Source: Bacteroidia bacterium | Lineage (GTDB): Bacteria; Bacteroidota; Bacteroidia; JACCXN01 | DNA length: 64,000 bases | Assembly: GCA_046299555.1 (NCBI GenBank) | Contig: JBKBHS010000003.1 | Span: 268,481 to 332,480 of the forward strand | Reading direction: 5' to 3' | Shown: in pieces, positions 1-64,000 of the stretch | How positions within the stretch are numbered: position 1 is the first letter of the stretch | Layout: each line of letters begins with the position of its first letter | Program-made: the position numbers and the translations under genes | The notes under the pieces: generated by a model | The model's database searches: none | Told to the model about the DNA's origin: nothing | The model's input: the letters and a program-made list of their open reading frames with translations, nothing else

Positions 1-218
1 ATGTCGGCTCCGGCTTGTAAATATTGCAGATGAATTTTTTTTATTATTTCGGGCTGTGTTAAAACCAATAAATCATTGTTGCCTTTTACATCGCACTGCC
101 AATTTTTAAATCGCTCTCCTCTATAATCTTCTTCTTTTAATTTATAACGCTGAATCATGGTACCCATAGCACCATCAATTACCAATATTTTATTTTGTAA
201 AACTTTTTTAATATCCAT
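1..218 (-). CDS. metH: Methionine synthase MetH, N-terminal part (gene continues beyond the window start)
   Basis: Minus-strand translation from the ATG at 218: [72 protein letters not shown]. This matches the E. coli MetH N-terminus motif-for-motif (ILVLDGGMGTMIQ ... [22 protein letters not shown] ... AGADIIETNTF). Confidence 0.9.
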
Positions 219-220
219 AT

Positions 221-440
221 CAACAAAAAATCCCAACCTAATCGGATGGGACTTATTAAATAATGTTATAACATCAAAATCTTTTCCGACTTATCTTCTC
301 CCAAAATGAGGGAACAGGATTTGGCACTGGTGAAATTACTAAAGTGTTTTATATACACCTCTTTTTTCTCTCTCAATAGGGGAAGTTTTCACTTTGCCGG
401 AGTTTCACAGAGCCTGTCTCTCCACTCCTCTTGATAAGTT
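221..440 (-). promoter_or_regulatory. SAM-I (S-box) riboswitch with an intrinsic-terminator expression platform, directly upstream of metH
   Basis: Minus-strand RNA from 439 down to 290: ACUUAUCAAGAGGAGUGGAGAGACAGGCUCUGUGAAACUCCGGCAAAGUGAAA...UUUCACCAGUGCCAAAUCCUGUUCCCUCAUUUUGGGAGAAGAUAAGU. P1 is CUUAUC/GAUAAG. P2 is GGAGU/ACUCC with a GGAGAGA k-turn-like bulge. P3 is an extended GGCA..GUGAAA/UUUCAC..UGCC stem. J3/4 carries the conserved GUGCCAAAUCC, and P4 is UCCC/GGGA. Downstream, a hairpin CCCAUCC-GAUUA-GGUUGGG followed by AUUUUUUGUU (plus-strand 221-251) sits about 10 nt before the metH ATG. Confidence 0.75.
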
Positions 441-453
441 ATTTTAAAGAACT

Positions 454-684
454 CTACTTACTAAATTTTGCAGCAATCTTTTTTCTAAAAAAGATAATTG
501 CAATAGTTGCCAATAAAATATATGGCATTACCATTATATATAATATGGCATTATTTACCCCTTTGCCAACATTACTTGCATCTGTTTCAATGGTGGCTTT
601 ACACATAGCACATTGCGCAATTGCTGTATCAGCAATCATTAATAGTCCTATTATAAGAAGTATTATTAAATTTCTTTTTTTCAT
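454..684 (-). CDS. Small predicted membrane protein (76 aa): signal/TM segment, CAMC motif, C-terminal TM and basic tail. Function unknown.
   Basis: ORF start abuts DUF420 gene end (684/686). It has an N-terminal hydrophobic segment, a CxxC motif (QCAMCK), a second hydrophobic segment and an FFRKKIAAKFSK tail. It sits in the cytochrome oxidase accessory cluster. Confidence 0.4.
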   Translation of the reverse strand: MKKRNLIILLIIGLLMIADTAIAQCAMCKATIETDASNVGKGVNNAILYIMVMPYILLATIAIIFFRKKIAAKFSK

Positions 685-685
685 T

Positions 686-1210
686 TTAATAATATGGTGC
701 TATCATAAAATAAACGATTACACCGGTAATTGTAACATATAACCACAAAGGTAATGTTATTCTGGCAATTTTGCGATGTTTATCAAACTTCTCGCTAAGC
801 GCGCGAACAAATGATATTAATACCAATGGAACAATTACTGCTGCTAAAATAATATGACTAATTAATACAAAGTAGTATATTAATTTTAATGTGCCTTCAC
901 CTCCATAAATTGTTGGTTCTGATGTAGCATGATAAACAATGTATGATAGTAGGAAAACTATTGATAGTCCTATTGCACTTATCATTAATTTACGATGCAA
1001 CTCAATATTTTTGTTTTTTATGGCAATAAATGCGGCAATAAGCAATATTGATGTAGTTCCGTTTAAAAAAGCATTTAAAGCTGGTAAGAATGTAAGTTTA
1101 GAACCAATGTCTAACTTCGGAGCAAAAAATAGAATAGCAACAGCAACAGGGATAATAATTGAAACAGCTATAATAAGGGGAGTAAGATTTTTTTTCTGAA
1201 GGCCTGTCAT
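686..1210 (-). CDS. DUF420 / CtaM-like membrane protein of cytochrome oxidase clusters
   Basis: 174 aa, 4-5 TM segments. Overlaps the start of SCO1 by 4 bp, and this position in cox clusters is typical of the DUF420 (CtaM) family. Confidence 0.6.
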   Translation of the reverse strand: MTGLQKKNLTPLIIAVSIIIPVAVAILFFAPKLDIGSKLTFLPALNAFLNGTTSILLIAAFIAIKNKNIELHRKLMISAIGLSIVFLLSYIVYHATSEPTIYGGEGTLKLIYYFVLISHIILAAVIVPLVLISFVRALSEKFDKHRKIARITLPLWLYVTITGVIVYFMIAPYY

Positions 1211-1929
1211 TTTTTCTTTTCTTTTCTTGGTTTCATGTAGTCTGCTATTAATAGCTTTATATCATCTATCAGATTCTTTTTTATTTCAGATATACTGGTT
1301 CCATCATAAAATCCTCTTATTCTTCCTTCTTTATCAACCAGCACAACTTGCTCTGAATGTAAAAATCCTCCCGGTGCAAGCACATCTTCGCTGGCATTTA
1401 ACAGATAACCTTCAAGCGCCAGCTTATATAATTCCTCTTTATTACCAGTAACAAAAAACCAGCGCTGATTGTTCGCATGAACCATTTTTGCATAGTCGGC
1501 CAGTACCGGTACACTATCGTGCTCAGGGTTTACGGTATGAGAAATAATCATAACATCCGGAGTTTCTAAAAATCGATCTTGAACATATTTTAAATTAACC
1601 GCCATTTTAGGGCAAATGGTAGGGCAAGTGGCAAAGAAATAATTGGCAACATAAATTTTCCCTTCTAAATCTTTTTTGGTAATGGTATCACCATTTTGAT
1701 TAACAAATTTGAAATCAGGAATAGTATGATAAATGGTATCAATTACTTCTTTACCATCAACTATAGAAGTAATTACTTCCTTTTCGCCATAAATTGGAAG
1801 CGATATAAAATTATGCTTGCCGGTTGCGAGAAAAAAATAAAGTAAAGTAGGAAACAGCAGAATAGTAAGTAGGATTGCTAAATTACGTATTCTGCTGCTT
1901 TTAAAAGTACTATCAGAATTATTGCTCAT
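1207..1929 (-). CDS. SCO1/SenC family copper chaperone (thioredoxin fold)
   Basis: N-terminal TM anchor, CxxxC copper-binding motif (FATCPTICP), conserved His (HTVNPEHD) and a thioredoxin-like fold. Confidence 0.85.
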   Translation of the reverse strand: MSNNSDSTFKSSRIRNLAILLTILLFPTLLYFFLATGKHNFISLPIYGEKEVITSIVDGKEVIDTIYHTIPDFKFVNQNGDTITKKDLEGKIYVANYFFATCPTICPKMAVNLKYVQDRFLETPDVMIISHTVNPEHDSVPVLADYAKMVHANNQRWFFVTGNKEELYKLALEGYLLNASEDVLAPGGFLHSEQVVLVDKEGRIRGFYDGTSISEIKKNLIDDIKLLIADYMKPRKEKKK

Positions 1930-2297
1930 TACCAGTTAAAAATCTGGTCCATTTTGTGGCTGTAAACAGCTTCGGTTAAGCAAATAAAAATTAAGTATAG
2001 TGCAAATAAGATAAATGGGGCTAAAACTGTCCAACGGAAATTTTTCTTTTCGTCTCCTAAGTGCATGTACGACATTACAATGTAAAATGCTTTTACAATT
2101 GTAAGGGTAATAAAGGTAATTAGTAAAAATGATTTTGCTTCAGGAGTTCTGGAAAATTTAAACCCTAGACCAACTTCTACAATGGTTACTACCAATAAAA
2201 TCCAAAATACTTTCCAAATTACGGCACGTTTCTTTTTACCTTCTTCTTCGCCATGTATATGGTCTAGAGCCGGTTCGTAAATATCATCTCTTATCAT
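1929..2297 (-). CDS. Cytochrome c oxidase subunit IV family (bacterial caa3-type small subunit)
   Basis: 122 aa with His-rich N-terminus and three TM helices, between coxIII and SCO1. Confidence 0.5.
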   Translation of the reverse strand: MIRDDIYEPALDHIHGEEEGKKKRAVIWKVFWILLVVTIVEVGLGFKFSRTPEAKSFLLITFITLTIVKAFYIVMSYMHLGDEKKNFRWTVLAPFILFALYLIFICLTEAVYSHKMDQIFNW

Positions 2298-2331
2298 AAG
2301 TTTATATTTTAAAGATTAATATTTTTTACAA

Positions 2332-3204
2332 TTACAATAAATAGAAAAATGTGAATACAAACACCCAAACTAAGTCAACGAAGTGCCAGTAAAGACCGGT
2401 TTTCTCAACCATTTCGTAATGACCGCGTTTATGGTAAATTCCTAACATTACTCCAATCAAAATAACAATATTTATTACCACTCCACTAAATACGTGAAAA
2501 CCATGGAAACCAGTAATAAAGAAGAAGAAATCTCCAAACAATGGATGACCGTATTCATTTTCTTTTAGGTTAGCTCCTTGTATCCATCTGGATTCAGCAA
2601 TTAATTTTTTAGCTTCCTCACCTTTTATTAATCCGGGATTATCTTGCCAACCATCAAATAATTTTACATTGGCAGGTTTAACAGCTGCACCTTCCTCCCA
2701 CTCTTTTAACATTTGAGCATGACCATGTTCGTCAGCTTTAACAATATGAAAAACTTCTCCCATTGGAGTTACATAAGCTCCATGTTCAGTACCATGTATA
2801 AAATGATACCACTCATATGCTTGTGAGCCTAAAAATATAAACCCTCCAATTATGGTTAAAATCATCCACTTTATAACTCCGTTTTTATCCATGCGATGAC
2901 CTGCTTCAACAGCTAATACCATGGTTACGGAACTCATAATAAGTATAAAGGTCATTAAACCTACATAAGCTAACTCAATATGGCCATCCACAAAAGGGAA
3001 ATGCGTAAAAACATCACCAGCTACAGGCCAAATATCCTGATACTTGTGACGCATAAAACCGTAAGCTGTTAAAAAGCCGGTAAATGTTAAAGCATCTGAT
3101 AAGAGGAAAAACCACATCATCATTTTACCATAACTAATACCGTATGGTGAACGATAACCGCCTCCCCATGCTTTACCGGTTTCTACGTGTGTAGTTGCTG
3201 CCAT
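2332..3204 (-). CDS. Cytochrome c oxidase subunit III
   Basis: 290 aa with multiple TM helices. C-terminal HFVDLVWVFVFTFFYLL and the WHFVD motif are typical of subunit III. Confidence 0.85.
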   Translation of the reverse strand: MAATTHVETGKAWGGGYRSPYGISYGKMMMWFFLLSDALTFTGFLTAYGFMRHKYQDIWPVAGDVFTHFPFVDGHIELAYVGLMTFILIMSSVTMVLAVEAGHRMDKNGVIKWMILTIIGGFIFLGSQAYEWYHFIHGTEHGAYVTPMGEVFHIVKADEHGHAQMLKEWEEGAAVKPANVKLFDGWQDNPGLIKGEEAKKLIAESRWIQGANLKENEYGHPLFGDFFFFITGFHGFHVFSGVVINIVILIGVMLGIYHKRGHYEMVEKTGLYWHFVDLVWVFVFTFFYLL

Positions 3205-3246
3205 AAAATATTTGATTTATGTTTTTTTTAAATTATCGCTGCAATT

Positions 3247-3837
3247 TTAATGAATAAAAATTAAAAATAGTAATAAATACACCCATAAAATATCCAAAAA
3301 ATGCCAATAAATTCCAACAAGCTCAATTCCAAGATATTCACTTGAGTTATATTTATCTTTATGCGCTTTGTAGATAACTATTAGTAAATTAATAATACCT
3401 CCTAATAAATGTAACACATGAACTCCTGTTAATACATAAAAAAACGAACCAGCGGGATTACTTTGACTTCCGGCAAAATAAATTCCCTGCTTTACCAATT
3501 CGCCCCATCCTAAATATTGCATTAATGAAAATAAAACTCCTAAAAATAAGGTTGTCCATAACCAAATTTTAATCCCTTGCAGATTATTGCCTTTAGCAGC
3601 ATTTAAAGCCAAAATCATGGTAATGCTGCTAATAATAATAACTGCCGTACTATAGTAAAAAATAGACGGTATTTGAAATTGAAGCCAGTTCCCTTCGGCT
3701 TTTCTTAAAATTATGGCACTTGTTAAAGCTGCAAACAACATTACAATACTTGCAATACCAACCCATAGTAACATTTTTTTAGTTCTTACTTTTATTTCTT
3801 TCAGCTCTTCGGGAGTGTATTCTGTAATTGTTTCCAT
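3247..3837 (-). CDS. Cytochrome c oxidase subunit III family protein (second, shorter paralog)
   Basis: 196 aa. C-terminal GIYWHFLDILWVYLLLFLIFIH matches the subunit III signature. Confidence 0.75.
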   Translation of the reverse strand: METITEYTPEELKEIKVRTKKMLLWVGIASIVMLFAALTSAIILRKAEGNWLQFQIPSIFYYSTAVIIISSITMILALNAAKGNNLQGIKIWLWTTLFLGVLFSLMQYLGWGELVKQGIYFAGSQSNPAGSFFYVLTGVHVLHLLGGIINLLIVIYKAHKDKYNSSEYLGIELVGIYWHFLDILWVYLLLFLIFIH

Positions 3838-3840
3838 ATC

Positions 3841-4737
3841 TTAAGTTTTATCTAACAACAAGGCTATTTGTACTATTGGCAAATATAAAAACGATGCAAA
3901 CATAAGTCGCGATGCATCTTTAACATCGCAAGTCTTTAAAAGTTTAAAGGATTGCCAGGTAAATAAAATTCCGCTGATTGTTATGATAATGGCCGAAACA
4001 ACTCCACTCATACCAAAAATATAAGGCATTACACCAATAGGAATTAATCCCATTGAATAAAATAAAATTTGATAGGCACTTGCCTTGCTTCTACCGCTTG
4101 CAGAAGGCAACAAGCGAAATCCTGCTTTTTTATAATCTTCATCCAATACCCAGGCTATAGCCCAAAAATGTGGGAATTGCCATATAAATTGAATGGCAAA
4201 AAGTAATCCCGGTTCTAAACCAAATTTACCGCTTTCGGCTACCCAACCCAACATGGGTGGAACTGCTCCCGGGAATGCCCCAACAAATACTGCCAGCGGA
4301 CTAACTTTTTTTAATGGTGTGTAAATAACCGTATAAACCACCAATGCACCAAAACCATAATAAGCGCAAAGTGGATTAATATATCTCCATAATATAAAAG
4401 TACCGATAACCGCCATAATTATGGCAACTACCCATGCTTCGTTAACCGTAATACGCCCTTGAGGCAAAGGGCGATTTTGAGTACGCGACATTAATTTATC
4501 GGTGTCTTTTTCTATAATTTGATTAATGGCATTGGAAGCTCCCGTTACAAAATAACCTCCAATCGCAAGTAATAATGCTTTAGTCCAGTTAATTTCAGAG
4601 GCAGCATACATGTAGCTGATAACGGCTGAAAAAACCACTAAAGAGGCTAATCGGGGTTTAGCTAGTTTATTGTAATCGGAAAGGCGGGAAGCAATATTCA
4701 CTTCTTTGGTTTGAGTATATGTTTTTACTGCTTGCAC
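3841..4737 (-). CDS. ctaB: Protoheme IX farnesyltransferase (heme O synthase)
   Basis: 298 aa UbiA-family prenyltransferase. It has NAINQIIEKDTDKLMSRTQNRPLP (D-rich motif) and a second motif WQFPHFWAIAW typical of CyoE/CtaB. Confidence 0.9.
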   Translation of the reverse strand: MQAVKTYTQTKEVNIASRLSDYNKLAKPRLASLVVFSAVISYMYAASEINWTKALLLAIGGYFVTGASNAINQIIEKDTDKLMSRTQNRPLPQGRITVNEAWVVAIIMAVIGTFILWRYINPLCAYYGFGALVVYTVIYTPLKKVSPLAVFVGAFPGAVPPMLGWVAESGKFGLEPGLLFAIQFIWQFPHFWAIAWVLDEDYKKAGFRLLPSASGRSKASAYQILFYSMGLIPIGVMPYIFGMSGVVSAIIITISGILFTWQSFKLLKTCDVKDASRLMFASFLYLPIVQIALLLDKT

Positions 4738-4837
4738 GTGTTATAAATGCAATGCAAAGGTCTGTTTTTTTTTCAATTGGCAAAAATAATTTAGCCTTTG
4801 ATATTTTAGTAAAAATGATCTGATATTAGATTTTTTT

Positions 4838-4869
4838 ATTCGTTTTATTCGTTTTATTCGTTTTAATTT
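4838..4869. repeat. Short tandem repeat, TTTTATTCG x about 3.5, in a divergent intergenic region
   Basis: Directly visible: ttttattcg ttttattcg ttttattcg tttta. Confidence 0.8.
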
Positions 4870-4889
4870 GTAAAAACATATTTTTTATT

Positions 4890-5825
4890 GTGATGAAAAA
4901 ATATTTTGTTATAATAATTCTCACTTTTATTTCATTAAAAACAATTGCTCAAGGTATCGAAGAAGATATAATCATTTTAACCAATGGCAGTTTGTATAGA
5001 GGAAAAATTATTGACAGTACTCAAATAGATAGAATAAAAATTGAGTGTTACGACAGAAACATTTATGTATTTAACCGAACTGAAATATCTGAAATTAAAA
5101 AAGGTCCGGCAGATTTGAAATATAGTATTTCTAAAATAAGATTAATAAAAGAAAATAATAAAGTTATATCTGCCTACTTTAAAAAAGGATTTAAGTTTAG
5201 CGTTGAGACACTTTATGGATATAATTTTTCGAAAACAAATTCTAATAATTTTAATTACGCTGCATTTCTAATAAGTTCAGGGTATAGAATTAACAATGGC
5301 ATGTATATTGGCATACAAAGTGGTATTAATTATTTGGGCTTATTTAAAAAATCAAACTCATATCAAGTTGAAGGAATACCGAATTTATATTTTTACTTGT
5401 ATGATTTTAATAGAAATTTATTCCCTGCTCGCATAAGCATTCCCATTCTTTTCAACGTTCAGCAAACACTATTATTGGATAAAATGAGCAGTGTTTTTTC
5501 GCTAAGCTTTGGTTACGATTATAATATTACTTCGAATCAAACAAAGATATATACTGACACAAGGTATTTGGCTACAACCGAAACAAAACAAATTTTTAAA
5601 TGGAGTAATTCTTTAATATTAAATCCTGAAATAAAAAACATTATTGCTATTTCTGATAAAATTAACTTTTTAGCATCTATAGGTTTTTTGCAAAACAATA
5701 TCGATTTTGACATTGAACATACTATAACAATCAATTACTATACTACTTCTAATTCTTCAAGTAATAACATTAGAGATACTTTTCGATATAGATTTTTGTA
5801 TTTAAAATTAGGAATAGGATTTTAA
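4890..5825 (+). CDS. Predicted outer-membrane beta-barrel protein with a conserved N-terminal about 45-aa domain (paralog A, 311 aa)
   Basis: Signal peptide (MMKKYFVIIILTFISLKTIAQG). N-terminal motif IIILTNGSLYRGKI...EISEIKK. Alternating hydrophobic beta-strand pattern and C-terminal ...YLKLGIGF (terminal Phe). Confidence 0.6.
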   Translation: MMKKYFVIIILTFISLKTIAQGIEEDIIILTNGSLYRGKIIDSTQIDRIKIECYDRNIYVFNRTEISEIKKGPADLKYSISKIRLIKENNKVISAYFKKGFKFSVETLYGYNFSKTNSNNFNYAAFLISSGYRINNGMYIGIQSGINYLGLFKKSNSYQVEGIPNLYFYLYDFNRNLFPARISIPILFNVQQTLLLDKMSSVFSLSFGYDYNITSNQTKIYTDTRYLATTETKQIFKWSNSLILNPEIKNIIAISDKINFLASIGFLQNNIDFDIEHTITINYYTTSNSSSNNIRDTFRYRFLYLKLGIGF

Positions 5826-5828
5826 GTT

Positions 5829-6764
5829 ATGAAGAATACTTTTTTCATTGTTTTAACATTATTTTATATAGTTTCCTACGCTCAAAAAGAAGATGTTTTA
5901 TATTTAAAAAACAATTCGATTTTAAAAGGGAAAATTAAAAGTTATAATGAAAATAACACCTTAACTTTTATTACCTACAGTGGTAATAACCTTATAATTT
6001 CAAAAAACGAAATTGACAGTATAAAAAAAGAAAAAGCAAAACACCTTGATATTTTTTATTCTGAAAAAGAACAACAAAACAAAAAGTTGAAATTTATTTC
6101 ATCATTTAATTTTGTTTCCGGCTTTCATGAAAATTTTAGAAATACAAAAACCATAAGCAATCAATTTTTAATTGATGCCGGTATTCGCATTCAAGATAGA
6201 ATTAAATTAGGTGTAGGCATAGGAGTAATTCAATACATGAATTTACCTCCAAACGAGTATAAATTAATAAATGGAGCTAGCGATTATACCGTAATGCCAG
6301 ATAAAAATAATTTTACTAATTCATCGGTATTATATCACTTGCCTGTTTATTCTAATTTATCTTTTATGCTTTTAAAAGCAAAGAATAATAATGAATTATA
6401 TGTTTCAGCAAAAGCAGGATATATTTATTATGCACCTGAAAAATTTTACGGCACAATAAGAATTGATAGAAGAAACAATGCAGAAGTTTACAATTTGAGT
6501 TTCACATCTGAATATAACAAACGTTATTTTGTCCATCCGGAATTAATGCTCTATATTCCTACATTTAACAATACATCAAAATATAAAATTGGATTAGGTT
6601 ATTACTTAGATTTACTCACCATAAATTACAACTTTAGAGAACGTACATTTATCAATACTAATTATATGCTTCCATCACAAGGATATTGGCAAACAAGAGA
6701 ATACACTCAAAAGGATAAGGCATCTTTAGGTTTTATAACATTAAATTTAGGGTTAAGTTTCTAA
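5829..6764 (+). CDS. Tandem paralog B of the preceding gene (also 311 aa), predicted outer-membrane beta-barrel
   Basis: Same length, signal peptide, related N-terminal motif (VLYLKNNSILKGKI...EIDSIKK), and C-terminal ...TLNLGLSF. Starts 4 bp after paralog A ends. Confidence 0.6.
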   Translation: MKNTFFIVLTLFYIVSYAQKEDVLYLKNNSILKGKIKSYNENNTLTFITYSGNNLIISKNEIDSIKKEKAKHLDIFYSEKEQQNKKLKFISSFNFVSGFHENFRNTKTISNQFLIDAGIRIQDRIKLGVGIGVIQYMNLPPNEYKLINGASDYTVMPDKNNFTNSSVLYHLPVYSNLSFMLLKAKNNNELYVSAKAGYIYYAPEKFYGTIRIDRRNNAEVYNLSFTSEYNKRYFVHPELMLYIPTFNNTSKYKIGLGYYLDLLTINYNFRERTFINTNYMLPSQGYWQTREYTQKDKASLGFITLNLGLSF

Positions 6765-6766
6765 GG

Positions 6767-8317
6767 TTAAAAATCATAATACTTATTACCAATAGTGGTG
6801 CGAATACCGCCCATTACAAAATGTATGTTTTGGTTGTTGTAAATATTTTTCAATTGTCGGTTTGAATATGCTGCAAATAAGGAAAGGCGCATGCTTGGTA
6901 CAATCAAATAATCTACTCTAAAATCTAAACAATTTAAATAAGTGGCAATTCCCTGCCCCATGTAATTACCATATTCAGCAGGGCGATCGCGGTAAGAGCG
7001 ATAAATATCTCTTCCAAAATAAATAGTAGCTTCATCATCGCCATAAAAAGTTTGAACAGATTTTAATTCAAATCCTAATCGTTTGTAATAATAGCGAAGT
7101 ATCATTACACTTTCTTCAAAGTTAGCACCTTGTGGATGAGCCAATGGTTGATTAAAGTGACCGTAATTTTGCAAAACGCTGCTATGCGTATAGGTAAAAG
7201 GTCGTACAAAATTATATTCCAATTGAAAGGATAAATTTTTAATGGTAAATAAATCTAACCATTTCATTCCTGCTTGTAATGCATACTTATTAGCCCACCA
7301 GCCATTTCGTGCACGAATTTCTTTTAATAAAAATTCATCTATTACTGCTTGTCCATAAAGTATTACGGAGTTAAACAAACGATAGCGCACATTTACTCCC
7401 ATCAATGCATTATCGCCCGACCCAATGGAATACTCAACCGGACGATAGAAAATTAATGGATTTAAATAATTTACATCGTAATAAAAAGCTGCTGTAGTAT
7501 CGCGTGTTTCAAAAACGATTGATTCGAAAAAACCAAAGTTTAATCGCTTAGATAAGTTCCAGCTTAAATAATGTATAGCCGCATATTTCTTTTTAAAATC
7601 TGCTCTATTGCCATTGCTGAATCGCACATCGTTTAACTGCATAAACAAGTTAGTATATTGCAGTTTCCAAACTTTGGTATTTATTTTAAAGTAAGGATTA
7701 TTGTTAGCATTATCAGATAGCATTAATGAACGATAACCATCGCCAATAAAATGTTTTCCATTGCCTAATTCAAACAAAAAGTATTTTGATGGTTGATAAG
7801 CTAAATAAGCAGCTGTGTTTTGATAGGTATATCTGCCATCTTTTAAAAAAGCATAGCCTTGTCCGGGAACAATATTTTTTTGTTGAATAAACGTATCTAA
7901 AAACTGAGGGAACAAACTGTTTCCATAATTATACTGAATGCCTCCCGCCAAGACATTATTATATTGAATGCTTGCATTTACACCGGCACTAAGTTCTTGC
8001 CAGTTTTCATTCCCTATTTGTGCGTTTAAAATTGGCGAAGCTGTAATACTTAATTGGTGCTTTGAGTTTTCATTTTTACTTCTTGATTTGGGGTTAAAAT
8101 AAAAACGATACAAGCTATCATATCCGTTAATTTGGTTCAATTGATTTTGATAATAAGGTTTTACATGAGGATGAAAATCTGTATCGGCATTATATAAAAC
8201 CTTATCAAATCGATGATAGTAGGTATTTTCTAAAAGTAATTGTGTAGGCTGTGAATAAATTTTATCTGAAACAATTAATATATTAATAGTAAGTATGAAT
8301 TGTTTCAGATACTTCAT
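6767..8317 (-). CDS. Large outer-membrane beta-barrel protein (516 aa), paralog of 9427-11157; possibly capsule-assembly Wzi-like family
   Basis: Signal peptide and C-terminal ...NKYYDF. Shares the block GDGYRSLMLSDNANNNPYFK with the paralog (GEGYRSLLLSDNAFNYPYVK). Overlaps the start of the WecA-like gene by 4 bp. Confidence 0.55.
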   Translation of the reverse strand: MKYLKQFILTINILIVSDKIYSQPTQLLLENTYYHRFDKVLYNADTDFHPHVKPYYQNQLNQINGYDSLYRFYFNPKSRSKNENSKHQLSITASPILNAQIGNENWQELSAGVNASIQYNNVLAGGIQYNYGNSLFPQFLDTFIQQKNIVPGQGYAFLKDGRYTYQNTAAYLAYQPSKYFLFELGNGKHFIGDGYRSLMLSDNANNNPYFKINTKVWKLQYTNLFMQLNDVRFSNGNRADFKKKYAAIHYLSWNLSKRLNFGFFESIVFETRDTTAAFYYDVNYLNPLIFYRPVEYSIGSGDNALMGVNVRYRLFNSVILYGQAVIDEFLLKEIRARNGWWANKYALQAGMKWLDLFTIKNLSFQLEYNFVRPFTYTHSSVLQNYGHFNQPLAHPQGANFEESVMILRYYYKRLGFELKSVQTFYGDDEATIYFGRDIYRSYRDRPAEYGNYMGQGIATYLNCLDFRVDYLIVPSMRLSLFAAYSNRQLKNIYNNQNIHFVMGGIRTTIGNKYYDF

Positions 8318-9378
8318 ACTAAATCTTTTTTAATAAGTTTATTCCCAATTAGAATAGGAATTTCAAGGAATATAAATGCGCATGGGAAGACAATAAAAAA
8401 TGTTGTTGTACCATCAAATTTTTCTAATAAAATGGTTAAAAGAGGCATTAAAATAGAATATAGATAAATGATTAATACGGTTTGTTTATCATTAAACCCG
8501 GCACGCTGAAAGCGATGATGATAGTGGTTCCTATCTGCAGTAAATGGAGATTGCCCTTTTAAAGTTCTGTATATAAAAACCCTTAAAGTATCTGTAAGAG
8601 GATAAGATAAAATAGCAAGCGCCAGAATAGGTTTCGAAATCAATTTATAATCTGAATGTATTAAAGGCAATGGAAACTCAACTAATCGAATGGCTAAAAT
8701 TGACATAAATAAACCGATTGTTAAAGAACCTGAATCGCCCATAAAAATTTTAGCGGGAGAGAAATTAAAAATTAAAAATCCCAACAATGCACCACACAAG
8801 GATAAAGCCAGAGCAGCCATTACAAAACTACCTTGCATATAAAACCACCATGCAAAAATAAATGATGCAATGGCTCCAACTCCACTTGCAAGTCCATCTA
8901 CTCCATCAATTAAATTAAATGAATTTACAATTACAATATATGCAAAAACTGAAAGTCCTATACTTGCCCATTCGGGAATTTCGCGTATACCAAACAAGCC
9001 ATGTAGAGAAGTAATACGCACATCGGCCATCAACACTAAAATTCCGGCTGCAATAAAGTGTGCCAATAGTTTTTTTACCGGTGCAGTTCCAATTATATCA
9101 TCTTTTACACCTACAAAAAATAAAAGCAATCCGGTTGCCACTAAGTATTGTAGCAAAGAAGCATTCTCTCCTGAATACCAAAGTGAAAATGAGAATAATG
9201 TTGCTGCAAAAATAATAATTCCGCCTATGGTAGGAATTCTTCTTTCATGCAACTTTCGTTCTTTATCAGGCTCATCAAAAAGGCGCTTCATCAATGCCAC
9301 TTTAATCAAAGCAGGCGTTGATAGCAGCACCACTAAAAATGATGTAATAAAAACTAATAAAATAATTATCTTTTCCAA
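8314..9378 (-). CDS. Glycosyltransferase family 4 (MraY/WecA-like) polyprenol-phosphate HexNAc-1-phosphate transferase
   Basis: 10-11 TM helices. Motifs KDDIIG, NSFNLIDGVDGLASG and IFMGDSGSLTIG match the MraY/WecA signatures. Confidence 0.85.
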   Translation of the reverse strand: MEKIIILLVFITSFLVVLLSTPALIKVALMKRLFDEPDKERKLHERRIPTIGGIIIFAATLFSFSLWYSGENASLLQYLVATGLLLFFVGVKDDIIGTAPVKKLLAHFIAAGILVLMADVRITSLHGLFGIREIPEWASIGLSVFAYIVIVNSFNLIDGVDGLASGVGAIASFIFAWWFYMQGSFVMAALALSLCGALLGFLIFNFSPAKIFMGDSGSLTIGLFMSILAIRLVEFPLPLIHSDYKLISKPILALAILSYPLTDTLRVFIYRTLKGQSPFTADRNHYHHRFQRAGFNDKQTVLIIYLYSILMPLLTILLEKFDGTTTFFIVFPCAFIFLEIPILIGNKLIKKDLV

Positions 9379-9426
9379 TCCTCAATTTTTAGCAAATATA
9401 ATTAAAAGCTTTATTCATATAATTCA

Positions 9427-11157
9427 TTAAAAATCATAATAAAAATTAGCCAAATTGGTACTAATTGAAATTGTATAAATAAACGAATTATGAATCGGTG
9501 CAATTGGTGTAGCATTTTCTGTACGAATAAAAACTCCTCCTGCAATCTGCATATTTGTTTTACGATTGATAATATATCCGGCTCTTAACTCCTGTATGGT
9601 CAATGTAGATGTTATCGGTCTTAAAAAAAAGTCGTTTTGTGAAGCGCTGTAATTTGACTTAAATATATCATTACCAAAATTTCCTCCTCTGTTATCTTTA
9701 TCAATATGGGCAAAGGAATACCTGTACTGAATAAATAAATCTTTAAAGCTATAACCGGTTCTGAAAAGTATCTCATCAAAATTAGCTCCTAATGGATGTG
9801 TTAATGATTGATTGTAATGCGTATAACTTTGCAATGGTATGGCATGAGAATAGGTAAATGCTTTTACATTGTTGTATTCTGCTTGGAGAAAAAGGTTTTT
9901 AATTAATTCAAATGATTTTATACCTGCTTGATAAGCGAAGCGACTTCTTGCAAAATCATCAGAAACCAACTGTCCGTAAAGAGTAATTTTTTTATGAAGT
10001 TTAAATTTCAGATTGGTTCCAATAATAGCATTATGCTCATCATTTAATCCATACCTTAGTGTATTAGCAAATATTACAGGTAAAGCAAAACTTGGCTCAA
10101 AAGGTTTAACAGAATTGGTATCTTGCATTTGCCAGATAATTCCTTCGAAAAATCCAATATGTAATCGCTTATGAGGATTAAAACCAAGATAGTGAAATGA
10201 AGCCTTTTTGCGATAAAATAAATTTTCTGTAATGGTTGAAACACGCGTACGCTCTAAGCTTTGCAAAACCGCAAAAGTATTTACATATTGAAATATCCCA
10301 TATTGAATTGTACTTTTAACATAGGGATAATTAAAGGCATTATCAGAAAGTAATAGAGAACGATAACCTTCACCAACAAAATTTTTACCATGCCCTGCTC
10401 TGATATTCCATTTAAATTTTTCGGAATTATAGGGTGTATATGAAAAATAACCGGATGCCATTGCATAATCGAAGCCTCCTTTTTTAAAATCTTTCACTCT
10501 TCCTTGACCGGGAACCATACGATATGTTCTAACTTGTTGATGCAAGTATTCAGGAAAAAATGCTTGATTTTCATAAAATGAACTTTCGAATGAAAATTTT
10601 TCTCCAATATTTCCCTGCACCAACAAACCTCTTGTATTGATATAAAAATTAGTAGTATCAGCTCGCAAAGAGGTATCTGCCATATCATTCATTAGAGTAA
10701 AATTAAAGAGCGGATCAATACTTAAATAAAAATCGTCTTTTTTTACTTCAATCAAACTTTCTTGTTTGATTTTTCTACCAAGCAATGATTTTCTTACAAA
10801 ATGTTTTTGATAGGTATATTCTTCTGATTTTAAAGAATCGTATTGAGCAAAAGATGAAATTAACGGCTTAAAAGATGTTTGAACATTATTTTCAGGATGC
10901 TGAAAATACTTTTCGAATTTTTCATTAATTTGATTATTGAGCGGTAACTCTAATTGTTGCGCTTTTGTGCGTAATGGATTAAAGATAAAAGATAATAGAC
11001 AGAAGACTTTTGCGATATTTGAAATAAGTGAGAAGAGATTGATAAAGAAAGTTGTGTTTGATTTAAAATTAATAGTTAGTAAATTATTGGTAGAAAAGAG
11101 TTGATTATGTTTGAATAAATAAGGAATTAATAAGGATAATACTTTTTGAAATCGCAT
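9427..11157 (-). CDS. Large outer-membrane beta-barrel protein (576 aa), paralog of 6767-8317
   Basis: C-terminal ...LANFYYDF, shared GEGYRSLLLSDNAFNYPY block and alternating beta-strand pattern. The annotated Met start precedes a weak signal-like segment, so the start is uncertain. Confidence 0.55.
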   Translation of the reverse strand: MRFQKVLSLLIPYLFKHNQLFSTNNLLTINFKSNTTFFINLFSLISNIAKVFCLLSFIFNPLRTKAQQLELPLNNQINEKFEKYFQHPENNVQTSFKPLISSFAQYDSLKSEEYTYQKHFVRKSLLGRKIKQESLIEVKKDDFYLSIDPLFNFTLMNDMADTSLRADTTNFYINTRGLLVQGNIGEKFSFESSFYENQAFFPEYLHQQVRTYRMVPGQGRVKDFKKGGFDYAMASGYFSYTPYNSEKFKWNIRAGHGKNFVGEGYRSLLLSDNAFNYPYVKSTIQYGIFQYVNTFAVLQSLERTRVSTITENLFYRKKASFHYLGFNPHKRLHIGFFEGIIWQMQDTNSVKPFEPSFALPVIFANTLRYGLNDEHNAIIGTNLKFKLHKKITLYGQLVSDDFARSRFAYQAGIKSFELIKNLFLQAEYNNVKAFTYSHAIPLQSYTHYNQSLTHPLGANFDEILFRTGYSFKDLFIQYRYSFAHIDKDNRGGNFGNDIFKSNYSASQNDFFLRPITSTLTIQELRAGYIINRKTNMQIAGGVFIRTENATPIAPIHNSFIYTISISTNLANFYYDF

Positions 11158-11178
11158 ATTAGCTAATTTACATCCTAT

Positions 11179-12117
11179 TTACACAAGCTGATTTAAATAA
11201 TCTATAACATCATAATATACCATTCTAATTCCTTGTTCTAATTCTATTTTATGCTTCCATCCAAATGAATGTAACTTTGAAACATCCATTAATTTTCGTG
11301 GTGTTCCATCCGGTTTAGTAGTATCAAATTTTAATTCGCCTTTATAGCCAACAATTTCCTTAATCAATAAAGCAAGTTCTTTAATACTTATGTCTTTGCC
11401 AGTTCCAATATTTATCAAGCCTGATTCGTTGTAGTGCATCATTAAATAAAAACATGCATCAGCCAAATCATCTACATGCAAAAATTCGCGCATTGGACTT
11501 CCTGTTCCCCAAATTTCAACAAATGGAGTTCCCTTAATTCTTGCTTCATGAAATTTGCGCAACAAAGCCGGCAAGACATGTGAATTATTTAAATCGTAAT
11601 TATCGTTTGGTCCATACAAATTAGTAGGCATTACAGAAATATAATTACAACCGTATTGTGAACGGTAAGCATCGCACATTTTGATACCGGCAATTTTGGC
11701 TATGGCATAAGGTTCATTGGTTGGCTCTAAAGTACCGGTTAATAAGTATTCTTCTTTTAACGGTTGTGGAGCCATTTTTGGATAGATACAAGAAGATCCT
11801 AAAAACAATAATTTTTTAACTCCATTTTTATAGGAGGAATGAATAACATTACTCTGTATCATTAAATTATCGTACAAAAATTCTGCACGATAGGTATTAT
11901 TTGCATGTATGCCTCCAACTTTGGCAGCTGCTAAAAAAACATATTCGGGTTTTTCCTGCTGAAAAAAATCGGCAACAGCTTGTTGATTTCTTAGGTCTAA
12001 CTCTTTTGATGTTCTAACAACGATATTAGAGTACTCTTCTTTTTCAAGTTTTCTGACAATAGCAGATCCAACCATTCCACGATGACCTGCCACATATATT
12101 TTTGCTGATTTTTCCAA
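11179..12117 (-). CDS. fcl: GDP-L-fucose synthase (GDP-4-keto-6-deoxymannose 3,5-epimerase/4-reductase)
   Basis: 312 aa. N-terminal [18 protein letters not shown] Rossmann motif, and the overall SDR-extended pattern of Fcl/WcaG. Confidence 0.9.
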
Positions 12118-12132
12118 TCTTTCAAATAAATT

Positions 12133-13221
12133 TTATTCGTGCTGACTAATTACATCGTGCCCGCCTTCTATTAAATATTTTTCTCTCTTATATAAGGCGA
12201 TATCGGATTGTACCATTTCTTCACACAACTGTTTTACAGTATATTTAGGTTTCCAACCCAATTCAGTTCTTGCTTTGATTGAATCGCCTATTAATAAATC
12301 AACTTCGGTTGGTCGGAAATATTTTGGATCTATTTCTATTAAAACCTTCCCCGTTTTTTTATCAATTCCTTTTTCATCTATCCCTTCTCCAATCCAATTA
12401 ATAGAAATACCAACCATTTCAAAAGCCATTTCGGCAAATGTTCTAACTGATATTTTTTCACCGGTAGCCAATACATAATCGTCCGGCTTTTGTTGTTGCA
12501 ACATTAACCACATTCCTTCCACATAATCTTTTGCATGTCCCCAATCGCGCTCCGCATCTAAATTTCCTAAATATAATTTTTCTTGTAACCCTAAACTAAT
12601 AGCTGCTGCTGCACGCGTAATCTTTCTTGTAACAAATGTTTCTCCTCTAATCGGACTTTCATGGTTAAACAGAATTCCATTAGTAGCAAAAATTCCATAA
12701 GCCTCGCGATAATTTTTGGTTATCCAATAAGCATATACTTTTGCAACTCCATATGGGCTACGAGGATAAAAAGGAGTAGTTTCTTTTTGAGGAATTTCCT
12801 GCACTAATCCATACATTTCTGAAGTTCCTGCCTGATAGAATCTGGTCTTTTTTTCTAAACCTAAAATTCGAATGGCTTCTAAAATTCTCAATGCACCTAA
12901 AGCATCTGCATTTGCTGTATATTCAGGTGTTTCGAACGAAACTTTTACATGCGACTGTGCAGCTAAATTGTAAATTTCATCCGGTTGCGTTTCTTGAATA
13001 ATGCGAATTAAATTGGTACTATCCGTTAAATCGCCATAATGTAAAAAAAAGTTTACTCCTTTTTCATGTCGATCTTTATACAAATGGTCTATTCTATCAG
13101 TGTTAAATAATGAGCTACGTCTTTTTATTCCATGCACTATATATCCTTTATTTAACAAAAATTCTGCTAAATAAGCCCCATCTTGACCGGTAATTCCTGT
13201 AATTAATGCAACTTTTTTCAT
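12133..13221 (-). CDS. gmd: GDP-mannose 4,6-dehydratase
   Basis: [37 protein letters not shown]... is the canonical Gmd N-terminus. The start was moved to the internal Met (MKKVAL) rather than the extended ORF start at 13260. Confidence 0.9.
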
Positions 13222-13225
13222 TTTA

Positions 13226-14107
13226 TTAATAACTTGATTTTGCTGCACCAATATTTTCAATTGGATGCCATGTGGTTTTTATTTCTTGTAAATCTAAAAT
13301 CATGTATGGATTTTCAACTTCTTCACTGTTCCACTTTTTAGAATATATAAATGCTCGTTTTACATTTAATGAAGCATTTTGCTGAATCTTTTTTATTTCT
13401 TCTTTATTATCTCTGCAATATACAATTGCGTTAACATCCATGTGCGAAGAAAAATGACCATGTAATTCTTTTGAAGTACCTGTTAAAATATTAACTACAC
13501 CGCCTGGCACATCAGAAGAATTAATTACCTCTGCAAATGAAACAGAGCACAAAGGCTTTGATTCTGAAGCTAACACCACACAGGTATTTCCACCGGCTAT
13601 ACAAGGAGCAATTACTGAAACAATACCCAGTAAACTCGTTTCTTCAGGAGCAATAATTGCAACTACTCCTGTAGGTTCAGGAACAGAAAAATTAAAGTGT
13701 GATGAGGAAACAGGATTAACTGTACTAAATAGCTGAATATATTTATCACACCATCCGGCATAATATACCAAACGATCAATACTTTGATCTACTTCTTCTT
13801 CGGCAGCTTTAGGTGTAGCTCCTTGTTGTTGCAATTCAGCTATAAATTGAGCTTTCCTTCCTTCGAGCATTTCTGCAATACGGTATAAAATTTGACTGCG
13901 ATTAAATGCTGCACGAGCGCTCCAGCCCCCGAATGCTCCTCTTGCAGCTACTACTGCATTTCTAAAATCTTTACGTGAAGAAAGGCAAATGTTTGCCAAT
14001 AATTTTCCGTTTTTATCATGTAAAGGATAATATCTTCCACTTTCAGTCCGAGGAAATTGCCCCCCTATGTAAATCTTATATGTTTTTAAAACTTCCAATC
14101 TGTTCAT
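13226..14107 (-). CDS. Aldehyde dehydrogenase-like protein, truncated and degenerate (N-terminal and NAD-binding part only, 293 aa); possible gene remnant
   Basis: Aligns by eye to the N-terminal about 60% of the adjacent full ALDH (YYAGWCDKY vs YYAGWADKL; GGNTCVV vs AGNTVVL; GGVVNILTG vs DGVVNIVTG). The ELGG motif is degenerate (IYSKKW). The catalytic Cys region is absent because the ORF runs into gmd. Confidence 0.45.
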
Positions 14108-14140
14108 ATATTATAAAAAATTACTAGTTTAACCACAAAG

Positions 14141-14171
14141 GCCGATAAATCGGCTCACTAAGTTTTTTTTT
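14141..14171. terminator. GC hairpin (GCCGAtaaaTCGGC) with an adjacent T-run, between the GxxExxY pseudogene and the ALDH-like gene
   Basis: Palindrome seen directly. Orientation and function are ambiguous because the T-run is 8 nt from the stem on the plus strand. Confidence 0.3.
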
Positions 14172-14182
14172 AAAAAAAGAAC

Positions 14183-14554
14183 TCAAAGTATAACTCTTTT
14201 AATCCCATCTTTTAATTTTAATACATTAAAATTCATTAATAATCCTAATTTGCATTTCGTCAATTTTAAATACGTTAATAATTGAGCCATGTGAATATCA
14301 TTCAACGATTCGACTGATTTAACTTCAATTATCAACTTGTTTTCTATCATCAGATCTACTCTATAACCAATTTCTAATTTCACATCATTATAAATTAATG
14401 GAAGTGCTTTTTGCTTTTCAACTTATAATCCTGCATTGCTAATTTCATAACTCAAACACTCTTCATAACTTGACTCCAATAATCCTGGGCCTAGTTCTTT
14501 GTGAACTTTTATTCCACAACCAATTACAATATTTGAAATATCATTCTCATTCAT
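14183..14554 (-). pseudogene. GxxExxY-family protein gene interrupted by an in-frame TAA at 14423-14425
   Basis: Minus-strand translation from ATG 14554: MNENDISNIVIGCGIKVHKELGPGLLESSYEECLSYEISNAGL*VEKQKALPLIYNDVKLEIGYRVDLMIENKLIIEVKSVESLNDIHMAQLLTYLKLTKCKLGLLMNFNVLKLKDGIKRVIL. Both halves match the conserved GxxExxY family architecture (HKELGPGLLESVYE ... ADLIVENKVIVELKSVE ... AQ.LTYL ... LGLLINFN ... KDGIKR). The stop is in frame (129 nt after the ATG). Confidence 0.6.
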
Positions 14555-14593
14555 TTTAAATTTCTTTGTGTTCTTTGTGGTAAATAAACAAAA

Positions 14594-16063
14594 TTATAAA
14601 TTCAAATAAGGCATTAAGCCATGTAAGCCACCTTCGCGGCCATAGCCGCTTTCTTTGTAACCACCAAATGGTGAAACCGGATCAAATTTATTATACGTAT
14701 TCGCCCATACCACACCCGCTCTTAGTTTTGTAGTAAGGTTAAAAATCTTTGAACCTTTGTCTGTCCACACCCCGGCTGATAGTCCATAAGGAATATTATT
14801 GGCCTTTTCTATAACCTCTTCAATTGTCCTGAATGTTTGAATAGTTAATACCGGACCAAAAATTTCTTCTTGTACTATTCTGCTTGATTGTGCTACATTA
14901 AGAAATAAAGTTGGTTTACACCAAAATCCTTTCTTAGGCAAGTTGCAAGATGATTGATACATTTCTGCACCTTCATTTATTCCTATCTTAATATATTTGT
15001 TTATGGTAGCTAATTGTTCTTTAGAATTTATGGCTCCTATATCGGTATTTTTGTCTAATGGGTCGCCAACAATTAATGTTTCAATTCTATCTTTTAATTT
15101 CTGAATCACTTTATCAGCCACATTTTCTTGAATAAATAAGCGTGAACCGGCACAGCAAACGTGTCCCTGATTAAAGAAGATTCCATTAATTACACCTTCT
15201 ACTGCCTGATCAATAGGCGCATCTTCAAAAATGATATTGGCGGCTTTACCGCCCAATTCCATCGTTGTTTTTTTATTGGTTCCGGCAACGGCATTCATAA
15301 TTATTTTACCTACACCGGTGGATCCTGTAAAAGCAATCTTATCCACTCCCGGATGATTTACAATAGCAGCTCCTGTAGCACCGGCTCCTGTAACAATATT
15401 TACAACCCCATCAGGCAATCCACTTTCTTGAATAATTTCAGCCAATTTTAAAGCAGTTAATGGAGTAGTTTCTGCTGGTTTTAAAACAACCGTATTTCCG
15501 GCTGCCAATGCCGGAGCTATTTTCCATGCAGCCATTAACAGTGGGAAATTCCATGGAATAATTTGCCCTGCTACACCAATCGGTTGTGGATTTTTATTTG
15601 GAAATGCGAATTCTAACTTATCTGCCCAGCCTGCATAATAGAAAAAATGATTTGCAGCCAAAGGTACATCTACATCACGCGATTCGCGGATAGGCTTACC
15701 TCCGTCCATGGTTTCAATTACTGCAAACTCACGGGCACGTTCCTGAATCATACGCGCAATGCGATAGATGTATTTTCCGCGTTCACGTGGAGAAGTTTTT
15801 CTCCAAACATTTTCATAAGCTTTGTGTGCGGCTTTTACTGCTTTATCTACATCTGCTGTATCGGCTTCAGCTACTAAGGCTAATTGCTGTTCGTTAGCGG
15901 GATTAATGGTTGGAAAATATTTTCCTTTTGCTGGTTTTACAAATTTGCCATCAATAAATAAATCATATTTATCTTTTAATCGAATATGATCGGTACTTTC
16001 GGGAGCGGGTGCATATTCCCACGATGTATTGAACTGTAGTTTTGGACTTTCTTTTTTTGCCAT
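14594..16063 (-). CDS. NAD(P)-dependent aldehyde dehydrogenase
   Basis: 489 aa. Glycine motif FTGSTGVG, catalytic ELGGK and the Cys loop FFNQGHVCCAGSRLFIQE. Confidence 0.9.
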   Translation of the reverse strand: MAKKESPKLQFNTSWEYAPAPESTDHIRLKDKYDLFIDGKFVKPAKGKYFPTINPANEQQLALVAEADTADVDKAVKAAHKAYENVWRKTSPRERGKYIYRIARMIQERAREFAVIETMDGGKPIRESRDVDVPLAANHFFYYAGWADKLEFAFPNKNPQPIGVAGQIIPWNFPLLMAAWKIAPALAAGNTVVLKPAETTPLTALKLAEIIQESGLPDGVVNIVTGAGATGAAIVNHPGVDKIAFTGSTGVGKIIMNAVAGTNKKTTMELGGKAANIIFEDAPIDQAVEGVINGIFFNQGHVCCAGSRLFIQENVADKVIQKLKDRIETLIVGDPLDKNTDIGAINSKEQLATINKYIKIGINEGAEMYQSSCNLPKKGFWCKPTLFLNVAQSSRIVQEEIFGPVLTIQTFRTIEEVIEKANNIPYGLSAGVWTDKGSKIFNLTTKLRAGVVWANTYNKFDPVSPFGGYKESGYGREGGLHGLMPYLNL

Positions 16064-16074
16064 AATTTCTATAC

Positions 16075-16986
16075 TTAATCAATTGAAAAGTAATCTTTGC
16101 TTTGATATACTCCGGTAACTTCTTTCATAATTTGCATTAATAAATCATTGGCTAATGAACTTGCTCCAAACCTGAACCATTGATTATTTAGCCAAGCTTC
16201 TCCTAAGGTTTCGCGCACCATTACTAAATTTTGAATGGCTGCTTTAGCTGTCGATATACCACCGGCAGGTTTCATGCCTACCATTTTTCCGGTAGCATAA
16301 TAAAAATCGCGAATAGCTTCGAGCATAACCAATGTTACCGTTGGTGTAGCTGCAGGAGAAATTTTTCCGGTAGATGTTTTAATAAAGTCAGCTCCTGCAT
16401 ACATAGCTATTTCGCTTGCTCTACGAACATTGTCCAGAGTCGATAGCTCTCCGGTTTCAAAAATCACTTTTAATCGGGCGCTTCCACAAACTTCTTTTAC
16501 AGCACATATTTCATCAAATACATAGTTGTAATTGCCTTTTAAAAATTCCCCTCTTGAAATAACCATGTCTATTTCATCAGCTCCATTATCTAATGCAAAT
16601 TTTGTATCTGCAATTTTTACTTCACGTGGTGCTTGTCCTGCAGGAAAGGCAGTAGAAACAGAAGCTACTTTAATATTGGTATTTTTAAGTGCTTGCTTAG
16701 CCGTTTTTACCATGGTAGGATATACACAAACTGCAGCAACGGTAGGCAAACCGGGGTATGCATCGTGCAAATGTGCAGCTTTGTAACATAATTGTTTAAC
16801 TTTCCCTTCCGTATCTTTTCCTTCGAGTGTTGTTAAATCAATCATGTTTAATGCCATTTTTAAGGCATGAATTTTTGATTCTTTTTTTATACTGCGAGTA
16901 TTCAGTTTTGCAACTCTTTCTTCTACTCCTACTTGATCAATAGTTGGAGTTTTAGAAAAATCTATAAGTTCGATATATTTATTCAT
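16075..16986 (-). CDS. deoC: Deoxyribose-phosphate aldolase (long DERA-type, DeoC/LacD family)
   Basis: Motifs IDLTTLEG, Schiff-base lysine context DFIKTSTGK, and KPAGGI. The start is set at the internal Met (MNKYIELIDF) because the extended ORF start (17046) overlaps the terminator hairpin at 17039-17059. Confidence 0.8.
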   Translation of the reverse strand: MNKYIELIDFSKTPTIDQVGVEERVAKLNTRSIKKESKIHALKMALNMIDLTTLEGKDTEGKVKQLCYKAAHLHDAYPGLPTVAAVCVYPTMVKTAKQALKNTNIKVASVSTAFPAGQAPREVKIADTKFALDNGADEIDMVISRGEFLKGNYNYVFDEICAVKEVCGSARLKVIFETGELSTLDNVRRASEIAMYAGADFIKTSTGKISPAATPTVTLVMLEAIRDFYYATGKMVGMKPAGGISTAKAAIQNLVMVRETLGEAWLNNQWFRFGASSLANDLLMQIMKEVTGVYQSKDYFSID

Positions 16987-17032
16987 AACAAAAAACTGTT
17001 TGTGAATATACAATTTTAGATAATATGCCAAT

Positions 17033-17063
17033 AAAAAAAGCCTCAAATTATTTGAGGCTTTTT
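17033..17063. terminator. Bidirectional rho-independent terminator hairpin (AAAAAAAGCCTCAAAttaTTTGAGGCTTTTT); terminates the TonB-C gene on the minus strand
   Basis: 9-bp GC-containing stem flanked by an A-run and a T-run. Confidence 0.6.
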
Positions 17064-17084
17064 AAAGATAAAGTAAGTTAAAGA

Positions 17085-17753
17085 TTATTTTAAAGTAAAT
17101 CGAATTGGTAAATTGTATTGAACGCTAACTGCTTTTCCTCTCTGTTTACCGGGTTTCCATGGTGGCATGTTTTGTACCACGCGAATAGCTTCTTCATCGC
17201 AACCACCTTTGATACCACGTAATACTTTAACATCTTTTACTTTACCATCAGGGCCGATTACAAATGTTACGAACACCGTTCCTTGTATCCCTGCTTCTTT
17301 AGCCATTTGAGGATATTTAATATTATTAGCAAGGTACTTAAATAATGCTTCTTCGCCACCGGGGAAAGTTGGCATTTCTTCAACAATGGTAAATATTTCA
17401 GGCTCTTCAATTACTTCTTCTTGTTGTTGTACTACTTGCACCTCAGTATTCTGATCGGCTTCAGAATCTTTTATTTCAACTTCATTTTCAATTTCTTTAT
17501 CATCTTCTACAATTTGTAATTCGATTGTTTGTGGAGGAGGTGGTGGTGGAGGTGTTACTTGCTGTTGCGTAATTGGGATAATTTCTTCTTCAATTTGCTC
17601 AATTTGTAATTGCCCTAAATCTTTTACTTCTCCTTCGTAAGTTTTCCATTCAAATGCAAGAAGTATTATCAACAAAGAAATAACTAACCCTATTTCGAAA
17701 AATAAGCCTTTTTGTTTTTCTAAATCAGCTTGTGGATTTTTCTTTAATTCCAT
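17085..17753 (-). CDS. Energy transducer TonB (proline-rich linker plus TonB C-terminal domain)
   Basis: N-terminal TM, PPPPPPPQ linker, and C-terminal domain with YPQMAKEAGIQGTVFVTFVIGPDGKV...V.V.YNLPIRF characteristic of TonB_C. Confidence 0.75.
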   Translation of the reverse strand: MELKKNPQADLEKQKGLFFEIGLVISLLIILLAFEWKTYEGEVKDLGQLQIEQIEEEIIPITQQQVTPPPPPPPQTIELQIVEDDKEIENEVEIKDSEADQNTEVQVVQQQEEVIEEPEIFTIVEEMPTFPGGEEALFKYLANNIKYPQMAKEAGIQGTVFVTFVIGPDGKVKDVKVLRGIKGGCDEEAIRVVQNMPPWKPGKQRGKAVSVQYNLPIRFTLK

Positions 17754-17832
17754 TTTTTACTTTTCTTAATTGGCAAATATAATTATTTTCTACAATGTGC
17801 AACAAGTTAAATACTTTAACGGACTGAAATTA

Positions 17833-18222
17833 TTAATATTGTTTTAAAGGTTGATTGTAAATTACAAAAAATGAACTTACTCCTATAAATGCTCCGATAA
17901 AATTTGCTATAATATCAATTAAGTCTGCTGTCCTGCCGGCATACATATAATATTGTAATGTTTCGATAATTATTCCATAAAGCATACTTATAATAAACCC
18001 TATAGCAATTGCATTATGTTTTAAAGCAGAGTTAGAATATTGTTTTTTAAACGCAATAATTAATTGCAAAGCAAGTAAGGCATAAAAAAACATATGAGCC
18101 AGCTTATCGAAGCTCAAAAAATCCCAAATATTTGTATCAGGCATTTCATGCGATGGAGTAAGCGATAAAAAAAGGATAATAATCGCCCAGATTACAGGCG
18201 GCAAAAAATGCCTGATTTTCAT
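17833..18222 (-). CDS. VanZ-like family membrane protein
   Basis: 129 aa with 4 TM helices and the acidic DKLAH / ETLQYY motifs typical of VanZ-like proteins. Low-certainty family call. Confidence 0.5.
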   Translation of the reverse strand: MKIRHFLPPVIWAIIILFLSLTPSHEMPDTNIWDFLSFDKLAHMFFYALLALQLIIAFKKQYSNSALKHNAIAIGFIISMLYGIIIETLQYYMYAGRTADLIDIIANFIGAFIGVSSFFVIYNQPLKQY

Positions 18223-18229
18223 AATTTTA

Positions 18230-18610
18230 TTACAAGCCTATTACTTTTTTGTAATCTTCTGCTGACAACAAATTATGAACCGATGAAGGATCGGCAACTT
18301 TTACTTTTACCATCCAGCCATCACCATAAGGGTCGGTATTTACTAAGTCGGGCGAAGATTCTAATTTAGAATTTACTTCTATCACCTCTCCCGTAACAGG
18401 CATAAATAAGTCAGAAACTGTTTTAACGGCTTCAACCGTACCAAATACTGCTTCTTTTTCAACTGTTTCTCCAAGTGTATTAATGTCAACATATACGATA
18501 TCTCCCAGCTCTTTTTGAGCAAAATCAGTAATTCCGATGGTAGCAATATCGCCTTCTAAACGAAGCCACTCGTGGTCTTTAGTGTACTTTAAATTGTCAG
18601 GAATATTCAT
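18230..18610 (-). CDS. gcvH: Glycine cleavage system H protein
   Basis: [42 protein letters not shown]...[22 protein letters not shown] carries the lipoyl-lysine motif (VKT). The start was moved to the internal Met, and the N-terminal 18-aa extension of the ORF was rejected. Confidence 0.9.
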
Positions 18611-18672
18611 TGGTATAAAATTTATTTTGGGGGGTAAAATTACATTAAATTTAATGTGAATCAATATAAATT

Positions 18673-21600
18673 TTACGACAATGTAAATCTTAAACTAATA
18701 CCTCCGCTGGTATTAGAAGAAGGGAAGGAATTAGAGATTTTTGGACGCATTAAATTTTTATCGAAAAATATTCGAACATTTAATCGTTGATTAATTACAT
18801 AATCAGCAGCTGTTTTAAGGGCAATCATTTTTTGTCCTGCCGTTGGCTGTACTAAATTGTCGGCAACACCACGGGTTATGGTTACGTTATCTCTAATCGA
18901 AATATCTGCTCTTAAATTCAAATCGCTTTTAATGGTTTTTGCTGTTGGTCCAACTTTAAAGGGCAATACTACATCTTTAAAGCGATAACCTGTACCTATT
19001 ACCCATTCGAACCCGCGAGTTTCGTTTAAACGATTATCTGTAAAATTATAAACAAGGTTGCGGTCTTTTTTATATTCTACTTTGGTAATTAAACTATTAT
19101 TCCATGTCATATCTATATTGGCTAAAGGGCTAAATTGCTCGGTTAATGAAAGCTGTGCAAATTGATATTGTGAAATAAAATTGCCGTTTATATCCAATGC
19201 ATTTGGATTTCCATTAATATCTTCTCTGTAAAATAAATTGGTTGTGTAAGATGAAATATTTAGGGATGAACGATAAGCGTGACTTAAAGTAACGGTTTTA
19301 AAATATTTTTTAAAGAATTCGATTTTGGAAAGGCCATCGTAAGTTATTCGCCAGTTAGGTAAAGGAATAGCCGGCATAGCAGAATATAAACCTGATGAGA
19401 GTGGCCTGCCGGAATAAGCGGCTAAAAATGCCGGAACTAGTACTTCTTGCGAAGTTGGTCCATATCCATTGTAATAGATACTGGTATCAATACTTGAATT
19501 TGGATTAGCCTGTCCTAAAATTTCTGAAACTTTTTGTCTGTTATCTAAAAATTGGTTGAAAATTTTAGATGTATTTCCGGTGTCTCTAACAAATGCAGAC
19601 CTGATTATAATAAACGAAATGCTATAGTTACCCATAGTCATGGGTGTTTCAGATACAAAGTCTTGTATGCTGTCGTTCCAACGGAAAAATTCCGAATTAT
19701 TGGTTGACTTGTTTTTACTGGCATTCAACTCAATTTTTAAGCTCTTGGCTGGTTCAATATTTGCTCTGGCATTAAGTGTTTGGCTATATGTTCGGGCAAA
19801 AGGCACATTCAGATTTTGATTTTGAACCAACCAACCATTTTGAGCTGCTGTTCGAGCAATATTTTCATCTTGAACTCCAAAAACAAAACCTGTGGTTGGT
19901 GCTCTAAAGCCATCGGTAAATCCTAAAAATTTAGTTGAATCGCCAAAGCCCGGCAAAATAGTACCTTCATTTTCGGTATAGTTAATTGATGCATTTTTTA
20001 CCATCATTAATACGCGAAACACTTGCTCGAATAGAGTAATTTTATTAGGATCTTTTTCTTTTTCTTCTTTTTTAGGCTTCTTTTTGTTTAAAGTATCTGC
20101 CGGATTTTTAGGAGGCGTTGGCTGTGTAGGCTTTTTAGGAGCCACTTTTTTACCGGATGCTTTTTGATTAATATCTTTTAAAAATGGTACTTTGTTGTAT
20201 AAAGTTACCAAATTAGCTTGAGCATTTACTTGTTTGGAATTAGAATTCTTAATAGTATTACCTAAAGAGTCGTTGGCAAAAGGAGCCCTTGTCCAGTCGT
20301 AAGTTGCAGAGTAGCGTGTATTAACGGTAACCCAATCTAAAATTGGAATTTTATTGATCGGCACATTATAATTTACATTAACAGCATGATTATAATTGGT
20401 GTTTACTCCACCTGTTTTAATATTATTTATCAACGAATCTTTTTTCTCTTGGGTATCAATTCTTCCATCGGGTTCAAATATTCGGGAATTGTTGGTTGCT
20501 GTAAAATCAACTTTCAATGATTTGGTAATATCATATCGCACCTCATACAAACGTGTTATTACAAAATTTTTATTAAATGTTGGATCAACAATAAAGAAAT
20601 CGCCACTATTGTTTCTAAATAAAATCTCATTAAAGTTTTTATCAACCGAGGTAGTAAATGCTAATCGGTTTGGTCCAAGCCCAATATTAAAATCAGAAAT
20701 TAGTTTGAGATATTTTCGTTTTTCTAATCCTTTTACTTTTTTAAATGGTTCAAAGGATTTTGGTTGTGGATTAAAATTATAATTTAAAATACCCCTGTAG
20801 GCGCGTAAAGTATTGTGTTGTGTATTTATGTCACGCTTAAATGTTTCATTATATGAATAAGAAATTGCCCAATTTTCGATATCGTAAATTCTGGATTTAC
20901 CGGCATTTTTACCTTTTTCTTTTTTTACATTGGTAAAGTTAATGCTTCTGCGTTTAGTATAATCTTGCACGAGTTTTTTAAGGGAGTCGCGTTTACCGGC
21001 ATCACCGGCAAAAGAAGCTAATTGATCTTTTAATTCGATATCCGGATCATTAGGATTAAATTGAGGATCGATAAAAGTTTCGGAAACGGAATAAAACATT
21101 GGTAAACGAATATTGGCATTGGGAGGAAGTAATTTTCCTAACTCAAAATTGGATGATAAATCATACTGGTAGTTATGTGAACGTTGGCGTTCGCTAATTT
21201 TTTTCTCAATGGTTCCCCATCCTGGTGTACTCATATTTCCAGACAGGGTAACTGTTCCAAAATCGGCTAATTTGGTTGTTGCTCTCGCTGTAGAAGCCCA
21301 ACCGCTGCGCTTATCAAAATCGGTTAATCGCAATTCGTTTACCCAAACTTCAGCACACTTTGGTAAGCCATCATCAGAATCTAATGCGTTTTGTTTTTTA
21401 GGGTTTCTAACACCAATCATTACAGTAACCACGTTTTGTATATTAGGATTACCCATAATGGTAATTTTAGCTCTACCATCTGATGTTGGAACAGTAAATG
21501 GACGTGTTAGAGATGCTGTTCCGTTTTCAATAGCGGCATTTCGTAATAGCTTAGCTCTTTTTAATTCTTCAAAAACGATATCAACATTATTTGCTTCGGG

Positions 21601-24600
21601 CCATACTTTTTCTCTGTCTATTTCCGAATCGTTATTATATTTTCCCGGAGCTGTAAGTTTTAAAGGCAATTCGTATTCGTAGTAATTATCTACAAAATCT
21701 CGACCTAAACGAACAAACACATTTATATCATCATCTTTTAAAGGATTTTCTCCAACTTGTTCGGCATGCACATACATTTTTAAATTTTTGTAGGATAACA
21801 TGTCCAGATTAATATTTTTATAAGCAGCACGGGCATCACCATCTTCTAAACCGCATACATTTAATTTCATGGCTTGTTCGTTAAGTCTGCGCAGGTTAGC
21901 AGTTCCAATATCAATCTGACGGTCAATTTTAGGTGGTATTACATAATTTACAGGAACTTTTTCGCCATTTTCTTCAAAGTTTACGGCAGCTACGTCAAAT
22001 AAGGTAAAACGGTCGTCTGTTAATTGATATTCGCCTGTTGCCAATAAATCGTAAGGATATTTACGCCAATCGCTTCGAACAAATTCTAATCTGGCAAATC
22101 GAAGCACAACAGAATCTTTAAAACCTTTTAAAAACATTCGAATAAAGCGAATGGTAGTAAAATCTTCTATTCCTCCTATTATTTCATCCGGTTGAGAAAT
22201 GGGTATTCTAACTTGATACCAATCTACATCAATGGTATTTCCGTTTTTAAGTGTTCCTGTTCCTCTTGTTTTATCGACAATAAAATTTTGCCCTACTACC
22301 ATATCTTGCGGACGAATACTCATTTTATATTGATAGTAATTTTCATCAATTCCTAAGGTATTATCACGATTTATATCTTCAACGTTTGGCAATGTGGTTG
22401 CGGCTGTTGGATAAGGTTCAGGAGAATTTTCTGTAGTTGGTGAATTTCCTTCTAATCCATTAAATTTTTTGTAACGTTGAAGAATGCTTAGTTGTTGTTG
22501 GTCAAAATCGCTTCCTCTAAAGTAATGGAAATTATCGTTTGAAGGATCTTTTAATGCCTCTTGGTATGCTATGCTGTTTACTCCGTAAAGTTGACGAATT
22601 CTATCTAAATAGGTAGAGTCGAAAAACTGAATTTCTTTTAATGAATCTAATCCATCTAATCCAATATCTTGATTAGGACGTGCAGCCGGATTATTATCAA
22701 AAGCATTTACTAATGTGAGTAAAGTTGAAACCCTTCCCCAAGCTGTATATTCGGTATTATCATCGCTTCCATCGGGTGAAATTCCATTTTCAAAAGCCAT
22801 ACGATTATCGCGTAATATATCTTCTGAAATATTTCCTAAATTAAAATATAAGTCGCCTCCGGAATGTTTATAATTACCCGGTTCATCAATACCATTATCG
22901 GGATGAAATGGATCCATTAACCAAAACTGTATATACTCAATGTTAGATGTTTGAAAATCGGGTTGATCGATACGCCTCATAATTCCTGCCCATCTTGATT
23001 CAGGATTTTTAAGTCGCCCGGCTGAATCAATACCGGCCGAAATAAAATTTGGTTCAACATCGTAGTTATATGGTCCTTTTTCGGTAGGATAATACGCTAA
23101 ATCTAAAACCGGCATATTTAAGACTTGTCCGGTTTGTGGAACACGATTAGGGAAAATTTCGGTTTCTAAAACTTCGCGTGTATAGTGATTGGATTGTTGG
23201 GGTGAATTTTTAATATGATCAGGTGTTAAATTGTTGTTTCTAAAAAATAGCGGGTCGATGGTGTACCATGCAAGTTTGGCTCTGTTGTAACCATAGCGTA
23301 AATCGTTCACTAAATTTCCTTCGGGGAATAAGCCAGGTTGTTTTTGAGGTACACTTGCCAAGGTCCATGCATTTTGCATACGTATATCAATGGTAGTTTG
23401 GCTGCCTTCAAAATCATCAATATAGGCTGTACCAGTTCTACCAATAGCTCTTGAATTTCCGGGAAGTAATTGTGCAAATTCTCCATTTACTGTTAAAGTT
23501 GATTTTTCTTTTGTTTGAATAAAAGGTAATTTATCAACCAATTTTGTTAAATAAGGCACTTCTGTTTTCCAATTTCCATCTAAGCCCCATACGCTGTTCG
23601 ACATGGGTTCGTCACCCATATTTACTTTTTGTGTAAGTGGACGCTCGGTTAAATTCATAAAAGTTGCTCCAAAGCTTAAATCTTTATTTACCCGATAATC
23701 TAAATGAGTACCAAATAATGATTTTTGCTGAATAGCAAACATCGCATTACTTTCGAGCGAAACTTTTATAGGAGTGTTAGATTGTAAATAAGCCGGATTT
23801 ATAATTTTTACACGTCCTAAAGTATAATCAACTGTATAATCTGTGTTTTCGACAAGAGGAGCACCACCCGCAGTAACTACAACTGACCCTGGAGGAATAT
23901 TCATGGCATTAAGTGAAATTTCGGAATTATTGCTGGATTGATAGGTCCCTTTAATTTTAAAACGATTTAAGTCTGCTCGCTGTTGTGCTGCTATTTTTGT
24001 AGTATCATATAGAGGATCGAATACGTATTTATTGGCAATTATTTCTTTATTAATGTCTCCTCCCGTTATCTTTTTTCTAAGATGATCACCGAATGGTTCA
24101 ACCACCGGAAAATATATTCTACCATTTTGTGGATTAATGGTTTTTCCTTCTAAGAAATCGAAAAATCCGTCAGGCCTTGCATCTGTTTGCATATTTAGCC
24201 TGTCTACATTTAAAACCTGCAATAAGGGAATACCTTTAATATCGCCTTCGGGAATAAAGTTGATATCAATTCCTTGATCTAAACTATTATATGTAACTTG
24301 TAATCTGAAATTTTCTTTTCCGATATTAAATGCACCAAGCGAATACACATTTTTCATCATTAAATTCCACAATGGTATTCGAGTATTTACATTACTTGAT
24401 TTCAGTAATTTTAGGATTAGCGCTTTATCGCCCGTTACCCCATCGGTTGAAAACTCTCCTACTTGATATACTTCTGACGAACCGGCAATGGTATATTGAA
24501 AAGCAACTGCTAAAACTTGATCGGCATTTAAGGTTTGATTTAGTGATATAAATCCTAATTGCGGATTAAAGGTATATTCTGATGGTTGTAACATTCTTGC

Positions 24601-25944
24601 GCCTCGAATTAAATCAAAATCGCGAGCAAACTGTAATTGTGTGTTTTGACTTAAATAGGTATTTGCATTAAAGAAATTACGAATACTGTCGTTTGATTTA
24701 ACTTTGTCGTATAATGTATTAACTTGATTGTTGGGAAGTGAACCTATACCCGTAGTTACGAAACCACTTTGATCAAAGTAGTTTCGTTCACCCAAATCCA
24801 TAAAAGCCACTATGTTTCGCGTATTTTGAACTGCTTGTGTGTTTACGTTTGTAATCCAAACTTCTATACGAGTTATATTAACCGTTGAGTTAATAATAGG
24901 TAATGAAGACATGGCATTATCATACGTATCGCGAAAATATTGGGCTAAGAAAAAGTGTTTATTGGCTTCGTAGTTATCGGCAGAAATTTCGAATTTGCTT
25001 GTTTGTGTACCTCCTGAAATTTCTATTTCTTGTTTTTTACCGCGTTGTTGCGAAAACACACTGGTTACCCATAATCTGCCAAATTGCATTTGAGTTTTTA
25101 TACCAAACAAACTCTGGCTACCTGTAATTAATGAACCGGTAAGCGGTAAGTTTACATTTCCAGCTTCAATTTTTTTAATTATTTCATCTTCATAACCAGT
25201 ATATTCGAGCTTCATTTGATTTTCAAAATCAAAGGTTGCTTCGGTATTGTAATTGGTAGATATTTTTAATTTTTCACCAATATTTCCAACAACATTCAAC
25301 TGAATTTTCTGATTAAAATCAAATGCTGTTTGTCTTCTTTGTCGCTCAGGAATAGCAGGATTTTCAAGTTTATTAGACTGTATGGCAAATATTAATTCAG
25401 CTGTTCCTTGCGGACGAATATCAATGGTATTTCCACCAAATATTCTATCAAAGGTTTCTCCGCCAACATATATTTTAGGAACTAAACTCTTCTTTTTATT
25501 AAAATTTTCGGCTTCTTGTCTTTTCTTCCAATTATCGCGTAAGCGTTTTTCCATGTCATAACGCAGATATTCTTCAAAGGTCATGTAAACCGGATTGCGA
25601 TAATTCAAATCTCCAATTTTTTGGTAATAATTATAATTACCGGTTGAAGGGTCGTATTCGAAAGTACTGGTTATGTTTTTAGGGTCATTTAAATACAAGG
25701 GGCTTTTATGTTCGGTATCGAAAGGATCCCAACTATTATCTTTAAAATCGTAAGGCAATTTTACTTTCTTGGAAGTATCATCAGGTGCAATTATTATTTG
25801 TTCATTAGCATTCTGATTTTTGTCAGATTTTTCTGAGTAAATGTTATATTCAAATGCAGGTAATTCGGCATTGAGCGAAAACACCCAAAAAAAGAAACCG
25901 ATAATTGTTGCAACAATGAATATATGTTTTGGAAAGAATCTCAC
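18673..25944 (-). CDS. sprA: T9SS outer-membrane translocon SprA (Sov-like), 2423 aa
   Basis: Size matches Flavobacterium SprA (about 2400 aa). Has a signal peptide, very long beta-rich sequence, a Lys/Pro-rich low-complexity insert ([12 protein letters not shown]), and C-terminal ...[10 protein letters not shown]. ruvA lies immediately upstream. Confidence 0.85.
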
Positions 25945-25952
25945 AAATCAGA

Positions 25953-26534
25953 CTATAAATTTTTTAATGTCAATTTTATTAATTCTTCAACACTTGAGGT
26001 ATTGTTACTTTTTAAGGTTTTATCAATAGCCTTTTCGGCTGCTTGTTTTTGAAAACCTAATGCAAGCAATGCTGCTAATGCCTCATCTCTTATTGGATTT
26101 AAAAATGGAAGTACATTTTCGGCATGAATAAATTCTTTTGAAATTTTATCTTTTAAATCAACGATAATACGTTGAGCTGATTTTTCCCCAATACCTTTAA
26201 TACTTTTTAATGCAGCTACATTACCTGATGCTATTACTTGTTCCAGTTCTGTAGGAGTTAGCGATGATAAAATCATACGTGCCGTGCTTGCTCCCACACC
26301 TGATACGGAGGTAAGCAATTCAAATAAATGGCGTTCCTGTTTATCGGCAAATCCATACAACAAATGAGCATCTTCTCTAATAATTAACAAAGTATATAAT
26401 TTATACTTTCCTGATACGGGAATTTTAGAAAATGTATTTAATGAAATATGAATTTGATAGCCAATGCCCATACAATCAATAACCACATAAGTGGGTGTTT
26501 TTTCTATTACATTTCCTTCAATTTGTGTAATCAT
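25953..26534 (-). CDS. ruvA: Holliday junction DNA helicase subunit RuvA
   Basis: MITQIEGNVIEKTPTYVVIDCMGIGYQIHISLNTF... (OB domain), two HhH motifs (LLTSVSGVGASTARMIL; IKGIGEKSAQRIIVDL) and the C-terminal domain III. Confidence 0.9.
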   Translation of the reverse strand: MITQIEGNVIEKTPTYVVIDCMGIGYQIHISLNTFSKIPVSGKYKLYTLLIIREDAHLLYGFADKQERHLFELLTSVSGVGASTARMILSSLTPTELEQVIASGNVAALKSIKGIGEKSAQRIIVDLKDKISKEFIHAENVLPFLNPIRDEALAALLALGFQKQAAEKAIDKTLKSNNTSSVEELIKLTLKNL

Positions 26535-26559
26535 ATTTTATTCAATGTTTAAACATTGA

Positions 26560-28836
26560 TTATTTTCGGGTTTGTGCATCAACAACAGCTATGGTTACCA
26601 TATTTACAATTTCTCTAACTGAACTGCCTAACTGAAGAATATGAACAGGTTTTTTCATTCCAAGTAATATTGGACCGATAGCCTCATAACCTACTAATTC
26701 TTGAACCAGTTTATAAGCGATATTACCTGCTGATAAATTGGGAAAAATTAGTGTATTTGTTTTTTTTTCAATTAATGGGCTAAATGGAAATTGTTCTCTT
26801 AAAATATCACTGTTTAAAGCAACATTAGCTTGTATTTCGCCATCAACAATTAATTTAGGATAATGCTTATGTAAATAGGCAACTGCATCGCGTACTTTAT
26901 TACTTTCTTCACCTTCGGCCGAACCAAAATTTGAATATGATAGCATGGCAATGTGCGGTTCTATATTCATTCGTTTTACAGATTCAGCCACTAACAAGGT
27001 TATTTCTATTAGTTCTTCGGTGGTAGGATTTATATTTACAGTTGTATCGGCAAAGAATATTGGCCCGGTAGGAGTCATTATAATATACATGCCGGCCACT
27101 TTGTTTATTTTATCTGCTTTTCCTATTACTTGTAATGCAGGACGTATAGCATCCGGATACTTTCTGGTAATTCCTGAAATAAAACAATCTGCTTCGCCTT
27201 GTTCAACCATCATGCAACCAAAATAATTTCTTTCTTGCATTATTTTTCTGGCTTCGTACAAATTGAAGCCTCTGCGTTTTCTTTTTTCAAAAAATAAATC
27301 ACCATATTTTTTTCTTCGTTCTTCTTGTTCTTTTGATCGAGGATCAATTATTTCAACTCCTGATAAATCTAAGCCATGCTCTTCAATTAAATTTTGAATT
27401 TTTTCTTTGTCGCCTAAAAGTATTGGATAAGCTATACCTTCATCGTTTACTATTTGAGCTGCTTTTAAAGTTTTATAATTATCTGCTTCGGCAAATACTA
27501 CCCGTTTTGGGTTTTGTTTGGCCTTATTGGTAATGTTTTTAAGTAGTTTGTTATCACGACCAAGGCGTTTATTTAAATCTTCTATATATTTTTCCCAATT
27601 GGTAATTTTTGCTTTTGCAACACCCGACTTAATGGCTGCTTTGGCAACTGCCGGTGCTACTACACTTATTAATCGAGGATCGAGTGGTTTAGGAATTATA
27701 TAATCTTTTCCAAAGGTTATGTTTCTTTGTCCATAAGCTAAATTGACTATTTCAGGAACCGGCTCTTTTGCAAGGGCAGCTAAGGCATGTACGGCCGCCA
27801 ATTTCATTTCTTCATTAATGCAAGTAGCTCTAACATCTAATGCGCCTCTAAATATATACGGAAATCCAAGTACATTATTTACTTGATTTGGATAATCGGA
27901 ACGTCCGGTAGCCATTATTACATCTTTGCGCGCTTCCATAGCATCGTTATAGGGTATTTCCGGATCGGGATTGGCTAAAGCAAACACAATTGGATTTTTA
28001 GCCATAGATTTTATCATTTCTTTGGAAACAATATTGCCTTTAGATAAGCCTAAAAACACATCGGCTCCTTTCATGGCTTCTTCTAATGTAAGGCTTTTCT
28101 TAACCGAAGAGGCAAAATATTTTTTTTGTTCATCCAGATCGGTTCTAGATTTGGTAATAAGCCCTTTACTGTCAAACATTAAAATATTTTCGCGCTTAAC
28201 TCCAAGAGCAAGATAAAGCTTTGCACAAGAAATAGCAGAGGCACCTGCACCATTTACTACTACTTTTACTTTTTCAATTTTCTTATTTGCCAATTCTAAT
28301 GCATTAATAAGCGCAGCCCCTGAAATTATTGCCGTACCATGCTGATCATCGTGCATGATTGGAATGTTAAGTTCTTCTTTTAGCCTACGTTCAATTTCGA
28401 AACACTCGGGAGCTTTAATGTCTTCTAAATTAATTCCTCCAAACGTAGGAGAAATAGCTTTAACTGTATTTATAAAACTATCGATATCTTTTGCATCTAC
28501 CTCTATATCAAACACATCTATATCCGCAAAAATTTTAAATAAAAGCCCTTTCCCTTCCATAACCGGTTTTGAAGCTAATGCTCCTATATCGCCTAAGCCC
28601 AACACGGCTGTTCCATTTGAAATTACTGCCACTAAATTTCCTTTGGCAGTATATTTATAGGCATCTTCAGGATTTTTCTCTATTTCTAAACACGGTTCTG
28701 CAACTCCGGGACTGTAGGCCAACGATAAATCGCGTTGCGAATTATAAGGTTTAGTAGGTACAACTTCAATTTTACCCGGACGTCCACATGAGTGATAATC
28801 AAGCGCTTCTTGTTTCTTATTTTTATTTTTAGCCAT
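26560..28836 (-). CDS. maeB: NADP-dependent malic enzyme (malic enzyme plus phosphotransacetylase-like domain)
   Basis: 758 aa. N-terminal malic enzyme motifs (LSLAYSPGVAEPC, NGTAVLGLGDIG, VVNGAGASAISC) and a C-terminal PTA-like domain. Confidence 0.9.
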   Translation of the reverse strand: MAKNKNKKQEALDYHSCGRPGKIEVVPTKPYNSQRDLSLAYSPGVAEPCLEIEKNPEDAYKYTAKGNLVAVISNGTAVLGLGDIGALASKPVMEGKGLLFKIFADIDVFDIEVDAKDIDSFINTVKAISPTFGGINLEDIKAPECFEIERRLKEELNIPIMHDDQHGTAIISGAALINALELANKKIEKVKVVVNGAGASAISCAKLYLALGVKRENILMFDSKGLITKSRTDLDEQKKYFASSVKKSLTLEEAMKGADVFLGLSKGNIVSKEMIKSMAKNPIVFALANPDPEIPYNDAMEARKDVIMATGRSDYPNQVNNVLGFPYIFRGALDVRATCINEEMKLAAVHALAALAKEPVPEIVNLAYGQRNITFGKDYIIPKPLDPRLISVVAPAVAKAAIKSGVAKAKITNWEKYIEDLNKRLGRDNKLLKNITNKAKQNPKRVVFAEADNYKTLKAAQIVNDEGIAYPILLGDKEKIQNLIEEHGLDLSGVEIIDPRSKEQEERRKKYGDLFFEKRKRRGFNLYEARKIMQERNYFGCMMVEQGEADCFISGITRKYPDAIRPALQVIGKADKINKVAGMYIIMTPTGPIFFADTTVNINPTTEELIEITLLVAESVKRMNIEPHIAMLSYSNFGSAEGEESNKVRDAVAYLHKHYPKLIVDGEIQANVALNSDILREQFPFSPLIEKKTNTLIFPNLSAGNIAYKLVQELVGYEAIGPILLGMKKPVHILQLGSSVREIVNMVTIAVVDAQTRK

Positions 28837-28974
28837 TTTTTATTTTAAATTTTAAGGAGGGTAAATGTAGTAAAAATCCCATTGCTTTTAATTCCTTTTT
28901 AACATCCTTAAAAATGGACATTTTTGCATAACGTTAAAAAATGTAAATTATTATTTTTACGATTATTTTTACTT

Positions 28975-29673
28975 ATGAAAAAAATAGTTGTATTTACCGG
29001 TGCGGGCATTAGTGCCGAAAGTGGAATTAAAACTTTTAGAGATTCGAATGGTTTGTGGGAAGAATATGATATTTCGGAAGTTGCTACGCCTGAAGCATGG
29101 TTTAAAAATCCGGCTTTAGTTTTGGATTTTTATAATAAAAGGCGAAAACAAGTAATGGAAGCTCAACCCAATGCCGCTCATTTAGCCTTGGTGAAATTGG
29201 AGAAATATTTTGACGTTCAAATTATTACACAAAACATTGATGATTTGCACGAACGAGCAGGATCCAAAAATGTGCTTCATTTACATGGCGAAATAATGAA
29301 AGCAAGAAGTACTGCAAGCGACAAATTAATTTATCCTGTTAAAAATGGGGTTATTTCCATGGGCGAAAAATGTGAAAAAGGCTTTCAACTCAGACCTCAT
29401 GTGGTTTGGTTTGGCGAAGAAGTTCCCAATATGGAAATTGCTTATGAAATTGCCTCAAAAGCAGATATTTTTATAACTATTGGTACTTCATTATCTGTTT
29501 ATCCGGCAGCAGGATTAATTCATTTTACACCCCAAAACTGTAAGATTTATTTAATAGATCCGAACGCTAAAAACATCGACACTCTTAAAAATCTGGAAAT
29601 AATAAATGAAAAAGCAGGAACCGGAGTTCCTGCTTTGGTTGAACGATTAATTTCTTCAAAAAAACTACTTTAA
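28975..29673 (+). CDS. cobB: NAD-dependent protein deacylase, Sir2 family
   Basis: MKKIVVFTGAGISAESGIKTFRDSNGLWEEYD..., the QNIDDLHERAG motif, and zinc-binding cysteines. The start was moved to the internal Met. Confidence 0.85.
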   Translation: MKKIVVFTGAGISAESGIKTFRDSNGLWEEYDISEVATPEAWFKNPALVLDFYNKRRKQVMEAQPNAAHLALVKLEKYFDVQIITQNIDDLHERAGSKNVLHLHGEIMKARSTASDKLIYPVKNGVISMGEKCEKGFQLRPHVVWFGEEVPNMEIAYEIASKADIFITIGTSLSVYPAAGLIHFTPQNCKIYLIDPNAKNIDTLKNLEIINEKAGTGVPALVERLISSKKLL

Positions 29674-30840
29674 GGCTTTAATTTTCTTGAGTAGTTCTTC
29701 AGTTTCTGCAGCATCTACACCTTCTTCTTTTGCTTTTTTAATAGCTAACTCGGCTTGTTTTTGTGCTTCTTTATTATTACCCAGTTTATATAAAACAGCT
29801 GCATAAGTGTCAATATTAGCATATTTATTTTCTAGCCCAACAGATTTCTTTGACCATTCTGCAGCTTTTTCCAACATTTTTTTATCGCTTACTTTTTGAT
29901 AAAAATTCCATGCAAATTGGTTTAATTCGTTTGGATCTTCAACACCAAACTTTTCAATATAATTAATAGCCTTTTGAGGATAATTTGTCAAATCTTCTTT
30001 ATTATATAAATACCTGCATTCTAAGCGGGCGTAAGCTTTTTCTGACTGAGAGAAATTTAACGATTTTAATATTTTCATATTTGACGAATATGATATATCG
30101 TCTTTTTTACGAATTGCTATTTTTATTTTTTGAACATATGCTTCGGTAATTTTTTCATTCACCTTATCGCCATATAAATCAAAAAACTTAGAATATTTTT
30201 CTGCTACTAATTTGAATGATTTTGATTCGCTATTCCAGATATGCTCATAGAATATTTCCCAGTTATCTTTTTCGTATAAGGCATCCTCCTTTAATGAATT
30301 CAGATACTCTTCTGCTACTTTTTCTGCATTCATACAAACCTTATCAAGAGCCTCAATATACTTTATCATAAATGAAGAAGAACGCTCTCCGCTACTAAAT
30401 TTTTGCTGCAAAGCACCAAAGCGCTTTTCTGTATCAAAACTTTCATTTCCCCATGCAATAAAAGGCTCTGCTTGTAATGCTCCACAAATGCGATGAATCA
30501 TTTCGCCATCGCTATTTAGTATAAGCAAGGTAGGATAAGCCTGTACTTGATATTTTTGAGCCAGCTTTACGCCCTCTCCTTTTTCCATATCAATTTTGGC
30601 GTTAATAAATTTTGTATTATAAAATTCAGCCACACCATTTTGTGTAAACACATTTGCTGCCATCCATTTGCAAGGGCCACACCAAGATGCATAGGCATCT
30701 AGAAAAATGGGCTTTTTTTCTTTTTTAGCTTTTGCAATAATTTCATCCCATGTTCCTTGTTCAAATTGTATGGAAGTGGTTTGAGCGTTAATAGCAAATA
30801 CCATTAAAATAAATGCGAAAGACAAAATGATTTTTTTCAT
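29665..30840 (-). CDS. Secreted thioredoxin-fold protein (WCGPC) with a C-terminal helical/TPR-like extension
   Basis: Signal peptide, FLDAYASWCGPCKWMAANVF thioredoxin active site, and a long alpha-helical C-terminal region. Confidence 0.6.
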   Translation of the reverse strand: MKKIILSFAFILMVFAINAQTTSIQFEQGTWDEIIAKAKKEKKPIFLDAYASWCGPCKWMAANVFTQNGVAEFYNTKFINAKIDMEKGEGVKLAQKYQVQAYPTLLILNSDGEMIHRICGALQAEPFIAWGNESFDTEKRFGALQQKFSSGERSSSFMIKYIEALDKVCMNAEKVAEEYLNSLKEDALYEKDNWEIFYEHIWNSESKSFKLVAEKYSKFFDLYGDKVNEKITEAYVQKIKIAIRKKDDISYSSNMKILKSLNFSQSEKAYARLECRYLYNKEDLTNYPQKAINYIEKFGVEDPNELNQFAWNFYQKVSDKKMLEKAAEWSKKSVGLENKYANIDTYAAVLYKLGNNKEAQKQAELAIKKAKEEGVDAAETEELLKKIKALK

Positions 30841-30861
30841 AACAAAACAATTTTAAATAAT

Positions 30862-30885
30862 AAAAGCCCCAAAAGGGGCTTTTTA
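30862..30885. terminator. Rho-independent terminator hairpin AAAAGCCCCaaaaGGGGCTTTTT (bidirectional)
   Basis: 5-bp GC stem with A/T-run flanks, between two minus-strand genes. Confidence 0.6.
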
Positions 30886-30903
30886 TTGTAGGTTTAATGC
30901 TTT

Positions 30904-31605
30904 TTATTTTTTGATGAGTTTTTTTGTGCTTACAATTTCTTTACCATTATTTAAACTATAGAAATAAACTCCGGATTTTAAATCTGCAATTGATAAGGTA
31001 TAATCAGACTGACCAGCTGTTAAGCTTTCTCTTCTTACCATTTTTCCGGTAATATCGTAAATAATTAAATCAGCATTAGTATCAAAATTGTATTTTATAC
31101 GAATGATATCATTAGAGGGATTAGGATATAACTGAAAATTATTTTTTGTATCAATCGAAGCTATACCTGTCGGATTAATATTAAAAATTGCAGTGAGTTG
31201 AACACTGTCATTTGCATTATTTATATCAAAAAAAGTATATTTAATTATGGCTGTTCCGCTTTGTCCGTTGGGTACTAAATCGCCATAAAATGCATCAGAA
31301 TAACTTCCGGCATTGATAGTAATAAAATCAGGATCTATATCAACTACCGGACTATGACAAATGCTCCAACAAAAATAATCGGTAGAAGTGCCTCCTAAAG
31401 TATTTACTCTATATCGCTTTACGCTTACATTTTTCGTAACAGCAGAAATATTGTTTACTCTAACAACAGCTTGTATATATGGGTCATCTGAATTACCGGT
31501 AACTACCACTGTGTCTGACGATAGGCTCAACGATTGAGCAAAAACGGCAACATTTAAAAGTAAAAATAGTGATAGAAAAAGGTGTAGTTTTTTATTCATA
31601 AACAT
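30904..31605 (-). CDS. T9SS type-A C-terminal sorting domain protein, function unknown (233 aa)
   Basis: Signal peptide plus C-terminal about 80 aa (QLYPNPSNDIIRIKYN...SGVYFYSL...) typical of the type-A CTD. Confidence 0.6.
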   Translation of the reverse strand: MFMNKKLHLFLSLFLLLNVAVFAQSLSLSSDTVVVTGNSDDPYIQAVVRVNNISAVTKNVSVKRYRVNTLGGTSTDYFCWSICHSPVVDIDPDFITINAGSYSDAFYGDLVPNGQSGTAIIKYTFFDINNANDSVQLTAIFNINPTGIASIDTKNNFQLYPNPSNDIIRIKYNFDTNADLIIYDITGKMVRRESLTAGQSDYTLSIADLKSGVYFYSLNNGKEIVSTKKLIKK

Positions 31606-31632
31606 AAAGTTTAAACAAATTTAAGGATTTTT

Positions 31633-33030
31633 TTAGTGTTTTACAATTTTATACGTTTTATAATCTCCATTGCTTAACAGTTCCATTAAAATATAAACGG
31701 ATGATGTAAGCGTTTTTTGAGGGATAATTTGATTTTCTCTTATTTCAATTGGAATAATTTCTCCGCTAAATGAATATAATTTATATGATGCATCTATATT
31801 GAAGTTTTTTAAATAAAAAGAATCACAGAAAGGATTGGGGTAAATATTATTTAAAAACTCCGCATCTTGTAATTTTATTTGTGATAATAATCCATTACTG
31901 GTTAAATGCAAAAGATATTGTTGAGTATCAAATCCCTCTATATAACTTTGCCCGGTAATAAGTAAGCCACCAGATTGTGAAGGTATAATTTGAAAGCCGA
32001 TATCAATACCTGAACCCCCATAAAATCGTTGCCATAAAACAGTTCCGCTTTGGTTAATTTTAAAAACTGATAAATTAATTGGCATTGTTGTATCGTTGCT
32101 GTTACTATATCCGGTAAGTATAAAATTGCCATCAATATCTTCAATGGCTGAAAATGCGGCATCGGTGCCGCTCCACCCTAAATTATATTGCCACAATTGA
32201 TTTCCTGAACTGTCAACCATTAAAGTATAATAATCAAAATCTAATCCTATTCCCGTATGTGTTTCGCCAAAAACAAATATTTTTTGATTTTGAGTTAATA
32301 AAACACCTTGACTCCCGTTATCGTATTGATTGCCGTAATTTCTATCCCATAACAAATTTCCATTTTTATCTAGTTTAATTAAATACACATCGTATCCACC
32401 AACTGAAAAGCTTCTAGTATCTCCGGAAACATAAATAGTAGAGTCCGACATTTGTATAATTCCACTGGAATAATCATTATCAGTGCCTCCTATAGAATTA
32501 TCCCAAATTAAGTTCCCCAATGTATCTAGTTTTGCAATGTAAATATTGTTCGAATTAAAATTATCACTAATAAAACCACAAATTAGGTATTGATTATCTA
32601 AACTGTAAATAATTTGTCGTGGAGAAAGATTTTGAATTTTATTTATTTGGTTTTGCCATATAATAGATCCGGATGTATCAACTTTTATAATTCCGATTCC
32701 AATATCACTAATCGAATTGTATTTTTCATACACAAAAGTTATTTTATTATTTTTAAACACCATACTGATACCAAAATCATTTAAAGTATCTCCATAGTAT
32801 TTAGTCCATATTAAATTTCCACTACTATCGCATTTTGTTAAATTAACTTGAGCATTATTATTAAAAACTGTTGTTCCAAGTAAATACATATTTTTATCAG
32901 CGTCTTGAATTACATTTCTGCTTAAATCGGGCAACAAATCGCCATAATAATTTTCAAAAAAGGCTATTTGCGCTTTTGTGGTAAAAACTATTAATAATTT
33001 AATGAATAATATCAGCTTTTTAAACTTCAT
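31633..33030 (-). CDS. T9SS type-A CTD protein with beta-propeller-like repeats (465 aa)
   Basis: Repeated ...GNLIW...G.D. units (YVTN/PQQ-like propeller signature) and C-terminal NIYPNPFCDSFYLK... sorting domain. Confidence 0.6.
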   Translation of the reverse strand: MKFKKLILFIKLLIVFTTKAQIAFFENYYGDLLPDLSRNVIQDADKNMYLLGTTVFNNNAQVNLTKCDSSGNLIWTKYYGDTLNDFGISMVFKNNKITFVYEKYNSISDIGIGIIKVDTSGSIIWQNQINKIQNLSPRQIIYSLDNQYLICGFISDNFNSNNIYIAKLDTLGNLIWDNSIGGTDNDYSSGIIQMSDSTIYVSGDTRSFSVGGYDVYLIKLDKNGNLLWDRNYGNQYDNGSQGVLLTQNQKIFVFGETHTGIGLDFDYYTLMVDSSGNQLWQYNLGWSGTDAAFSAIEDIDGNFILTGYSNSNDTTMPINLSVFKINQSGTVLWQRFYGGSGIDIGFQIIPSQSGGLLITGQSYIEGFDTQQYLLHLTSNGLLSQIKLQDAEFLNNIYPNPFCDSFYLKNFNIDASYKLYSFSGEIIPIEIRENQIIPQKTLTSSVYILMELLSNGDYKTYKIVKH

Positions 33031-33107
33031 ATTTCACAAATTTATCGATTAAAATTGTTTGGTATAAATTATTTATTTAATATTGAATTAATTTTAATAT
33101 AACATCT

Positions 33108-35012
33108 ATGAAAAAACAACTAACTCTTTTACTCTCTGCAATTATTGCAGGACAAATGGCTTCAGCACAATCGCAAAGACTTTGTATGGCAGAAGGTTTT
33201 TCAAATGCAAGTTGTGGTCCATGCGCTGCTCAAAATCCTGCATATAATGCATTAATTAATGCTAACTCTACTAAAGTTGTAAGCATTAAATATCAAACTA
33301 ACTGGCCCGGTACGGATCCAATGAATGCTCAAACTCAAAGCGATGTTGCACCAAGAGTTTCCTATTATAATGTATCTGGTGTACCATGGGGGGCATTAGA
33401 CGGTACAGCACATACAGGTTCAAGTTATACGGGAGCATTAGCCAATCTTAATCAAACAAAAATTGATAACAGATATGCTGTTCCTTCTCCATTCTCAATG
33501 ACTGTAACTCATACTCCCAGCAGCGATTATGACTCAGTAAGTATAAGTGTAACCATTACAGCTTCACAAAATTTTTCTACAAGTGGAACAAATACGCTAA
33601 CGCTACATACAGCTATTATTGAAAAAGAAATTAAATTTGATACTCCTCCTGGAAGCAATGGAGAAACTGTTTTTCATGGTGTAATGAGAAAAATGTTACC
33701 TAATGGAAACGGCACATCGCTACCTACGTCATGGACTAATGGACAGTCGCAAACTATCACTTTTGATGTTCCTATTCCTAGTTATATTTATGACTTAAAT
33801 CAATTAGCTGTAGTAACATTTGTTCAAGAAAATGGAAGCAAAGAAATTCATCAAGCCGGATACAGTGCTCCTCAACCATTGGCAGTTGATGGAGGTATTA
33901 GTGCTATTACAAATGTTCCTGTATTAACTTGCTCTACTTCTTTTATCCCTTCATACACAATTAAAAATTTTGGAACCTCTACATTAACCACAGCTTATGT
34001 AAAATATCAAGTTGATAATGGCCCGATTGATAGTGTTTTATGGAACGGTAACTTAGCTACCAATGCCACTCAAACCATTGCATTACCAACAATAACTTCT
34101 ACTCCCGGCTCTCATACATTAAAAGTTTGGACATCTAATCCAAACAATACAACCGATTTTAATGCGGGTAACAATCAAAAAACAGCTAAATTCAATATTT
34201 TAGGTACAGGTATTAACCCTCCCGTTCAAGAAGGATTTCAAGCAAGCACTTTCCCTCCTACCAATTGGATTCTTGACAACCCGGATAATGGCCCAACATG
34301 GTCGAGAGTTTCAAATGCCGGTAGCCAAAGTTCTTCTGCATCAGCCAGAATGTTTTTTTATAACAGTCCCGCCAATCAAATAGATGATTTATATTTACCA
34401 ATGCTTGATTTCACATCTGTTACAAGCCCGATGAACTTAAAGTTTGATGTAGCTTATGCTTCTTACCAAGGCGAACAAGATCAATTACAAATAAGGGTTT
34501 CTACTAATTGTGGTCAAACATGGACTACTGTTTTTGATAAAGCCGGTTCTACTTTAGCCACAGCACCAAATACTACCAGTTCATTTGTACCTAATGCTAC
34601 ACAATGGAGGGCAGAATCTGTAAGTTTAAACCAATTTATTGGTCAAAGTCAAGTTTTAATTCAATTTAGAGGAATAAGCAAATTCGGTAATAATTTATTT
34701 GTAGATAATATCAACATTTTAAACACTACCGGAATTAATGAAGACAATTCTGATAAGTTTAATTTTAACGTCTTCCCAAATCCTTTCAACAATATTGCTA
34801 CCATATCGTTTAATAATACAGAAAATCAAAATGTAACCATTTCTGTATTTGATGCATTTGGAAAGCAAATTTCTCAAATTAATAAAGGAGAATTAGCTGC
34901 CGGAGAATACACTGAACAATTTGATGGCTCTAACCTACCTGCAGGAATTTACTTTGTAAATATTACTGCCGGAAACAGCAGTGTAACTAAGAAAGTTTCA
35001 ATAACTAAATAA
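33108..35012 (+). CDS. Omp28-related thioredoxin-like (CGPC) surface protein with T9SS type-A CTD (634 aa)
   Basis: Signal peptide. N-terminal MAEGFSNASCGPCAAQNP (Omp28-family motif containing the canonical CGPC), long Ser/Thr/Asn-rich middle, and C-terminal NVFPNPFNN...AGIYFVNIT... sorting domain. Confidence 0.6.
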   Translation: MKKQLTLLLSAIIAGQMASAQSQRLCMAEGFSNASCGPCAAQNPAYNALINANSTKVVSIKYQTNWPGTDPMNAQTQSDVAPRVSYYNVSGVPWGALDGTAHTGSSYTGALANLNQTKIDNRYAVPSPFSMTVTHTPSSDYDSVSISVTITASQNFSTSGTNTLTLHTAIIEKEIKFDTPPGSNGETVFHGVMRKMLPNGNGTSLPTSWTNGQSQTITFDVPIPSYIYDLNQLAVVTFVQENGSKEIHQAGYSAPQPLAVDGGISAITNVPVLTCSTSFIPSYTIKNFGTSTLTTAYVKYQVDNGPIDSVLWNGNLATNATQTIALPTITSTPGSHTLKVWTSNPNNTTDFNAGNNQKTAKFNILGTGINPPVQEGFQASTFPPTNWILDNPDNGPTWSRVSNAGSQSSSASARMFFYNSPANQIDDLYLPMLDFTSVTSPMNLKFDVAYASYQGEQDQLQIRVSTNCGQTWTTVFDKAGSTLATAPNTTSSFVPNATQWRAESVSLNQFIGQSQVLIQFRGISKFGNNLFVDNINILNTTGINEDNSDKFNFNVFPNPFNNIATISFNNTENQNVTISVFDAFGKQISQINKGELAAGEYTEQFDGSNLPAGIYFVNITAGNSSVTKKVSITK

Positions 35013-35030
35013 TTTTAATTTGAAATTTCA

Positions 35031-35070
35031 AACAACGGCCTGTAATTTGCAGGCCGTTGTTATTTAAAAT
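35031..35070 (+). terminator. Terminator hairpin AACAACGGCCTG-taatttg-CAGGCCGTTGTT after the 33108-35012 gene
   Basis: 12-bp perfect stem. Trailing sequence is only moderately T-rich. Confidence 0.5.
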
Positions 35071-35081
35071 CAATAATTCCT

Positions 35082-35603
35082 ATGAAAAAGCTATTAACTG
35101 CAACACTCCTTTTGTTTATTGCAATTACTACACAAGCCCAATCTGAAAACGGAAGAAAAATTCCGGCTGTTGAAGTAAAAAAATTAGATGGCACCAATTT
35201 TAACACCAAAGAAATCTCAAACAATGGGAAACCCATTATTATTAGCTTTTGGGCCACCTGGTGTACTCCCTGCAAAAAAGAACTAAATACCATTCACGAT
35301 TTGTATGATGACTGGAGAGCCGAAACAGGAGTTAAATTAATTGCTGTATCTATTGACGATGCCCGAAACATTCAAAAAGTAGCTCCTTATGTAAACGGCC
35401 GCAATTGGGAATTTGAGGTATATATTGACCCTAATCAGGATTTTAAACGTGCGATGAATGTAAACAACGTGCCTCACACCTTTCTATTAAACGGAAACGG
35501 AGAAGTTGTATATCAACATAATTCTTATGCCGAAGGCGATGAATTAAAATTATACGAACTAGTTAAAAAAGTGGCTAAAGGCGAAGCTATCAACGAAAAA
35601 TAA
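35082..35603 (+). CDS. TlpA-family periplasmic thiol-disulfide oxidoreductase (redoxin)
   Basis: Signal peptide and WATWCTPCKKELNTIHDLYDDW active-site context typical of TlpA/ResA-like redoxins. Confidence 0.8.
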   Translation: MKKLLTATLLLFIAITTQAQSENGRKIPAVEVKKLDGTNFNTKEISNNGKPIIISFWATWCTPCKKELNTIHDLYDDWRAETGVKLIAVSIDDARNIQKVAPYVNGRNWEFEVYIDPNQDFKRAMNVNNVPHTFLLNGNGEVVYQHNSYAEGDELKLYELVKKVAKGEAINEK

Positions 35604-35633
35604 ATTCTTTTACCGCTTATCTTTCATTTAACA

Positions 35634-37277
35634 ATGAAAAAAATAATGCTTTGCATTTTTTGTCTCTTGGGCATTAATGCATCTTATTCACAAATAATGG
35701 ATCAACTTTCAAAAGGTGAGATTCATGGAAATTTCCAAACCGATGTTCAGTATTACAATAAAGATTCATTAATTGGCGCTCCTATTGTTCCGGAAAAAAT
35801 GCTGATGAATGGCTTCGCCAATTTAATTTATACCAACGGCCCTTTTAGCGCTGGAATTCGTTACGAAAGTTATTTAAACGCATTACAAGGCTTCGATCCC
35901 AACTATAAAGGCAATGGTATTCCTTTCAGATATGCTAATTACAATAATGATGGATTAGATGTTACCATTGGTAATTTCTACGAACAATTTGGAAGTGGTT
36001 TAATTTTTAGAACCTATGAAGAAAGAGGACTTGGTGTGGATAATGCCATGGATGGATTTCGTTTAAAATACTCTCCTTTTAATGGAATTTATTTAAAAGG
36101 AGTAATTGGCAAACAACGTTTATTCTTTTCCGAAGGCCCAGGTATTGTAAGAGGGCTTGATGGTGAAATAATGGTAAACGAATTAAAAGAAGCATGGCTT
36201 GAAAATAAATTAAAAGTAATTATAGGTGGTAGCTTTATTAGCAAATATCAAAAAGATGAAGACCCCACTTATGTACTTCCTGAAAATGTGGGTGCATGGG
36301 CTTCACGCGCACAATTGGCTTATGGAAAGTTTAGCTTAACAGGCGAGTATGCCTACAAAATAAACGACCCTTCGTTTATGAATAATTACATTTATAAACC
36401 GGGCGATGCGCAATTTCTCTCTGCAAGTTTTAGTCAAAAAGGACTGGGTATTACCTTATCTGCCAAACGAATTGACAATATGGATTTTCGTTCAGACAGA
36501 AATGAAACAGGGAATAACTTAATGATTAATTATCTCCCTGCATTAACTCGTCAGCATACTTATAATTTGGCAGCAACACTTTACCCATATGCCAGTCAAA
36601 CTGTGGGAGAAATAGGTTATCAGGCCGATATAGTCTACACCATTAAAAAAGGTTCACTATTGGGTGGAAAATACGGAACTACTATTAATATTAATTACTC
36701 CCATTTTTATGCGCTAGATACTACTAACTTAAATGATATGACTACTACACGTCAGCGTTATAAAGCAGAATATTTCTCTGTTGGGAAACCGGTTTATTTC
36801 AGCGATTTTAATATAGAACTGAATAAAAAATTCAGTAATAAATTTAAAATGAACCTGATGTATATGAATCTGGTTTATAACATGGATGTAGTACTTGGAC
36901 TTGCAGGAAAAGGAACAGTATATGCCGATATTGGTGTAATTGATTTAGCTTATAAACTAAATAACAAACACACCATTAGAACCGAACTACAAAGCTTAAC
37001 AACCAAGCAAGATCAGGGCAATTGGGCTACAGGATTAATCGAATATACCTACTCTCCTAACTGGTTTATTGCCGTAATGGATCAATATAATTATGGAAAT
37101 CAAAATGCGGATTTACGCATACACTATCTTACCGGAACAATTGGTTACACTTGGAAAGCCAATAGAATAATGGCTACTTATGGTCGTCAAAGAGCCGGAG
37201 TATTTTGTGTAGGCGGTGTTTGTCGTTTTGTTCCGGCATCTAATGGTTTAACCCTAACAATAACCAGTAGTTTTTAG
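35634..37277 (+). CDS. Predicted outer-membrane beta-barrel / putative porin (DUF6029-like)
   Basis: Signal peptide, 547 aa, alternating beta-strand pattern, C-terminal ...LTLTITSSF. Confidence 0.5.
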   Translation: MKKIMLCIFCLLGINASYSQIMDQLSKGEIHGNFQTDVQYYNKDSLIGAPIVPEKMLMNGFANLIYTNGPFSAGIRYESYLNALQGFDPNYKGNGIPFRYANYNNDGLDVTIGNFYEQFGSGLIFRTYEERGLGVDNAMDGFRLKYSPFNGIYLKGVIGKQRLFFSEGPGIVRGLDGEIMVNELKEAWLENKLKVIIGGSFISKYQKDEDPTYVLPENVGAWASRAQLAYGKFSLTGEYAYKINDPSFMNNYIYKPGDAQFLSASFSQKGLGITLSAKRIDNMDFRSDRNETGNNLMINYLPALTRQHTYNLAATLYPYASQTVGEIGYQADIVYTIKKGSLLGGKYGTTININYSHFYALDTTNLNDMTTTRQRYKAEYFSVGKPVYFSDFNIELNKKFSNKFKMNLMYMNLVYNMDVVLGLAGKGTVYADIGVIDLAYKLNNKHTIRTELQSLTTKQDQGNWATGLIEYTYSPNWFIAVMDQYNYGNQNADLRIHYLTGTIGYTWKANRIMATYGRQRAGVFCVGGVCRFVPASNGLTLTITSSF

Positions 37278-37282
37278 TAAAT

Positions 37283-38206
37283 TTGAATATAATATTCTCC
37301 CCTATGAAGAGACTTCTATCTATAACACTAATTACAGGGATAATTTTAGGATTAAACTCCTGCGATTATGTAAAACAGCCTTTTGAAAATATAATTGTAT
37401 CTGCGCTTGATACTACCAATACATTTAACGATAATGATTCTATTCCCATTCAACGAATATTGGTTGAAGAATTTACCGGACACACTTGCGGGAATTGCCC
37501 TGAAGCTGCATATATTTTAGACAGTTTGAAAAAAAATATTTACAAAGAACAAATGATTTTGGTGAGCATTCACGCTGGATTTTTTGCAGAGCCTTATACA
37601 AGTGGAACAAAATATTTAACCGATTTTAGAACTGCTTCAGGTGATACATATTTTAACGACTTTAACGTACAAGGCACTCCCAAAGCAATGATAAATCGTA
37701 ATCGCTCAATTATAAATAATGGCAATTATGCTTTTACATCTCCAAGTCAATGGAACACCGTTTTAAATGCTTTAAAAGACAGCACTCCATCAGCGCAAAT
37801 ATTACTATCATTTATGTATGATGAAAGTTCCAGAAATTTAAGTACAAGTGTAAAAATTCCAATTCTAAAAAACTTAAATGGTAGCTATGCATTAGTACTT
37901 TATTTTATTGAAGACAATATAGTTGATTGGCAAAAAATTTATCCTAACAAACCCGTTCCGGGTTATGGTACGGGCGATATAGAATTTTATACCCATAAAC
38001 ATGTATTGCGCGGAACAATAAACGGAACTTGGGGCGAAACTGTAATTACAAGTGCTGCTACCATAGGTGATACTTTAACCAAAAATTATTCAGCATTTAA
38101 TGTAAAAACAGATTGGAATATTGATAATGGTTATATAGTAGCCTATTTATACAACACTGCTACAAAAGAAATTTTACAAGCAAGAGAAAAGAAAATTAAA
38201 CCCTGA
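37283..38206 (+). CDS. Omp28-related outer-membrane lipoprotein with CxxC (CGNC) thioredoxin-like motif
   Basis: Lipobox (ILGLNSC) and EEFTGHTCGNCPEA, matching the Omp28-family signature. Confidence 0.65.
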   Translation: MNIIFSPMKRLLSITLITGIILGLNSCDYVKQPFENIIVSALDTTNTFNDNDSIPIQRILVEEFTGHTCGNCPEAAYILDSLKKNIYKEQMILVSIHAGFFAEPYTSGTKYLTDFRTASGDTYFNDFNVQGTPKAMINRNRSIINNGNYAFTSPSQWNTVLNALKDSTPSAQILLSFMYDESSRNLSTSVKIPILKNLNGSYALVLYFIEDNIVDWQKIYPNKPVPGYGTGDIEFYTHKHVLRGTINGTWGETVITSAATIGDTLTKNYSAFNVKTDWNIDNGYIVAYLYNTATKEILQAREKKIKP

Positions 38207-38260
38207 TTAGTAAACATCTTTTAACTTTCTGCGTTTGACCTTAAAACGTATATTTGTTTA

Positions 38261-38887
38261 ATGCAAAAGTTAAAATCAATAATGCTTCTATTTCTTTTTA
38301 TCAGCTCTTCTACAATTGCTCAAAATGTAGAAACTGAAAAAATATCAGAATTTAAAGCCGGCCTTATTGCAGGAATAAGTACATCACAAATTTCAGGAGA
38401 TAATTTAGCGGGTTTCAGAAAATTTGGAATTAATGCCGGAGTTTTTTCACGCTATACCTTTAGCCCAAAATATAGTGCCCAATTTGAAGTTACCTTTATT
38501 CAAAAAGGCAGCCGCAAAACTCCCGACCCGGAAAATAATGATTACACTTTTTATCGTTTAAATTTAAACTACATAGAGATACCGGTTTTGTTGAAATACA
38601 AACACAAACACTTTGTATTTGAAGCAGGGCCTTATGCCTCTTACCTTATAAATTTTCAAGAAGAAAATGAGCAAGGCACTCTCCCCTTTATAAGGCCATT
38701 TTATAAATATGATATTGGAGGTGCCATAGGAATAAATTTTGATTTTAATGAACATTTACAGATGAACTGGCGTTATACCAACTCATGGTTTCCTGTTAGG
38801 CCGCATTTATCCAATGCCAACTTTCGCTGGAACAGAGGTCAGTTAAATTCGGTAATTGAATTTACGCTGCACTATGAATTTAATTAA
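38261..38887 (+). CDS. Small outer-membrane beta-barrel protein (OmpA-like / porin family, 208 aa)
   Basis: Signal peptide, alternating strands, terminal ...TLHYEFN. Confidence 0.55.
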   Translation: MQKLKSIMLLFLFISSSTIAQNVETEKISEFKAGLIAGISTSQISGDNLAGFRKFGINAGVFSRYTFSPKYSAQFEVTFIQKGSRKTPDPENNDYTFYRLNLNYIEIPVLLKYKHKHFVFEAGPYASYLINFQEENEQGTLPFIRPFYKYDIGGAIGINFDFNEHLQMNWRYTNSWFPVRPHLSNANFRWNRGQLNSVIEFTLHYEFN

Positions 38888-38897
38888 TGTTTAAACA

Positions 38898-39464
38898 ATG
38901 AATAATAAACAAAAAATTGTAGTTGCAGTTAGCGGTGCAAGTGGTGCTATTTATGCTAAAGTTTTATTTGACAAATTAGCAGCATTAAAAGAGCAGACAG
39001 ACGCTATTGGAGTGGTAATGAGCGATAATGCCAAAGATGTATGGAAATATGAATTAGGGAACAGCGATTACGAAAAATATCCATTTAACTTTTATCATAA
39101 AAACGATTTTTTTGCCCCTTTTGCATCAGGCTCTGCCAATTACACCAGTATGATTATTTGCCCCTGCTCTATGGGAACCTTGGCAAGAATTGCAAGCGGA
39201 GTTTCAAATGATTTACCAACAAGAGCTGCTGATGTAATATTGAAAGAAAGAAGAAAATTGGTTTTGGTATTGCGCGATACTCCTTACAATCTTATTCATA
39301 TCAATAATATGAAAACGGTAACCGAAGCCGGAGGAATTATTTGCCCTGCTTCGCCCTCGTTTTACAGCAAACCACAAAATTTTGAAGAGCTTGCCGGCAC
39401 AGTAATAGACAGGGCTCTAAGCCTATGTGGTTTCGATTTAAAAAAATACGAGTGGGGAGAATAA
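38898..39464 (+). CDS. ubiX: Flavin prenyltransferase UbiX
   Basis: KIVVAVSGASGAIYAKVLFDKL... flavoprotein fold, 188 aa. Confidence 0.85.
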   Translation: MNNKQKIVVAVSGASGAIYAKVLFDKLAALKEQTDAIGVVMSDNAKDVWKYELGNSDYEKYPFNFYHKNDFFAPFASGSANYTSMIICPCSMGTLARIASGVSNDLPTRAADVILKERRKLVLVLRDTPYNLIHINNMKTVTEAGGIICPASPSFYSKPQNFEELAGTVIDRALSLCGFDLKKYEWGE

Positions 39465-39633
39465 TTATATAAAAAATTTTCAGTAAAAAAGCAAGTTTTA
39501 TTTCATTTACTTCTCCACATATTAATTGTTAATTACTTTTTAACGGCATTTAACGTTTTTAACGCAACATTTAAAATCTTTGAATCGTTACACATAGTAG
39601 TTTTTTTAGTATTAACTAAAAACTTAAAGGGAT

Positions 39634-39828
39634 ATGCTTGAATTAACTAAACACATCTTACAACGTGTAAGTTTCGATAAATTACTATTTCGTAAAGAAT
39701 TAACCAAAGCTTTAAAATGGCTTAAAAAAGAAGAGGCGCTTTTGTTACAAGCATGGTGTATTTCAACATTTAGCTCAGAAGAATTCAAAGCTATTATAAG
39801 AGAAGTATTTAAAAAGGTAGTAGCTTAA
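39634..39828 (+). CDS. Hypothetical small helical protein (64 aa), uncertain
   Basis: ORF only. Its 3' end overlaps the 3' end of convergent queG by 4 bp. No recognisable motif. Confidence 0.25.
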
Positions 39829-40763
39829 AAGTCAGGTTTTAAAAACTGAATATTTCTTTTCAGGCCGTTAAACTTAGTACGTTTAACGGCTGATTTTTTA
39901 AATACTTTATTAAAAGTTTCTTCTGTTAAATTTTCAAAATCTTTTTTAGTCATTTCCAGCAGCGATAACTGAGGCTCAAATCGTGGTTCATTATGAGGCA
40001 TTGAAAAACGATTCCATGGGCACACATCCTGACAGATATCGCAACCAAATATCCAGTTTTCAAATTTACCTTTAACATCTTTCGGAATTTCGTTTTTTAA
40101 TTCAATGGTAAAATACGAAATACATTTACTACCATCTACTACATAGGGTTCGATAATGGCATCGGTTGGGCAAGCATCTATACACCTGGTGCAGGTGCCG
40201 CAATAATCTTTTATGGGGCCATCTTCCGGCAATTCTAAATCCAATATTATTTCTCCAATAAAAAAGAAAGAACCTTGCTGTTTGTTAATTAAGTTTGAAT
40301 TTTTTCCTATCCATCCCAAGCCGCTTTTCTTTGCCCATGCTTTATCCATAACAGGAGCAGAATCTACAAATACTCGTCCGTTAATTTCGCCAAATTGTTC
40401 TTTTATAAATTCAAATAATTGATAGAGTTTATCCTTTACCACCACATGGTAATCTTCGCCATAAGCATATTTCGAAATTTTTAGTGTTTCAACATCAATT
40501 TGTTTTTTATCGGTGTAATAATTGTATAAAACAGAAATTACAGACTTAGCTCCATCAACCAGCAAACGCGGATCGAGACGTTTATCAAAGTTTTTAGCAA
40601 TATATTGCATTTCGCCATGGCGATTTTCCTTAAGCCATTTTTCTAATCGTGGTGCTTCTTCTTCTAAAAATGTGGCTTTTGAAATTCCACAAAAATCAAA
40701 GCCAATGGCTTTAGCCTTTTGTTTAATTAATTGTGCAGCATTTTCTTTGATAAAATGATTCAA
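39825..40763 (-). CDS. queG: Epoxyqueuosine reductase
   Basis: DUF1730-type N-terminus plus two 4Fe-4S motifs ([12 protein letters not shown]; [11 protein letters not shown]). Confidence 0.85.
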
Positions 40764-41792
40764 TTAAATATCAAATAATGAATTTTGGCCGCTTCGAGGT
40801 AATTTCCCTAAATGTTTATATGCTTTTTCGGTAGCTTCTCTTCCACGAGGTGTACGGTGTAAATATCCTTCTTGAATCAAATAGGGTTCATAAACTTCTT
40901 CAATAGTTCCTGGTTGTTCGCCCACAGCTGTGGCAATGGTATTTAATCCAACCGGTCCTCCTTTAAACTTTTCAATTATGGCTGTTAAAATTTTATTATC
41001 CATTTCATCTAAACCATATTGATCTACATTTAATGCTTTTAAAGCAATATGGGTAATTTCCATATCAATTTTACCGGACCCTTTTATTTGGGCAAAATCG
41101 CGAACCCTTCTTAGCAATGCATTGGAAATACGCGGTGTTCCACGGCTACGGGAAGCAATTTCATAAGCTGCCTCTGCGCTAATTGGAACATTTAGTATGT
41201 ATGCCGAACGCTCAACTATGCCGGCTAAAACTTCTTTGCTGTAATATTCTAATCGAAAATTAATTCCAAATCGCGCTCTTAAGGGTGAAGTAAGTAAACC
41301 TGAACGAGTAGTTGCTCCTACCAATGTAAAAGGATTTAATTGTATTTGAATGCTACGGGCATTAGGGCCTGTATCAATCATAATATCAATTTTGTAATCT
41401 TCCATGGCAGAATATAAATATTCTTCCACAACCGGACTTAAACGATGTATTTCATCAATAAACAATACATCTCCTTTTTCTAAATTAGTAAGAAGTCCTG
41501 CCAAATCACCCGGTTTATCTAATACAGGGCCCGAAGTTATTTTTATATTTACGCCTAAATCGTTGGCGATAATATGGGAGAGTGTAGTTTTTCCCAATCC
41601 CGGAGGGCCATGCAGCAATACATGATCGAGTGCCTCTTTGCGTTGCTTGGCAGCTTCCACAAAAATTTTTAAATTACTTACTATCTGCTCTTGTCCGGCA
41701 AATTCGCTGAAAGTTGAGGGACGCAATACTTTTTCCAGCTCTTTGTCGGATACAGATAAATTTTCGTTTTCAGGATTTAATGATTCGTTCAT
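40764..41792 (-). CDS. ruvB: Holliday junction branch-migration helicase RuvB
   Basis: Walker A (GPPGLGKTT), Walker B ([10 protein letters not shown]), sensor and arginine finger, and a C-terminal winged helix. 342 aa. Confidence 0.95.
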
Positions 41793-41889
41793 TATTGCAA
41801 AATTAAGAAAAACAATAGCTGAATGATGAATATTTCATTTTTGTATGGAATAATTTATTTTTAAGGATTTAAATATTTTATACACACCT

Positions 41890-42250
41890 CCAATCCCTCA
41901 CAAGATGGGAGTTTGGTTTGGAAAAATTCACTCCATCAGGAAGTTTTATTTAAGTGATTTCTCTCAAGTAGGGAGTCTGTTCGGATTAATTCTCTCATTA
42001 AGAATTTTTTATTGGGGGATTTTCTCCAAGAGAATAGTTTGAATGGGGGCATTATCTCAAGAGGGGAATAGTTTTGAGGAGTAACTCTTTTAAAATGGAG
42101 TAAAAAGGATAAAATATCTTTCTGGGAAGAGAAGAAATAAGAGGCGCAAAGCAATCTCTACAGAAGAGTATATAATTAATATACTAAAATTTTCAAAGAG
42201 AGCGGTTTTGGGTATCCTCTCCCTTTCAAGAGAAGGCAAAATTAGGGTAT
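41890..42250. repeat. Degenerate tandem repeat array, about 11 units of about 31 bp (consensus roughly tYTCTCaAGAGgggAaTAGTTTtGaGG), in the ruvB 5' leader
   Basis: Unit starts read at about 41895, 41930, 41960, 41990, 42022, 42053, 42084, 42116, 42155, 42190 and 42216. Each unit ends in a G-run. Several units form a small CTCAA/TTGAG hairpin. Confidence 0.7.
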
Positions 42251-42269
42251 CAGCACTTTTCAAAATGAA

Positions 42270-42297
42270 AATAAAAAACCCCGATTAAGTCGGGGTT
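42270..42297 (-). terminator. Rho-independent terminator of the acyl-CoA dehydrogenase gene (CCCCGAcuuaaUCGGGG plus a U-run on the minus strand)
   Basis: Perfect 6-bp GC stem followed on the minus strand by UUUUUUAUUUUC, 20 nt after the gene stop. Confidence 0.8.
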
Positions 42298-42319
42298 ATT
42301 GAATAATTTGTTTTGCTGA

Positions 42320-43498
42320 TTAGCTAAAAGCATTAAATCCGGTTATATCCATACCGGTTATTAACAAATGTATATCATGAGTACCTTCGTAAGTAATTAC
42401 CGATTCGAGATTCATCATATGACGCATGATCGGATATTCACCAGTAATACCCATACCTCCATGAATTTGGCGAGCCTCACGCGCTATATTTAATGCCATA
42501 GCTACATTATTACGTTTAGCCATTGAAATTTGTGCGGGAGTAGCTCTATTTTCGTTTTTTAATACCCCTAATCGCCAAGTTAATAATTGGGCTTTAGTAA
42601 TTTCGGTAATCATTTCAGCCAATTTTTTTTGTGTTAACTGAAATGCGCCAATTGGTTTACCAAATTGGATTCGTTCTTTAGAATATCTTAAGGCTGAATC
42701 GTAACAATCTAAAGCAGCGCCAATTGCCCCCCATGCAATGCCGTATCTTGCTGAATTAAGACAACTCAATGGACCTTTTAATCCTTTAATATTTGGGAAT
42801 ATGTTTTCTTTTGGAACTTTTACGTTATCAAACACCAGCTCACCTGTAGCACTTGCGCGCAAGCTCCATTTACCATGTGTTTCGGGAGTAGTAAAACCTT
42901 CCCATCCGCGTTCTACAATCATCCCTCTGATATCACCATTTTCATCTTTTGCCCAAACTACGGCTATATCTGCAAATGGAGCATTTGAAATCCACATTTT
43001 AGCGCCATTTAACAAATAATAATTTCCCTTATCTTTTATATTAGTGACCATACCTGCAGGGTTTGAACCATAATCAGGTTCGGTTAAACCAAAGCAACCC
43101 ATTAACTCACCTGCAGCTAATTTGGGAAGATATTTACGTTTTTGTTCTTCTGTTCCGTAAGTATAAATCGGATACATTACCAATGAACTTTGAACCGAAG
43201 CGGTAGAGCGCAATCCGCTATCGCCACGCTCCAACTCTTGCATAATTATACCATAAGATATTTGATCTAAGCCCGGACCGCCATATTCTTGCGGAATGTA
43301 TGGACCAAAAGCACCAATTTCGGCCAATCCTTTAATCCATTGTTTTGGGAATTTAGCATTTTGACATGCTTCTTCTATAATTGGAGAAACTTCCTTTTTA
43401 ACCCAAGCTCTCGCTGTTTCGCGTATTAATTTGTGTTCTTCTGTTAGAAGTTCATCCATTAAATAATAGTCGTGATGTTGGTATCTGTCAGTTGCCAT
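42320..43498 (-). CDS. Acyl-CoA dehydrogenase (glutaryl-CoA dehydrogenase-like)
   Basis: 392 aa. Carries an acyl-CoA dehydrogenase signature (GCFGLTEPDYGSNPAGMVT) and a C-terminal four-helix domain. Confidence 0.8.
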   Translation of the reverse strand: MATDRYQHHDYYLMDELLTEEHKLIRETARAWVKKEVSPIIEEACQNAKFPKQWIKGLAEIGAFGPYIPQEYGGPGLDQISYGIIMQELERGDSGLRSTASVQSSLVMYPIYTYGTEEQKRKYLPKLAAGELMGCFGLTEPDYGSNPAGMVTNIKDKGNYYLLNGAKMWISNAPFADIAVVWAKDENGDIRGMIVERGWEGFTTPETHGKWSLRASATGELVFDNVKVPKENIFPNIKGLKGPLSCLNSARYGIAWGAIGAALDCYDSALRYSKERIQFGKPIGAFQLTQKKLAEMITEITKAQLLTWRLGVLKNENRATPAQISMAKRNNVAMALNIAREARQIHGGMGITGEYPIMRHMMNLESVITYEGTHDIHLLITGMDITGFNAFS

Positions 43499-43581
43499 AA
43501 ATTAAAAATTTATAAGAATGGGTAAAAGTATAGATTTTTTAAATATATTTGATTTTATAAAACTAATTAATTTAAACTGTT

Positions 43582-44415
43582 ATGATTAAAAAAATTACTT
43601 TTTCGTTTGCTATTGTAACGCTTATCTGCATTGTAATGTTTAGTTACAATAATAAAGTTCATTCTAATTCATCAGGAGCACCTGCCGGCAAAACAGGATC
43701 TCCAGGAGACGGCTCGAGTTGTAACAGTTGTCATTCAACAAGCGGAACTCCTGCAACAGGTGCTATTTTGATAACTTCAAATGTACCTACCGGAGGTTAT
43801 ATTTCGGGTAATACATACTCCATAACCGTGAGAGCTGCACACAGTACTTTTAATAAATTCGGGTTTCAAATTTCTCCACAAGCTGCTAACGGCACCTTGT
43901 TAGGTACATTAGCTATTACGAATGTAAATGAAACTCAATTAGTGGGTTCAGGTAAATATGTTACTCACAAAGCTGCCGGCACAACCGGAACTAACATTCC
44001 TATGATAGGTAATTTTAAAGAATGGTCGTTTAATTGGACAGCTCCTGCTCCCGGAACAGGTGCCGTTACTTTTTATGGAGCTGCATTATTGGCTAACAGC
44101 AATAACCAAAATACAGGCGACTCTTTAGTATTAGGTACTTTAGTAATTAATGAATCTTCCACTAATGGAATTGATAAAAATATTATAGAGAAAGGAGTTG
44201 CTGTTTATCCAAATCCGGCTAAAGAAATATTGTATTTACAAATTAATGAATTAGCTGAGGTAGAAATAATAGATGTTAGCGGTAAATCAATGTTAAAACA
44301 ACAAATTAATAACGGAATAAATAGTTTTGATATAAGTGGCTTAAATTCGGGGTTATATTTTGTTAAAATAACGGGTAAAGAAAACAAACTAATTAAAAAA
44401 TTTGTTAAGGAATAA
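43582..44415 (+). CDS. T9SS type-A CTD protein with N-terminal CxxCH heme-binding-type motif (GDGSSCNSCHST)
   Basis: Signal peptide, SGAPAGKTGSPGDGSSCNSCH motif, Thr/Gly-rich beta domain, and C-terminal VYPNPAKEILYLQINE...SGLYFVKIT sorting domain. Confidence 0.55.
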   Translation: MIKKITFSFAIVTLICIVMFSYNNKVHSNSSGAPAGKTGSPGDGSSCNSCHSTSGTPATGAILITSNVPTGGYISGNTYSITVRAAHSTFNKFGFQISPQAANGTLLGTLAITNVNETQLVGSGKYVTHKAAGTTGTNIPMIGNFKEWSFNWTAPAPGTGAVTFYGAALLANSNNQNTGDSLVLGTLVINESSTNGIDKNIIEKGVAVYPNPAKEILYLQINELAEVEIIDVSGKSMLKQQINNGINSFDISGLNSGLYFVKITGKENKLIKKFVKE

Positions 44416-44450
44416 AAAAAGCGGGGTTATCCCGCTTTAATTTTAATTTG
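44414..44450 (+). terminator. Terminator hairpin AAAAAGCGGGgttatCCCGCTTT plus T-rich tail
   Basis: 5-bp GC stem followed by TTTAATTTTAATTT. Confidence 0.55.
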
Positions 44451-44452
44451 TT

Positions 44453-44836
44453 ATGAATAGATTGCCCATATTCTTAATTTTTGCAGGTATTTTGATATCT
44501 GTTTCTTACCTATCTTGCACAAAAGATAAATACGAAATTCCCGGAAAAAACCCACCTCCTCCACAGGATACAACCAACAATAATTCTCCAGTAAATATTT
44601 GCGATACAGCAACCGTTAAATACGGTAATTATATTGCCAATATAATTAATACCAATTGTGGAACTTGTCATTCGCAATACACCAATTATAACGGATTAAA
44701 AGCCATTGCCGATAACGGAAGTTTAAAAGCAAGGGTTGTGGATGGAAACCCAAGCCCCATGCCTCCGAGCGGGCTTTTGCCTCAATCTACACGCGATTCA
44801 ATTTTATGGTGGATTAATGGTGGTAAATGTCAATAA
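44453..44836 (+). CDS. Small lipoprotein with CxxCH motif (CGTCHS), putative c-type cytochrome-like domain
   Basis: Lipobox (SYLSC), Pro-rich linker, and NTNCGTCHSQY motif. 127 aa. Confidence 0.45.
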   Translation: MNRLPIFLIFAGILISVSYLSCTKDKYEIPGKNPPPPQDTTNNNSPVNICDTATVKYGNYIANIINTNCGTCHSQYTNYNGLKAIADNGSLKARVVDGNPSPMPPSGLLPQSTRDSILWWINGGKCQ

Positions 44837-44853
44837 ACAATAAACAATAAACA

Positions 44854-45399
44854 ATGAAAAAAATCATTTTAATATTTCTATTGCTGCCAACTGCAATATT
44901 TTCTCAACCAATTTTTACAGCCGTTTCAAGTGAAGTGCATTTTTTCTCTGCTGCTCCACTTGAAAATATAGAAGCTACTAATAAAGATGCAAAATCTTTA
45001 TTAAACACTGAAACAAAAGAAGTAGCTGTTATAATTGGAATTCGTCAGTTTAAATTTGAAAAACCGCTCATGGAAGAGCATTTTAACGAAAACTACATGG
45101 AGAGCGATAAATACAAAACAGCTGATTTTAAAGGGAAAATAAATGAAAATATAGATTTTACTAAAGATGGTGAATATGATGTAACTGTAAGCGGGAAATT
45201 AACTATTCATGGAATAACACAAGAAAGGACCATTCCCGGAAAAATAATAGTGAATGGAAAAACTATTAAAGTTAATTCTAAATTTCCGGTTGCATTAAAA
45301 GACCATAATATTAAAATTCCTCGTGCAGTAATTCAAAATATAGCTGAATCGGTTGATGTTACCGTTAATATTAGCTACGAACCTAAAGCTTCAAAATAA
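44854..45399 (+). CDS. YceI-family periplasmic protein (polyisoprenoid-binding fold)
   Basis: Signal peptide, 181 aa, and the YceI-like pattern VHFFSAAPLENIEATNKD... ending ...VTVNISYEPK. Confidence 0.6.
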   Translation: MKKIILIFLLLPTAIFSQPIFTAVSSEVHFFSAAPLENIEATNKDAKSLLNTETKEVAVIIGIRQFKFEKPLMEEHFNENYMESDKYKTADFKGKINENIDFTKDGEYDVTVSGKLTIHGITQERTIPGKIIVNGKTIKVNSKFPVALKDHNIKIPRAVIQNIAESVDVTVNISYEPKASK

Positions 45400-45402
45400 A
45401 AT

Positions 45403-46323
45403 ATGAGTCGTTTATCCATCCTTACATTTACACTTTCTTTTTTTTATTGTTTAAACATCAATGCTCAGGATGATTTAATGAGCATGTTGCAAAATGATAC
45501 CAAAGAAGAAAAGCCAGAAAAAGTAATTGCCACATTTAAAACCACTAAAGTAGTGAATGCACAATCTACCGAAACTGTTAAAGCAAGAACACTCGACTTT
45601 AGAATTACGCATCGCTTTGGAAACATGGGAACCGCAAGCAATGGCGGAGTGCACACACTTTGGGGTTTTGATCAGGCAGAAAATATTCGCTTTTCATTCG
45701 ATTACGGAATTACCGACCGCATACAAGTTGGAATTGGCAGAAGCAAACGCCAAGAATTAATTGATGGAAACTTTAAAATAAAATTACTGGAACAAACTGT
45801 TGACAACAGCGTACCCATTTCATTAGTATGGTATTCAAATGCTGCAATCACTCCCAGAAAAGACATCGATAAAATTTATAGTAAAACCTTACATCGTATG
45901 TCCTATTCACATCAGCTAATTGCTGCAAGAAAATTTGGCAACTGGTTTTCATTAGCGCTATTACCCACCTACACACATAGAAATATTGTTGCCAACGATG
46001 TAAACAAAAACAACAATGCAGCCGAAACAAACGGCTTTTTTTCAATGGGAATTGCTGGTCGTTTAAAACTTACGCAGCGATTGGTTTTGGTTGCTGACTA
46101 TTTTTACAATGTATCAGATTACAGAATAAATAATCCGGACAGACCATTTTACAATCCTTTGGGAGTTGGTATTGAAATTGAAACCGGTGGACACGTGTTT
46201 CATATTAATGTAACCAATGCCGGTGGAATAATTGAGAATGATTTTTTACCTTATACCAATGACACTTGGACTAAAGGTGGTTACAAGCTTGGCTTTAATA
46301 TTTCGAGAGTGTTTAACTTTTAA
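45403..46323 (+). CDS. DUF5777-like outer-membrane beta-barrel protein
   Basis: Signal peptide. Motifs ARTLDFRITHRFGNMG...GG.HTLWGFDQAENIRFSFDYGITDRIQVGIGRSK recalled as the DUF5777 signature. C-terminal ...FNISRVFNF. Confidence 0.5.
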   Translation: MSRLSILTFTLSFFYCLNINAQDDLMSMLQNDTKEEKPEKVIATFKTTKVVNAQSTETVKARTLDFRITHRFGNMGTASNGGVHTLWGFDQAENIRFSFDYGITDRIQVGIGRSKRQELIDGNFKIKLLEQTVDNSVPISLVWYSNAAITPRKDIDKIYSKTLHRMSYSHQLIAARKFGNWFSLALLPTYTHRNIVANDVNKNNNAAETNGFFSMGIAGRLKLTQRLVLVADYFYNVSDYRINNPDRPFYNPLGVGIEIETGGHVFHINVTNAGGIIENDFLPYTNDTWTKGGYKLGFNISRVFNF

Positions 46324-46326
46324 AAC

Positions 46327-47661
46327 ATGGCTAAATACTTACTACTCTTTTTTCTGTTTTTAAAAACTATAGTTTCTGCTCAGAATCTATACTTCCCTCC
46401 ATTAACAGGCAATTCGTGGGATACCTTATCTCCTGCAGCACTTGGATGGTGTAATGATAAAATAGACTCTTTGCTTAATTATTTGGAACAACGTAATACC
46501 AAAGCTTTTATAGTTTTAAAAGATGGCAAAATTGTAATTGAAAAATATTTTGGCACGTTTACGCAAGATAGCATTTGGTATTGGGCATCTGCAGGCAAAA
46601 CATTAACCGCATTTACAGTTGGTATTGCACAACAAGAAGGTTATTTATCTATTAATGACACTACATCAAATTATTTAGGAACAGGTTGGACAAATTGTAC
46701 CATTACTCAAGAAGAAAAAATTACTATTCGCCACCAATTAACAATGACAAGTGGTTTAGATGATGGTGTAACTGACCCTTATTGCACCATTGATACCTGC
46801 TTAAAATATAAAGCCGATGCAGGAACACGTTGGGCATATCACAACGCTCCTTACACTTTACTTGACAATGTAATTCAAAGTGCAACCGGTCAAAACCTAA
46901 ATACCTATTTTACTAATAAAGTTAAAATTCCAACCGGTATAACAGGTACATTCTTTTATACAGGATTTAACAATGTTTTTTACAGTAAAGCCAGAAGCAT
47001 GGCCAGATTTGGACTTTTAATTTTAAACAAAGGCAATTGGAATGGCAATCAAATAATGACCGATACAGCTTACTTTAATCAAATGGTAAATACCTCTCAA
47101 TCGTTAAATGAATCATATGGTTATTTATGGTGGTTAAATGGTAAAAATTCTTTCATGGTTCCTAATACTCAATTTGTTTTTCCGGGTCAATTATTTCCTT
47201 CTGCGCCTTCAGATATGATTTCTGCACTTGGTAAAGATGGTCAAATTATAAATGTAGTGCCGAGCGAAAATTTAGTTGTTGTTCGAATGGGAAATGCGCC
47301 ATTAATTTCACAAGCTGTTTCAATAACTTTTAATGATACCATTTGGCAAAAAATAAATGAATTAACATGCAATTCAACACTAATCGAAACTAACAGTAAA
47401 AACAGCTTTTTTAATTTTTACCCTAATCCCACATATGATAAATTAATTATTGAATTACCTGAATGGAATGAATATCAATTTACAGAAGTTGAAATATTTG
47501 ATATTTCAGGAAAATTGGTTTACAATCAAAAAAATGAAAACTTCAATTCACCCCTTGAAATTAATGTTACAACATTAAATCAAGGAATTTATTTTTTAAC
47601 AATTAAAAACAAGCAAATACCTGTTTTAAAAGAAAAATTTGTAGTTAATAAAACTTTCTAA
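46327..47661 (+). CDS. Serine hydrolase, beta-lactamase/transpeptidase-like, with T9SS type-A CTD
   Basis: S-x-x-K motif (WASAGKTLTAF), YHNAPY (Y-x-N-like) and C-terminal NFYPNPTYDKLIIELPE...GIYFLTIKNK sorting domain. Confidence 0.7.
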   Translation: MAKYLLLFFLFLKTIVSAQNLYFPPLTGNSWDTLSPAALGWCNDKIDSLLNYLEQRNTKAFIVLKDGKIVIEKYFGTFTQDSIWYWASAGKTLTAFTVGIAQQEGYLSINDTTSNYLGTGWTNCTITQEEKITIRHQLTMTSGLDDGVTDPYCTIDTCLKYKADAGTRWAYHNAPYTLLDNVIQSATGQNLNTYFTNKVKIPTGITGTFFYTGFNNVFYSKARSMARFGLLILNKGNWNGNQIMTDTAYFNQMVNTSQSLNESYGYLWWLNGKNSFMVPNTQFVFPGQLFPSAPSDMISALGKDGQIINVVPSENLVVVRMGNAPLISQAVSITFNDTIWQKINELTCNSTLIETNSKNSFFNFYPNPTYDKLIIELPEWNEYQFTEVEIFDISGKLVYNQKNENFNSPLEINVTTLNQGIYFLTIKNKQIPVLKEKFVVNKTF

Positions 47662-47680
47662 AATAACCGCTTATTGCTAA

Positions 47681-48673
47681 TTAAATTAAATTTTTATTAA
47701 CTAAATATTCAGCAATTTGAATAGCATTGGTAGCTGCACCTTTTCTGAGATTATCCGCTACAATCCACATGTTTAAGGTGTTTGGCTGCGATTCATCCCT
47801 ACGTATTCTTCCCACAAATACTTCATCGCGGTTGTGAGCATCCAACAATGGCATGGGATATTGCAGATTTTTAACATCATCTTTTACAATTACTCCCGGT
47901 GCGTTTTGTAAAATGTTTCTTACTTCTGCCAAATCAAAATCTTTTTCAAACTCAACATTTACCGATTCGCTGTGGCCTCCCATTACCGGAATTCTTACCG
48001 CTGTAGCTGTTACTCGAATGTTATCATCACCCATTATTTTTTTAGTTTCGTTTACCATTTTCATTTCTTCTTTGGTGTATCCGTTTTCTAAAAAAACATC
48101 AATATGTGGCAATACATTTAAGTCGATTGGATAGGCGTATGCCATTTCTCCTTTTATGCCCTTGCGTTCGTTCATTAATTGCTCAACAGCCTTTACACCT
48201 GTTCCTGTTACAGATTGATAGGTAGAAACAACGATACGCTTAATACCATATTTTTTATGTAATGGGTTTAATGCCACTACCATTTGAATAGTTGAACAAT
48301 TAGGATTGGCTATTATTTTATCATCTTTAGTTAAAACCGAAGCATTTATTTCAGGAACAACCAATTTTTTAGTAGGGTCCATTCTCCAAGCAGAAGAATT
48401 ATCAATAACAGTAGTACCTACATCAGCAAATTTGGGAGCCCATTCTAATGATGTGCTTCCGCCCGCTGAAAACAAAGCAATAGAAGGTTTTTGTGCAATA
48501 GCATCAGTTATACTTATCACTTTGTATTTTTTGCCTTTAAAATCTATTTCTTTCCCTACCGATTTTTCAGAAGCAACCGGTAAAAGTTCTGTTACAGGGA
48601 AGTTTCTTTCTTCCAGTACTTTTAACATAACACCGCCCACCAATCCGGTGGCGCCTACAACTGCTACTTTCAT
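47681..48673 (-). CDS. asd: Aspartate-semialdehyde dehydrogenase
   Basis: MKVAVVGATGLVGGVMLKVLEERNFP..., catalytic NPNCSTIQMVVAL (Cys), 330 aa. Confidence 0.9.
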   Translation of the reverse strand: MKVAVVGATGLVGGVMLKVLEERNFPVTELLPVASEKSVGKEIDFKGKKYKVISITDAIAQKPSIALFSAGGSTSLEWAPKFADVGTTVIDNSSAWRMDPTKKLVVPEINASVLTKDDKIIANPNCSTIQMVVALNPLHKKYGIKRIVVSTYQSVTGTGVKAVEQLMNERKGIKGEMAYAYPIDLNVLPHIDVFLENGYTKEEMKMVNETKKIMGDDNIRVTATAVRIPVMGGHSESVNVEFEKDFDLAEVRNILQNAPGVIVKDDVKNLQYPMPLLDAHNRDEVFVGRIRRDESQPNTLNMWIVADNLRKGAATNAIQIAEYLVNKNLI

Positions 48674-48761
48674 TGTAAATTTGAATTATTGTTAATGATT
48701 TATTTACTTTAAAAGGAGAGCAAATTTAGTATATTTACACACGTATAGAAATTTTTAAAGC

Positions 48762-51700
48762 ATGATGCGATTACTTTTTCTTTTATCCATATTTTTTATA
48801 AATCAGTTAAGTATAGCACAACTTAACGACAATTTTACAGATGGTGATTTTACAAATAATCCAACATGGAGCGGCAATGATACGGTATTTACCATTGCCA
48901 ATGTTAGTGGTAATAATATGCTGCGCTCAAATTCACAAACTGCCAGCAATACCTTTTATTTATCAACACCAAGTACCTTGGTAAATGATTGTCAATGGGA
49001 GTTTTATGTGAATTTACAATTCAACACATCAAGTACTAATTATGTAGATATCTATTTAATATCCAATAGTGCCGATTTAAAAGCCGCCTCATTTAACGGC
49101 TATTTTGTTAGAATTGGAAACACAGCCGATGAAATTTCACTATACCGCAGAACAGGAAGCACCAATACCATGATTATTAATGGAACTGATGGTGTTACGA
49201 ATAATTCAAACAATATTTTAAAGATAAAAGTAGTACGAACTGCCTCTAATGTATGGACATTGGAACGCGACATTACAGGAACCGGAAACGATTATTTTTT
49301 AGAAGGAAGCGTGACGGATGCAACCCATTTAACCTCTACGCATTTTGGAATTTCTATCACACAATCAACTGCAAGTTTTTTTAACAAACATTTTTTTGAC
49401 GACTTTTATGTAGGTCCCATTATTTATGATACCACACCACCTCAAGTAAATAGCGTTACTGTTGTATCCTCTACTCAATTAGACGTTTTATTTAGTGAAA
49501 ATGTTGATTTAATAAGCTCCCAAACACTTACAAATTACTTAGTAAATAATGGGATTGGGAACCCTATAGCAGCAGTTAGAGATGCTTCCAATTTTAAATT
49601 GGTACATTTAACATTTAGCAATGCATTCACCAGTGGACAAACCAACATTATCACCATTCAAAATGTGCAGGATGTTGCATTAAACACAATGGCAACTCCT
49701 CAAAACTTTTTCTTTACCTATTATTTAACCGTACCGGCTACTTATCGTGATATTATATTCAATGAATTATTCCCCGACCCTTCACCGGTAGTTGGATTGC
49801 CGGAACAGGAATTTGTAGAGTTATATAATCGTTCTTCAAACAATATTAATTTAGCGGGATTAAAATTTTCCGATCCATCTACTACCGCAACTTTAGGAAA
49901 TACCATTCTATTACCCGGAGAATATATTATTTTATGCCGCATGCAAGACACCGCTTTATTTAGCGGCTTTGGCAAAGTAATGGGATTATCTGTATGGCCC
50001 AGTTTAAATAACTCAAGCGATTCATTATGGCTAAGAGATGCGGGTGGCAATGTAATTGACTTTGTTTATTATACCGATGCTTGGTATAAAAATTCGGCAA
50101 AGAAAAACGGAGGTTGGACACTTGAATTAATTAATCCGCTCTTGCCATGCAGCGGTGTAAACAATTGGATTGCCTCAAATAATCCTATAGGAGGAACACC
50201 GGGCACACAAAACTCTGTTTTCAGTAATACACTTGATAATATACCTCCAACTATTACCAATATTCAAGTTGTTTCACAAACACAACTTGCCGTAACCTTT
50301 AGCGAAAGTATGGATAGTACCACATTGGTTAATGGAGCCTATACCATTTCTAATGGAATAGCTATAGATTTTGTATCTCCAATTGGACCAGACTTTACCA
50401 ACATGAATGTAAATCTGCTGAATATAATTGATACCGGCATTGTATATACATTTACTGCCATAGGAATAACAGACTGTTCAGGTAATACCATAAGCAATTC
50501 CGGCAATAATAAAGTATTTGGCATTGGTCGTCCGGCACAAAAATTTCAAGTTGTAATAAATGAATTATTTCCAGACCCAACCGGAACACCATTCTTACCT
50601 GAAAATGAATTTGTAGAATTATACAATACTACCAACCAGGTATTAAGCTTGCGATTTTACAGTTGGTCGGATCAAAGCTCTTCAACCCTACTGCCTGATG
50701 TAACCATTTTCCCTAATGAATATATTATTTTATGTGCATCAGCCGATGTAAGTTTATTTGAACAGTACGGAAAAACCATAGGCTTAAGCAGTTGGCCGTC
50801 CTTAAATAACTCTGGCGATGTAATGACCTTGCGCGATAATAATGGAAATTTAATTCATCAAGTTGCATATAGCGATAAATGGTACAACGATGATGAAAAA
50901 AGAAGACAAGGAGGGTGGAGTTTAGAAATGATTGACCCAAAAAATCCATGTGGAGAAGAAACAAACTGGAGAGCTAGCGTAAGCAGTAACAGAGGAACAC
51001 CCGGACAAATAAACTCTGTTGCAACATCGAATTTAGATACTAAAGGGCCGAATTTATTAGCAGCATTCGCCATTAGCCCCGATACTGCATTACTCCGTTT
51101 TAATGAGATTTTAGACAGTGCATCCGTTTTTAATGCCGTTTATAATATTACCGGAGGAATTACGGCAAATATTATTGGTCAAAAATCTCCTAAAGAAGTG
51201 TTATTAAAACTTACCCCTTCTCTTCAATCAGGAATAACCTACATTGTTCAAGCAAATCAAATAAATGACTGTGTTGGCAACTTAATTGATGCAGGGTTTG
51301 CCTTTTTAATTCTGCCTGAACAAGGTGAACCGGGAGATATTATTATTAACGAAGCTTTATTTAACCCCAGAACCGGTGGTAGTGATTTTGTAGAAATTTA
51401 TAATCGCTCCAATAAAGACATAGATTTACGCAATTGGAAATTGGCAAATTACGACAAAGATACAATTAGTAATTTGAGAACAATCACTGATGATTATCGC
51501 ATATTAAGACCTGGAAATTATGCCATGCTTTCGAAAGATACTGCTAACATTAAAAAAGAATATCCTTTAGCAGAGAGTAGCACTTTTATACAAATGGCGT
51601 CAAAACCAGCATTTAATAACACCTCTGGAAATATTATTTTAATTAACAATAAAGATGAAGTGAGTGATAGATTTGATTACAACGAAAACATGCATTTCCC

Positions 51701-52169
51701 ATTGCTGAACAGTAAAAAAGGAGTTTCGTTAGAACGTTTAGATTTTTACAGACCAACTGATGACCCAACCAATTGGCAATCGGCTGCAGAAAGTGTTGGT
51801 TTTGCAACTCCAGGGTATAAAAATTCTCAGTATTTAGAAAGTAATTTCAGCGGAGGAGATATTACAATAAATCCGGCTATTTTCTCACCGGATAATGATG
51901 GTTATCAAGATGTTTTAAATATCAATTACCAATTTAATCAATCCGGATATGTTGGTAATATAACCATTTATGATTCCAATGGACGCCTTGTTAAAAACCT
52001 GATGCAGAATGAACTTTTAGGAACAAGCGGTACAATTACTTGGAACGGAATAAACGAAAATAACGAACGAGCAAGTATTGGTATTTACATCATCTATTTC
52101 GAAGTATTTGATTTGAATGGAAAGGTAATCAAATACAAGAAAACCTGTGTATTGGCATCGCGACTTTAA
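48762..52169 (+). CDS. Large secreted protein with three lamin-tail (LTD) domains and a T9SS type-B C-terminal domain (1135 aa)
   Basis: LTD signatures at three positions ([12 protein letters not shown]...[21 protein letters not shown]...[33 protein letters not shown]). C-terminal [25 protein letters not shown]...YIIYFEVFD... matches the type-B (gliding-associated) CTD. Confidence 0.75.
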   Translation: [1135 protein letters not shown]

Positions 52170-52218
52170 CTCAACGTAAACAATTTAGCACTTTGCTTGT
52201 TATTATTTAAAAAGCATA

Positions 52219-52782
52219 TTGCATATGACTTATAACTATAAACTCAAAAACACTGACAAATACGTAAGTGTTTGTGCTATTGGTAAGGAACATTTAGAAA
52301 CAAATCCTTATTTCAACGAAATTAAATTGTTAGAAAATTTAAGGCTACACTCTGCCGGCTATGCAGTATTTGCACGTAACATTCCACAAAAGGATGGAAG
52401 CTATAAAAACGAAACCATTTATTTACATAAATATTTGGGAGAAAAATTTATCCCTAAACCCCAATCTTCACAACGTTTATTTGTTAGTTTTAAAAACAAT
52501 AATCCACTCGATTGCCGATTGGAAAATTTAGAGTGGATATCAATGTCGATGTTGCGCAGAAACCAAACCAAAAGCAGCAATAAAACAGGATATAGAGGAG
52601 TAGTACAAACAGGCAAAAAATATCATGCTTTTATTTATGACGGAAAAAGAAGAATTGAATTAGGTTCATACGATACAGCTGAGGCTGCTGCTGAAGCATA
52701 CAATAAAAAATCTATCGAACTTTTTGGTAAAACTAAAGGATTAAATAAAATTGAAAATAAAAGCTTACAAAATACATATTAA
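52219..52782 (+). CDS. AP2-domain DNA-binding protein with a degenerate HNH (HNH_3/NUMOD-like) N-terminal region; homing-endonuclease-like, probably catalytically inactive
   Basis: N-terminal GYAVFARNIP...IYLHKYLGEKFIP...FVSFKNNNPLDCRLENLEWIS resembles HNH_3 but has Ser/Phe where the catalytic His is expected. C-terminal YRGVVQTGKKYHAFIYDGKRRIELGSYDTAEAAAEAYNKKSIELFG is a canonical AP2 domain. Confidence 0.65.
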   Translation: MHMTYNYKLKNTDKYVSVCAIGKEHLETNPYFNEIKLLENLRLHSAGYAVFARNIPQKDGSYKNETIYLHKYLGEKFIPKPQSSQRLFVSFKNNNPLDCRLENLEWISMSMLRRNQTKSSNKTGYRGVVQTGKKYHAFIYDGKRRIELGSYDTAEAAAEAYNKKSIELFGKTKGLNKIENKSLQNTY

Positions 52783-52808
52783 TTAAATTTTAATTGGTTA
52801 ATTAATAC

Positions 52809-52840
52809 AAAAAGTCTTGCAGTTGCAAGACTTTTTGTAT
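52809..52840 (+). terminator. Terminator hairpin AAAAAGTCTTGCagttGCAAGACTTTTT after the AP2 gene
   Basis: 7-bp stem with flanking A5 and T5 runs. Confidence 0.65.
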
Positions 52841-52874
52841 TTTGAAAACCTAATTAAACTATAAATAATTAATT

Positions 52875-53375
52875 ATGATTATGAAAAAGGGATTTATATT
52901 CGTGTTGTTATTAGTTAGTAATTATTTGTTTGCCCAAAGTCCAATTGATAAGGGGAAAGCTCAATTTAATGCCGGCTTTGGTTTATCATCATGGGGTTTA
53001 CCTGTTTACCTTGGTTTTGACTATGGTGTTCATAAAGATGTAACGGTTGGAGGAGAAGTATCTTTTCGTAATTACCGAAATAATTGGAAAGGAATAGCGT
53101 ATGTTCATAATATTGTAGGAATTTCAGGTAACTTTAATTACCATTTTAACAGTATTTTAAACATTCCTTCACCATGGAATTTCTATGCAGGCTTAAACAT
53201 TGGTTTTTTTTATTGGAATTCGCCTAGTTTATATGGAGGAGCCACTTCCGGTTTAGGAATAGGAGCACAAGTTGGCGGACGTTATTATTTTACCGACAAA
53301 GTTGGTATAAATTTAGAATTAGGCGGTGGAAATGCAGTTTCGGGAGGTAAAATTGGTGTTTCCATAAAGCTTTAA
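52875..53375 (+). CDS. Small outer-membrane beta-barrel protein (166 aa)
   Basis: Signal peptide ending ...LFAQS, Gly-rich alternating strands, terminal ...GVSIKL. Confidence 0.5.
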   Translation: MIMKKGFIFVLLLVSNYLFAQSPIDKGKAQFNAGFGLSSWGLPVYLGFDYGVHKDVTVGGEVSFRNYRNNWKGIAYVHNIVGISGNFNYHFNSILNIPSPWNFYAGLNIGFFYWNSPSLYGGATSGLGIGAQVGGRYYFTDKVGINLELGGGNAVSGGKIGVSIKL

Positions 53376-53451
53376 TCAATATTAAATTATTTATAGTAAT
53401 TAATAAAAACCACAAAATTTATCAATTAGTTTTTAATTTATGCTACAAATC

Positions 53452-53482
53452 AAAAAGCGGCTTAAAATATAAGCCGCTTTTT
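53452..53482. terminator. Bidirectional terminator hairpin AAAAAGCGGCTTAaaataTAAGCCGCTTTTT between convergent genes
   Basis: 8-bp stem with A5/T5 flanks, between the 52875-53375 (+) and 53506-57858 (-) 3' ends. Confidence 0.7.
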
Positions 53483-53505
53483 GATTTTTACAGTTTATTA
53501 TATTT

Positions 53506-56500
53506 CTAATTTAAAATCATTTTCACTACTTCGCCATCGCTGGTTTTAATAAAATACAAACCTGATTTTAAATTTTGAACATTTAATTGGTTAACATTTT
53601 CTTCATTTAAAATCATCTTACCTACAGCATCATAAACCTCAACTGATACGGTTTTATTAAAGTTTACTTCACTACCTGAAACAGGATTGGGATAAATCTT
53701 TAATGCCACTTTATCGGTATTATTTGTTTTTTCTATGCCGGTTGGTGTTGTTCTAACACCTGTGGCCGGATTTGTTACTAAATATTGCGGTGGATTACAA
53801 TTATATTCATAAACTGCAAAAAAGTAAGTTGAATTAGGTGATAATCCGGATAAATTAAATGAGTTTCCACTACCATTAAATACTACATAACCACTACCAA
53901 GCTCAGAACCTGTTGAACCAAAAACAGCATTAGCCGTATATACGGTACCACTAACAGGAGCATTTGCTACTGCAGCACCTTGGCGTGCTACCACTATTCT
54001 ATTTGAACCATTTCCATTTGTCCAAGAAAGAGTCATACTTGTTGAAGTAACATTACTAAATGATAAGCTACTTGCAGGCACAGTTGGTGCAGCACATGGG
54101 TCTATACAATTAATCAATGTTGTAACAACAAGCGGAGTTGAACTATTATCTGTGGCTACTAATTGGAAAGTTTCAACCGTATTGTACTGAACATCGTTCC
54201 ATGTATAAACTCCATTATTCATAGCTTGTGGTCCTAAACCACTTGTGCTAGATAATATTCCTGTACCGGGTGTACCTCTTGACAAGGTAATACTTCTTGG
54301 AGCTGTATCAATATTATTATTTGCATCTACAGCTGAAACAGTAACTGTAAAGTTTTGATTTAAGAATGCAGTTGCAGGAACAGTTGTATAAACTAACTGC
54401 GTAGCTGTTACTGAAATTACATTTTGTGTACCATCTGATTCAATTGAAAAATTAGCAACTCCTGAACTATTACAAGCATTTCCAATGGTAACACCATTTT
54501 GATTTAAGGCCAATTGAATAATGCTACCATCAATAATATTTCCATTTGCTGCAAGTGATATTCTGATGCTGTAGGTTTTAGAGGCATCATCTGGAATTGA
54601 TTCTGAAAGCCCGTTGAAAGAAATAGAATTTGATGTTATAACAGCATCTTGTAATTTTAAGGAACCATCAAATAAAGCTGCGGCAGCTATTGTTGTTGTA
54701 AAATCAGACACCGTATTTAATGTTCCTTGCGTAAAGTTTAATGCCGATATGTTGGTAGGTAAATTATCTGTATCGCCTGAGGCTCCACCATCCCTAATCG
54801 TAAATTGCCATACCTGAACACCATCAGCTACAGTATTTATTGAACCGGTAGTTGTAGAAGGTATAGTTGCAGTTTCTGAATTAAGCACAGCAATAGCATC
54901 AGAAGTAGGAGCTAATAATGGTGAAGAAGAAACGGTAATATCATCTAACTTTAATCGTGGACGAGAACCGGCAGAACCAGATGCCTGATAATAAAACCAT
55001 CTTAAATAAACAGCAGACTGATTATCGCATGCTGCCGGCAATTGCACGCCTGTAAAAGTTTGTGTATGCCCTACCGTTTGCGATGCCGATGTATATTCAA
55101 CAGGGCCTGGAACATCTAACCATGTTCCATTGCCAATTCGATATTGTAAACGGATGTTATACACACGATTATTATCGGTCTGTACCAATGTTCCACAAGT
55201 AAAATCTACTAAAATATTTGTTCTGCCTGATGTATTTAATCCAAGTACTGCAGCTCCAAGAGTACCGTTTGTTCCGGTATTAACAAATGAAATTCCATCA
55301 ACACCCAAACCATTTATACGAGTACCGGATGTTAAATTATAAGCCCCCGTATAATTTCCGGTATCTAAAGCAGCCAATCCCGGATCTTGTGCATTAAAAC
55401 GATGAAAAATCATATTGGCAGGATAAGTACTTGCCGGCTCTGTTGCATCCCAGTTATTAAAAACGTAGGGTCCTGCACATAATGCATAAGTTGCAGGTAA
55501 AGTTGCAACTTGTGTAGCATTACCACTTACTGAAACATTAATCGTATTAGCTCCGGTACTTGTGCATACCACGTTACCGGATTGTGGACCCGAAACAGAT
55601 GGATTAAAACGTACATACACCCATGTTGGAGCTACGGTTCCTGATGTAGGAACTAAATTTACACTTGCTCCAAAACCACTTGAATTACTGGTAGAAACCT
55701 GAAAATGAGTTGGTGCGGTAATAACAATATCATTAGTTAAAAATTGTCCTGAAACTTGAACACTATCTACATTTGAAGGAGTTCCAACTTGTGTTGAAAA
55801 AGCAGCTAAAGAAGTAACGTTAGTAAAAATAGCAGGCGTAGTTGGTGTAGTAAAACTTGCCGATGGAGGGTTTGCCAATCGATAATCAGCCGGATTACAA
55901 TTATATTCCACTACTGCAAAATGATACGTTACTCCAGGAGTAAATCCCGTAACGTTAACCGAATTTCCACTGCCGTTATAAAGAACATAGCCTGAGCCTA
56001 ATTCTGTTCCTACTGAACCAAATGCGGGATTGGCAGTATAGGTAACACCATCAACCGGAGGATCGGCAACAGGGCTTCCCTGGCGACCGATTAATATTCT
56101 GCCAGAACCGGTTCCGTTTGTCCAGCTCACAGTAACGCTTGTTCCTGATGGATTGCTAAATTGAATATTGCTGGCATCCATGTTAGGTTCGTTACATGCA
56201 ACGAATTTTGGTATGATGGTTAAACTGTCAATTGCTAATCCATGATCTCCAACTGAAGCAATATCTTCATCAACCCATCTAATCCAAATAGAACCTCCAT
56301 TGGGAATAGCAGCAAAACCGGTAATTTCATCAGAAATTAATGTTCTGTTTAAAGGATCATTTCCATTTAATGCACCACTAGTACCGGTTGTAATTGGAGA
56401 AATAAAATTTAAGGTATTAAAACTTGTCCAGGTTCCTGTATTTAAAGAAGTAGCATCGGTACTTAATTCAAAACGCAATGAATCTGTTATACCTGTACTA

Positions 56501-57858
56501 CCTAATCGCCACTGTTCTCCTACATAAGTAATTTCTAATGTGTTTACATTATTACCTGTATTATTAAGCAATTTTGCACCCAAGTAAACAGGAGTTAAAG
56601 AAGCAGTAGTAAGAGAACCTAAGGCTCTATCAGCAGATGCACTTAAGCCATAACTATAAGTATCGCCTGTATTTGAGCTACCATTATTTGCTCTGTATGT
56701 AGTGTTTGCATTGGTGCCTAGTTCAAAAAAGTAAATTCCTCTGGAAATATTAGTTTGAGCCGTACCTGTTGTATCTAATTCATCAAATGTAGTTAAAGCG
56801 GAAGCTGTATTTAATGCCGTTAAGACAATGGCCTCATCATCATCATTTATATCAATATTCACTGTTGAAGGAGAACCAATGCTTAACCCTGAACTTACAG
56901 AAGTAATTGAAATTATTGCCGTTTCTAATCCTTCACGTAAATTATCATCTACAATGGTAAAAGTAACGCTACCTGTAGTTTGTCCGTTAGGTATGGTTAT
57001 TTGGGTATTGCTTAACGAATAATCTCCTGCCGTAATACCTACGCCACTAACAGCTAAACTTACAGTTTCGTTTGCTGTAACAGCACTTGCAGCCGTTGCA
57101 GTAAGTGTAATTACAGTAGCATTAGCTTCGCTACCACTTGATGCAGAAGCGCTAAGTGTAACAGAAGGTGTACTTACATTTTGTCCGGTAACATTTATAT
57201 TATCAATACCAATTCCTAAGCTATTACCCGTACCGCTCGAAGGTCTCCACAAAGCCCATCTAAACTGATAATCTGTTGAAGGTGTTAAACCCGTTACCAA
57301 CAAATTAAATTGAGTAACGGTGTCTTGCGGTTGAGTTCCTGTGTATAAATTGGCTGAACCGGGCACAGTGGTCCACGTTCCACTTGTTCCTTGTCTGTAT
57401 TGTAAAACCGTACCAAGTTGCCTTGTTGATGAATTTCCATTATTGACTAAAATTAAATCGTATGCAATATTTACTGCATTAAACGAACCTGTATTAATAG
57501 CAAATACAACTTGATTTACTCCATTAGTTGCATTTGTACTAGATTGAATAAAAACCCTAGCATCGGTTGAAGGAGAAACCATTTGGCCATATACTCCGGC
57601 TGTATTAGAAGGATGTGTTTGTGTTGTTAATGCATTAACCGTTGCATCACCAGTTGGCACAGATGCTTCGGCTAAAGCCTGTGTAGTTGTTGAACCTCCA
57701 TTAATACCATTCCAGGCAGCCATACCTGCCGGCATTGCAGTAAATGTAGCTGAACCAAAATTTTGTGTATAAGGTAAACTTTGTGGTGTTGGATTGGTTT
57801 GTGCCACTATTGCAGCAGCACTCATCATTCCTAAAATTGAAAGTATTACTTTTTTCAT
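53506..57858 (-). CDS. Very large T9SS type-A CTD surface protein (1450 aa) with Calx-beta-like and duplicated FN3/Ig-like modules; putative adhesin
   Basis: Signal peptide. Calx-beta-like block (GDYSLSNTQITIPNGQTTGSVTFTIVDDNLREGLETAIISI). Two internally duplicated about 110-aa modules (…ANPAFGSVGTELGSGYVLYNGSGNSVNVTGFTPGVTYHFAVVEYNC and …ANAVFGSTGSELGSGYVVFNGSGNSFNLSGLSPNSTYFFAVYEYNC). C-terminal KIYPNPVSGSEVNF...SGLYFIKT sorting domain. Confidence 0.7.
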   Translation of the reverse strand: MKKVILSILGMMSAAAIVAQTNPTPQSLPYTQNFGSATFTAMPAGMAAWNGINGGSTTTQALAEASVPTGDATVNALTTQTHPSNTAGVYGQMVSPSTDARVFIQSSTNATNGVNQVVFAINTGSFNAVNIAYDLILVNNGNSSTRQLGTVLQYRQGTSGTWTTVPGSANLYTGTQPQDTVTQFNLLVTGLTPSTDYQFRWALWRPSSGTGNSLGIGIDNINVTGQNVSTPSVTLSASASSGSEANATVITLTATAASAVTANETVSLAVSGVGITAGDYSLSNTQITIPNGQTTGSVTFTIVDDNLREGLETAIISITSVSSGLSIGSPSTVNIDINDDDEAIVLTALNTASALTTFDELDTTGTAQTNISRGIYFFELGTNANTTYRANNGSSNTGDTYSYGLSASADRALGSLTTASLTPVYLGAKLLNNTGNNVNTLEITYVGEQWRLGSTGITDSLRFELSTDATSLNTGTWTSFNTLNFISPITTGTSGALNGNDPLNRTLISDEITGFAAIPNGGSIWIRWVDEDIASVGDHGLAIDSLTIIPKFVACNEPNMDASNIQFSNPSGTSVTVSWTNGTGSGRILIGRQGSPVADPPVDGVTYTANPAFGSVGTELGSGYVLYNGSGNSVNVTGFTPGVTYHFAVVEYNCNPADYRLANPPSASFTTPTTPAIFTNVTSLAAFSTQVGTPSNVDSVQVSGQFLTNDIVITAPTHFQVSTSNSSGFGASVNLVPTSGTVAPTWVYVRFNPSVSGPQSGNVVCTSTGANTINVSVSGNATQVATLPATYALCAGPYVFNNWDATEPASTYPANMIFHRFNAQDPGLAALDTGNYTGAYNLTSGTRINGLGVDGISFVNTGTNGTLGAAVLGLNTSGRTNILVDFTCGTLVQTDNNRVYNIRLQYRIGNGTWLDVPGPVEYTSASQTVGHTQTFTGVQLPAACDNQSAVYLRWFYYQASGSAGSRPRLKLDDITVSSSPLLAPTSDAIAVLNSETATIPSTTTGSINTVADGVQVWQFTIRDGGASGDTDNLPTNISALNFTQGTLNTVSDFTTTIAAAALFDGSLKLQDAVITSNSISFNGLSESIPDDASKTYSIRISLAANGNIIDGSIIQLALNQNGVTIGNACNSSGVANFSIESDGTQNVISVTATQLVYTTVPATAFLNQNFTVTVSAVDANNNIDTAPRSITLSRGTPGTGILSSTSGLGPQAMNNGVYTWNDVQYNTVETFQLVATDNSSTPLVVTTLINCIDPCAAPTVPASSLSFSNVTSTSMTLSWTNGNGSNRIVVARQGAAVANAPVSGTVYTANAVFGSTGSELGSGYVVFNGSGNSFNLSGLSPNSTYFFAVYEYNCNPPQYLVTNPATGVRTTPTGIEKTNNTDKVALKIYPNPVSGSEVNFNKTVSVEVYDAVGKMILNEENVNQLNVQNLKSGLYFIKTSDGEVVKMILN

Positions 57859-57968
57859 AAGTAGGTGTATTTATTTGAACAAAGATAGGATAATGCGCAC
57901 AAATATGTGTTAAATAAGTATTAATACTTTTTAAATCATACAGCTTTACAAAACTTTATCTTTGTGGT

Positions 57969-59774
57969 GTGCAAAAGCAAGAAAAAATAAAAGAACTCTT
58001 AACTAATTTACCCGAAAAACCCGGTGTATATCAATATTTTGATAGCGACAACAAATTACTTTATGTTGGTAAAGCAAAGAATCTAAAAAAAAGAGTTTCA
58101 TCTTATTTTACGAAAGAACACGATAGTGGCAGAATTAGGGTAATGGTAAATAAAATTGCCGATATAAAATACATAGTGGTTGACACCGAGCTGGACGCAT
58201 TGTTATTGGAAAACAATCTAATAAAATCACTAAAACCTCGTTACAATATCAATTTACGCGATGACAAAACCTATCCCTGGATATGCATCAAAAACGAAGA
58301 TTTTCCGCGTGTTTATAGCACCCGAAATCCCGTATATGATGGTTCTCTTTACTTTGGCCCATACGCTTCGGTTAAAATGATGCACACCTTGCTGGATTTG
58401 ATTCGTCAATTATATAAATTACGCAATTGCAATTTAATTTTAAATGATGAAAATATTCAAAAAAGAAAATTTAAAGTTTGCCTTGAATATCATATTGGAA
58501 ATTGCTTAGGGCCCTGCGAAGGCTTACAAAAAAAAGAAGATTACAATGAAAGTATTCAGCAGATTAAAGAGATTATAAAAGGGAATATATCAGGAGTAAT
58601 TCGTCATCTAAAAGATGTAATGCGAAACTATGCCGAAAAATTAGATTTTGAAAATGCACAACTCATCAAAGAAAAAATTGAAATTTTAGAGAAATACCAA
58701 AGCAAATCAGCGGTTGTAAGCAATACCATTACCAATGTTGATGTATTTAGTATTGATAGCGTAGAAGATATTGCCTGTGTAAATTTTTTAAAAGTGGTAG
58801 ATGGCACCATAGTTCAGGCGCATACCATAGAACTGAAAAAGAAATTGGAAGAAAGCGAAAAAGAGTTACTGGAATTTGCCATTATAGAATTAAGAGAACG
58901 TTTTAAAAGCACATCACGGGAAATTGTGGTTCCGTTTAAACTTGATATGGAGTTACCTAACGTAACTTTTACCATACCACAACGAGGCGATAAAATGAAA
59001 CTGCTGGAACTTTCGCAGCGAAACGCAAAATTTTACCGAATAGAACGACAAAAAGCCGGAGGTGTAATTAAGCAAGTATCACGCAGTGAACGCATTCTGG
59101 AACAAATGAAAAAAGATTTGCGTCTTCCGGAATTACCAAGACACATAGAATGCTTTGATAATTCAAATATAATGGGCGAATTTCCAGTATCAGCTTGTGT
59201 AGTGTTCAAAGATGCAAAGCCCAGCAAAAAAGATTATCGTCATTTTAACATCAAAACAGTTGAAGGGCCAAACGATTTTGCATCGATGGAAGAAGTGATA
59301 TATCGAAGATACAAGCGTTTACTCGATGAAAATCAACCTTTACCACAATTAATTGTAATAGATGGAGGAAAAGGCCAACTTAGTTCAGCACTTCAAAGCA
59401 TTGACAAATTAGGCTTACGTGGGAAAATAAGTGTAATATCTATTGCAAAACGACTGGAAGAAATCTATTATCCGGATGACCCCTACCCTTTGCACTTAAA
59501 CAAAAAATCGGAAACATTAAAAGTGATTCAACACATGCGCGATGAAGCCCATCGTTTTGGCATTACACATCATCGCAACAAAAGAACCAAAGCATCTGTA
59601 GTAACTGAATTACATGGCATTGATGGTATTGGTGAAAGTACTATTGAAAAACTTTTAAAAACTTTTGGTTCTGTAAAACGCGTTAAAGAAGCAAGCCAAC
59701 AAGCATTAGAAACAGCTGTTGGCAAAGCAAAAGCCAAGATTATTGCAGAATATTTTTCTAAGAATAAAGTTTAA
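57969..59774 (+). CDS. uvrC: Excinuclease ABC subunit C
   Basis: GIY-YIG N-terminus (PGVYQYFD...LLYVGKAKNLKKRVSSYF), UvrBC-interaction region, RNase H-like endonuclease domain, and C-terminal HhH (GIDGIGESTIEKLLKTFGS). Apparent GTG start. Confidence 0.9.
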   Translation: MQKQEKIKELLTNLPEKPGVYQYFDSDNKLLYVGKAKNLKKRVSSYFTKEHDSGRIRVMVNKIADIKYIVVDTELDALLLENNLIKSLKPRYNINLRDDKTYPWICIKNEDFPRVYSTRNPVYDGSLYFGPYASVKMMHTLLDLIRQLYKLRNCNLILNDENIQKRKFKVCLEYHIGNCLGPCEGLQKKEDYNESIQQIKEIIKGNISGVIRHLKDVMRNYAEKLDFENAQLIKEKIEILEKYQSKSAVVSNTITNVDVFSIDSVEDIACVNFLKVVDGTIVQAHTIELKKKLEESEKELLEFAIIELRERFKSTSREIVVPFKLDMELPNVTFTIPQRGDKMKLLELSQRNAKFYRIERQKAGGVIKQVSRSERILEQMKKDLRLPELPRHIECFDNSNIMGEFPVSACVVFKDAKPSKKDYRHFNIKTVEGPNDFASMEEVIYRRYKRLLDENQPLPQLIVIDGGKGQLSSALQSIDKLGLRGKISVISIAKRLEEIYYPDDPYPLHLNKKSETLKVIQHMRDEAHRFGITHHRNKRTKASVVTELHGIDGIGESTIEKLLKTFGSVKRVKEASQQALETAVGKAKAKIIAEYFSKNKV

Positions 59775-60045
59775 ACGTATTAATGTGTGAATGTGTAAAA
59801 GTTTGAATTTGTAGATAGGAAGGTTACAAATTGATACATATAGAAATTTATAGAGATTAGTTGAAATTAGTTGAAACTTTATTGACATACATTAATATCC
59901 AATCATCAAATCATCAAATTGCCAAATCAGCAAATCACTAATTTCTAACGCCAAACTACTAAGGCCTAAAAAGGTAAATTAACACCCCTTAACGCTACAA
60001 ATTAAACAGAGATTAAAAGAAATACTTATTTTTGACTTTTATCAT

Positions 60046-62136
60046 TTGTACACTATGAAAATTTCTTTCAAGTCCATCATATTTACTTTTGCGGTATTAT
60101 TTAGCACTACAGGGTTTTCTCAAATTTTTAATCCTGTAAAATGGAGTACCGAAGTAAAACGTATTAGCGAAACAGAAGCAGAATTAATTGTAACAGCCAA
60201 AATAGAAAACAAATGGCATTTATACTCCACTAAAGCTACCGAAGGAGATGATCCGGGCCCTGTTCCGACAGAATTTACTTTTGAAAAATCAAACGATTAC
60301 GAATTAGTTGGTAAAATTATAGAAGGCAAACCCATTAAGGAGCACGATCCAAATTTTGATATGGTAGTTGCTTATTTTGCAAAATCTGCCACATTTAAAC
60401 AAAAAATTAAAATCAATAACAAAGGCTCATTTAAAGTAGTTGGAAATGTAAATTTTATGGTATGTGATGACCAGCGATGCCTCCCCCCTACTGATGAGGA
60501 ATTAATTTTTGAAGTTCAGGCATACGTTAGTAACACTTCAGAAAACAATGTTGCAACATCAAATTCGGAAAACGAAATAAAAGAAACAGAAAAAATTATT
60601 GCAGAAGACTCCGTTTTAGAAGTAGTAAAAGACAAGCAAGATGATATAAAACCAATTACAAATACTACAGAAGAAAGCACTTCCTTATGGTTAATATTCC
60701 TTCAAGGATTAATTGGAGGTTTCGCAGCTTTATTAATGCCATGCATTTATCCAATGCTTCCTTTAACAGTAAGTTTTTTTACCAAACAAAGTAAAACTAA
60801 AGCAGAAGGTATTAGAAAAGCTACAATTTACGGCATTTCTATTATTGTGATATATGTTTTATTAGGAATGGTAGTAACCATATTGTTTGGTTCTGACGCT
60901 TTAAATGAGCTTTCAACCAATCCATGGTTCAATTTATTTTTCTTTGTTTTATTTGTGGTATTTGCTATTTCGTTTTTTGGCGCATTTGAACTTACCTTAC
61001 CAAGTTCATGGGTAAATAAAGCAGATGAAGCCTCAAATAAAGGCGGACTTATTGGAATATTTTTTATGGCTGCTACCCTATCATTAGTTTCATTTTCATG
61101 CACCGGTCCAATAATTGGAACGCTCTTGGTAAAAGCGGCAAACGATGGGCAATTTTTAGGGCCTGCTATGGGAATGTTTGGCTTTTCTTTTGCTTTGGCT
61201 ATACCATTTGCATTATTTGCAGCATTTCCCGGATGGTTAAATTCTATGCCAAAATCAGGAGGTTGGTTAAATACCGTTAAAGTAACACTCGGTTTTATTG
61301 AATTGGCACTTGCATTAAAATTCTTATCCAATGCCGATTTGGTATTACAGGCTGGCTGGTTAAAACGTGAATTATTCCTTGCTATTTGGATTGGTATATT
61401 CGGATTAATGACCATGTATTTGTTAGGAATGTTTCGCATGCCACATGATAGTCCTATAAATGAACTTTCCATTCCCCGCTTATTAATAGCAATGGTTTCG
61501 TTAATTTTTACTATTTACTTAATACCGGGAATGTGGGGTGCGCCATTAAAAATTGTAAGTGGATTCCCTCCACCGCAATTCTATAGTGAATCACCAAACG
61601 GCATTGGAGGCAGCTCATCCGGTGTTGCAACATCAAACTCGCATGCAAATGCTGATATTCCCAAAGGAGCAGATCCTGCGCATTGTCCACATAACCTTAA
61701 CTGTTTTCATGATTTTAATACAGGATTGGAATATGCCAAAAAAGTGGGTAAGCCGGTTATGCTCGATTTTACCGGTTGGGCATGTGTAAACTGCAGAAAA
61801 ATGGAAGAACAAGTTTGGTCTGATCCTCAAGTATTAAAACGCTTACGCGAAGATTTTGTTTTAATTTCACTTTATGTTGATGAAAAACAAGAACTGCCTA
61901 TTGAAGAACAAAAAGAAGTTGAAATTGGAGGAAAGAAAAAGAAAATAAAAACTGTAGGAAACAAATGGAGTCATTTTCAGGCAAGTGTTTACGGCAATAA
62001 TTCACAGCCTTATTATGTAATTTTAGATCATAATGAAAAAATGCTTACCGAACCGGCTGCTTACGACCCGGATATTCAAAAATTTATTAATTGGTTAGAC
62101 AAAGGAAAAGCTGAGTTTAAAAAAACACAGCCGTAA
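60046..62136 (+). CDS. dsbD: Thiol:disulfide interchange protein DsbD-like (N-terminal DsbD-alpha-like domain, CcdA-type TM core, C-terminal thioredoxin CVNC)
   Basis: Signal peptide. TM core has the two conserved Cys (LLMPCIYPMLP and VSFSCTGPIIG). C-terminal thioredoxin has FTGWACVNCRKME. Confidence 0.85.
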   Translation: MYTMKISFKSIIFTFAVLFSTTGFSQIFNPVKWSTEVKRISETEAELIVTAKIENKWHLYSTKATEGDDPGPVPTEFTFEKSNDYELVGKIIEGKPIKEHDPNFDMVVAYFAKSATFKQKIKINNKGSFKVVGNVNFMVCDDQRCLPPTDEELIFEVQAYVSNTSENNVATSNSENEIKETEKIIAEDSVLEVVKDKQDDIKPITNTTEESTSLWLIFLQGLIGGFAALLMPCIYPMLPLTVSFFTKQSKTKAEGIRKATIYGISIIVIYVLLGMVVTILFGSDALNELSTNPWFNLFFFVLFVVFAISFFGAFELTLPSSWVNKADEASNKGGLIGIFFMAATLSLVSFSCTGPIIGTLLVKAANDGQFLGPAMGMFGFSFALAIPFALFAAFPGWLNSMPKSGGWLNTVKVTLGFIELALALKFLSNADLVLQAGWLKRELFLAIWIGIFGLMTMYLLGMFRMPHDSPINELSIPRLLIAMVSLIFTIYLIPGMWGAPLKIVSGFPPPQFYSESPNGIGGSSSGVATSNSHANADIPKGADPAHCPHNLNCFHDFNTGLEYAKKVGKPVMLDFTGWACVNCRKMEEQVWSDPQVLKRLREDFVLISLYVDEKQELPIEEQKEVEIGGKKKKIKTVGNKWSHFQASVYGNNSQPYYVILDHNEKMLTEPAAYDPDIQKFINWLDKGKAEFKKTQP

Positions 62137-62189
62137 ATTTGTTGTTCAAACAACGTTTTAAAAAATAACATCTGTAAAAATGTGGACAG

Positions 62190-63074
62190 ATGAACAGAAT
62201 TGACTTTATAAAAAACATTTCCTTATTGGGTATGAGCGGAGCAATTTTTAAATTAAATGCACTGGAAGATATTTTATCTAGTTCAGTTGCATCTGAAAAA
62301 ATGCCCATTCTATTTGTCGGTCATGGTAGCCCTATGAATGCAATAGAAGATAATGAGTTTTCGCAATCATGGAAAAAACTGGGCGAAAAACTTCCCAAAC
62401 CAACAGCTATAGTTTGCATATCGGCACATTGGGAAACAAAAGGAACATTTGTAACAGCTATGCCTAAACCACAAACCATTCACGACTTTGGCGGTTTTCC
62501 ACAAGCTTTATATGATGTTCAATATCCTGCACCCGGGAGCCCTGAATTAGCCAATGAAATAAAAAACACTATAACAACTGTTCCTATTCAGTTAGATGAA
62601 AAATGGGGGCTTGATCATGGAACATGGAGTATTATTCGCCCTATGTATCCAAAGGCAGATATTCCGGTAATTCAAATAAGTATTGATTATACACAAAGTT
62701 CAACTTTTCATTATGAACTTGGAAAACAATTAAACAAATTAAGAAGAAAAGGTGTGCTGATTGTTGGGAGTGGAAACATGGTGCATAATCTTGGTAAAAT
62801 TGCGTGGCACAAAATGAATGAACCCGAATATGGATTTGACTGGGCATTGGAAGCAAATAACAAAATGAAAGAATTTATCCTTTCAGAAAATCACCAGGCA
62901 CTTATTAATTTTAAAAATCAAGGTAAAGCATTTGATTTAGCCATTCCTACTCCCGAGCATTTTATTCCATTACTTTACATATTGGGACTAAAAGAAAAAA
63001 ATGAAGAAATTAAATTCTTTAACGATAAAGCCGTGATGGGCTCACTAACGATGACCTCCTTACTGATTAATTAA
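62190..63074 (+). CDS. Class III extradiol dioxygenase (LigB/YgiD, 4,5-DOPA-dioxygenase-like) with predicted export signal
   Basis: PILFVGHGSPMNAIED..., HWET, a His-containing motif HDFGGFP and WGLDHGTWS. 294 aa. Confidence 0.75.
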   Translation: MNRIDFIKNISLLGMSGAIFKLNALEDILSSSVASEKMPILFVGHGSPMNAIEDNEFSQSWKKLGEKLPKPTAIVCISAHWETKGTFVTAMPKPQTIHDFGGFPQALYDVQYPAPGSPELANEIKNTITTVPIQLDEKWGLDHGTWSIIRPMYPKADIPVIQISIDYTQSSTFHYELGKQLNKLRRKGVLIVGSGNMVHNLGKIAWHKMNEPEYGFDWALEANNKMKEFILSENHQALINFKNQGKAFDLAIPTPEHFIPLLYILGLKEKNEEIKFFNDKAVMGSLTMTSLLIN

Positions 63075-63076
63075 AA

Positions 63077-64000
63077 TTAATCTTCACTTACCGAATTATT
63101 AAAAACTATTCCGATACTGCGTGCTGTTTTGCGGGCAGGAATAAAGGATAGTATCGTTCCAATTAATAAAACCGTAAATAATACCAACACAAAATCACCT
63201 GTTTTAATAATTACAGGATAGGCATCCATGGCAAAAGTTCCATGCAATTTAATTAACCCAAAATGCTGTTGAGCTAAACAAAGCAATAAACCTGCAATTA
63301 AGCCTATAACCGCACCAAATGCCGAAATCAATATACCTTCCACAAAAAATATTTTTTGAATTTGAGTGGCTGTTGCACCCATATTTTTTAAAATAATAAT
63401 ATCTGCTTTTTTATCAATAATCAGCATGGTAATTGAACCAATAACATTAAAAGCCGCAATAATCAATATAAACGTAAGGATTAAATAAATTGCCAACTTT
63501 TCTGATTTCATTATTTTATATAAAGCATCGTTTTGTTTAAAGCGATCTTTTACCACATATTTTTCTCCTAATTGCATTTGTAATTCTTCAGCCACTTTTA
63601 CAGCATCAAATCCATCTTTTAATCCTAATTCAACTGCACTCACTTCGTTTTCATAAAGCAATAACTGACGTGCAAAATCTAAAGGCACTATAATATATTT
63701 GCTATCAAACTCATATTGCACCGAAAATATTCCTGAGGGATATACAGGCATTACATTAAACGCTTCTTCGGGTCCCGAATTTATGCTTGCTGTTCGCTTT
63801 GGAACATAGATATACAAAGGTGTTGCGATGTTTAAGAGATTAATATCCAAATTAGCCGCTATACCGTATCCTACAACAGCATGATCTTCTTTTGTATTTT
63901 CAAATCCAAATATGCCTTCGGTAAGTAAAGTATCCAATCGGCTCATAGGAAGAAAATTTTCATCAACTCCTTTAATAGTTCCAATGTATTGCTTATCGCG
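63077..64000 (-). CDS. ABC transporter permease, FtsX/LolC-E-like; C-terminal part (5' end beyond window)
   Basis: Four C-terminal TM helices, typical of the FtsX family. The reading frame stays open upstream of Met 63946 to the window edge (…RDKQYIGTIKGVDENFLPMSRL…). Confidence 0.75.
   Translation of the reverse strand, partial: RDKQYIGTIKGVDENFLPMSRLDTLLTEGIFGFENTKEDHAVVGYGIAANLDINLLNIATPLYIYVPKRTASINSGPEEAFNVMPVYPSGIFSVQYEFDSKYIIVPLDFARQLLLYENEVSAVELGLKDGFDAVKVAEELQMQLGEKYVVKDRFKQNDALYKIMKSEKLAIYLILTFILIIAAFNVIGSITMLIIDKKADIIILKNMGATATQIQKIFFVEGILISAFGAVIGLIAGLLLCLAQQHFGLIKLHGTFAMDAYPVIIKTGDFVLVLFTVLLIGTILSFIPARKTARSIGIVFNNSVSED

What the first reader, a model, noticed from the sequence alone, without database searches (positions are those of the whole stretch)
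4890..13260. Surface glycan locus built around duplicated outer-membrane barrels: two tandem 311-aa paralogs, a WecA-like transferase flanked by two large paralogous barrels, then fcl and gmd
The locus has GDP-fucose synthesis genes (gmd, fcl) and an initiating polyprenol-phosphate HexNAc-1-P transferase. It has no recognisable Wzx/Wzy/Wza/Wzc or ABC exporter within the window. Instead there are four predicted outer-membrane beta-barrels in two diverged paralog pairs: 4890-5825 with 5829-6764, and 6767-8317 with 9427-11157. The large pair brackets the transferase gene with 4-bp overlaps on one side, which suggests translational coupling. If the large barrels are Wzi-like, having two copies around the initiating enzyme is atypical. 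Alternatively they may be a lineage-specific outer-membrane export or anchoring component for a fucosylated glycan.
Basis: partly seen in the sequence, partly recalled or inferred. Interest (0 to 1): 0.5.

Follow-up and report, generated by a model that had tools for sequence, protein, structure and literature searches.

The report
Paired RemB/Wzi-like barrels around WecA
A conserved Bacteroidota gene cassette makes GDP-fucose, starts a lipid-linked sugar chain, and encodes two outer-membrane barrels of the RemB/Wzi family that most likely hold the finished sugar polymer on the cell surface; this gives the poorly understood gliding protein RemB a testable role.

Summary
All seven ORFs are at the stated coordinates, and both paralog pairs are real: the large pair gives BLASTP E 6e-62 and the small pair E 4e-8. 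gmd and fcl pass equivalog cut-offs. The transferase is WecA-like. It overlaps the 516-aa barrel gene by 4 bp (ATGA). No Wzx, Wzy, Wza, Wzc or glycan ABC exporter is in the window.

The cassette gmd-fcl-barrel-transferase-barrel recurs in about 23 of 84 loci compared. An initiating transferase abuts a RemB-like barrel in 38 of 66 loci with full flanks. In some relatives the same slot holds complete Wzx/Wzy loci. Conservation peaks in the predicted surface loops.

The two 311-aa genes are probably small barrels. They are a clade-specific insert on the opposite strand and not part of the cassette.

Best reading: the barrels anchor a WecA-initiated, probably fucosylated glycan, as Wzi does (confidence about 0.55).

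The parts
12133..13260 (-). gmd, GDP-mannose 4,6-dehydratase. The ORF is listed from a TTG at 13260. The probable start is the ATG at 13221, giving 362 aa.
   Evidence: TIGR01472 scores 619 bits (cut-off 415) and PF16363 gives 8e-159. The start was inferred from 362-364-aa orthologs and from the sequence.
11179..12117 (-). fcl, GDP-L-fucose synthase
   Evidence: NF047922 scores 523.5 bits (cut-off 500). NCBI names this exact protein 'GDP-L-fucose synthase family protein'.
9427..11157 (-). Upstream RemB/Wzi-like outer-membrane barrel (576-aa ORF). It belongs to the paralog clade that lacks the L6 insert and the L5 motif.
   Evidence: PF14052 scores 39.6 bits (gathering score 30.1). It is 31% identical to the 516-aa barrel (E 6e-62) and 31% identical to Hyunsoonleella RemB (E 3e-82). 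It sits in a monophyletic clade of 23 sequences. NCBI names it 'capsule assembly Wzi family protein'.
8314..9378 (-). WecA-like polyprenyl-phosphate HexNAc-1-phosphate transferase (polytopic PNPT, Pfam Glycos_transf_4)
   Evidence: PF00953 gives 4e-40. ECA_wecA scores 155.6 bits against 85.4 for mraY, both below their equivalog cut-offs. Motifs present: DD93, N152SFNLIDGVDGL, GDSGS214 and HYHH285. Its stop overlaps the next gene's start as ATGA. JGI names a protein in the same 90%-identity cluster a UDP-GlcNAc:undecaprenyl-phosphate GlcNAc-1-P transferase.
6767..8317 (-). Downstream RemB-type barrel (516 aa), the positional ortholog of remB
5829..6764 (+). Second 311-aa protein: signal peptide, small N-terminal beta domain and a probable small outer-membrane barrel. 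It is a neighbour and probably not part of the cassette.
4890..5825 (+). First 311-aa protein, a diverged tandem paralog of the second. It is a neighbour and probably not part of the cassette.
   Evidence: BLASTP E 4e-8 against 5829-6764. GC content here is 0.25 against about 0.32 in the surroundings.
17085..25944 (-). Upstream conserved module sprA (18673-25944), gcvH-like (18230-18664), vanZ (17833-18222) and tonB (17085-17753). In Flavobacteriaceae this module is followed directly by remB.
   Evidence: Pfam hits: SprA_N 9.5e-201, GCV_H, VanZ and TonB_C. The same order sits upstream of RemB in L074 and L082. The operon is described in PMC12419801.

Best explanation
The conserved unit is a five-gene, same-strand cassette on the minus strand: gmd, fcl, an upstream RemB/Wzi-like barrel, a WecA-like transferase and a downstream RemB-type barrel.

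**Proposed mechanism**
1. Gmd and Fcl make GDP-L-fucose (shown at equivalog level).
2. The WecA-like enzyme puts a HexNAc-1-phosphate on undecaprenyl phosphate at the inner membrane, which primes a lipid-linked glycan. The family and its motifs are shown. The sugar specificity is inferred.
3. The remaining glycosyltransferases, the flippase and the polymerase or ligase are encoded elsewhere in this genome. This is inferred, because relatives carry full Wzx/Wzy loci in the same slot.
4. The two barrels sit in the outer membrane as closed, Wzi-type 18-stranded barrels. Their conserved surface loops bind the finished glycan and keep it attached to the cell, as Wzi does for the K30 capsule. This is inferred from the fold, the loop conservation and the gene context.

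The two paralogs share the L3 and L7 loop motifs but differ in L5 and L6, so they probably recognise different features or partners.

The downstream barrel is the ortholog of RemB. In Flavobacterium johnsoniae, remB came out of the same genetic screen as the lectin adhesin RemA and the polysaccharide genes remC, wza and wzc (recalled from Shrivastava et al. 2012; I could not read the paper here). That fits a role in presenting polysaccharide on the surface.

The two 311-aa genes are a separate, clade-specific pair of small outer-membrane proteins.
For: **Fold and family**
- The model has three N-terminal helices followed by 18 strands. Its long loops fall at L3, L5, L6 and L7, which is where Wzi has its functional loops (PMC3791409).
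- PF14052 is passed by the 576-aa paralog.
- Homologs of 37% and 31% identity are named RemB by NCBI.

**Link to glycan synthesis**
- A GT4 (WecA-like) transferase is the immediate neighbour of a RemB-like barrel in 34 of 66 loci with full flanks. A WbaP-type Bac_transf is the neighbour in 4 more.
- This occurs in at least four different arrangements: barrel-GT4-barrel, GT4-barrel, barrel-GT4-SLT/LysM, and Bac_transf-barrel.
- Where GT4 lies upstream, its gene mostly overlaps or abuts the barrel gene. In the window the junction is ATGA.
- In L065 and L049 the slot between tonB/deoC and the barrel holds Wzx, Wzy_C, GT1, GT2, sulfotransferases and an acetyltransferase. L049 adds gmd-like genes and a GT4.
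- The full cassette is kept at only 35-47% barrel identity.

**Functional site**
- In the RemB clade, conservation is highest in the predicted surface loops: L3 0.83, L5 0.69, L6 0.65, L7 0.73. Strands score 0.35-0.65.
- In Wzi, deleting L3, L6 or L7 abolishes polymer binding.

**Old duplication**
- The upstream copies form one clade of 23 sequences, and 22 of them are followed by GT4.
Against: - No Wza, Wzc, Wzx, Wzy or fucosyltransferase is in the window. The glycan itself and its fucose content are therefore unproven.
- Part of the gmd/fcl adjacency could be frozen synteny. The same block also carries deoC, two aldehyde-dehydrogenase genes and the cox genes.
- 28 of 66 loci have no initiating transferase next to the barrel.
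- The 516-aa protein fails PF14052, and neither the A1 profile nor the 576-aa protein finds any PDB chain by sequence, Wzi included.
- The loops that carry the motifs are modelled with low confidence (pLDDT below 50 for residues 271-302 and 375-393). Occlusion of the barrel is therefore assumed, not seen.
- Loops that are nearly invariant across a phylum do not fit well with a lectin for a variable polysaccharide.
- The RemB phenotype is recalled from memory. The paper was not available.
- The 80 loci are the best-scoring relatives of one query and share ancestry, so the counts are not independent events.
Confidence: 0.55

Rival explanations
1. The barrels are outer-membrane export channels for the glycan, like AlgE, PgaA or the Myxococcus EpsX-type 18-stranded porins. 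They would replace the missing Wza-type translocon.
Confidence: 0.12
2. The barrels belong to the sprA-gcvH-vanZ-tonB envelope module, which acts in type 9 secretion, gliding or outer-membrane lipid modification. Their adjacency to sugar genes would then be inherited gene order without a shared function.
For: In Flavobacteriaceae, RemB directly follows sprA-gcvH-vanZ-tonB and carries an N-terminal TonB-C-like domain. This operon is described in PMC12419801. The window keeps the module 9 kb upstream. The block between them also holds unrelated metabolic genes. 28 of 66 loci have no adjacent initiating transferase.
Against: An initiating transferase from either of two unrelated enzyme families abuts the barrel in several independent arrangements. 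Full Wzx/Wzy loci occupy the slot in L065 and L049. The upstream paralog clade is almost always (22 of 23) followed by GT4. The two readings do not exclude each other. A surface glycan could be what links RemB to gliding.
Confidence: 0.15
3. The barrels are outer-membrane enzymes, in the way PagP, PagL and OMPLA are. They would process or transfer the glycan or its lipid carrier at the surface, using the invariant His, Asp, Glu, Ser and Arg residues in the loops.
For: Polar residues in L3, L5 and L7 are invariant across the sampled Bacteroidota. Examples are GDGYRS..LSD, NP.IF.RP.E.S.GS.DN and Y.H.NQPLAHP.GAN. That degree of loop conservation is more typical of an active site than of a lectin for variable polymers.
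Against: No similarity to any known outer-membrane enzyme was found. The closest fold, Wzi, is a non-catalytic lectin. The upstream paralog has lost the L5 and L6 motifs yet is itself conserved.
Confidence: 0.08

Closest known systems
Wzi of Escherichia coli K30 / Klebsiella group 1 capsules (PDB 2YNK, Pfam PF14052)
   Different: - Sequence identity in the structural alignment is only 12%, and the 516-aa protein fails PF14052.
- wzi sits with wza-wzb-wzc, whereas here the partner is the initiating transferase and no export genes are nearby.
- There are two old paralogs instead of one gene.
- The loop motifs are nearly invariant across the sampled Bacteroidota. By contrast, wzi alleles vary with capsule type in Klebsiella (my own knowledge, not tested here).
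- Flavobacteriaceae members carry an extra N-terminal TonB-C-like domain.
RemB of Flavobacterium johnsoniae (Fjoh_1657), annotated 'gliding motility protein RemB'
   Same: The 516-aa protein is 37% identical (E 2e-100) over the whole barrel to proteins NCBI names RemB. It holds the same genomic position, downstream of sprA-gcvH-vanZ-tonB and upstream of cyoE. remB is Fjoh_1657 and sprA is Fjoh_1653 (PMC4910214).
   Different: - The window's proteins lack the N-terminal TonB-C-like domain of the 690-700-aa Flavobacteriaceae form.
- A 9-kb block that includes a second paralog and the transferase lies between tonB and the gene.
- RemB's biochemical function is unpublished as far as I could find. 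No paper in the library links RemB to Wzi.
WecA / WbpL-type polyprenyl-phosphate N-acetylhexosamine-1-phosphate transferases (PNPT superfamily, PF00953)
   Same: PF00953 gives 4e-40, and the best NCBIfam model is ECA_wecA. The DD, NxxNxxDGxDGL and HxHH motifs are present.
   Different: It scores below the WecA equivalog cut-off (155.6 against 326), so the sugar specificity is unknown. It is translationally coupled to an outer-membrane barrel gene, which is not a feature of enterobacterial wecA.
FCB-group operon VanZ-2 / SprA / GcvH-like / TonB / TonB-C~Wzi-like barrel (Burroughs et al. 2025, PMC12419801)
   Same: The window contains sprA, gcvH-like, vanZ and tonB in that order. The RemB-type barrel lies further downstream.
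   Different: In the window the barrel is separated from tonB by deoC, two aldehyde-dehydrogenase genes, gmd, fcl, the second barrel and the transferase. It also has no fused TonB-C domain. In the passages I read, that paper mentions neither RemB nor a link to initiating transferases.

Membership tests
Wzi (Caps_assemb_Wzi, PF14052) | Passes the Pfam gathering score | tested here: inconclusive
   The 576-aa protein scores 39.6 bits against a gathering score of 30.1, so it is met. The 516-aa protein has no hit, so it is not met. Only 2 of the 25 aligned sequences (the window protein and 24 database homologs) hit at E<=0.01.
Wzi (Caps_assemb_Wzi, PF14052) | 18-stranded beta-barrel | tested here: met
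Wzi (Caps_assemb_Wzi, PF14052) | N-terminal bundle of 3-4 helices before the first strand (periplasmic plug) | tested here: met
   Helices at 31-41, 57-61 and 66-74 precede strand 1 at residue 89. The criterion is the one used by Bushell et al.. Confidence in this part of the model is moderate (pLDDT 47-75).
Wzi (Caps_assemb_Wzi, PF14052) | Long surface loops L3, L5, L6 and L7 that fold into the barrel and bind the polymer | tested here: inconclusive
   Long loops occur at exactly these positions, and they carry the family's most conserved motifs. L5 and L7 are modelled at pLDDT below 50. Binding cannot be tested with these tools.
Wzi (Caps_assemb_Wzi, PF14052) | Encoded with wza-wzb-wzc in a group 1 capsule locus | tested here: not met
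   No Wza, Wzb or Wzc is in the 64-kb window or next to the barrels in related loci. The rest of the genome was not available.
RemB (gliding motility protein, F. johnsoniae Fjoh_1657) | Full-length similarity of the barrel to proteins named RemB | tested here: met
   Against Hyunsoonleella RemB WP_186557911, the 516-aa protein is 37% identical (E 2e-100) and the 576-aa protein 31% (E 3e-82). There is no RemB model in NCBIfam or Pfam to test against.
RemB (gliding motility protein, F. johnsoniae Fjoh_1657) | Position downstream of sprA-gcvH-vanZ-tonB and next to cyoE/cox | tested here: met
   Met for the 516-aa gene, allowing for a 9-kb insert. The locus-tag spacing of remB and sprA is in PMC4910214.
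RemB (gliding motility protein, F. johnsoniae Fjoh_1657) | N-terminal TonB-C-like domain (the 690-700-aa Flavobacteriaceae form) | tested here: not met
   The window proteins align from the helical region onward and lack the first 170 or so residues. Chitinophaga homologs of about 525 aa that UniProt labels RemB lack it too.
RemB (gliding motility protein, F. johnsoniae Fjoh_1657) | Mutant phenotype: phage resistance and reduced motility in a sprB-deletion background | not testable with these tools
   Recalled from Shrivastava et al. 2012. The paper is not held.
WecA-type PNPT (PF00953) | Glycos_transf_4 domain with the DD, NxxNxxDGxDGL and HxHH motifs | tested here: met
   PF00953 scores 137.9 bits. 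DD93, N152SFNLIDGVDGL and H285YHH are present.
WecA-type PNPT (PF00953) | Equivalog-level match to WecA (TIGR02380) rather than MraY | tested here: not met
   WecA scores 155.6 bits against a cut-off of 326, and MraY 85.4 against 192. The protein is therefore WecA-like, with its substrate unassigned. In the PDB only MraY chains match by sequence.
GDP-fucose pathway (Gmd, Fcl) | Equivalog cut-offs of TIGR01472 and NF047922 | tested here: met
   619.2 bits against 415, and 523.5 against 500.
Small outer-membrane beta-barrels (OmpA / OmpW / NspA-like), for the 311-aa pair | Membrane barrel fold with a terminal aromatic residue | tested here: inconclusive

The most novel reading that the evidence does not exclude
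The RemB-type barrels may be more than passive capsule anchors. They could be a phylum-wide outer-membrane module, working as a pair of specialised paralogs, that recognises one conserved, WecA-primed and possibly fucosylated surface glycan. That module would couple the glycan to the SprA, type 9 secretion and gliding apparatus, possibly with TonB-like energisation. This would explain three things: the loops are nearly invariant, the gene sits in the sprA-gcvH-vanZ-tonB operon, and Flavobacteriaceae versions carry a fused TonB-C domain. The module could be either a receptor or an enzyme.
Probability: 0.15. Interest if true: 0.7.

Novelty: new variant of a known kind. Interest (0 to 1): 0.45.

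Why it matters
RemB has been listed as a gliding-motility gene for over a decade without a mechanism, and the 516-aa protein in this genome is still annotated 'hypothetical'.

This analysis shows three things:
- The family has a Wzi-type fold.
- Its conserved residues lie in the predicted surface loops.
- Across Bacteroidota its gene is physically coupled, often by overlapping codons, to the enzyme that starts lipid-linked glycan synthesis.

Together these turn 'unknown outer-membrane protein' into a specific, testable idea: RemB-type barrels retain a surface glycan that adhesins such as RemA, and also phages, use. The analysis also identifies an old paralog pair with different loops, which makes a natural experiment on specificity.

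The practical reach is moderate. The family is very common in environmental and host-associated Bacteroidota (more than 4,900 hits). The components are all of known kinds, however, and nothing here overturns current models.

Tried and rejected
**Searches that gave nothing**
- Sequence searches of the PDB with the RemB-clade profile and with the 576-aa protein found nothing. Only fold comparison found Wzi.
- NCBIfam has no model that hits either barrel, or proteins named RemB. Membership could therefore only be tested by pairwise similarity and gene position.
- The sigma-70 promoter and terminator scan gave fewer or no more sites than shuffled sequence, so it was uninformative. Bacteroidota promoters are not covered by that scan.
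- Literature searches for RemB with Wzi, and for Fjoh_1657, found nothing relevant.

**Resources not available**
- Shrivastava et al. 2012 and McBride & Zhu 2013 are not held. The RemB phenotype is therefore cited from memory.

**Ideas rejected**
- FadL or a general porin as the identity of the large barrels. Wzi beats maltoporin and the Occ porins by 7 Z units, and no FadL-type hit appears among the 60 matches listed.
- The 311-aa pair as part of the glycan system. The genes are on the opposite strand. They are absent from all 83 loci first compared. They occur only in close relatives, in the same slot. A profile search shows that only the N-terminal 70-140 residues are widespread.
- MraY as the identity of the transferase. 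It scores 85 bits against a cut-off of 192.

**Not used**
- The third protein-homolog search. None of the candidate queries would have changed the conclusions.


Full report

Yes. ORF listing gives the seven genes at the stated coordinates.

- The two large proteins are clear paralogs: 31% identity over about 500 residues, E 6e-62.
- The two 311-aa proteins are weaker but significant paralogs: 28% identity over the N-terminal 150 residues, E 4e-8, and 26% over the full length.
- gmd and fcl pass NCBIfam equivalog cut-offs (619 against 415, and 523.5 against 500).
- The 354-aa protein has a Glycos_transf_4 domain (4e-40). Its best NCBIfam model is WecA (155.6 bits), well above MraY (85.4), though both are below their cut-offs.
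- It carries the DD, NxxNxxDGxDGL and HxHH motifs typical of WecA-type enzymes. Its stop codon overlaps the start of the 516-aa gene as ATGA. On the other side there is a 48-nt gap.
- I scanned every ORF of at least 120 aa in the window against Pfam. None is a Wzx, Wzy, Wza, Wzc or glycan ABC transporter.
- The exact proteins are in GenBank from a Bacteroidia MAG. There the 576-aa protein is called 'capsule assembly Wzi family protein' and the 516-aa protein 'hypothetical'.

**2. What are the large barrels?**

*Fold.*
- The 576-aa protein passes Pfam PF14052 (39.6 bits against a gathering score of 30.1). The 516-aa protein hits nothing in Pfam or NCBIfam.
- An AlphaFold2 model of the 516-aa protein, built on 25 sequences (the window protein and 24 homologs), has pLDDT 72 and pTM 0.75. 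It shows a signal peptide, three short helices and then 18 strands.
- The Wzi paper describes an 18-stranded barrel, an N-terminal helical plug and long loops L3, L5 and L7 that fold in. Deleting L3, L6 or L7 abolishes polymer binding (PMC3791409). The model's long loops fall at the same positions.

*Family.*
- The family is large and spread across the phylum. There are more than 4,900 hits, nearly all unnamed. A genome scan found them in Flavobacteriales, Chitinophagales, Bacteroidales and Marinilabiliales.
- Exact look-ups show that NCBI names the Flavobacteriaceae members 'gliding motility protein RemB' (Hyunsoonleella, Lutibacter). UniProt gives the same label to a 523-aa Chitinophaga member.
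- The 516-aa protein is 37% identical to Hyunsoonleella RemB (E 2e-100). The 576-aa protein is 31% identical (E 3e-82).
- The Flavobacteriaceae proteins are 690-700 aa because they carry an extra N-terminal domain that looks like TonB-C.

**3. Gene position**

- In Flavobacteriaceae loci L074 and L082 the order is sprA, gcvH-like, vanZ, tonB, (tonB), RemB, cyoE, cox.
- This matches the published locus tags sprA = Fjoh_1653 and remB = Fjoh_1657 (PMC4910214).
- It also matches the FCB-group operon of VanZ-2, SprA, GcvH-like, TonB and a TonB-C~Wzi-like barrel described by Burroughs et al. (PMC12419801).
- The window has sprA (18673-25944), gcvH (18230-18664), vanZ (17833-18222) and tonB (17085-17753). 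Next come deoC, two aldehyde-dehydrogenase genes, gmd, fcl, the 576-aa barrel, the transferase and the 516-aa barrel. The 311-aa pair and cyoE follow.
- The 516-aa gene is therefore the positional ortholog of remB. The 576-aa gene and the transferase lie inside a block placed between tonB and remB.

**4. Is the link to the transferase more than inherited order?**

I compared 83 related loci with the window.

- The full order gmd-fcl-barrel-GT4-barrel is present in about 23 loci. Barrel identity to the window's proteins in these loci is only 34-47%, and they are labelled Bacteroidia, Flavobacteriales, Cryomorphaceae or Sediminibacterium.
- Other arrangements also pair a barrel with an initiating enzyme. 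These are GT4-barrel, barrel-GT4 followed by an SLT/LysM transglycosylase, and a WbaP-type Bac_transf directly upstream of the barrel.
- Among 66 loci with full flanks, 34 have GT4 as the immediate neighbour of a barrel and 4 have Bac_transf.
- Where GT4 is upstream, the two genes mostly overlap or abut. My longest-ORF gene calls exaggerate these overlaps.
- In L065 the slot between tonB/deoC-like and the barrel holds Wzx, two sulfotransferases, an acetyltransferase, a Wzy_C protein, an epimerase, a GT2 and a GT1. L049 adds a Gmd, a reductase and a GT4 just before the barrel.
- Caveat: the loci are the best-scoring relatives of one query and share ancestry, so the counts overstate the number of independent events. 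Even so, two unrelated classes of initiating enzyme appear next to the barrel in at least four arrangements. That is hard to explain by frozen synteny alone.

**5. The duplication**

- A neighbour-joining tree of 108 barrels puts all upstream copies in one clade of 23 sequences. The 516-aa protein and the named RemB proteins fall in the other large clade.
- 22 of the 23 upstream copies are followed by GT4. The pair is therefore old and stably kept.
- I mapped conservation onto the predicted topology. In the RemB clade it peaks in the predicted surface loops: L3 0.83, L5 0.69, L6 0.65, L7 0.73. Strands score 0.35-0.65, and L1, L4 and L9 score 0.2-0.3.
- The main motifs are GDGYRSxxLSD in L3, NPxIFxRPxE(F/Y)SxGSxDN in L5, GWWAN in L6 and RPYTYSH...YxHxNQPLAHPxGAN in L7.
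- The upstream clade keeps L3 (0.84) and part of L7 (0.59). It has lost the L6 insert and the L5 motif.
- Surface loops are usually the most variable part of an outer-membrane protein. Their conservation here suggests they fold into the barrel and form the functional site, as in Wzi. It also suggests the two paralogs do different jobs.

**6. The 311-aa pair**

- Both proteins have signal peptides and end in Phe.
- The pair is on the opposite strand, convergent with the 516-aa gene. Its GC content is 0.25 against about 0.32 nearby.
- It is absent from the 83 loci. Only six similar proteins were found in the 5.8-billion-protein database. In two relatives it occupies the same slot.
- A full HMMER profile search found about ten full-length relatives. 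Roughly 2,000 proteins share only the N-terminal 70-140 residues.
- I treat the pair as a clade-specific insertion, not as part of the cassette.

**7. Most likely mechanism**

- Shown: the GDP-fucose genes, a WecA-family initiating transferase, two Wzi-fold barrels of the RemB family, and conserved physical coupling of the barrel and transferase genes.
- Inferred: the transferase primes an undecaprenyl-linked glycan. Enzymes encoded elsewhere complete and flip it. The barrels bind it at the surface through their conserved loops and keep it cell-associated.
- From memory: in the F. johnsoniae screen, remB came out together with remA (a lectin adhesin), remC (a glycosyltransferase), wza and wzc. 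If that is correct, RemB supplies the Wzi-like third member of a Wza/Wzc/Wzi-type set. I could not read that paper.
- I give this reading about 0.55.
- The rivals are an export channel (0.12), membership of the SprA/TonB envelope module with only historical adjacency to sugar genes (0.15) and an outer-membrane enzyme (0.08). The second rival and the main reading could both be true.

**8. Comparison with the known, and novelty**

- The parts are all of known kinds. Public annotation already labels one barrel as Wzi family.
- I could not find the following described anywhere:
  - that RemB has the Wzi fold;
  - the recurrent coupling of RemB-type barrels to initiating phosphoglycosyl transferases;
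  - the old paralog pair bracketing a WecA-like gene;
  - loop motifs that are conserved across the phylum.
- The cassette differs from the classical Wzi system in four ways: the gene partner is the initiating enzyme rather than wza-wzb-wzc, there are two copies, the loops are conserved, and it is tied to the sprA-tonB operon.
- I rate it a new variant of a known kind, with moderate interest (0.45).

Noticed in passing
window 17085-25944 (-): sprA (2423 aa, SprA_N 9.5e-201), a gcvH-like gene, vanZ and a 222-aa TonB form the FCB-group operon described in PMC12419801. In Flavobacteriaceae this operon ends in RemB. Here about 9 kb of metabolic and glycan genes separate it from the RemB ortholog.
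   Followed up: partly
window 13226-14107 (-) and 14594-16063 (-), with 16075-17046 (-): A 293-aa protein matches only the N-terminal half of aldehyde dehydrogenases (profile positions 15-231 of 461). It is conserved at that length next to a full-length 489-aa aldehyde dehydrogenase and a DeoC-like aldolase in many loci. This half-size ALDH-like protein looks like a real gene, not a pseudogene.
   Followed up: no
window 14183-14554 (-): Two short ORFs (43 and 66 aa) in the 486-nt gap between the two aldehyde-dehydrogenase genes together resemble a split GxxExxY-type small protein. That identification is from memory. The gap is only 158 nt in relative L001, so this is probably a decayed insertion.
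   Followed up: no
window 288-440 (-): A SAM riboswitch (RF00162, 65.5 bits, E 5.5e-13) points towards the window's left edge. In relatives, a B12-dependent methionine synthase gene lies beyond the cox/DUF420 genes.
   Followed up: no
window 30904-31605 (-), 33108-35012 (+), 43582-44415 (+), 46327-47661 (+), 53506-57858 (-): Five proteins have type 9 secretion C-terminal sorting domains (Por_Secre_tail). They include a beta-lactamase-fold protein and a 1450-aa protein with a purple-acid-phosphatase N-terminal-type/fn3 segment. The organism has an active type 9 cargo repertoire close to sprA.
   Followed up: no
window 35634-39464 (+) and 45403-46323 (+): There is a run of further predicted outer-membrane proteins: DUF6029 (547 aa, 3e-197), Omp28, OMP_b-brl_2 and, further on, a DUF5777 membrane barrel next to a YceI-like protein. 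None is related to the RemB family.
   Followed up: no
L018, L031, L036, L039, L053, L064, L083 (barrel-GT4 arrangement): In the alternative arrangement, where the barrel is followed by GT4, the next or second-next gene is, in most of these loci, an SLT-domain lytic transglycosylase with LysM repeats. In L018, L034, L039 and L042 an OmpA-family protein and a 10-bladed beta-propeller precede the barrel. This hints at a cell-wall connection that I did not explore.
   Followed up: no
window 4890-6764 (+); profile search: The N-terminal 50-70 residues or so of the 311-aa proteins form a small beta domain, with a weak hit to NCBIfam Lepto_7_Nterm (E 4e-4). About 2,000 otherwise different proteins of 230-330 aa share it. 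It looks like an unnamed, widespread module on small envelope proteins.
   Followed up: partly

Follow-up and report, generated by a model that had tools for sequence, protein, structure and literature searches.

A degenerate repeat array upstream of ruvB in a Bacteroidia genome is probably the eroded remnant of a palindromic mobile element

The spacer upstream of ruvB

The window, that is, the whole stretch of 64,000 nucleotides (64 kb) that we analysed, comes from contig JBKBHS010000003.1 of a Bacteroidia bacterium. It carries ruvB and an acyl-CoA dehydrogenase gene (ACAD; glutaryl-CoA-like, its homologues being named glutaryl-CoA dehydrogenase by the sources) on the minus strand, separated by a spacer of 527 bp (Table 1). 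A preliminary description of this DNA had reported a degenerate tandem array in the spacer, and autocorrelation and TRF analyses compared with shuffled sequence confirmed it. The autocorrelation of bases across 41890-42250 reaches its maximum at lag 32 (z 4.6-5.0), with echoes at 62-66, and none of 1000 dinucleotide-preserving shuffles matched the lag-32 value. This segment ranks in the top 1% of all 361-nt segments of the 64 kb, and no other top segment has a lag indivisible by 3. TRF at default settings found no array in the spacer, and find_repeats returned weak two-copy families at most. Lenient TRF detected repeats at 41897-42077 (period 32, 5.8 copies, 54% matches, score 109), 41897-42031 (period 62-63, 2.1 copies, 72%, score 164), 41989-42074 (period 31, 2.7 copies, 74%) and 42207-42276 (period 35, 2 copies); none of 300 shuffles attained the score of 109, and these arrays are the best with a period of at least 20 across the entire window. 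The spacer periodicity of ~32 bp is weak but significant.

Table 1. Features of the ruvB-ACAD locus, in window coordinates
Feature	Position	Strand	Basis
ruvB	40764..41792	-	Pfam RuvB_N, AAA_lid_4, RuvB_C
ruvB promoter block; -7 box TAATTTTG at 41805 to 41798	41795..41815	-	TAnnTTTG scan
AT-rich filler, promoter to element	41816..41881		
Left-terminus relic ACACACCTC (family consensus ACACACCCC, 1 mismatch)	41882..41890	+	Ortholog L094:4454 is exact ACACACCCC
First inner hairpin relic CCCTCACAAGATGGGAG (family CCCCTC-TCAA-GAGGGG)	41895..41911	+	Orthologous place in L094 is perfect CCCCTCTCAAGAGGGG
Six tandem units, 30-34 bp	41895..42084	+	Lenient TRF, shuffles, autocorrelation, unit alignment
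Best-kept core TCTCAAGAGGGGAATA (hairpin loop and right arm)	42055..42070	+	Family left-end profile, E = 0.0088
Five faint, heavily eroded units (42085, 42117, 42155, 42192, 42218)	42085..42256	+	Eye and unit alignment
Relic of ancestral 71-bp ACAD-ruvB spacer; old promoter-box relic TCATTTTG (minus) and terminator inside	42255..42307		
ACAD intrinsic terminator AACCCCGACTTAATCGGGGTT, then T run	42277..42297	-	Terminator scan; kept in L094, L095, L098
ACAD	42320..43498	-	Pfam Acyl-CoA_dh_N, _M, _1

The better part of the array follows the pattern TCTC..AAGAG(GGG)..GTTT..GGG(G), with unit starts at 41895, 41929, 41960, 41991, 42023 and 42055, and units 1-4 amount to a 63-bp dimer present twice. 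The units are mutually only ~50-55% alike. Of the approximately 11 units counted earlier, about six are well supported, whereas the other five or so were recognized by eye, TRF covering only 42207-42276 in that part. Neither dispersed copies of the unit nor, in a composite-motif scan, other copies of the palindromic element described below were detected elsewhere in the window, the only left-terminus match of that scan being the one at the start of the array. The preliminary description had also held that the period is not a helical multiple, yet 31-32 bp corresponds to three turns (3 x 10.5), and that 41936-42154 is the only open reading frame, yet a 45-aa plus-strand ORF and a 57-aa minus-strand ORF overlap the array as well. 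It was right in regarding the array as non-coding and as distinct from CRISPR: a search of 1.84 billion representative proteins gave no homologue of the 72-aa product of 41936-42154, the three overlapping ORFs have no Pfam match (we therefore rejected a small protein), and the array has no unique spacers and a period of 31-32 bp. The neighbouring genes are ruvB, queG, ACAD and a gene for a T9SS-tail protein, with no adjoining cas gene. A search of the spacer against Rfam 15 gave nothing at the gathering score and, with E relaxed to 10, sub-threshold matches resembling terminators only.

In each of six relatives read (L094, L095, L098, L090, L091 and L092), a TAnnTTTG -7 box precedes the ruvB ATG by 5-15 nt. 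The promoter block is conserved over 21 bp in L090 and L091 and over 17 bp in L093, and it is also kept in L094, L095 and L098. In the window, 5 nt separate the -7 box from the ATG, which places the array upstream of the ruvB promoter. On the far side of the array, the 71-bp spacer of L095 aligns over its full length to 42255-42307 with a score of 50 that none of 2000 shuffles attained. A duplication of ~20-65 bp of this ancestral spacer flanks the array (p about 0.005-0.03): the score of the alignment between left and right flanks was attained by 9 of 2000 shuffles, and 41844-41861 is a direct repeat of 42297-42314 (repeat families D1, D2 and D6; spacing 453-463). A single DnaA-like box (TTATACACA at 41877) had raised the idea of a replication origin with a change in GC skew, which we rejected since the window has no skew switch.

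Related loci and a family of palindromic elements

In the syntenic relatives L095 and L098 (~82-84% nucleotide identity), the ACAD-ruvB spacer measures only 71 bp and has no array, and the ACAD terminator abuts the ruvB promoter. The sister species L094 (~94% identical), found by a word-index protein search, carries the same unit family at this place in a spacer of 379 bp, in a different copy number and with clearer units. With ~92% identity across much of Bacteroidia, the ACAD protein could not serve as an anchor, and a metagenome scan with the T9SS-tail protein as query gave no match. Among 80 GTDB ruvB loci (median upstream gap 114 bp), none has a similar array. In L092 and L093 a 221-aa gene precedes ruvB; we considered the array as its pseudogene and rejected this, as tblastn found no relic.

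The L094 array begins with ACACACCCC-CAA-CCCCTCTCAAGAGGGG, a 30-nt composite, and a profile that combines 163 independent left ends from an element family matches L094:4452-4486 with E = 2.6e-12. The left end in the window is identical to its L094 ortholog at 38 of 44 positions, counted by hand from the alignment. Within the window, the core at 42055-42070, identical to TCTCAAGAGGGGA, is the sole match to the left-end profile with E < 0.1. Since the left terminus and hairpin of the window are too eroded for profile significance, family membership rests on orthology with L094. By its sequence, the array appears to start with a left terminus and a hairpin derived from a palindromic element family of wide distribution, an origin that the preliminary description had missed. 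At the other end, no minus-strand profile match to the right terminus GGGGTGTGT was found near the right end in either the window or L094; only G-runs such as GGGGTTAAT, GGGGCTAAC and TAGGGTATC are left, and the G-runs that end the units look like relics of the right arm and right terminus of the element.

The two sister loci also reveal how the array has changed. Window and L094 are 70% identical in the array, with large indels, compared with 92% in the promoter flank, 75% in the right flank and 83% at third codon positions, and across 42085-42256 their alignment contains unit-sized gaps of 34, 36, 14 and 65 columns. Hairpin energies fall from -15 to -17 kcal/mol in intact elements to -9.7 in L094 and -5.3 in the window, where the copy folded as single-stranded DNA has a z of -0.4. 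Thus, after the split of the two species the array was altered by unit-sized indels and substitutions at a roughly neutral rate, and hairpin potential was lost. Among the three explanations offered in the preliminary description, a decayed minisatellite comes closest to this behaviour.

The minimal family element spans 42-46 bp and forms a nested hairpin: ACACACCCC, 3-6 nt, CCCCTC-TCAA-GAGGGG, 3-6 nt and GGGGTGTGT. As the family is defined, the left terminus sits 2-8 nt ahead of the first hairpin; the TCAA loop is present in 135 of 163 left ends. A metagenome scan for two adjacent cores yielded 91 stretches; the architecture of L094 recurs in these and in 32 IMG/VR stretches. As the search pattern was designed from the L094 cores, the core is shared by these loci by construction, and the independent evidence lies in the termini and left arm only, which were not in the pattern: ACACNCCC occurs upstream in 61 of 93 metagenome arrays, a CCC left arm in 69 and GGGKGTGT downstream in 17. 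The right terminus GGGGTGTGT is not required for arrays, since it is absent within 120 nt in 76 of the 93. The family also includes complete 42-46-bp elements and composites of ~73 to 390 bp, and some of its arrays (L106, L127, L129 and L121) repeat only half of the hairpin, like L094.

Family members are multicopy and lie in either orientation relative to host genes. Array periods are 29-39 bp outside genes (most often 31-32) and mostly 3n inside genes. Elements are translated in frame within genes for RsmE, RecG, PrmC, DNA methylases, a GH2 enzyme and a phage terminase, giving peptides such as PLSRGE, HTPNPSQEGN and PLLRGAGGV, and residues 161-250 of the RsmE protein OIP59213.1 exemplify such inserts; the consensus element is open in five of six reading frames and can therefore colonise genes in frame. 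A nearly identical element is present in hosts named by the sources as Bacteroidia, Nitrospirota and Brocadiaceae (anammox Planctomycetota), and IMG/VR viral contigs carry family members too. In 819 kb of other Bacteroidota loci the composite motif does not occur, intact members have no relevant Rfam match, and neither the intact element nor the spacer matched plasmids by BLAST. Two unit-consensus scans of viral contigs were empty, and among phages BLAST of the spacer matched only Lak phages, which was rejected as AT-rich chance similarity. Rfam has no entry matching the family, and no description of it emerged from the literature searched, which covered the motif and variants of it, DUF559 (see below), the peptides encoded and ideas such as in-frame palindromic elements; this agrees with the earlier remark of knowing no such element in Bacteroidota. 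The family is apparently undescribed so far.

Origin of the array and competing readings

We conclude that the array is probably what erosion has left of a small mobile DNA element, palindromic and non-autonomous. In this history, one copy would have inserted between the ACAD terminator and the ruvB promoter in the common ancestor of the window organism and L094, accompanied by duplication of a promoter/spacer segment. The right half of the element (loop, right arm, linker and G-run) would then have been amplified tandemly, into ~31-bp units and subsequently 63-bp dimers; the hierarchy of repeats is observed, and slippage or unequal exchange may have been the process behind it. The array would have no present function, ruvB being transcribed from its own conserved ATG-proximal promoter, and the window copy would be a decaying, apparently neutral relic. 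Some function is still conceivable, since one would not quite expect a compact genome to retain ~360 bp of seemingly useless DNA. At the ruvB locus the outcome is deflationary: the long upstream region would be mobile-element junk and not a regulator.

Two of the alternatives assign the array a role. It might be a set of phased protein-binding sites, TCTC..GAGA palindromes three helical turns apart that modulate ruvB or insulate it from ACAD read-through. The period, the short TCTC..GAGA-type inverted repeat in every unit and the persistence of the array in two species all fit such sites, but the array is missing from the syntenic relatives, and its sequence and copy number vary freely between the sisters at about the neutral rate. 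Moreover, the same period and units occur in family arrays at unrelated loci and inside genes, so the period belongs to the element and not to ruvB. The preliminary description had raised such sites as a candidate, for which we found nothing in support; we regard them as unlikely. It had also suggested a structured 5' leader or sRNA of ruvB. Such an RNA, or an independent sRNA, could start at a second TAnnTTTG box (TAATTTTG at 42244, minus strand, with TTTG 16 nt upstream) immediately past the ACAD terminator, with small repeated hairpins or C-rich/G-rich motifs as its active parts, and the plus-strand fold has a z of -2.25. However, ~0.6 such boxes are expected by chance in the spacer, the plus-strand value takes in the terminator hairpin, and folding on the ruvB strand is unremarkable (z -1.1). 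With the ATG-proximal box, the array-free relatives and the lack of an Rfam match, a role as ruvB leader is not supported, and the copies in both orientations relative to host genes favour a DNA-level element. We hold a leader or sRNA to be very improbable. The ideas of a CsrB-like GGA-sponge sRNA and of a G-quadruplex were dropped after the unit had been traced to the right arm and terminus of the element.

The remaining alternatives deny the link to the family or the feature itself. Repeated duplication of a terminator-like ACAD hairpin or of AT-rich spacer could have created the array locally, its family likeness being convergence, as C4/G4 hairpins are common. Indeed, C4/G4 is also the design of the ACAD terminator CCCCGATTAAGTCGGGG, and the flanks carry duplicated ancestral spacer. 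Against such a local origin, L094 has the full 30-nt composite including the TCAA loop, with the strong profile match given above, and the composite motif is absent from the other Bacteroidota loci; convergence is accordingly a highly doubtful account. That the array is nothing but chance similarity in AT-rich low-complexity spacer could draw on the failure of default TRF to find it and on the low likeness of its units, but no shuffle attained the observed autocorrelation or TRF values, and the units that the sister species has at this position are clearer. We give this reading practically no weight.

Association with DUF559 and comparison with known systems

DUF559 is a very common nuclease domain of unknown function. 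A gene for this Vsr-like PD-(D/E)XK domain is present in 23 of 91 array loci (450 kb) versus none in 819 kb of control loci, and DUF559 is the commonest Pfam family among 145 ORFs neighbouring arrays (73 families matched). The genes sit between GGGGTGTGT and ACACACCCC, at the centre of the perfect palindrome that GGGGTGTGT and ACACACCCC form together. Most of the 13 free-standing DUF559 genes are bracketed as GGGGTGTGT-ATG...stop-ACACACCCC; one (L170) has no GGGGTGTGT upstream and three have the variant GGGGTGGGT. One example of a free-standing DUF559 protein is MFA4853047.1, of 126 aa. Where the DUF559 module lies inside a type IIG restriction-modification gene, it is simply translated in frame with that gene. 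No DUF559 accompanies the single elements at IMG/VR loci, neither the 64-kb window nor L094 contains a DUF559 gene, and tblastn detected no relic of one in their spacers. The window copy is accordingly classed, from sequence, as non-autonomous, and the association makes the DUF559 nuclease the best candidate for a mover or amplifier of the elements. Its candidate substrates would be the duplex GGGGTGTGTACACACCCC and the 42-nt nested hairpin.

The wider lead is an element routinely translated inside housekeeping, restriction-modification and phage genes and physically tied to DUF559. We tentatively propose, as a possibility a little short of even, a cross-phylum family of nested palindromes (42-46 bp), previously undescribed, that colonises genes in frame because five of six frames are open, expands into arrays and is propagated by the DUF559 gene at the palindrome centre: a homing-like selfish gene with non-autonomous satellites that insert into proteins without splicing. 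If DUF559 does drive the elements, the domain would gain a function, many strange inserts of low complexity and 'repeat proteins' annotated in metagenomes would be explained, and the phenomenon of Rickettsia palindromic elements (RPEs) would extend far beyond Rickettsia. A classification of PD-(D/E)XK enzymes groups DUF559 with Vsr and a group I intron homing endonuclease (PMC3424549). The DUF559 ORF centred in the palindrome may be likened to a homing gene within its own target, as in Vsr-like/EDxHD homing endonucleases (I-Bth0305I), but it lies outside any intron or intein, and none is near the window array.

RPEs are palindromic selfish DNA tolerated in frame in functional protein genes (PMC10969869). 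The family likewise resides in frame inside protein-coding genes, unlike the intergenic window copy, and has no sequence similarity to RPEs. RPEs are ~100-150 bp long and have been described mainly from Rickettsia, and we know of no nuclease partner or tandem hairpin arrays for them. With REP/BIME sequences the family shares small GC-rich palindromes that are multicopy and often downstream of genes; some REP copies also lie inside ORFs (PMC3733652). It differs in having no GTAG or CGTC tag, its termini being ACACACCCC and GGGGTGTGT, and in its nested double palindrome with these 9-bp outer arms. As far as is known, REPs are largely species-specific, whereas the family sequence is nearly constant across Bacteroidia, Nitrospirota and Brocadiaceae hosts. 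REP/BIME sequences are mobilised by RAYT tyrosine transposases; Y1_Tnp (RAYT-type) is not among the 25 commonest of the 73 Pfam families in the 145 neighbouring ORFs.

Pneumococcal BOX, with the structure boxA-boxB(n)-boxC, is a MITE with a modular body. The family resembles such elements in being non-autonomous, with an internal module in variable tandem number and, in complete members, terminal inverted repeats, but neither a consistent short target-site duplication nor a parent DDE transposase was found, and its termini themselves hold the hairpin. A MITE published from Thiomargarita is unrelated. CRISPR arrays share short palindromic repeats and regular spacing, but the 'spacers' of the family are identical within an array and its period of 29-40 bp is about half that of CRISPR. 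The ruvB array resembles a minisatellite or VNTR in its tandem units, in the unit-sized indels that distinguish close relatives and in lacking a detectable function; its unit differs in deriving from a dispersed cross-phylum palindromic element and not from local sequence.

The repeat array between ruvB and the ACAD gene

The preliminary description reported about 11 degenerate tandem units at 41890-42250, in the 527-bp spacer between ruvB and an acyl-CoA dehydrogenase (ACAD) gene; their periodicity is genuine. The base autocorrelation of this stretch is highest at a lag of 32 (z 4.6-5.0) and echoes at 62-66, a peak matched by none of 1000 dinucleotide-preserving shuffles. Its periodicity lies in the top 1% of all 361-nt windows across the 64 kb, and it alone among the top windows has a lag not divisible by three, the remaining ones being coding periodicities. 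Default Tandem Repeats Finder (TRF) returned zero arrays in the spacer; lenient parameters gave four, the best of period at least 20 in the whole window, and the score of 109 was attained by none of 300 shuffles. On the strength of these arrays, about six of the 11 units (41895-42084) are solid and the other five faint. The claim that 31 bp is no helical multiple was wrong (3 x 10.5 = 31.5), though this turns out to be immaterial.

Features of the window and of one metagenome locus
Feature	Coordinates	Strand	Details
ruvB	40764-41792	minus	
ACAD gene	42320-43498	minus	
ACAD terminator	42297-42277	minus	
Lenient TRF array	41897-42077		period 32, 5.8 copies, 54% matches, score 109
Lenient TRF array	41897-42031		period 62-63, 2.1 copies, 72% matches, score 164
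Lenient TRF array	41989-42074		period 31, 2.7 copies, 74% matches, score 92
Lenient TRF array	42207-42276		period 35, 2.0 copies, 69% matches, score 83
45-aa ORF	41905-42042	plus	no Pfam match
SAM riboswitch RF00162	288-440	minus	65.5 bits, E = 5.5e-13
rsmE (metagenome locus)	L113:5705-6631	minus	several in-frame C-run/G-run hairpin elements

Three ORFs of the array region (45, 72, and 57 aa) had no Pfam match, and the 72-aa ORF had no homologue among 1.84 billion proteins. The 45-aa ORF, which crosses the array, is hydrophobic (MGVWFGKIHSIRKFYLSDFSQVGSLFGLILSLRIFYWGIFSKRIV). Rfam gave no match in the spacer; the only gathering-score Rfam match in the window is a SAM riboswitch. As to whether the unit is dispersed, it is not so within the 64-kb window.

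The suggestion that the repeats form a ruvB 5' leader does not hold. A -7 box of the Bacteroidota-type consensus TAnnTTTG lies 5 nt ahead of the ruvB ATG, in a promoter block conserved in six relatives (L090, L091, L093, L094, L095, and L098); since this conserved box is so close to the ATG, the array sits upstream of the promoter and outside the leader.

History of the spacer

Contigs with an identical RuvB or ACAD protein all carry a 100% identical spacer and thus represent one strain. Among 80 GTDB Bacteroidota ruvB loci (median upstream gap 114 bp), none has an array resembling that of the window. Syntenic relatives were located using a fast-evolving neighbour, a T9SS-tail protein, as query. 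The spacer of the sister species (L094; 94% nucleotide identity to the window, 83% at third codon positions) measures 379 bp and contains units of the same type, fewer but clearer than in the window. Two syntenic relatives (L095 and L098, ~82-84% nucleotide identity in ruvB and ACAD) keep the same gene order with 71 bp between ACAD and ruvB, the terminator directly adjoining the promoter box. Identity between the window and L094 falls from 92% in the promoter flank and 83% at third codon positions to 75% in the right flank and 70% in the aligned part of the array, with gaps of 34, 36, 14, and 65 columns, mostly unit-sized. This is the pattern expected of a tandem array that evolves neutrally.

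Two independent Logan assemblies of one relative (RuvB 94% identical; L090:1-128 and L091:1-148) end 128-148 bp upstream of ruvB, where a repeat may have broken the assembly; their upstream sequence cannot be aligned with the window except in the promoter block. Another relative (RuvB 94% identical; L092:3301-4000) has a 221-aa gene and cytochrome oxidase genes before ruvB (gap 34 bp); synteny in this group therefore breaks on the 5' side of ruvB.

From end to end, the ancestral 71-bp spacer can be aligned to the right flank of the window array (42255-42307; score attained by 0 of 2000 shuffles), where the old promoter box survives as a relic. Today's ruvB promoter block resembles a second copy (score attained by 52 of 2000 shuffles), and 42297-42314 is repeated at 41844-41861 (9 of 2000). 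These repeats weakly support the view that element insertion was accompanied by a duplication of the spacer. The array flanks 41795-41861 and 42258-42314 are colinear direct repeats of the ancestral spacer, made up of a promoter block and a terminator-distal block, the left copy without the terminator hairpin, which suggests a ~60-bp target or segment duplication upon insertion.

A family of nested palindromes

The L094 array begins with ACACACCCC-CAA-CCCCTCTCAAGAGGGG, which forms a perfect 6-bp stem and a TCAA loop; its window ortholog is eroded (ACACACCTCCAATCCCTCACAAGATGGGAG). Folded as single-stranded DNA, the first unit reaches -9.7 kcal/mol in L094 and -5.3 kcal/mol (z -0.4) in the window. 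A metagenome collection was scanned for a pair of adjoining cores (TCTCAAGAKGGG, 16-27 nt, TCTYAAGAKGGG), a pattern for which one or two chance matches are estimated, and 91 stretches were returned. The matches are tandem perfect hairpins CCCCTC-TCAA-GAGGGG with a linker that is constant inside an array and differs from array to array. Three features absent from the search pattern recur: ACACNCCC immediately upstream in 61 of 93 arrays, a CCC left arm in 69 of 93, and GGGKGTGT at most 120 nt downstream in 17 of 93. In its complete form the element is a nested palindrome of 42-46 bp (e.g. ACACACCCCCGTCCCCTCTCAAGAGGGGAGAAAGGGGTGTGT), and composites of ~73 to 390 bp contain an internal insert or internal repeats. 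The folding energy of minimal elements as single-stranded DNA is -15 to -17 kcal/mol (z -4.8 to -5.8).

A profile of 163 distinct left ends, from which the window and L094 were left out, matched L094:4452-4486 with E = 2.6e-12; in the window only the unit 42055-42070 matches (E = 0.009), and we would place the window copy in the family through its orthology with L094. Beyond the first unit, the units of both loci lack the left arm and run in the order loop, right arm, linker, G-run (e.g. TCTTAAGAGGGG-ATTTT-GGGGCTAAC), so that the amplified portion, read from the sequence, is the right half of the element. The G-run noted earlier at each unit end is indeed present and appears to be a remnant of the right terminus. 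Four metagenome loci of the family (L106, L121, L127, and L129) likewise have half-hairpin arrays. No right terminus survives in the window array, the 64 kb contain no second element copy or DUF559 gene, and the composite motif is absent from the rest of the window and from ~800 kb of other Bacteroidota loci. The window array is genuine, and we consider it likely that it is decaying, apparently without function, and descended from a single insertion of the element, placed between ACAD terminator and ruvB promoter in the common ancestor of the two sister species. The sequence TTATACACA at 41877-41885, overlapping the left terminus, matches the DnaA-box consensus TTATNCACA, probably by coincidence; the window has no GC-skew switch.

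By itself the locus is of low interest, its value being as a lead to gene-invading palindromes tied to DUF559, a family that is probably undescribed so far. Rfam 15 contains no model of this family, and no description turned up in our literature search (motif, variants, peptides, DUF559, and related concepts), though papers beyond that search might contain one. One array contig with a DUF559 gene has a sub-threshold Whalefall-1 RNA match (L127:13037-13091, plus strand; 28.4 bits against a gathering score of 37, E = 0.0011). Among described kinds, the family comes closest to REP/BIME clusters, where units are reiterated in tandem together with flanking DNA and some copies lie within ORFs (PMC3733652), to Rickettsia palindromic elements with their in-frame insertion (PMC10969869), and to modular MITEs. 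Unlike these, the family has termini without a GTAG or CGTC tag, a nested-palindrome design, near-identical sequence across phyla, and a tie to DUF559.

DUF559 nucleases and invaded genes

DUF559 (Vsr-like PD-(D/E)XK) is the commonest Pfam family in element-neighbouring ORFs (4 of 145), with three more matches to the related MTES_1575 nuclease. It is present at 23 of 91 array loci (450 kb) and absent from the control loci and window (819 kb) and the IMG/VR loci (271 kb). Most of the 13 free-standing DUF559 ORFs are precisely bracketed, upstream by a reverse-oriented hairpin, a short linker, GGGGTGTGT, and a few nt before the ATG, and downstream, after the stop, by ACACACCCC, a short linker, and a forward hairpin. 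The gene therefore occupies the centre of the perfect palindrome GGGGTGTGT|ACACACCCC, with 29-bp inverted repeats on either side; L170 lacks the upstream GGGGTGTGT, and L114, L174, and L165 have the variant GGGGTGGGT. In type IIG restriction-modification genes, the DUF559 module and flanking elements are read in frame, and by our assignment the module would lie between methylase motifs X and I. Such genes of 1000-1540 aa, with element-flanked DUF559 and 3-15 hairpins, all in frame, occur at L125:4744-9372 (plus strand), L181, L132, L117, L104, L112, L186, and L179. A group I intron homing endonuclease belongs to the Vsr/DUF559 fold group (PMC3424549); it is therefore a reasonable inference that the nuclease would drive homing-like or break-repair spread, in which the small palindromes would act as non-autonomous satellites.

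Of 83 distinct arrays, 25 lie within long ORFs and 40 are non-coding. The period is a multiple of three in 18 of the 25 in-ORF arrays; the non-coding ones have periods of 29-39 bp, most commonly 31-32 (multiples of three in 10 of 44 period values). Five of six reading frames through the consensus element are open; one orientation encodes PLSRGE, HTPNPSQEG, or TPLKRG and the opposite one PLLRGVGGV or PLERG, and these peptides recur exactly inside genes. Invaded genes encode a 1542-aa type IIG restriction-modification enzyme (DUF7149, DUF7814, Eco57I, TaqI_C; 8 hairpins), RsmE, an N6_N4 DNA methylase, RecG, PrmC, a GH2 enzyme, and a phage terminase (Terminase_6C match). Since both orientations are present within genes, a DNA-level element is more plausible than an RNA gene. 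Variant hairpin arms stay complementary (CTC/GAG 284, CCT/AGG 33, TCC/GGA 15).

In the RsmE of L113, residues 161-250 form an insertion in the SPOUT domain relative to solved structures (PDB 5vm8 residues 173-191), amounting to ~70 extra, element-encoded residues; this exact protein, which sources assign to Nitrospirota, occurs on 80 contigs, and rsmE is also invaded at L124, L137, and L177. Recorded hosts include Bacteroidales/Bacteroidia, Nitrospirota, and Candidatus Brocadiaceae/Jettenia, and T9SS genes on some contigs also indicate Bacteroidota. In IMG/VR, the composite terminus occurs in 32 stretches, and one 44-kb contig has 11 matches on both strands. Single in-frame elements lie in viral terminase large subunits (L210 by Pfam; also L200 and L194), e.g. 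...GKNTPRHPSQEGIIKND..., and in ORFs of L216, L206, and L205 that we judged portal-like by their sequence. Further subfamilies share the design with other arms and form in-frame tandem arrays: one, ACACCTCCC / GGGAGGTGT with CCCTCC..GGAGGG, and a second encoding GGGQGVGS. Their peptides include GGVSKHLPYPPQGGN in L181, L132, and L145 and PSGGGQGVGSS in L186, L112, and L104.

Follow-up and report, generated by a model that had tools for sequence, protein, structure and literature searches.

The four co-directional genes at positions 43582 to 46323 of the window (the whole 64-kb stretch of DNA that was analysed) may encode an outer-envelope electron-transfer module that ends in a haem protein displayed by the type IX secretion system (T9SS), a reading suggested by sequence that we put forward tentatively, as a serious possibility. 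Its conserved core consists of a small cytochrome c-like lipoprotein (P2), a YceI-family protein and a DUF5777 protein, while the Reeler-fold protein encoded by the first gene (P1) is a facultative partner of this trio and not an obligate member of the module. All of the evidence is computational, and the family assignments, the conservation of motifs, the gene linkage and the presence of a Rieske protein beside the barrel are observations.

The earlier note on this DNA had described four genes on the same strand, and the open reading frames lie exactly as it placed them. P1 (43582-44415, forward strand, 277 amino acids) is a choice-of-anchor V or Reeler-fold protein with a signal peptide, a Cx2CH arm and a T9SS type A C-terminal domain (CTD); P2 (44453-44836, forward strand, 127 amino acids) is a lipoprotein with a predicted divergent class I cytochrome c domain; the YceI-family protein (44854-45399, forward strand, 181 amino acids) has a type I signal peptide; and DUF5777 (45403-46323, forward strand, 306 amino acids) is a predicted outer-membrane beta-barrel with a signal peptide. 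The gaps between the four, in this order, measure 37, 17 and 3 bp by open reading frame coordinates, and P2, YceI and DUF5777 (44453-46323) probably form one operon. A fifth co-directional gene, missed in the earlier note, starts 3 bp after DUF5777 and encodes a beta-lactamase-fold serine hydrolase with a T9SS type A CTD (46327-47661, forward strand; PF00144, E 1.2e-28; PF18962, E 3.1e-16); this family lies directly 3' of DUF5777 in three other loci (L006, L127 and L150) but not in most, and the gene may be an accessory to the module. Also overlooked before was a GC-rich hairpin in the 37 bp that separate P1 from P2 (AAAGCGGGG-TTA-TCCCGCTTT, 44418..44438, given without strand), which has a 9-bp stem with 5 GC pairs, is flanked by A and T runs and looks like an intrinsic terminator or attenuator. 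Upstream of P1, TATATTTG (43544..43551, forward strand), 31 nt 5' of the start codon, matches TAnnTTTG, the Bacteroidota -7 promoter consensus, and is a candidate promoter-like element; by pattern search this consensus is rarer in the window than expected (71 found, about 114 expected) and the copy upstream of P1 is intergenic, while matches in a sigma-70 promoter scan were not above shuffled expectation.

Candidate haem motifs, for which published conventions exist (PMC5566968), are found where they had been noted earlier, as CNSCH in P1 and CGTCH in P2. Among all six-frame open reading frames of at least 100 amino acids in the 64-kb window, only these two adjoining genes encode CxxCH, with one motif each, which argues that their pairing is not due to chance. 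The expectation that the motif residues be conserved in orthologues was borne out, as the two cysteines and the histidine are invariant in all 284 distinct P1 homologues and in all 104 members of the P2 family; the motif itself is better written Cx(2-6)CH, since its spacing varies. A rare variant, CAxSGCH, is common to both families, which suggests one maturation constraint.

Judged by its sequence, P2 is a lipoprotein and a divergent member of the class I cytochromes c. Its signal peptide ends in the lipobox ...YLSC, with the lipid-bearing Cys22 at 44516-44518, and is followed by a low-complexity tether rich in Pro, Thr and Asn; among 131 relatives, Asp is commonest at position +4 after the lipid Cys (52/131) and Lys at +3, and no clear acidic run resembling a LES-like surface-export signal was seen. 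The candidate haem attachment motif (C69, C72 and H73, amino acids 69-73; 44657-44671, forward strand) precedes Met103-Pro104 (44759-44764, forward strand), the methionine of which is a candidate distal ligand; this pair does not vary among close homologues and is conserved to 90% or more across the family. The search for cytochrome c-like domains that had been proposed earlier identified P2 as cytochrome c-like by profile comparison: the family profile matches the solved structures of QcrC, c6, CcoP and PccH at E values of 2.9e-5 to 1e-3 with CxxCH and the Met-Pro pair aligned, 44 of the 104 family members match PF13442 at E <= 0.01 (best 6.5e-7), and others match PccH, Haem_bd, Cytochrom_C and PSCyt1. 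Taken alone, the P2 sequence remains under the Pfam cut-offs (27), with 13.1 bits for PF13442 and 15.8 bits for PF14376 (Haem_bd). Its AlphaFold2 model is helical, with pLDDT >90 for amino acids 50-127, and contains no haem; a Foldseek search of the PDB with this haem-free model gave nothing significant, the best match being PccH at E 7.5. P2 shares with class I c-type cytochromes (PF13442, PF00034) an early CxxCH, a Met-Pro in the last third, a helical prediction and periplasmic export, but it is very divergent, is a tethered lipoprotein and has an extra conserved cysteine pair (C50/C126), and many of its relatives carry Cx4-6CH where P2 itself has a spacing of 2. Relatives with 2-6 repeats of the P2 domain also exist.

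P1 belongs to the choice-of-anchor V family, which comprises at least 2296 clusters; it scores 90.2 bits against NCBIfam NF041895 (cut-off 42, amino acids 23-185), and an identical protein bears this name at NCBI. The domain is predicted by a model-based fold match to adopt the Reeler beta-sandwich. P1 alone reaches 17.3 bits against PF02014 (Reeler), under the gathering score of 21, many homologues carry a precomputed PF02014 match, and the family profile matches the F-spondin reeler at E 5.5e-4. A type I signal peptide stands at the N-terminus and a type A sorting domain at the C-terminus (amino acids 208-277, 44203-44412; TIGR04183, 58.9 bits, cut-off 23), in agreement with the earlier domain call. 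The CNSCH arm (C47, C50 and H51, amino acids 47-51; 43720-43734, forward strand), a candidate site of covalent haem attachment, is modelled at pLDDT 87-90, and the spacing of its cysteines is 2 residues in 205 homologues, 3 in 10, 4 in 68 and 5 in 1. The candidate distal ligand, H129 (43966..43968, forward strand), is His in 273 of the 284 homologues, Gln in 6, Tyr in 3 and Ser in 1, and there is no other conserved Cys or Met in the family. After the reeler, the next matches of the arm profile are the haem sites of reaction-centre cytochromes, at borderline E values of 0.016-0.04. Haem binding by P1 is plausible from its sequence. P1 differs from the Reeler domains of F-spondin and reelin (PF02014) in being bacterial and T9SS-sorted and in adding the invariant Cx(2-5)CH arm and His129, which are absent in spondin, where the aligned position does not hold His. 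Reeler domains also occur in the eukaryotic ferric-chelate reductase FRRS1, beside DOMON and cytochrome b561 domains. In a third homology search with the profile of the N-terminal domain of P1, the 120 matches listed were Bacteroidota T9SS proteins only, and they did not display the variety of anchors that the family name suggests. Literature searches brought up no work specific to choice-of-anchor V, none on Reeler domains that bind haem in bacteria and no published T9SS-secreted cytochrome, the last being weak negative evidence.

The remaining two members were also assigned above cut-offs, in line with what had been called before. The YceI-family protein matches PF04264 with 51.5 bits (cut-off 23.7, E 1.8e-13), its family profile matches the lipocalin-like barrels of the solved YceI structures 5ixg, 1y0g, 5w2x, 2fgs and 3hpe, and it is a predicted periplasmic binder of a lipid such as a polyisoprenoid or quinone. 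DUF5777 matches PF19089 with 294.8 bits (cut-off 23.1, E 5.7e-88) and ends in the motif ...RVFNF, whose terminal aromatic residue is a feature of outer-membrane barrels; it matches no other family, has no relatives among solved structures by sequence, and nothing was found on it in the literature. The window also encodes the T9SS translocon component SprA (18673..25944, reverse strand; PF14349 SprA_N, E 9.5e-201), so the organism has the secretion system needed by the CTD of P1, which is accordingly a predicted T9SS type A cargo. A DsbD-type thiol:disulfide reductase lies at 60046..62136 (forward strand; PF02683, E 1.3e-28; PF11412; PF13899) and combines DsbD_N, a 'cytochrome c biogenesis' transmembrane domain and a thioredoxin. 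DsbD supplies periplasmic reductant of the kind that keeps CxxCH thiols reduced, and has a role in cytochrome c maturation; within the window it is the only such gene, with no ccsBA or ccm genes and no WWD motif. A thiol-redox outer-membrane cluster is located 6 kb upstream of the locus. N-terminal signal peptides on both P1 and P2 predict that the two proteins reach the periplasm, the compartment of the haem lyases.

Linkage in other genomes identifies the trio as the unit that travels together. In a metagenome search anchored on DUF5777, 37 loci with 1.3 kb or more of flank on either side were kept; DUF5777 has the cytochrome lipoprotein next to it in 34 of them and YceI in 32, the two together in 29 and one or the other in all 37, in about 12 gene orders, while P1 is nearby in only 4. 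Seen from P1, the trio adjoins it in 15 of 80 loci and about 80% of P1 genes have no trio nearby, although its three commonest neighbours are the cytochrome lipoprotein (15 loci), DUF5777 (13) and YceI (12), in at least five arrangements that include P1 followed by the cytochrome alone, without YceI or DUF5777, and one in which two cytochromes precede P1, YceI and DUF5777. The four-gene module of the earlier note stands as an order that recurs widely, but about 80% of P1 loci have P1 by itself, and the gene seems to have its own terminator. The module is widespread in metagenome-assembled genomes of aerobic Flavobacteriales, Sphingobacteriales and Chitinophagales. These counts are inflated by shared ancestry, because the genes lie partly in a syntenic block (acyl-CoA dehydrogenase ... 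DUF4271-HemD-RnpA). A gene for HemD (uroporphyrinogen-III synthase) frequently follows a short way downstream, in 12 of 80 DUF5777 loci and also in L005 and L007; HemD and DUF4271 also form a syntenic pair independent of the trio. In seven DUF5777 loci a TAT-signal Rieske [2Fe-2S] lipoprotein adjoins the barrel, and in four of these (L122, L133, L135 and L156) no cytochrome gene was detected, an absence that is real in L135, where the flank exceeds 4 kb, whereas the other three have little upstream sequence. A Rieske lipoprotein that sits beside the barrel, at some loci without a cytochrome, points to electron transfer. The earlier suggestion of electron transfer at the outer surface gains independent support from this arrangement.

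The relay that these components could form may be pictured as follows. P2 would be a monohaem class I-type cytochrome c with His/Met ligation, tethered to a membrane by its lipid anchor and flexible linker, and the periplasmic YceI protein would bind an isoprenoid quinone or a similar lipid, with DUF5777 as the outer-membrane beta-barrel. The N-terminal Cx2CH arm of P1 would receive one covalent haem in the periplasm, with H51 as the proximal and H129 probably as the distal ligand, after which the folded protein would leave through SprA, directed by its type A CTD, and either stay on display at the cell surface or be released. Electrons could then pass, in either direction, between a YceI-held quinol or quinone, the haem of P2, the haem of P1 (at or through the DUF5777 barrel) and an external acceptor or donor, be it iron, oxygen species or a redox enzyme; we infer haem attachment, topology, the direction of electron flow and the physiological substrate. 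Several features count against such a relay. The cysteine spacing of 2-6 across the two families is unusual for haem c (a System II haem lyase is expected in Bacteroidota), two single haems and a small barrel offer few cofactors to cross the outer membrane, P2 is under the Pfam cut-offs and most P1 loci are without the trio. An inner-membrane quinol dehydrogenase partner was not found in the neighbourhood.

By analogy, the module may work like a porin-cytochrome conduit. It resembles MtrCAB/Pcc and Cyc2 in the genetic coupling of an outer-membrane barrel to c-type cytochromes, one side being periplasmic and the other at the surface. In iron oxidisers, Cyc2, a fusion of cytochrome and porin, shows that a single haem and a barrel can suffice. 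Membership of these systems was rejected: they combine a multihaem cytochrome with a large barrel of 16-26 strands or fuse cytochrome and barrel, whereas P1 and P2 are single-motif proteins and DUF5777, at 306 amino acids, has no detectable relation to MtrB or Cyc2. The locus further differs in having a YceI component and a surface partner exported by T9SS rather than T2SS. Another likeness, by domain description, is to the secreted Cellvibrio protein Cbp2D, in which a YceI-like UQ-8-binding domain is combined with two different CXXCH domains (PMC8981238), and of which the X183 domain has been proven to be a cytochrome that transfers electrons and reduces LPMOs (PMC8981238, PMC12542752). In both cases a YceI-type lipid or quinone binder is found outside the cytoplasmic membrane together with two domains that differ from each other and have one CXXCH each; the Cbp2D domains are fused with CBM2 and FN3 and act on cellulose, whereas the present locus has separate genes, an outer-membrane barrel and T9SS sorting, with no CBM or LPMO nearby. 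A homology of P1 to cytochrome f was also considered and rejected, as hhalign of the P1 family profile against the verified turnip cytochrome f gave a probability of 0.9%, and cytochrome f was not among the top 50 Foldseek matches of P1. The resemblance is one of fold, or an analogy, since P1 lacks the small domain and the C-terminal membrane anchor and has a candidate His as distal ligand where cytochrome f uses its N-terminal amino group.

It is conceivable, though we consider it rather unlikely, that P2 alone is a cytochrome and that P1 is a surface Reeler protein for adhesion or binding, in which the Cx(2-5)C segment forms a disulfide loop, the His that follows, and perhaps H129 as well, has a metal-binding or structural role and the synteny is inherited rather than functional. 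A variable spacing of 2-5 would be natural for such a loop, no haem protein is known among eukaryotic Reeler domains and the F-spondin reeler is a binding module; yet the His directly after the second Cys is invariant in 284 of 284 homologues at every spacing, which is the signature of haem c and not of a disulfide, the CAxSGCH variant also occurs in the unrelated, cytochrome-c-like P2 family, and the absence of other conserved Cys or Met leaves too few ligands for a typical Zn site. As for the synteny, P1 lies within a conserved block, is separated from P2 by the hairpin and has no redox neighbour in 65 of 80 loci, but the trio genes are nonetheless its commonest neighbours, in at least five arrangements that include P1-cytochrome pairs alone.

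The haem- or isoprenoid-handling system that the earlier note had offered as an alternative is the less likely reading. In its fuller form, in which the cluster traffics a hydrophobic molecule (isoprenoid quinone, pigment, haem or porphyrin) through periplasm and outer membrane with YceI as carrier, DUF5777 as channel and the CxxCH proteins as binders of ligand or haem, we judge it improbable. YceI proteins are lipid or polyisoprenoid binders, going by the names of solved homologues, the small DUF5777 barrel would have the dimensions of channels for lipids or hydrophobic substrates, and PF14376 (Haem_bd) weakly matches P2, the His/Met pattern of which is nevertheless that of electron-transfer cytochromes, while its relatives with 2-6 domains resemble electron wires. 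The HemD gene just downstream of the 12 DUF5777 loci and of L005 and L007 would fit trafficking, but its pairing with DUF4271 is independent of the trio, and a ligand-binding role is hard to reconcile with Rieske proteins, pure one-electron carriers, beside the barrel in seven loci, some without a cytochrome. A defence against oxidants in the envelope, in which the carrier and a YceI-held quinone scavenge superoxide or peroxide or repair oxidised lipids of the outer membrane, has a similarly low probability; it is modelled on E. coli, where the partner of yceI is a cytochrome b561 gene and b561 proteins of the CybB type are superoxide:quinone oxidoreductases, and it would suit the aerobic orders in which the module is widespread and the thiol-redox cluster upstream, whereas the cluster lacks any peroxidase, catalase or SOD-like domain. 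Such a defence would still be electron transfer, and it overlaps with the outer-envelope relay, from which it differs in substrate alone. An extension of the relay, about which we are doubtful, is that an interchangeable lipoprotein carrier of single electrons (cytochrome c or Rieske) together with the DUF5777 barrel and YceI as quinone carrier constitutes a widespread, unrecognised redox system in the outer membrane of Bacteroidota that feeds a T9SS-displayed Reeler monohaem cytochrome in some lineages.

In soil, water and guts, Bacteroidota rank among the major degraders, and, to our knowledge, hardly anything has been learned about whether, and by what route, electrons pass between them and their environment. 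The extracellular electron-transfer systems described so far come mainly from Proteobacteria and Desulfobacterota and rely on multihaem proteins; a conserved set of single-cofactor carriers, a lipid-binding YceI protein and a small barrel would differ from these in architecture. In the extension of the relay that we doubt, no T9SS-secreted c-type cytochrome and no haem-binding Reeler domain would be known before P1, which would provide a beta-sandwich parallel to cytochrome f among the c-type cytochromes and a hint as to why FRRS1 carries a Reeler domain. If the relay proposed here is correct, it would provide a function for two large uncharacterised families, DUF5777 and choice-of-anchor V, as well as a new class of T9SS cargo and a testable function for the Reeler fold.

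In the window, the four genes reported in the earlier note were borne out by ORF calls at the same positions, all on the plus strand, and encode a choice-of-anchor V/Reeler-fold T9SS cargo (P1; 43582-44415, 277 aa, CNSCH at residues 47-51), a small cytochrome c-like lipoprotein (P2; 44453-44836, 127 aa, CGTCH at residues 69-73), a YceI protein (44854-45399) and a DUF5777 barrel (45403-46323), with intergenic gaps of 37, 17 and 3 bp, respectively. The note's domain calls also hold: YceI and DUF5777 score above their curated cut-offs in Pfam, and P1's T9SS type A sorting domain does so in NCBIfam. A six-frame screen of window ORFs of at least 100 aa found CxxCH confined to the adjacent P1 and P2. 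The NCBI entry identical to P1 is named 'choice-of-anchor V domain-containing protein [Bacteroidia bacterium]' and lies on a 375-kb MAG contig; the families NF041895, PF19089 and PF04264 are already catalogued, and a literature search found no functional study of choice-of-anchor V, DUF5777, haem-binding bacterial Reeler domains or T9SS cytochromes. A fifth gene on the plus strand (46327-47661), 3 bp after DUF5777, encodes a serine hydrolase of the beta-lactamase fold that ends in a T9SS CTD; such a cargo directly follows DUF5777 elsewhere only at L006:7561-8216, which is close, and at the distant L127:5889-7199 and L150:3338-4645, both without YceI.

The signal peptide of P2 closes with a lipobox (…YLSC) and is followed by a linker rich in Pro, Thr and Asn and by a domain of 80 residues, in which C69, C72, H73 and M103-P104 are invariant in 13 of 13 close homologues. 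On its own the sequence scores under Pfam thresholds; within its family, which an exhaustive HMMER search extended to 430 cluster representatives, mostly lipoproteins of ~120 aa and some with 2-6 tandem copies of the domain, PF13442 is matched by 44 of 104 members (best E 6.5e-7) and others match PccH, Haem_bd, Cytochrom_C or PSCyt1. The family profile also finds solved cytochromes c (QcrC, c6, CcoP, PccH) at E 2.9e-5 and weaker, aligning CxxCH with the haem motif and MP with the Met-Pro segment. The AF2 model is helical and confident and gave no significant Foldseek match, an outcome given no weight either way because the model lacks haem. By family comparison, P2 is thus predicted to be a divergent class I cytochrome c lipoprotein, and its identity as a c-type cytochrome is very likely. 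Some relatives are chains of 2-6 tandem monohaem-type domains (P0149, P0153, P0208, P0233 and P0183, the last with six motifs in 749 aa) and one is a giant of 3295 aa (P0167); their layout brings electron wires to mind.

P1 scores 90.2 bits against NF041895 (cut-off 42), in addition to its type A CTD, and the profile of its N-terminal domain matches the reeler of F-spondin (E 5.5e-4), with which it has the motifs Y-x-PG-x-Y and W-x-AP-x-AGTG in common. Ahead of the beta-sandwich lies an arm of consensus SGAPAGxTGSPxDGxxCxxCH (pLDDT 87-90 in the model), whose two Cys and His are invariant in 284 of 284 distinct homologues, while His129 is kept in 273 of them; the spondin reeler, in contrast, has no equivalent of either the arm or His129. 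Sequence and profile comparison thus identifies P1 as having the Reeler fold together with a Cys-Cys-His arm that is specific to bacteria. Ranked after the reeler, the profile matches of this arm fall on haem sites in reaction-centre cytochromes, with borderline E-values of 0.016-0.04. Tandem paralogues of choice-of-anchor V genes are also found (L013, L027, L065, L074), and in some T9SS proteins of much greater length (L036, L061, L070, L072, L077; P0032, P0118, P0120), a part of which carry SprB repeats (PF13573), the domain makes up the N-terminus.

The CxxCH described in the earlier note is correct for P1 and P2 of the window but not for their families, in which the motif is Cx(2-6)CH. Among the 284 distinct P1 homologues the spacing between the cysteines is 2 in 205 sequences, 3 in 10, 4 in 68 and 5 in one, and in the P2 family it ranges from 2 to 6, with no clear correlation between the two proteins within a locus. 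Genome surveys accept CX3CH and CX4CH as motifs for haem c (PMC5566968). A plain disulfide would be an alternative role for the cysteine pair, but the invariant His that directly follows the second Cys at any spacing is suggestive of haem c as the better fit, and binding of haem c by P1 appears about as probable as its absence, or slightly more so. The main variant, C-A-x-S-G-C-H, is common to the two unrelated families (for example, CASSGCH in P0036, CATPGCH in P0144 and CAQSGCH/CTQSGCH at L081), which suggests that one maturation constraint may act on both and could mean that the machinery for haem attachment has a tolerance or preference specific to the lineage.

Linkage was examined from two independent anchors, P1 in species-representative genomes (80 loci) and DUF5777 in metagenomes, where adjacency was scored in the 37 loci flanked on both sides by 1.3 kb or more; all counts are raw and ignore phylogenetic kinship. 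Around P1, the cytochrome lipoprotein, YceI and/or DUF5777 adjoin in 15 of 80 loci and are its top three neighbour families (15, 13 and 12 loci, respectively), in arrangements such as V-c-Y-D, V-c, V-c-D, V-Y, V-c-c-D and c-c-V-Y-D (V, P1 family; c, cytochrome lipoprotein; Y, YceI; D, DUF5777). A check of the four-gene order, made in smaller look-ups, gave a consistent picture, with V-c-Y-D in relatives of 53-58% identity, V-c alone in one at 41% and V alone in one at 44%, and one genome carries c-Y-D without V. Around DUF5777, the cytochrome lipoprotein adjoins in 34/37 loci, YceI in 32/37, both in 29/37 and at least one of them in 37/37, while P1 does so in 4/37. The two sets of counts therefore define P2, YceI and DUF5777 as the conserved unit, with P1 as a recurrent yet facultative member. 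Part of this signal is due to a conserved syntenic block, with acyl-CoA dehydrogenase upstream and DUF4271, HemD, RnpA and S41 peptidase downstream, but the many permutations (12 gene orders among the 37 loci, c-Y-D being the most frequent) argue for selection on linkage. A functional link within the trio is highly probable, and the chance that P1 partners with it is about even. In many loci the trio is closely followed by co-directional genes for DUF4271 and HemD (uroporphyrinogen-III synthase), as at L005:10212-12101, at L007:8900-10355 and in 12-13 of 80 DUF5777 loci, with rnpA and the S41 peptidase gene coming next; the position of this haem-biosynthesis gene beside cytochrome genes probably reflects synteny.

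The strongest argument on what the trio does comes from a small twin-arginine-signal lipoprotein with a Rieske [2Fe-2S] domain (PF00355, above cut-off), which adjoins DUF5777 and YceI in 7 of 80 DUF5777 loci. It stands alongside the cytochrome gene at L140:4489-4905, L159:6468-6908 and L160:6468-6911. At L135:4443-4925 there is no cytochrome gene in a flank of more than 4 kb, so that its absence is real, and none was detected at L122:2-469, L133:1335-1787 and L156:2-496, where little sequence lies upstream of the Rieske gene. An alternative one-electron carrier beside the barrel argues for a role of this component in electron transfer instead of haem or lipid binding, and electron transfer is the moderately favoured function of the trio.

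Upstream of P1, at 31 nt, lies a Bacteroidota -7-like element, TATATTTG, and the P1-P2 gap is filled by a GC-rich hairpin with runs of A and T on its two sides, so that P1 is probably a transcription unit of its own or attenuated ahead of P2. Window-wide, the -7 motif TAnnTTTG is depleted (71 observed; shuffled expectation 114 +/- 10), as would fit if spurious promoters within genes were selected against. The window also encodes the T9SS translocon SprA (18673-25944, minus strand, 2423 aa) and a three-domain DsbD thiol:disulfide reductase (60046-62136, plus strand); the route for T9SS secretion and a means of reducing thiols in the periplasm are therefore present. No gene for a haem lyase was found in the window. 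At least five window proteins carry T9SS CTDs (30904-31605, 33108-35012, 43582-44415, 46327-47661 and 53506-57858). Four co-directional plus-strand genes at 33108-38206 encode a CARDB-domain T9SS cargo, a TlpA/AhpC-like thioredoxin, DUF6029 (547 aa) and an Omp28-family lipoprotein with a CGNC thioredoxin-like motif, and may form a second thiol-redox module of the envelope. A protein of 1135 aa that contains three lamin-tail domains and one Big_5 domain (48762-52169, plus strand) and the small HNH endonuclease gene that follows (52219-52782, plus strand) appear unrelated to the P1-DUF5777 cluster.

The nearest functional precedent is Cbp2D/E of Cellvibrio: in these secreted proteins a YceI-like domain that binds ubiquinone is joined to two dissimilar CXXCH domains, and one of the latter has been proven to donate electrons to LPMOs (PMC8981238, PMC12542752). 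Porin-cytochrome conduits and Cyc2 follow an analogous logic with unrelated parts. A relay in which the trio feeds P1 is proposed tentatively, at slightly less than even probability and on computation throughout. P2 would be a tethered periplasmic His/Met monohaem cytochrome that exchanges electrons with an isoprenoid quinone, expected to be menaquinone, carried by YceI and operates at the DUF5777 barrel. Folded cargo passes through the SprA channel; P1 would gain one haem in the periplasm and be exported already folded by the T9SS. It would then be the end of the relay at the cell surface, where iron, oxygen species or a redox enzyme are candidate substrates.
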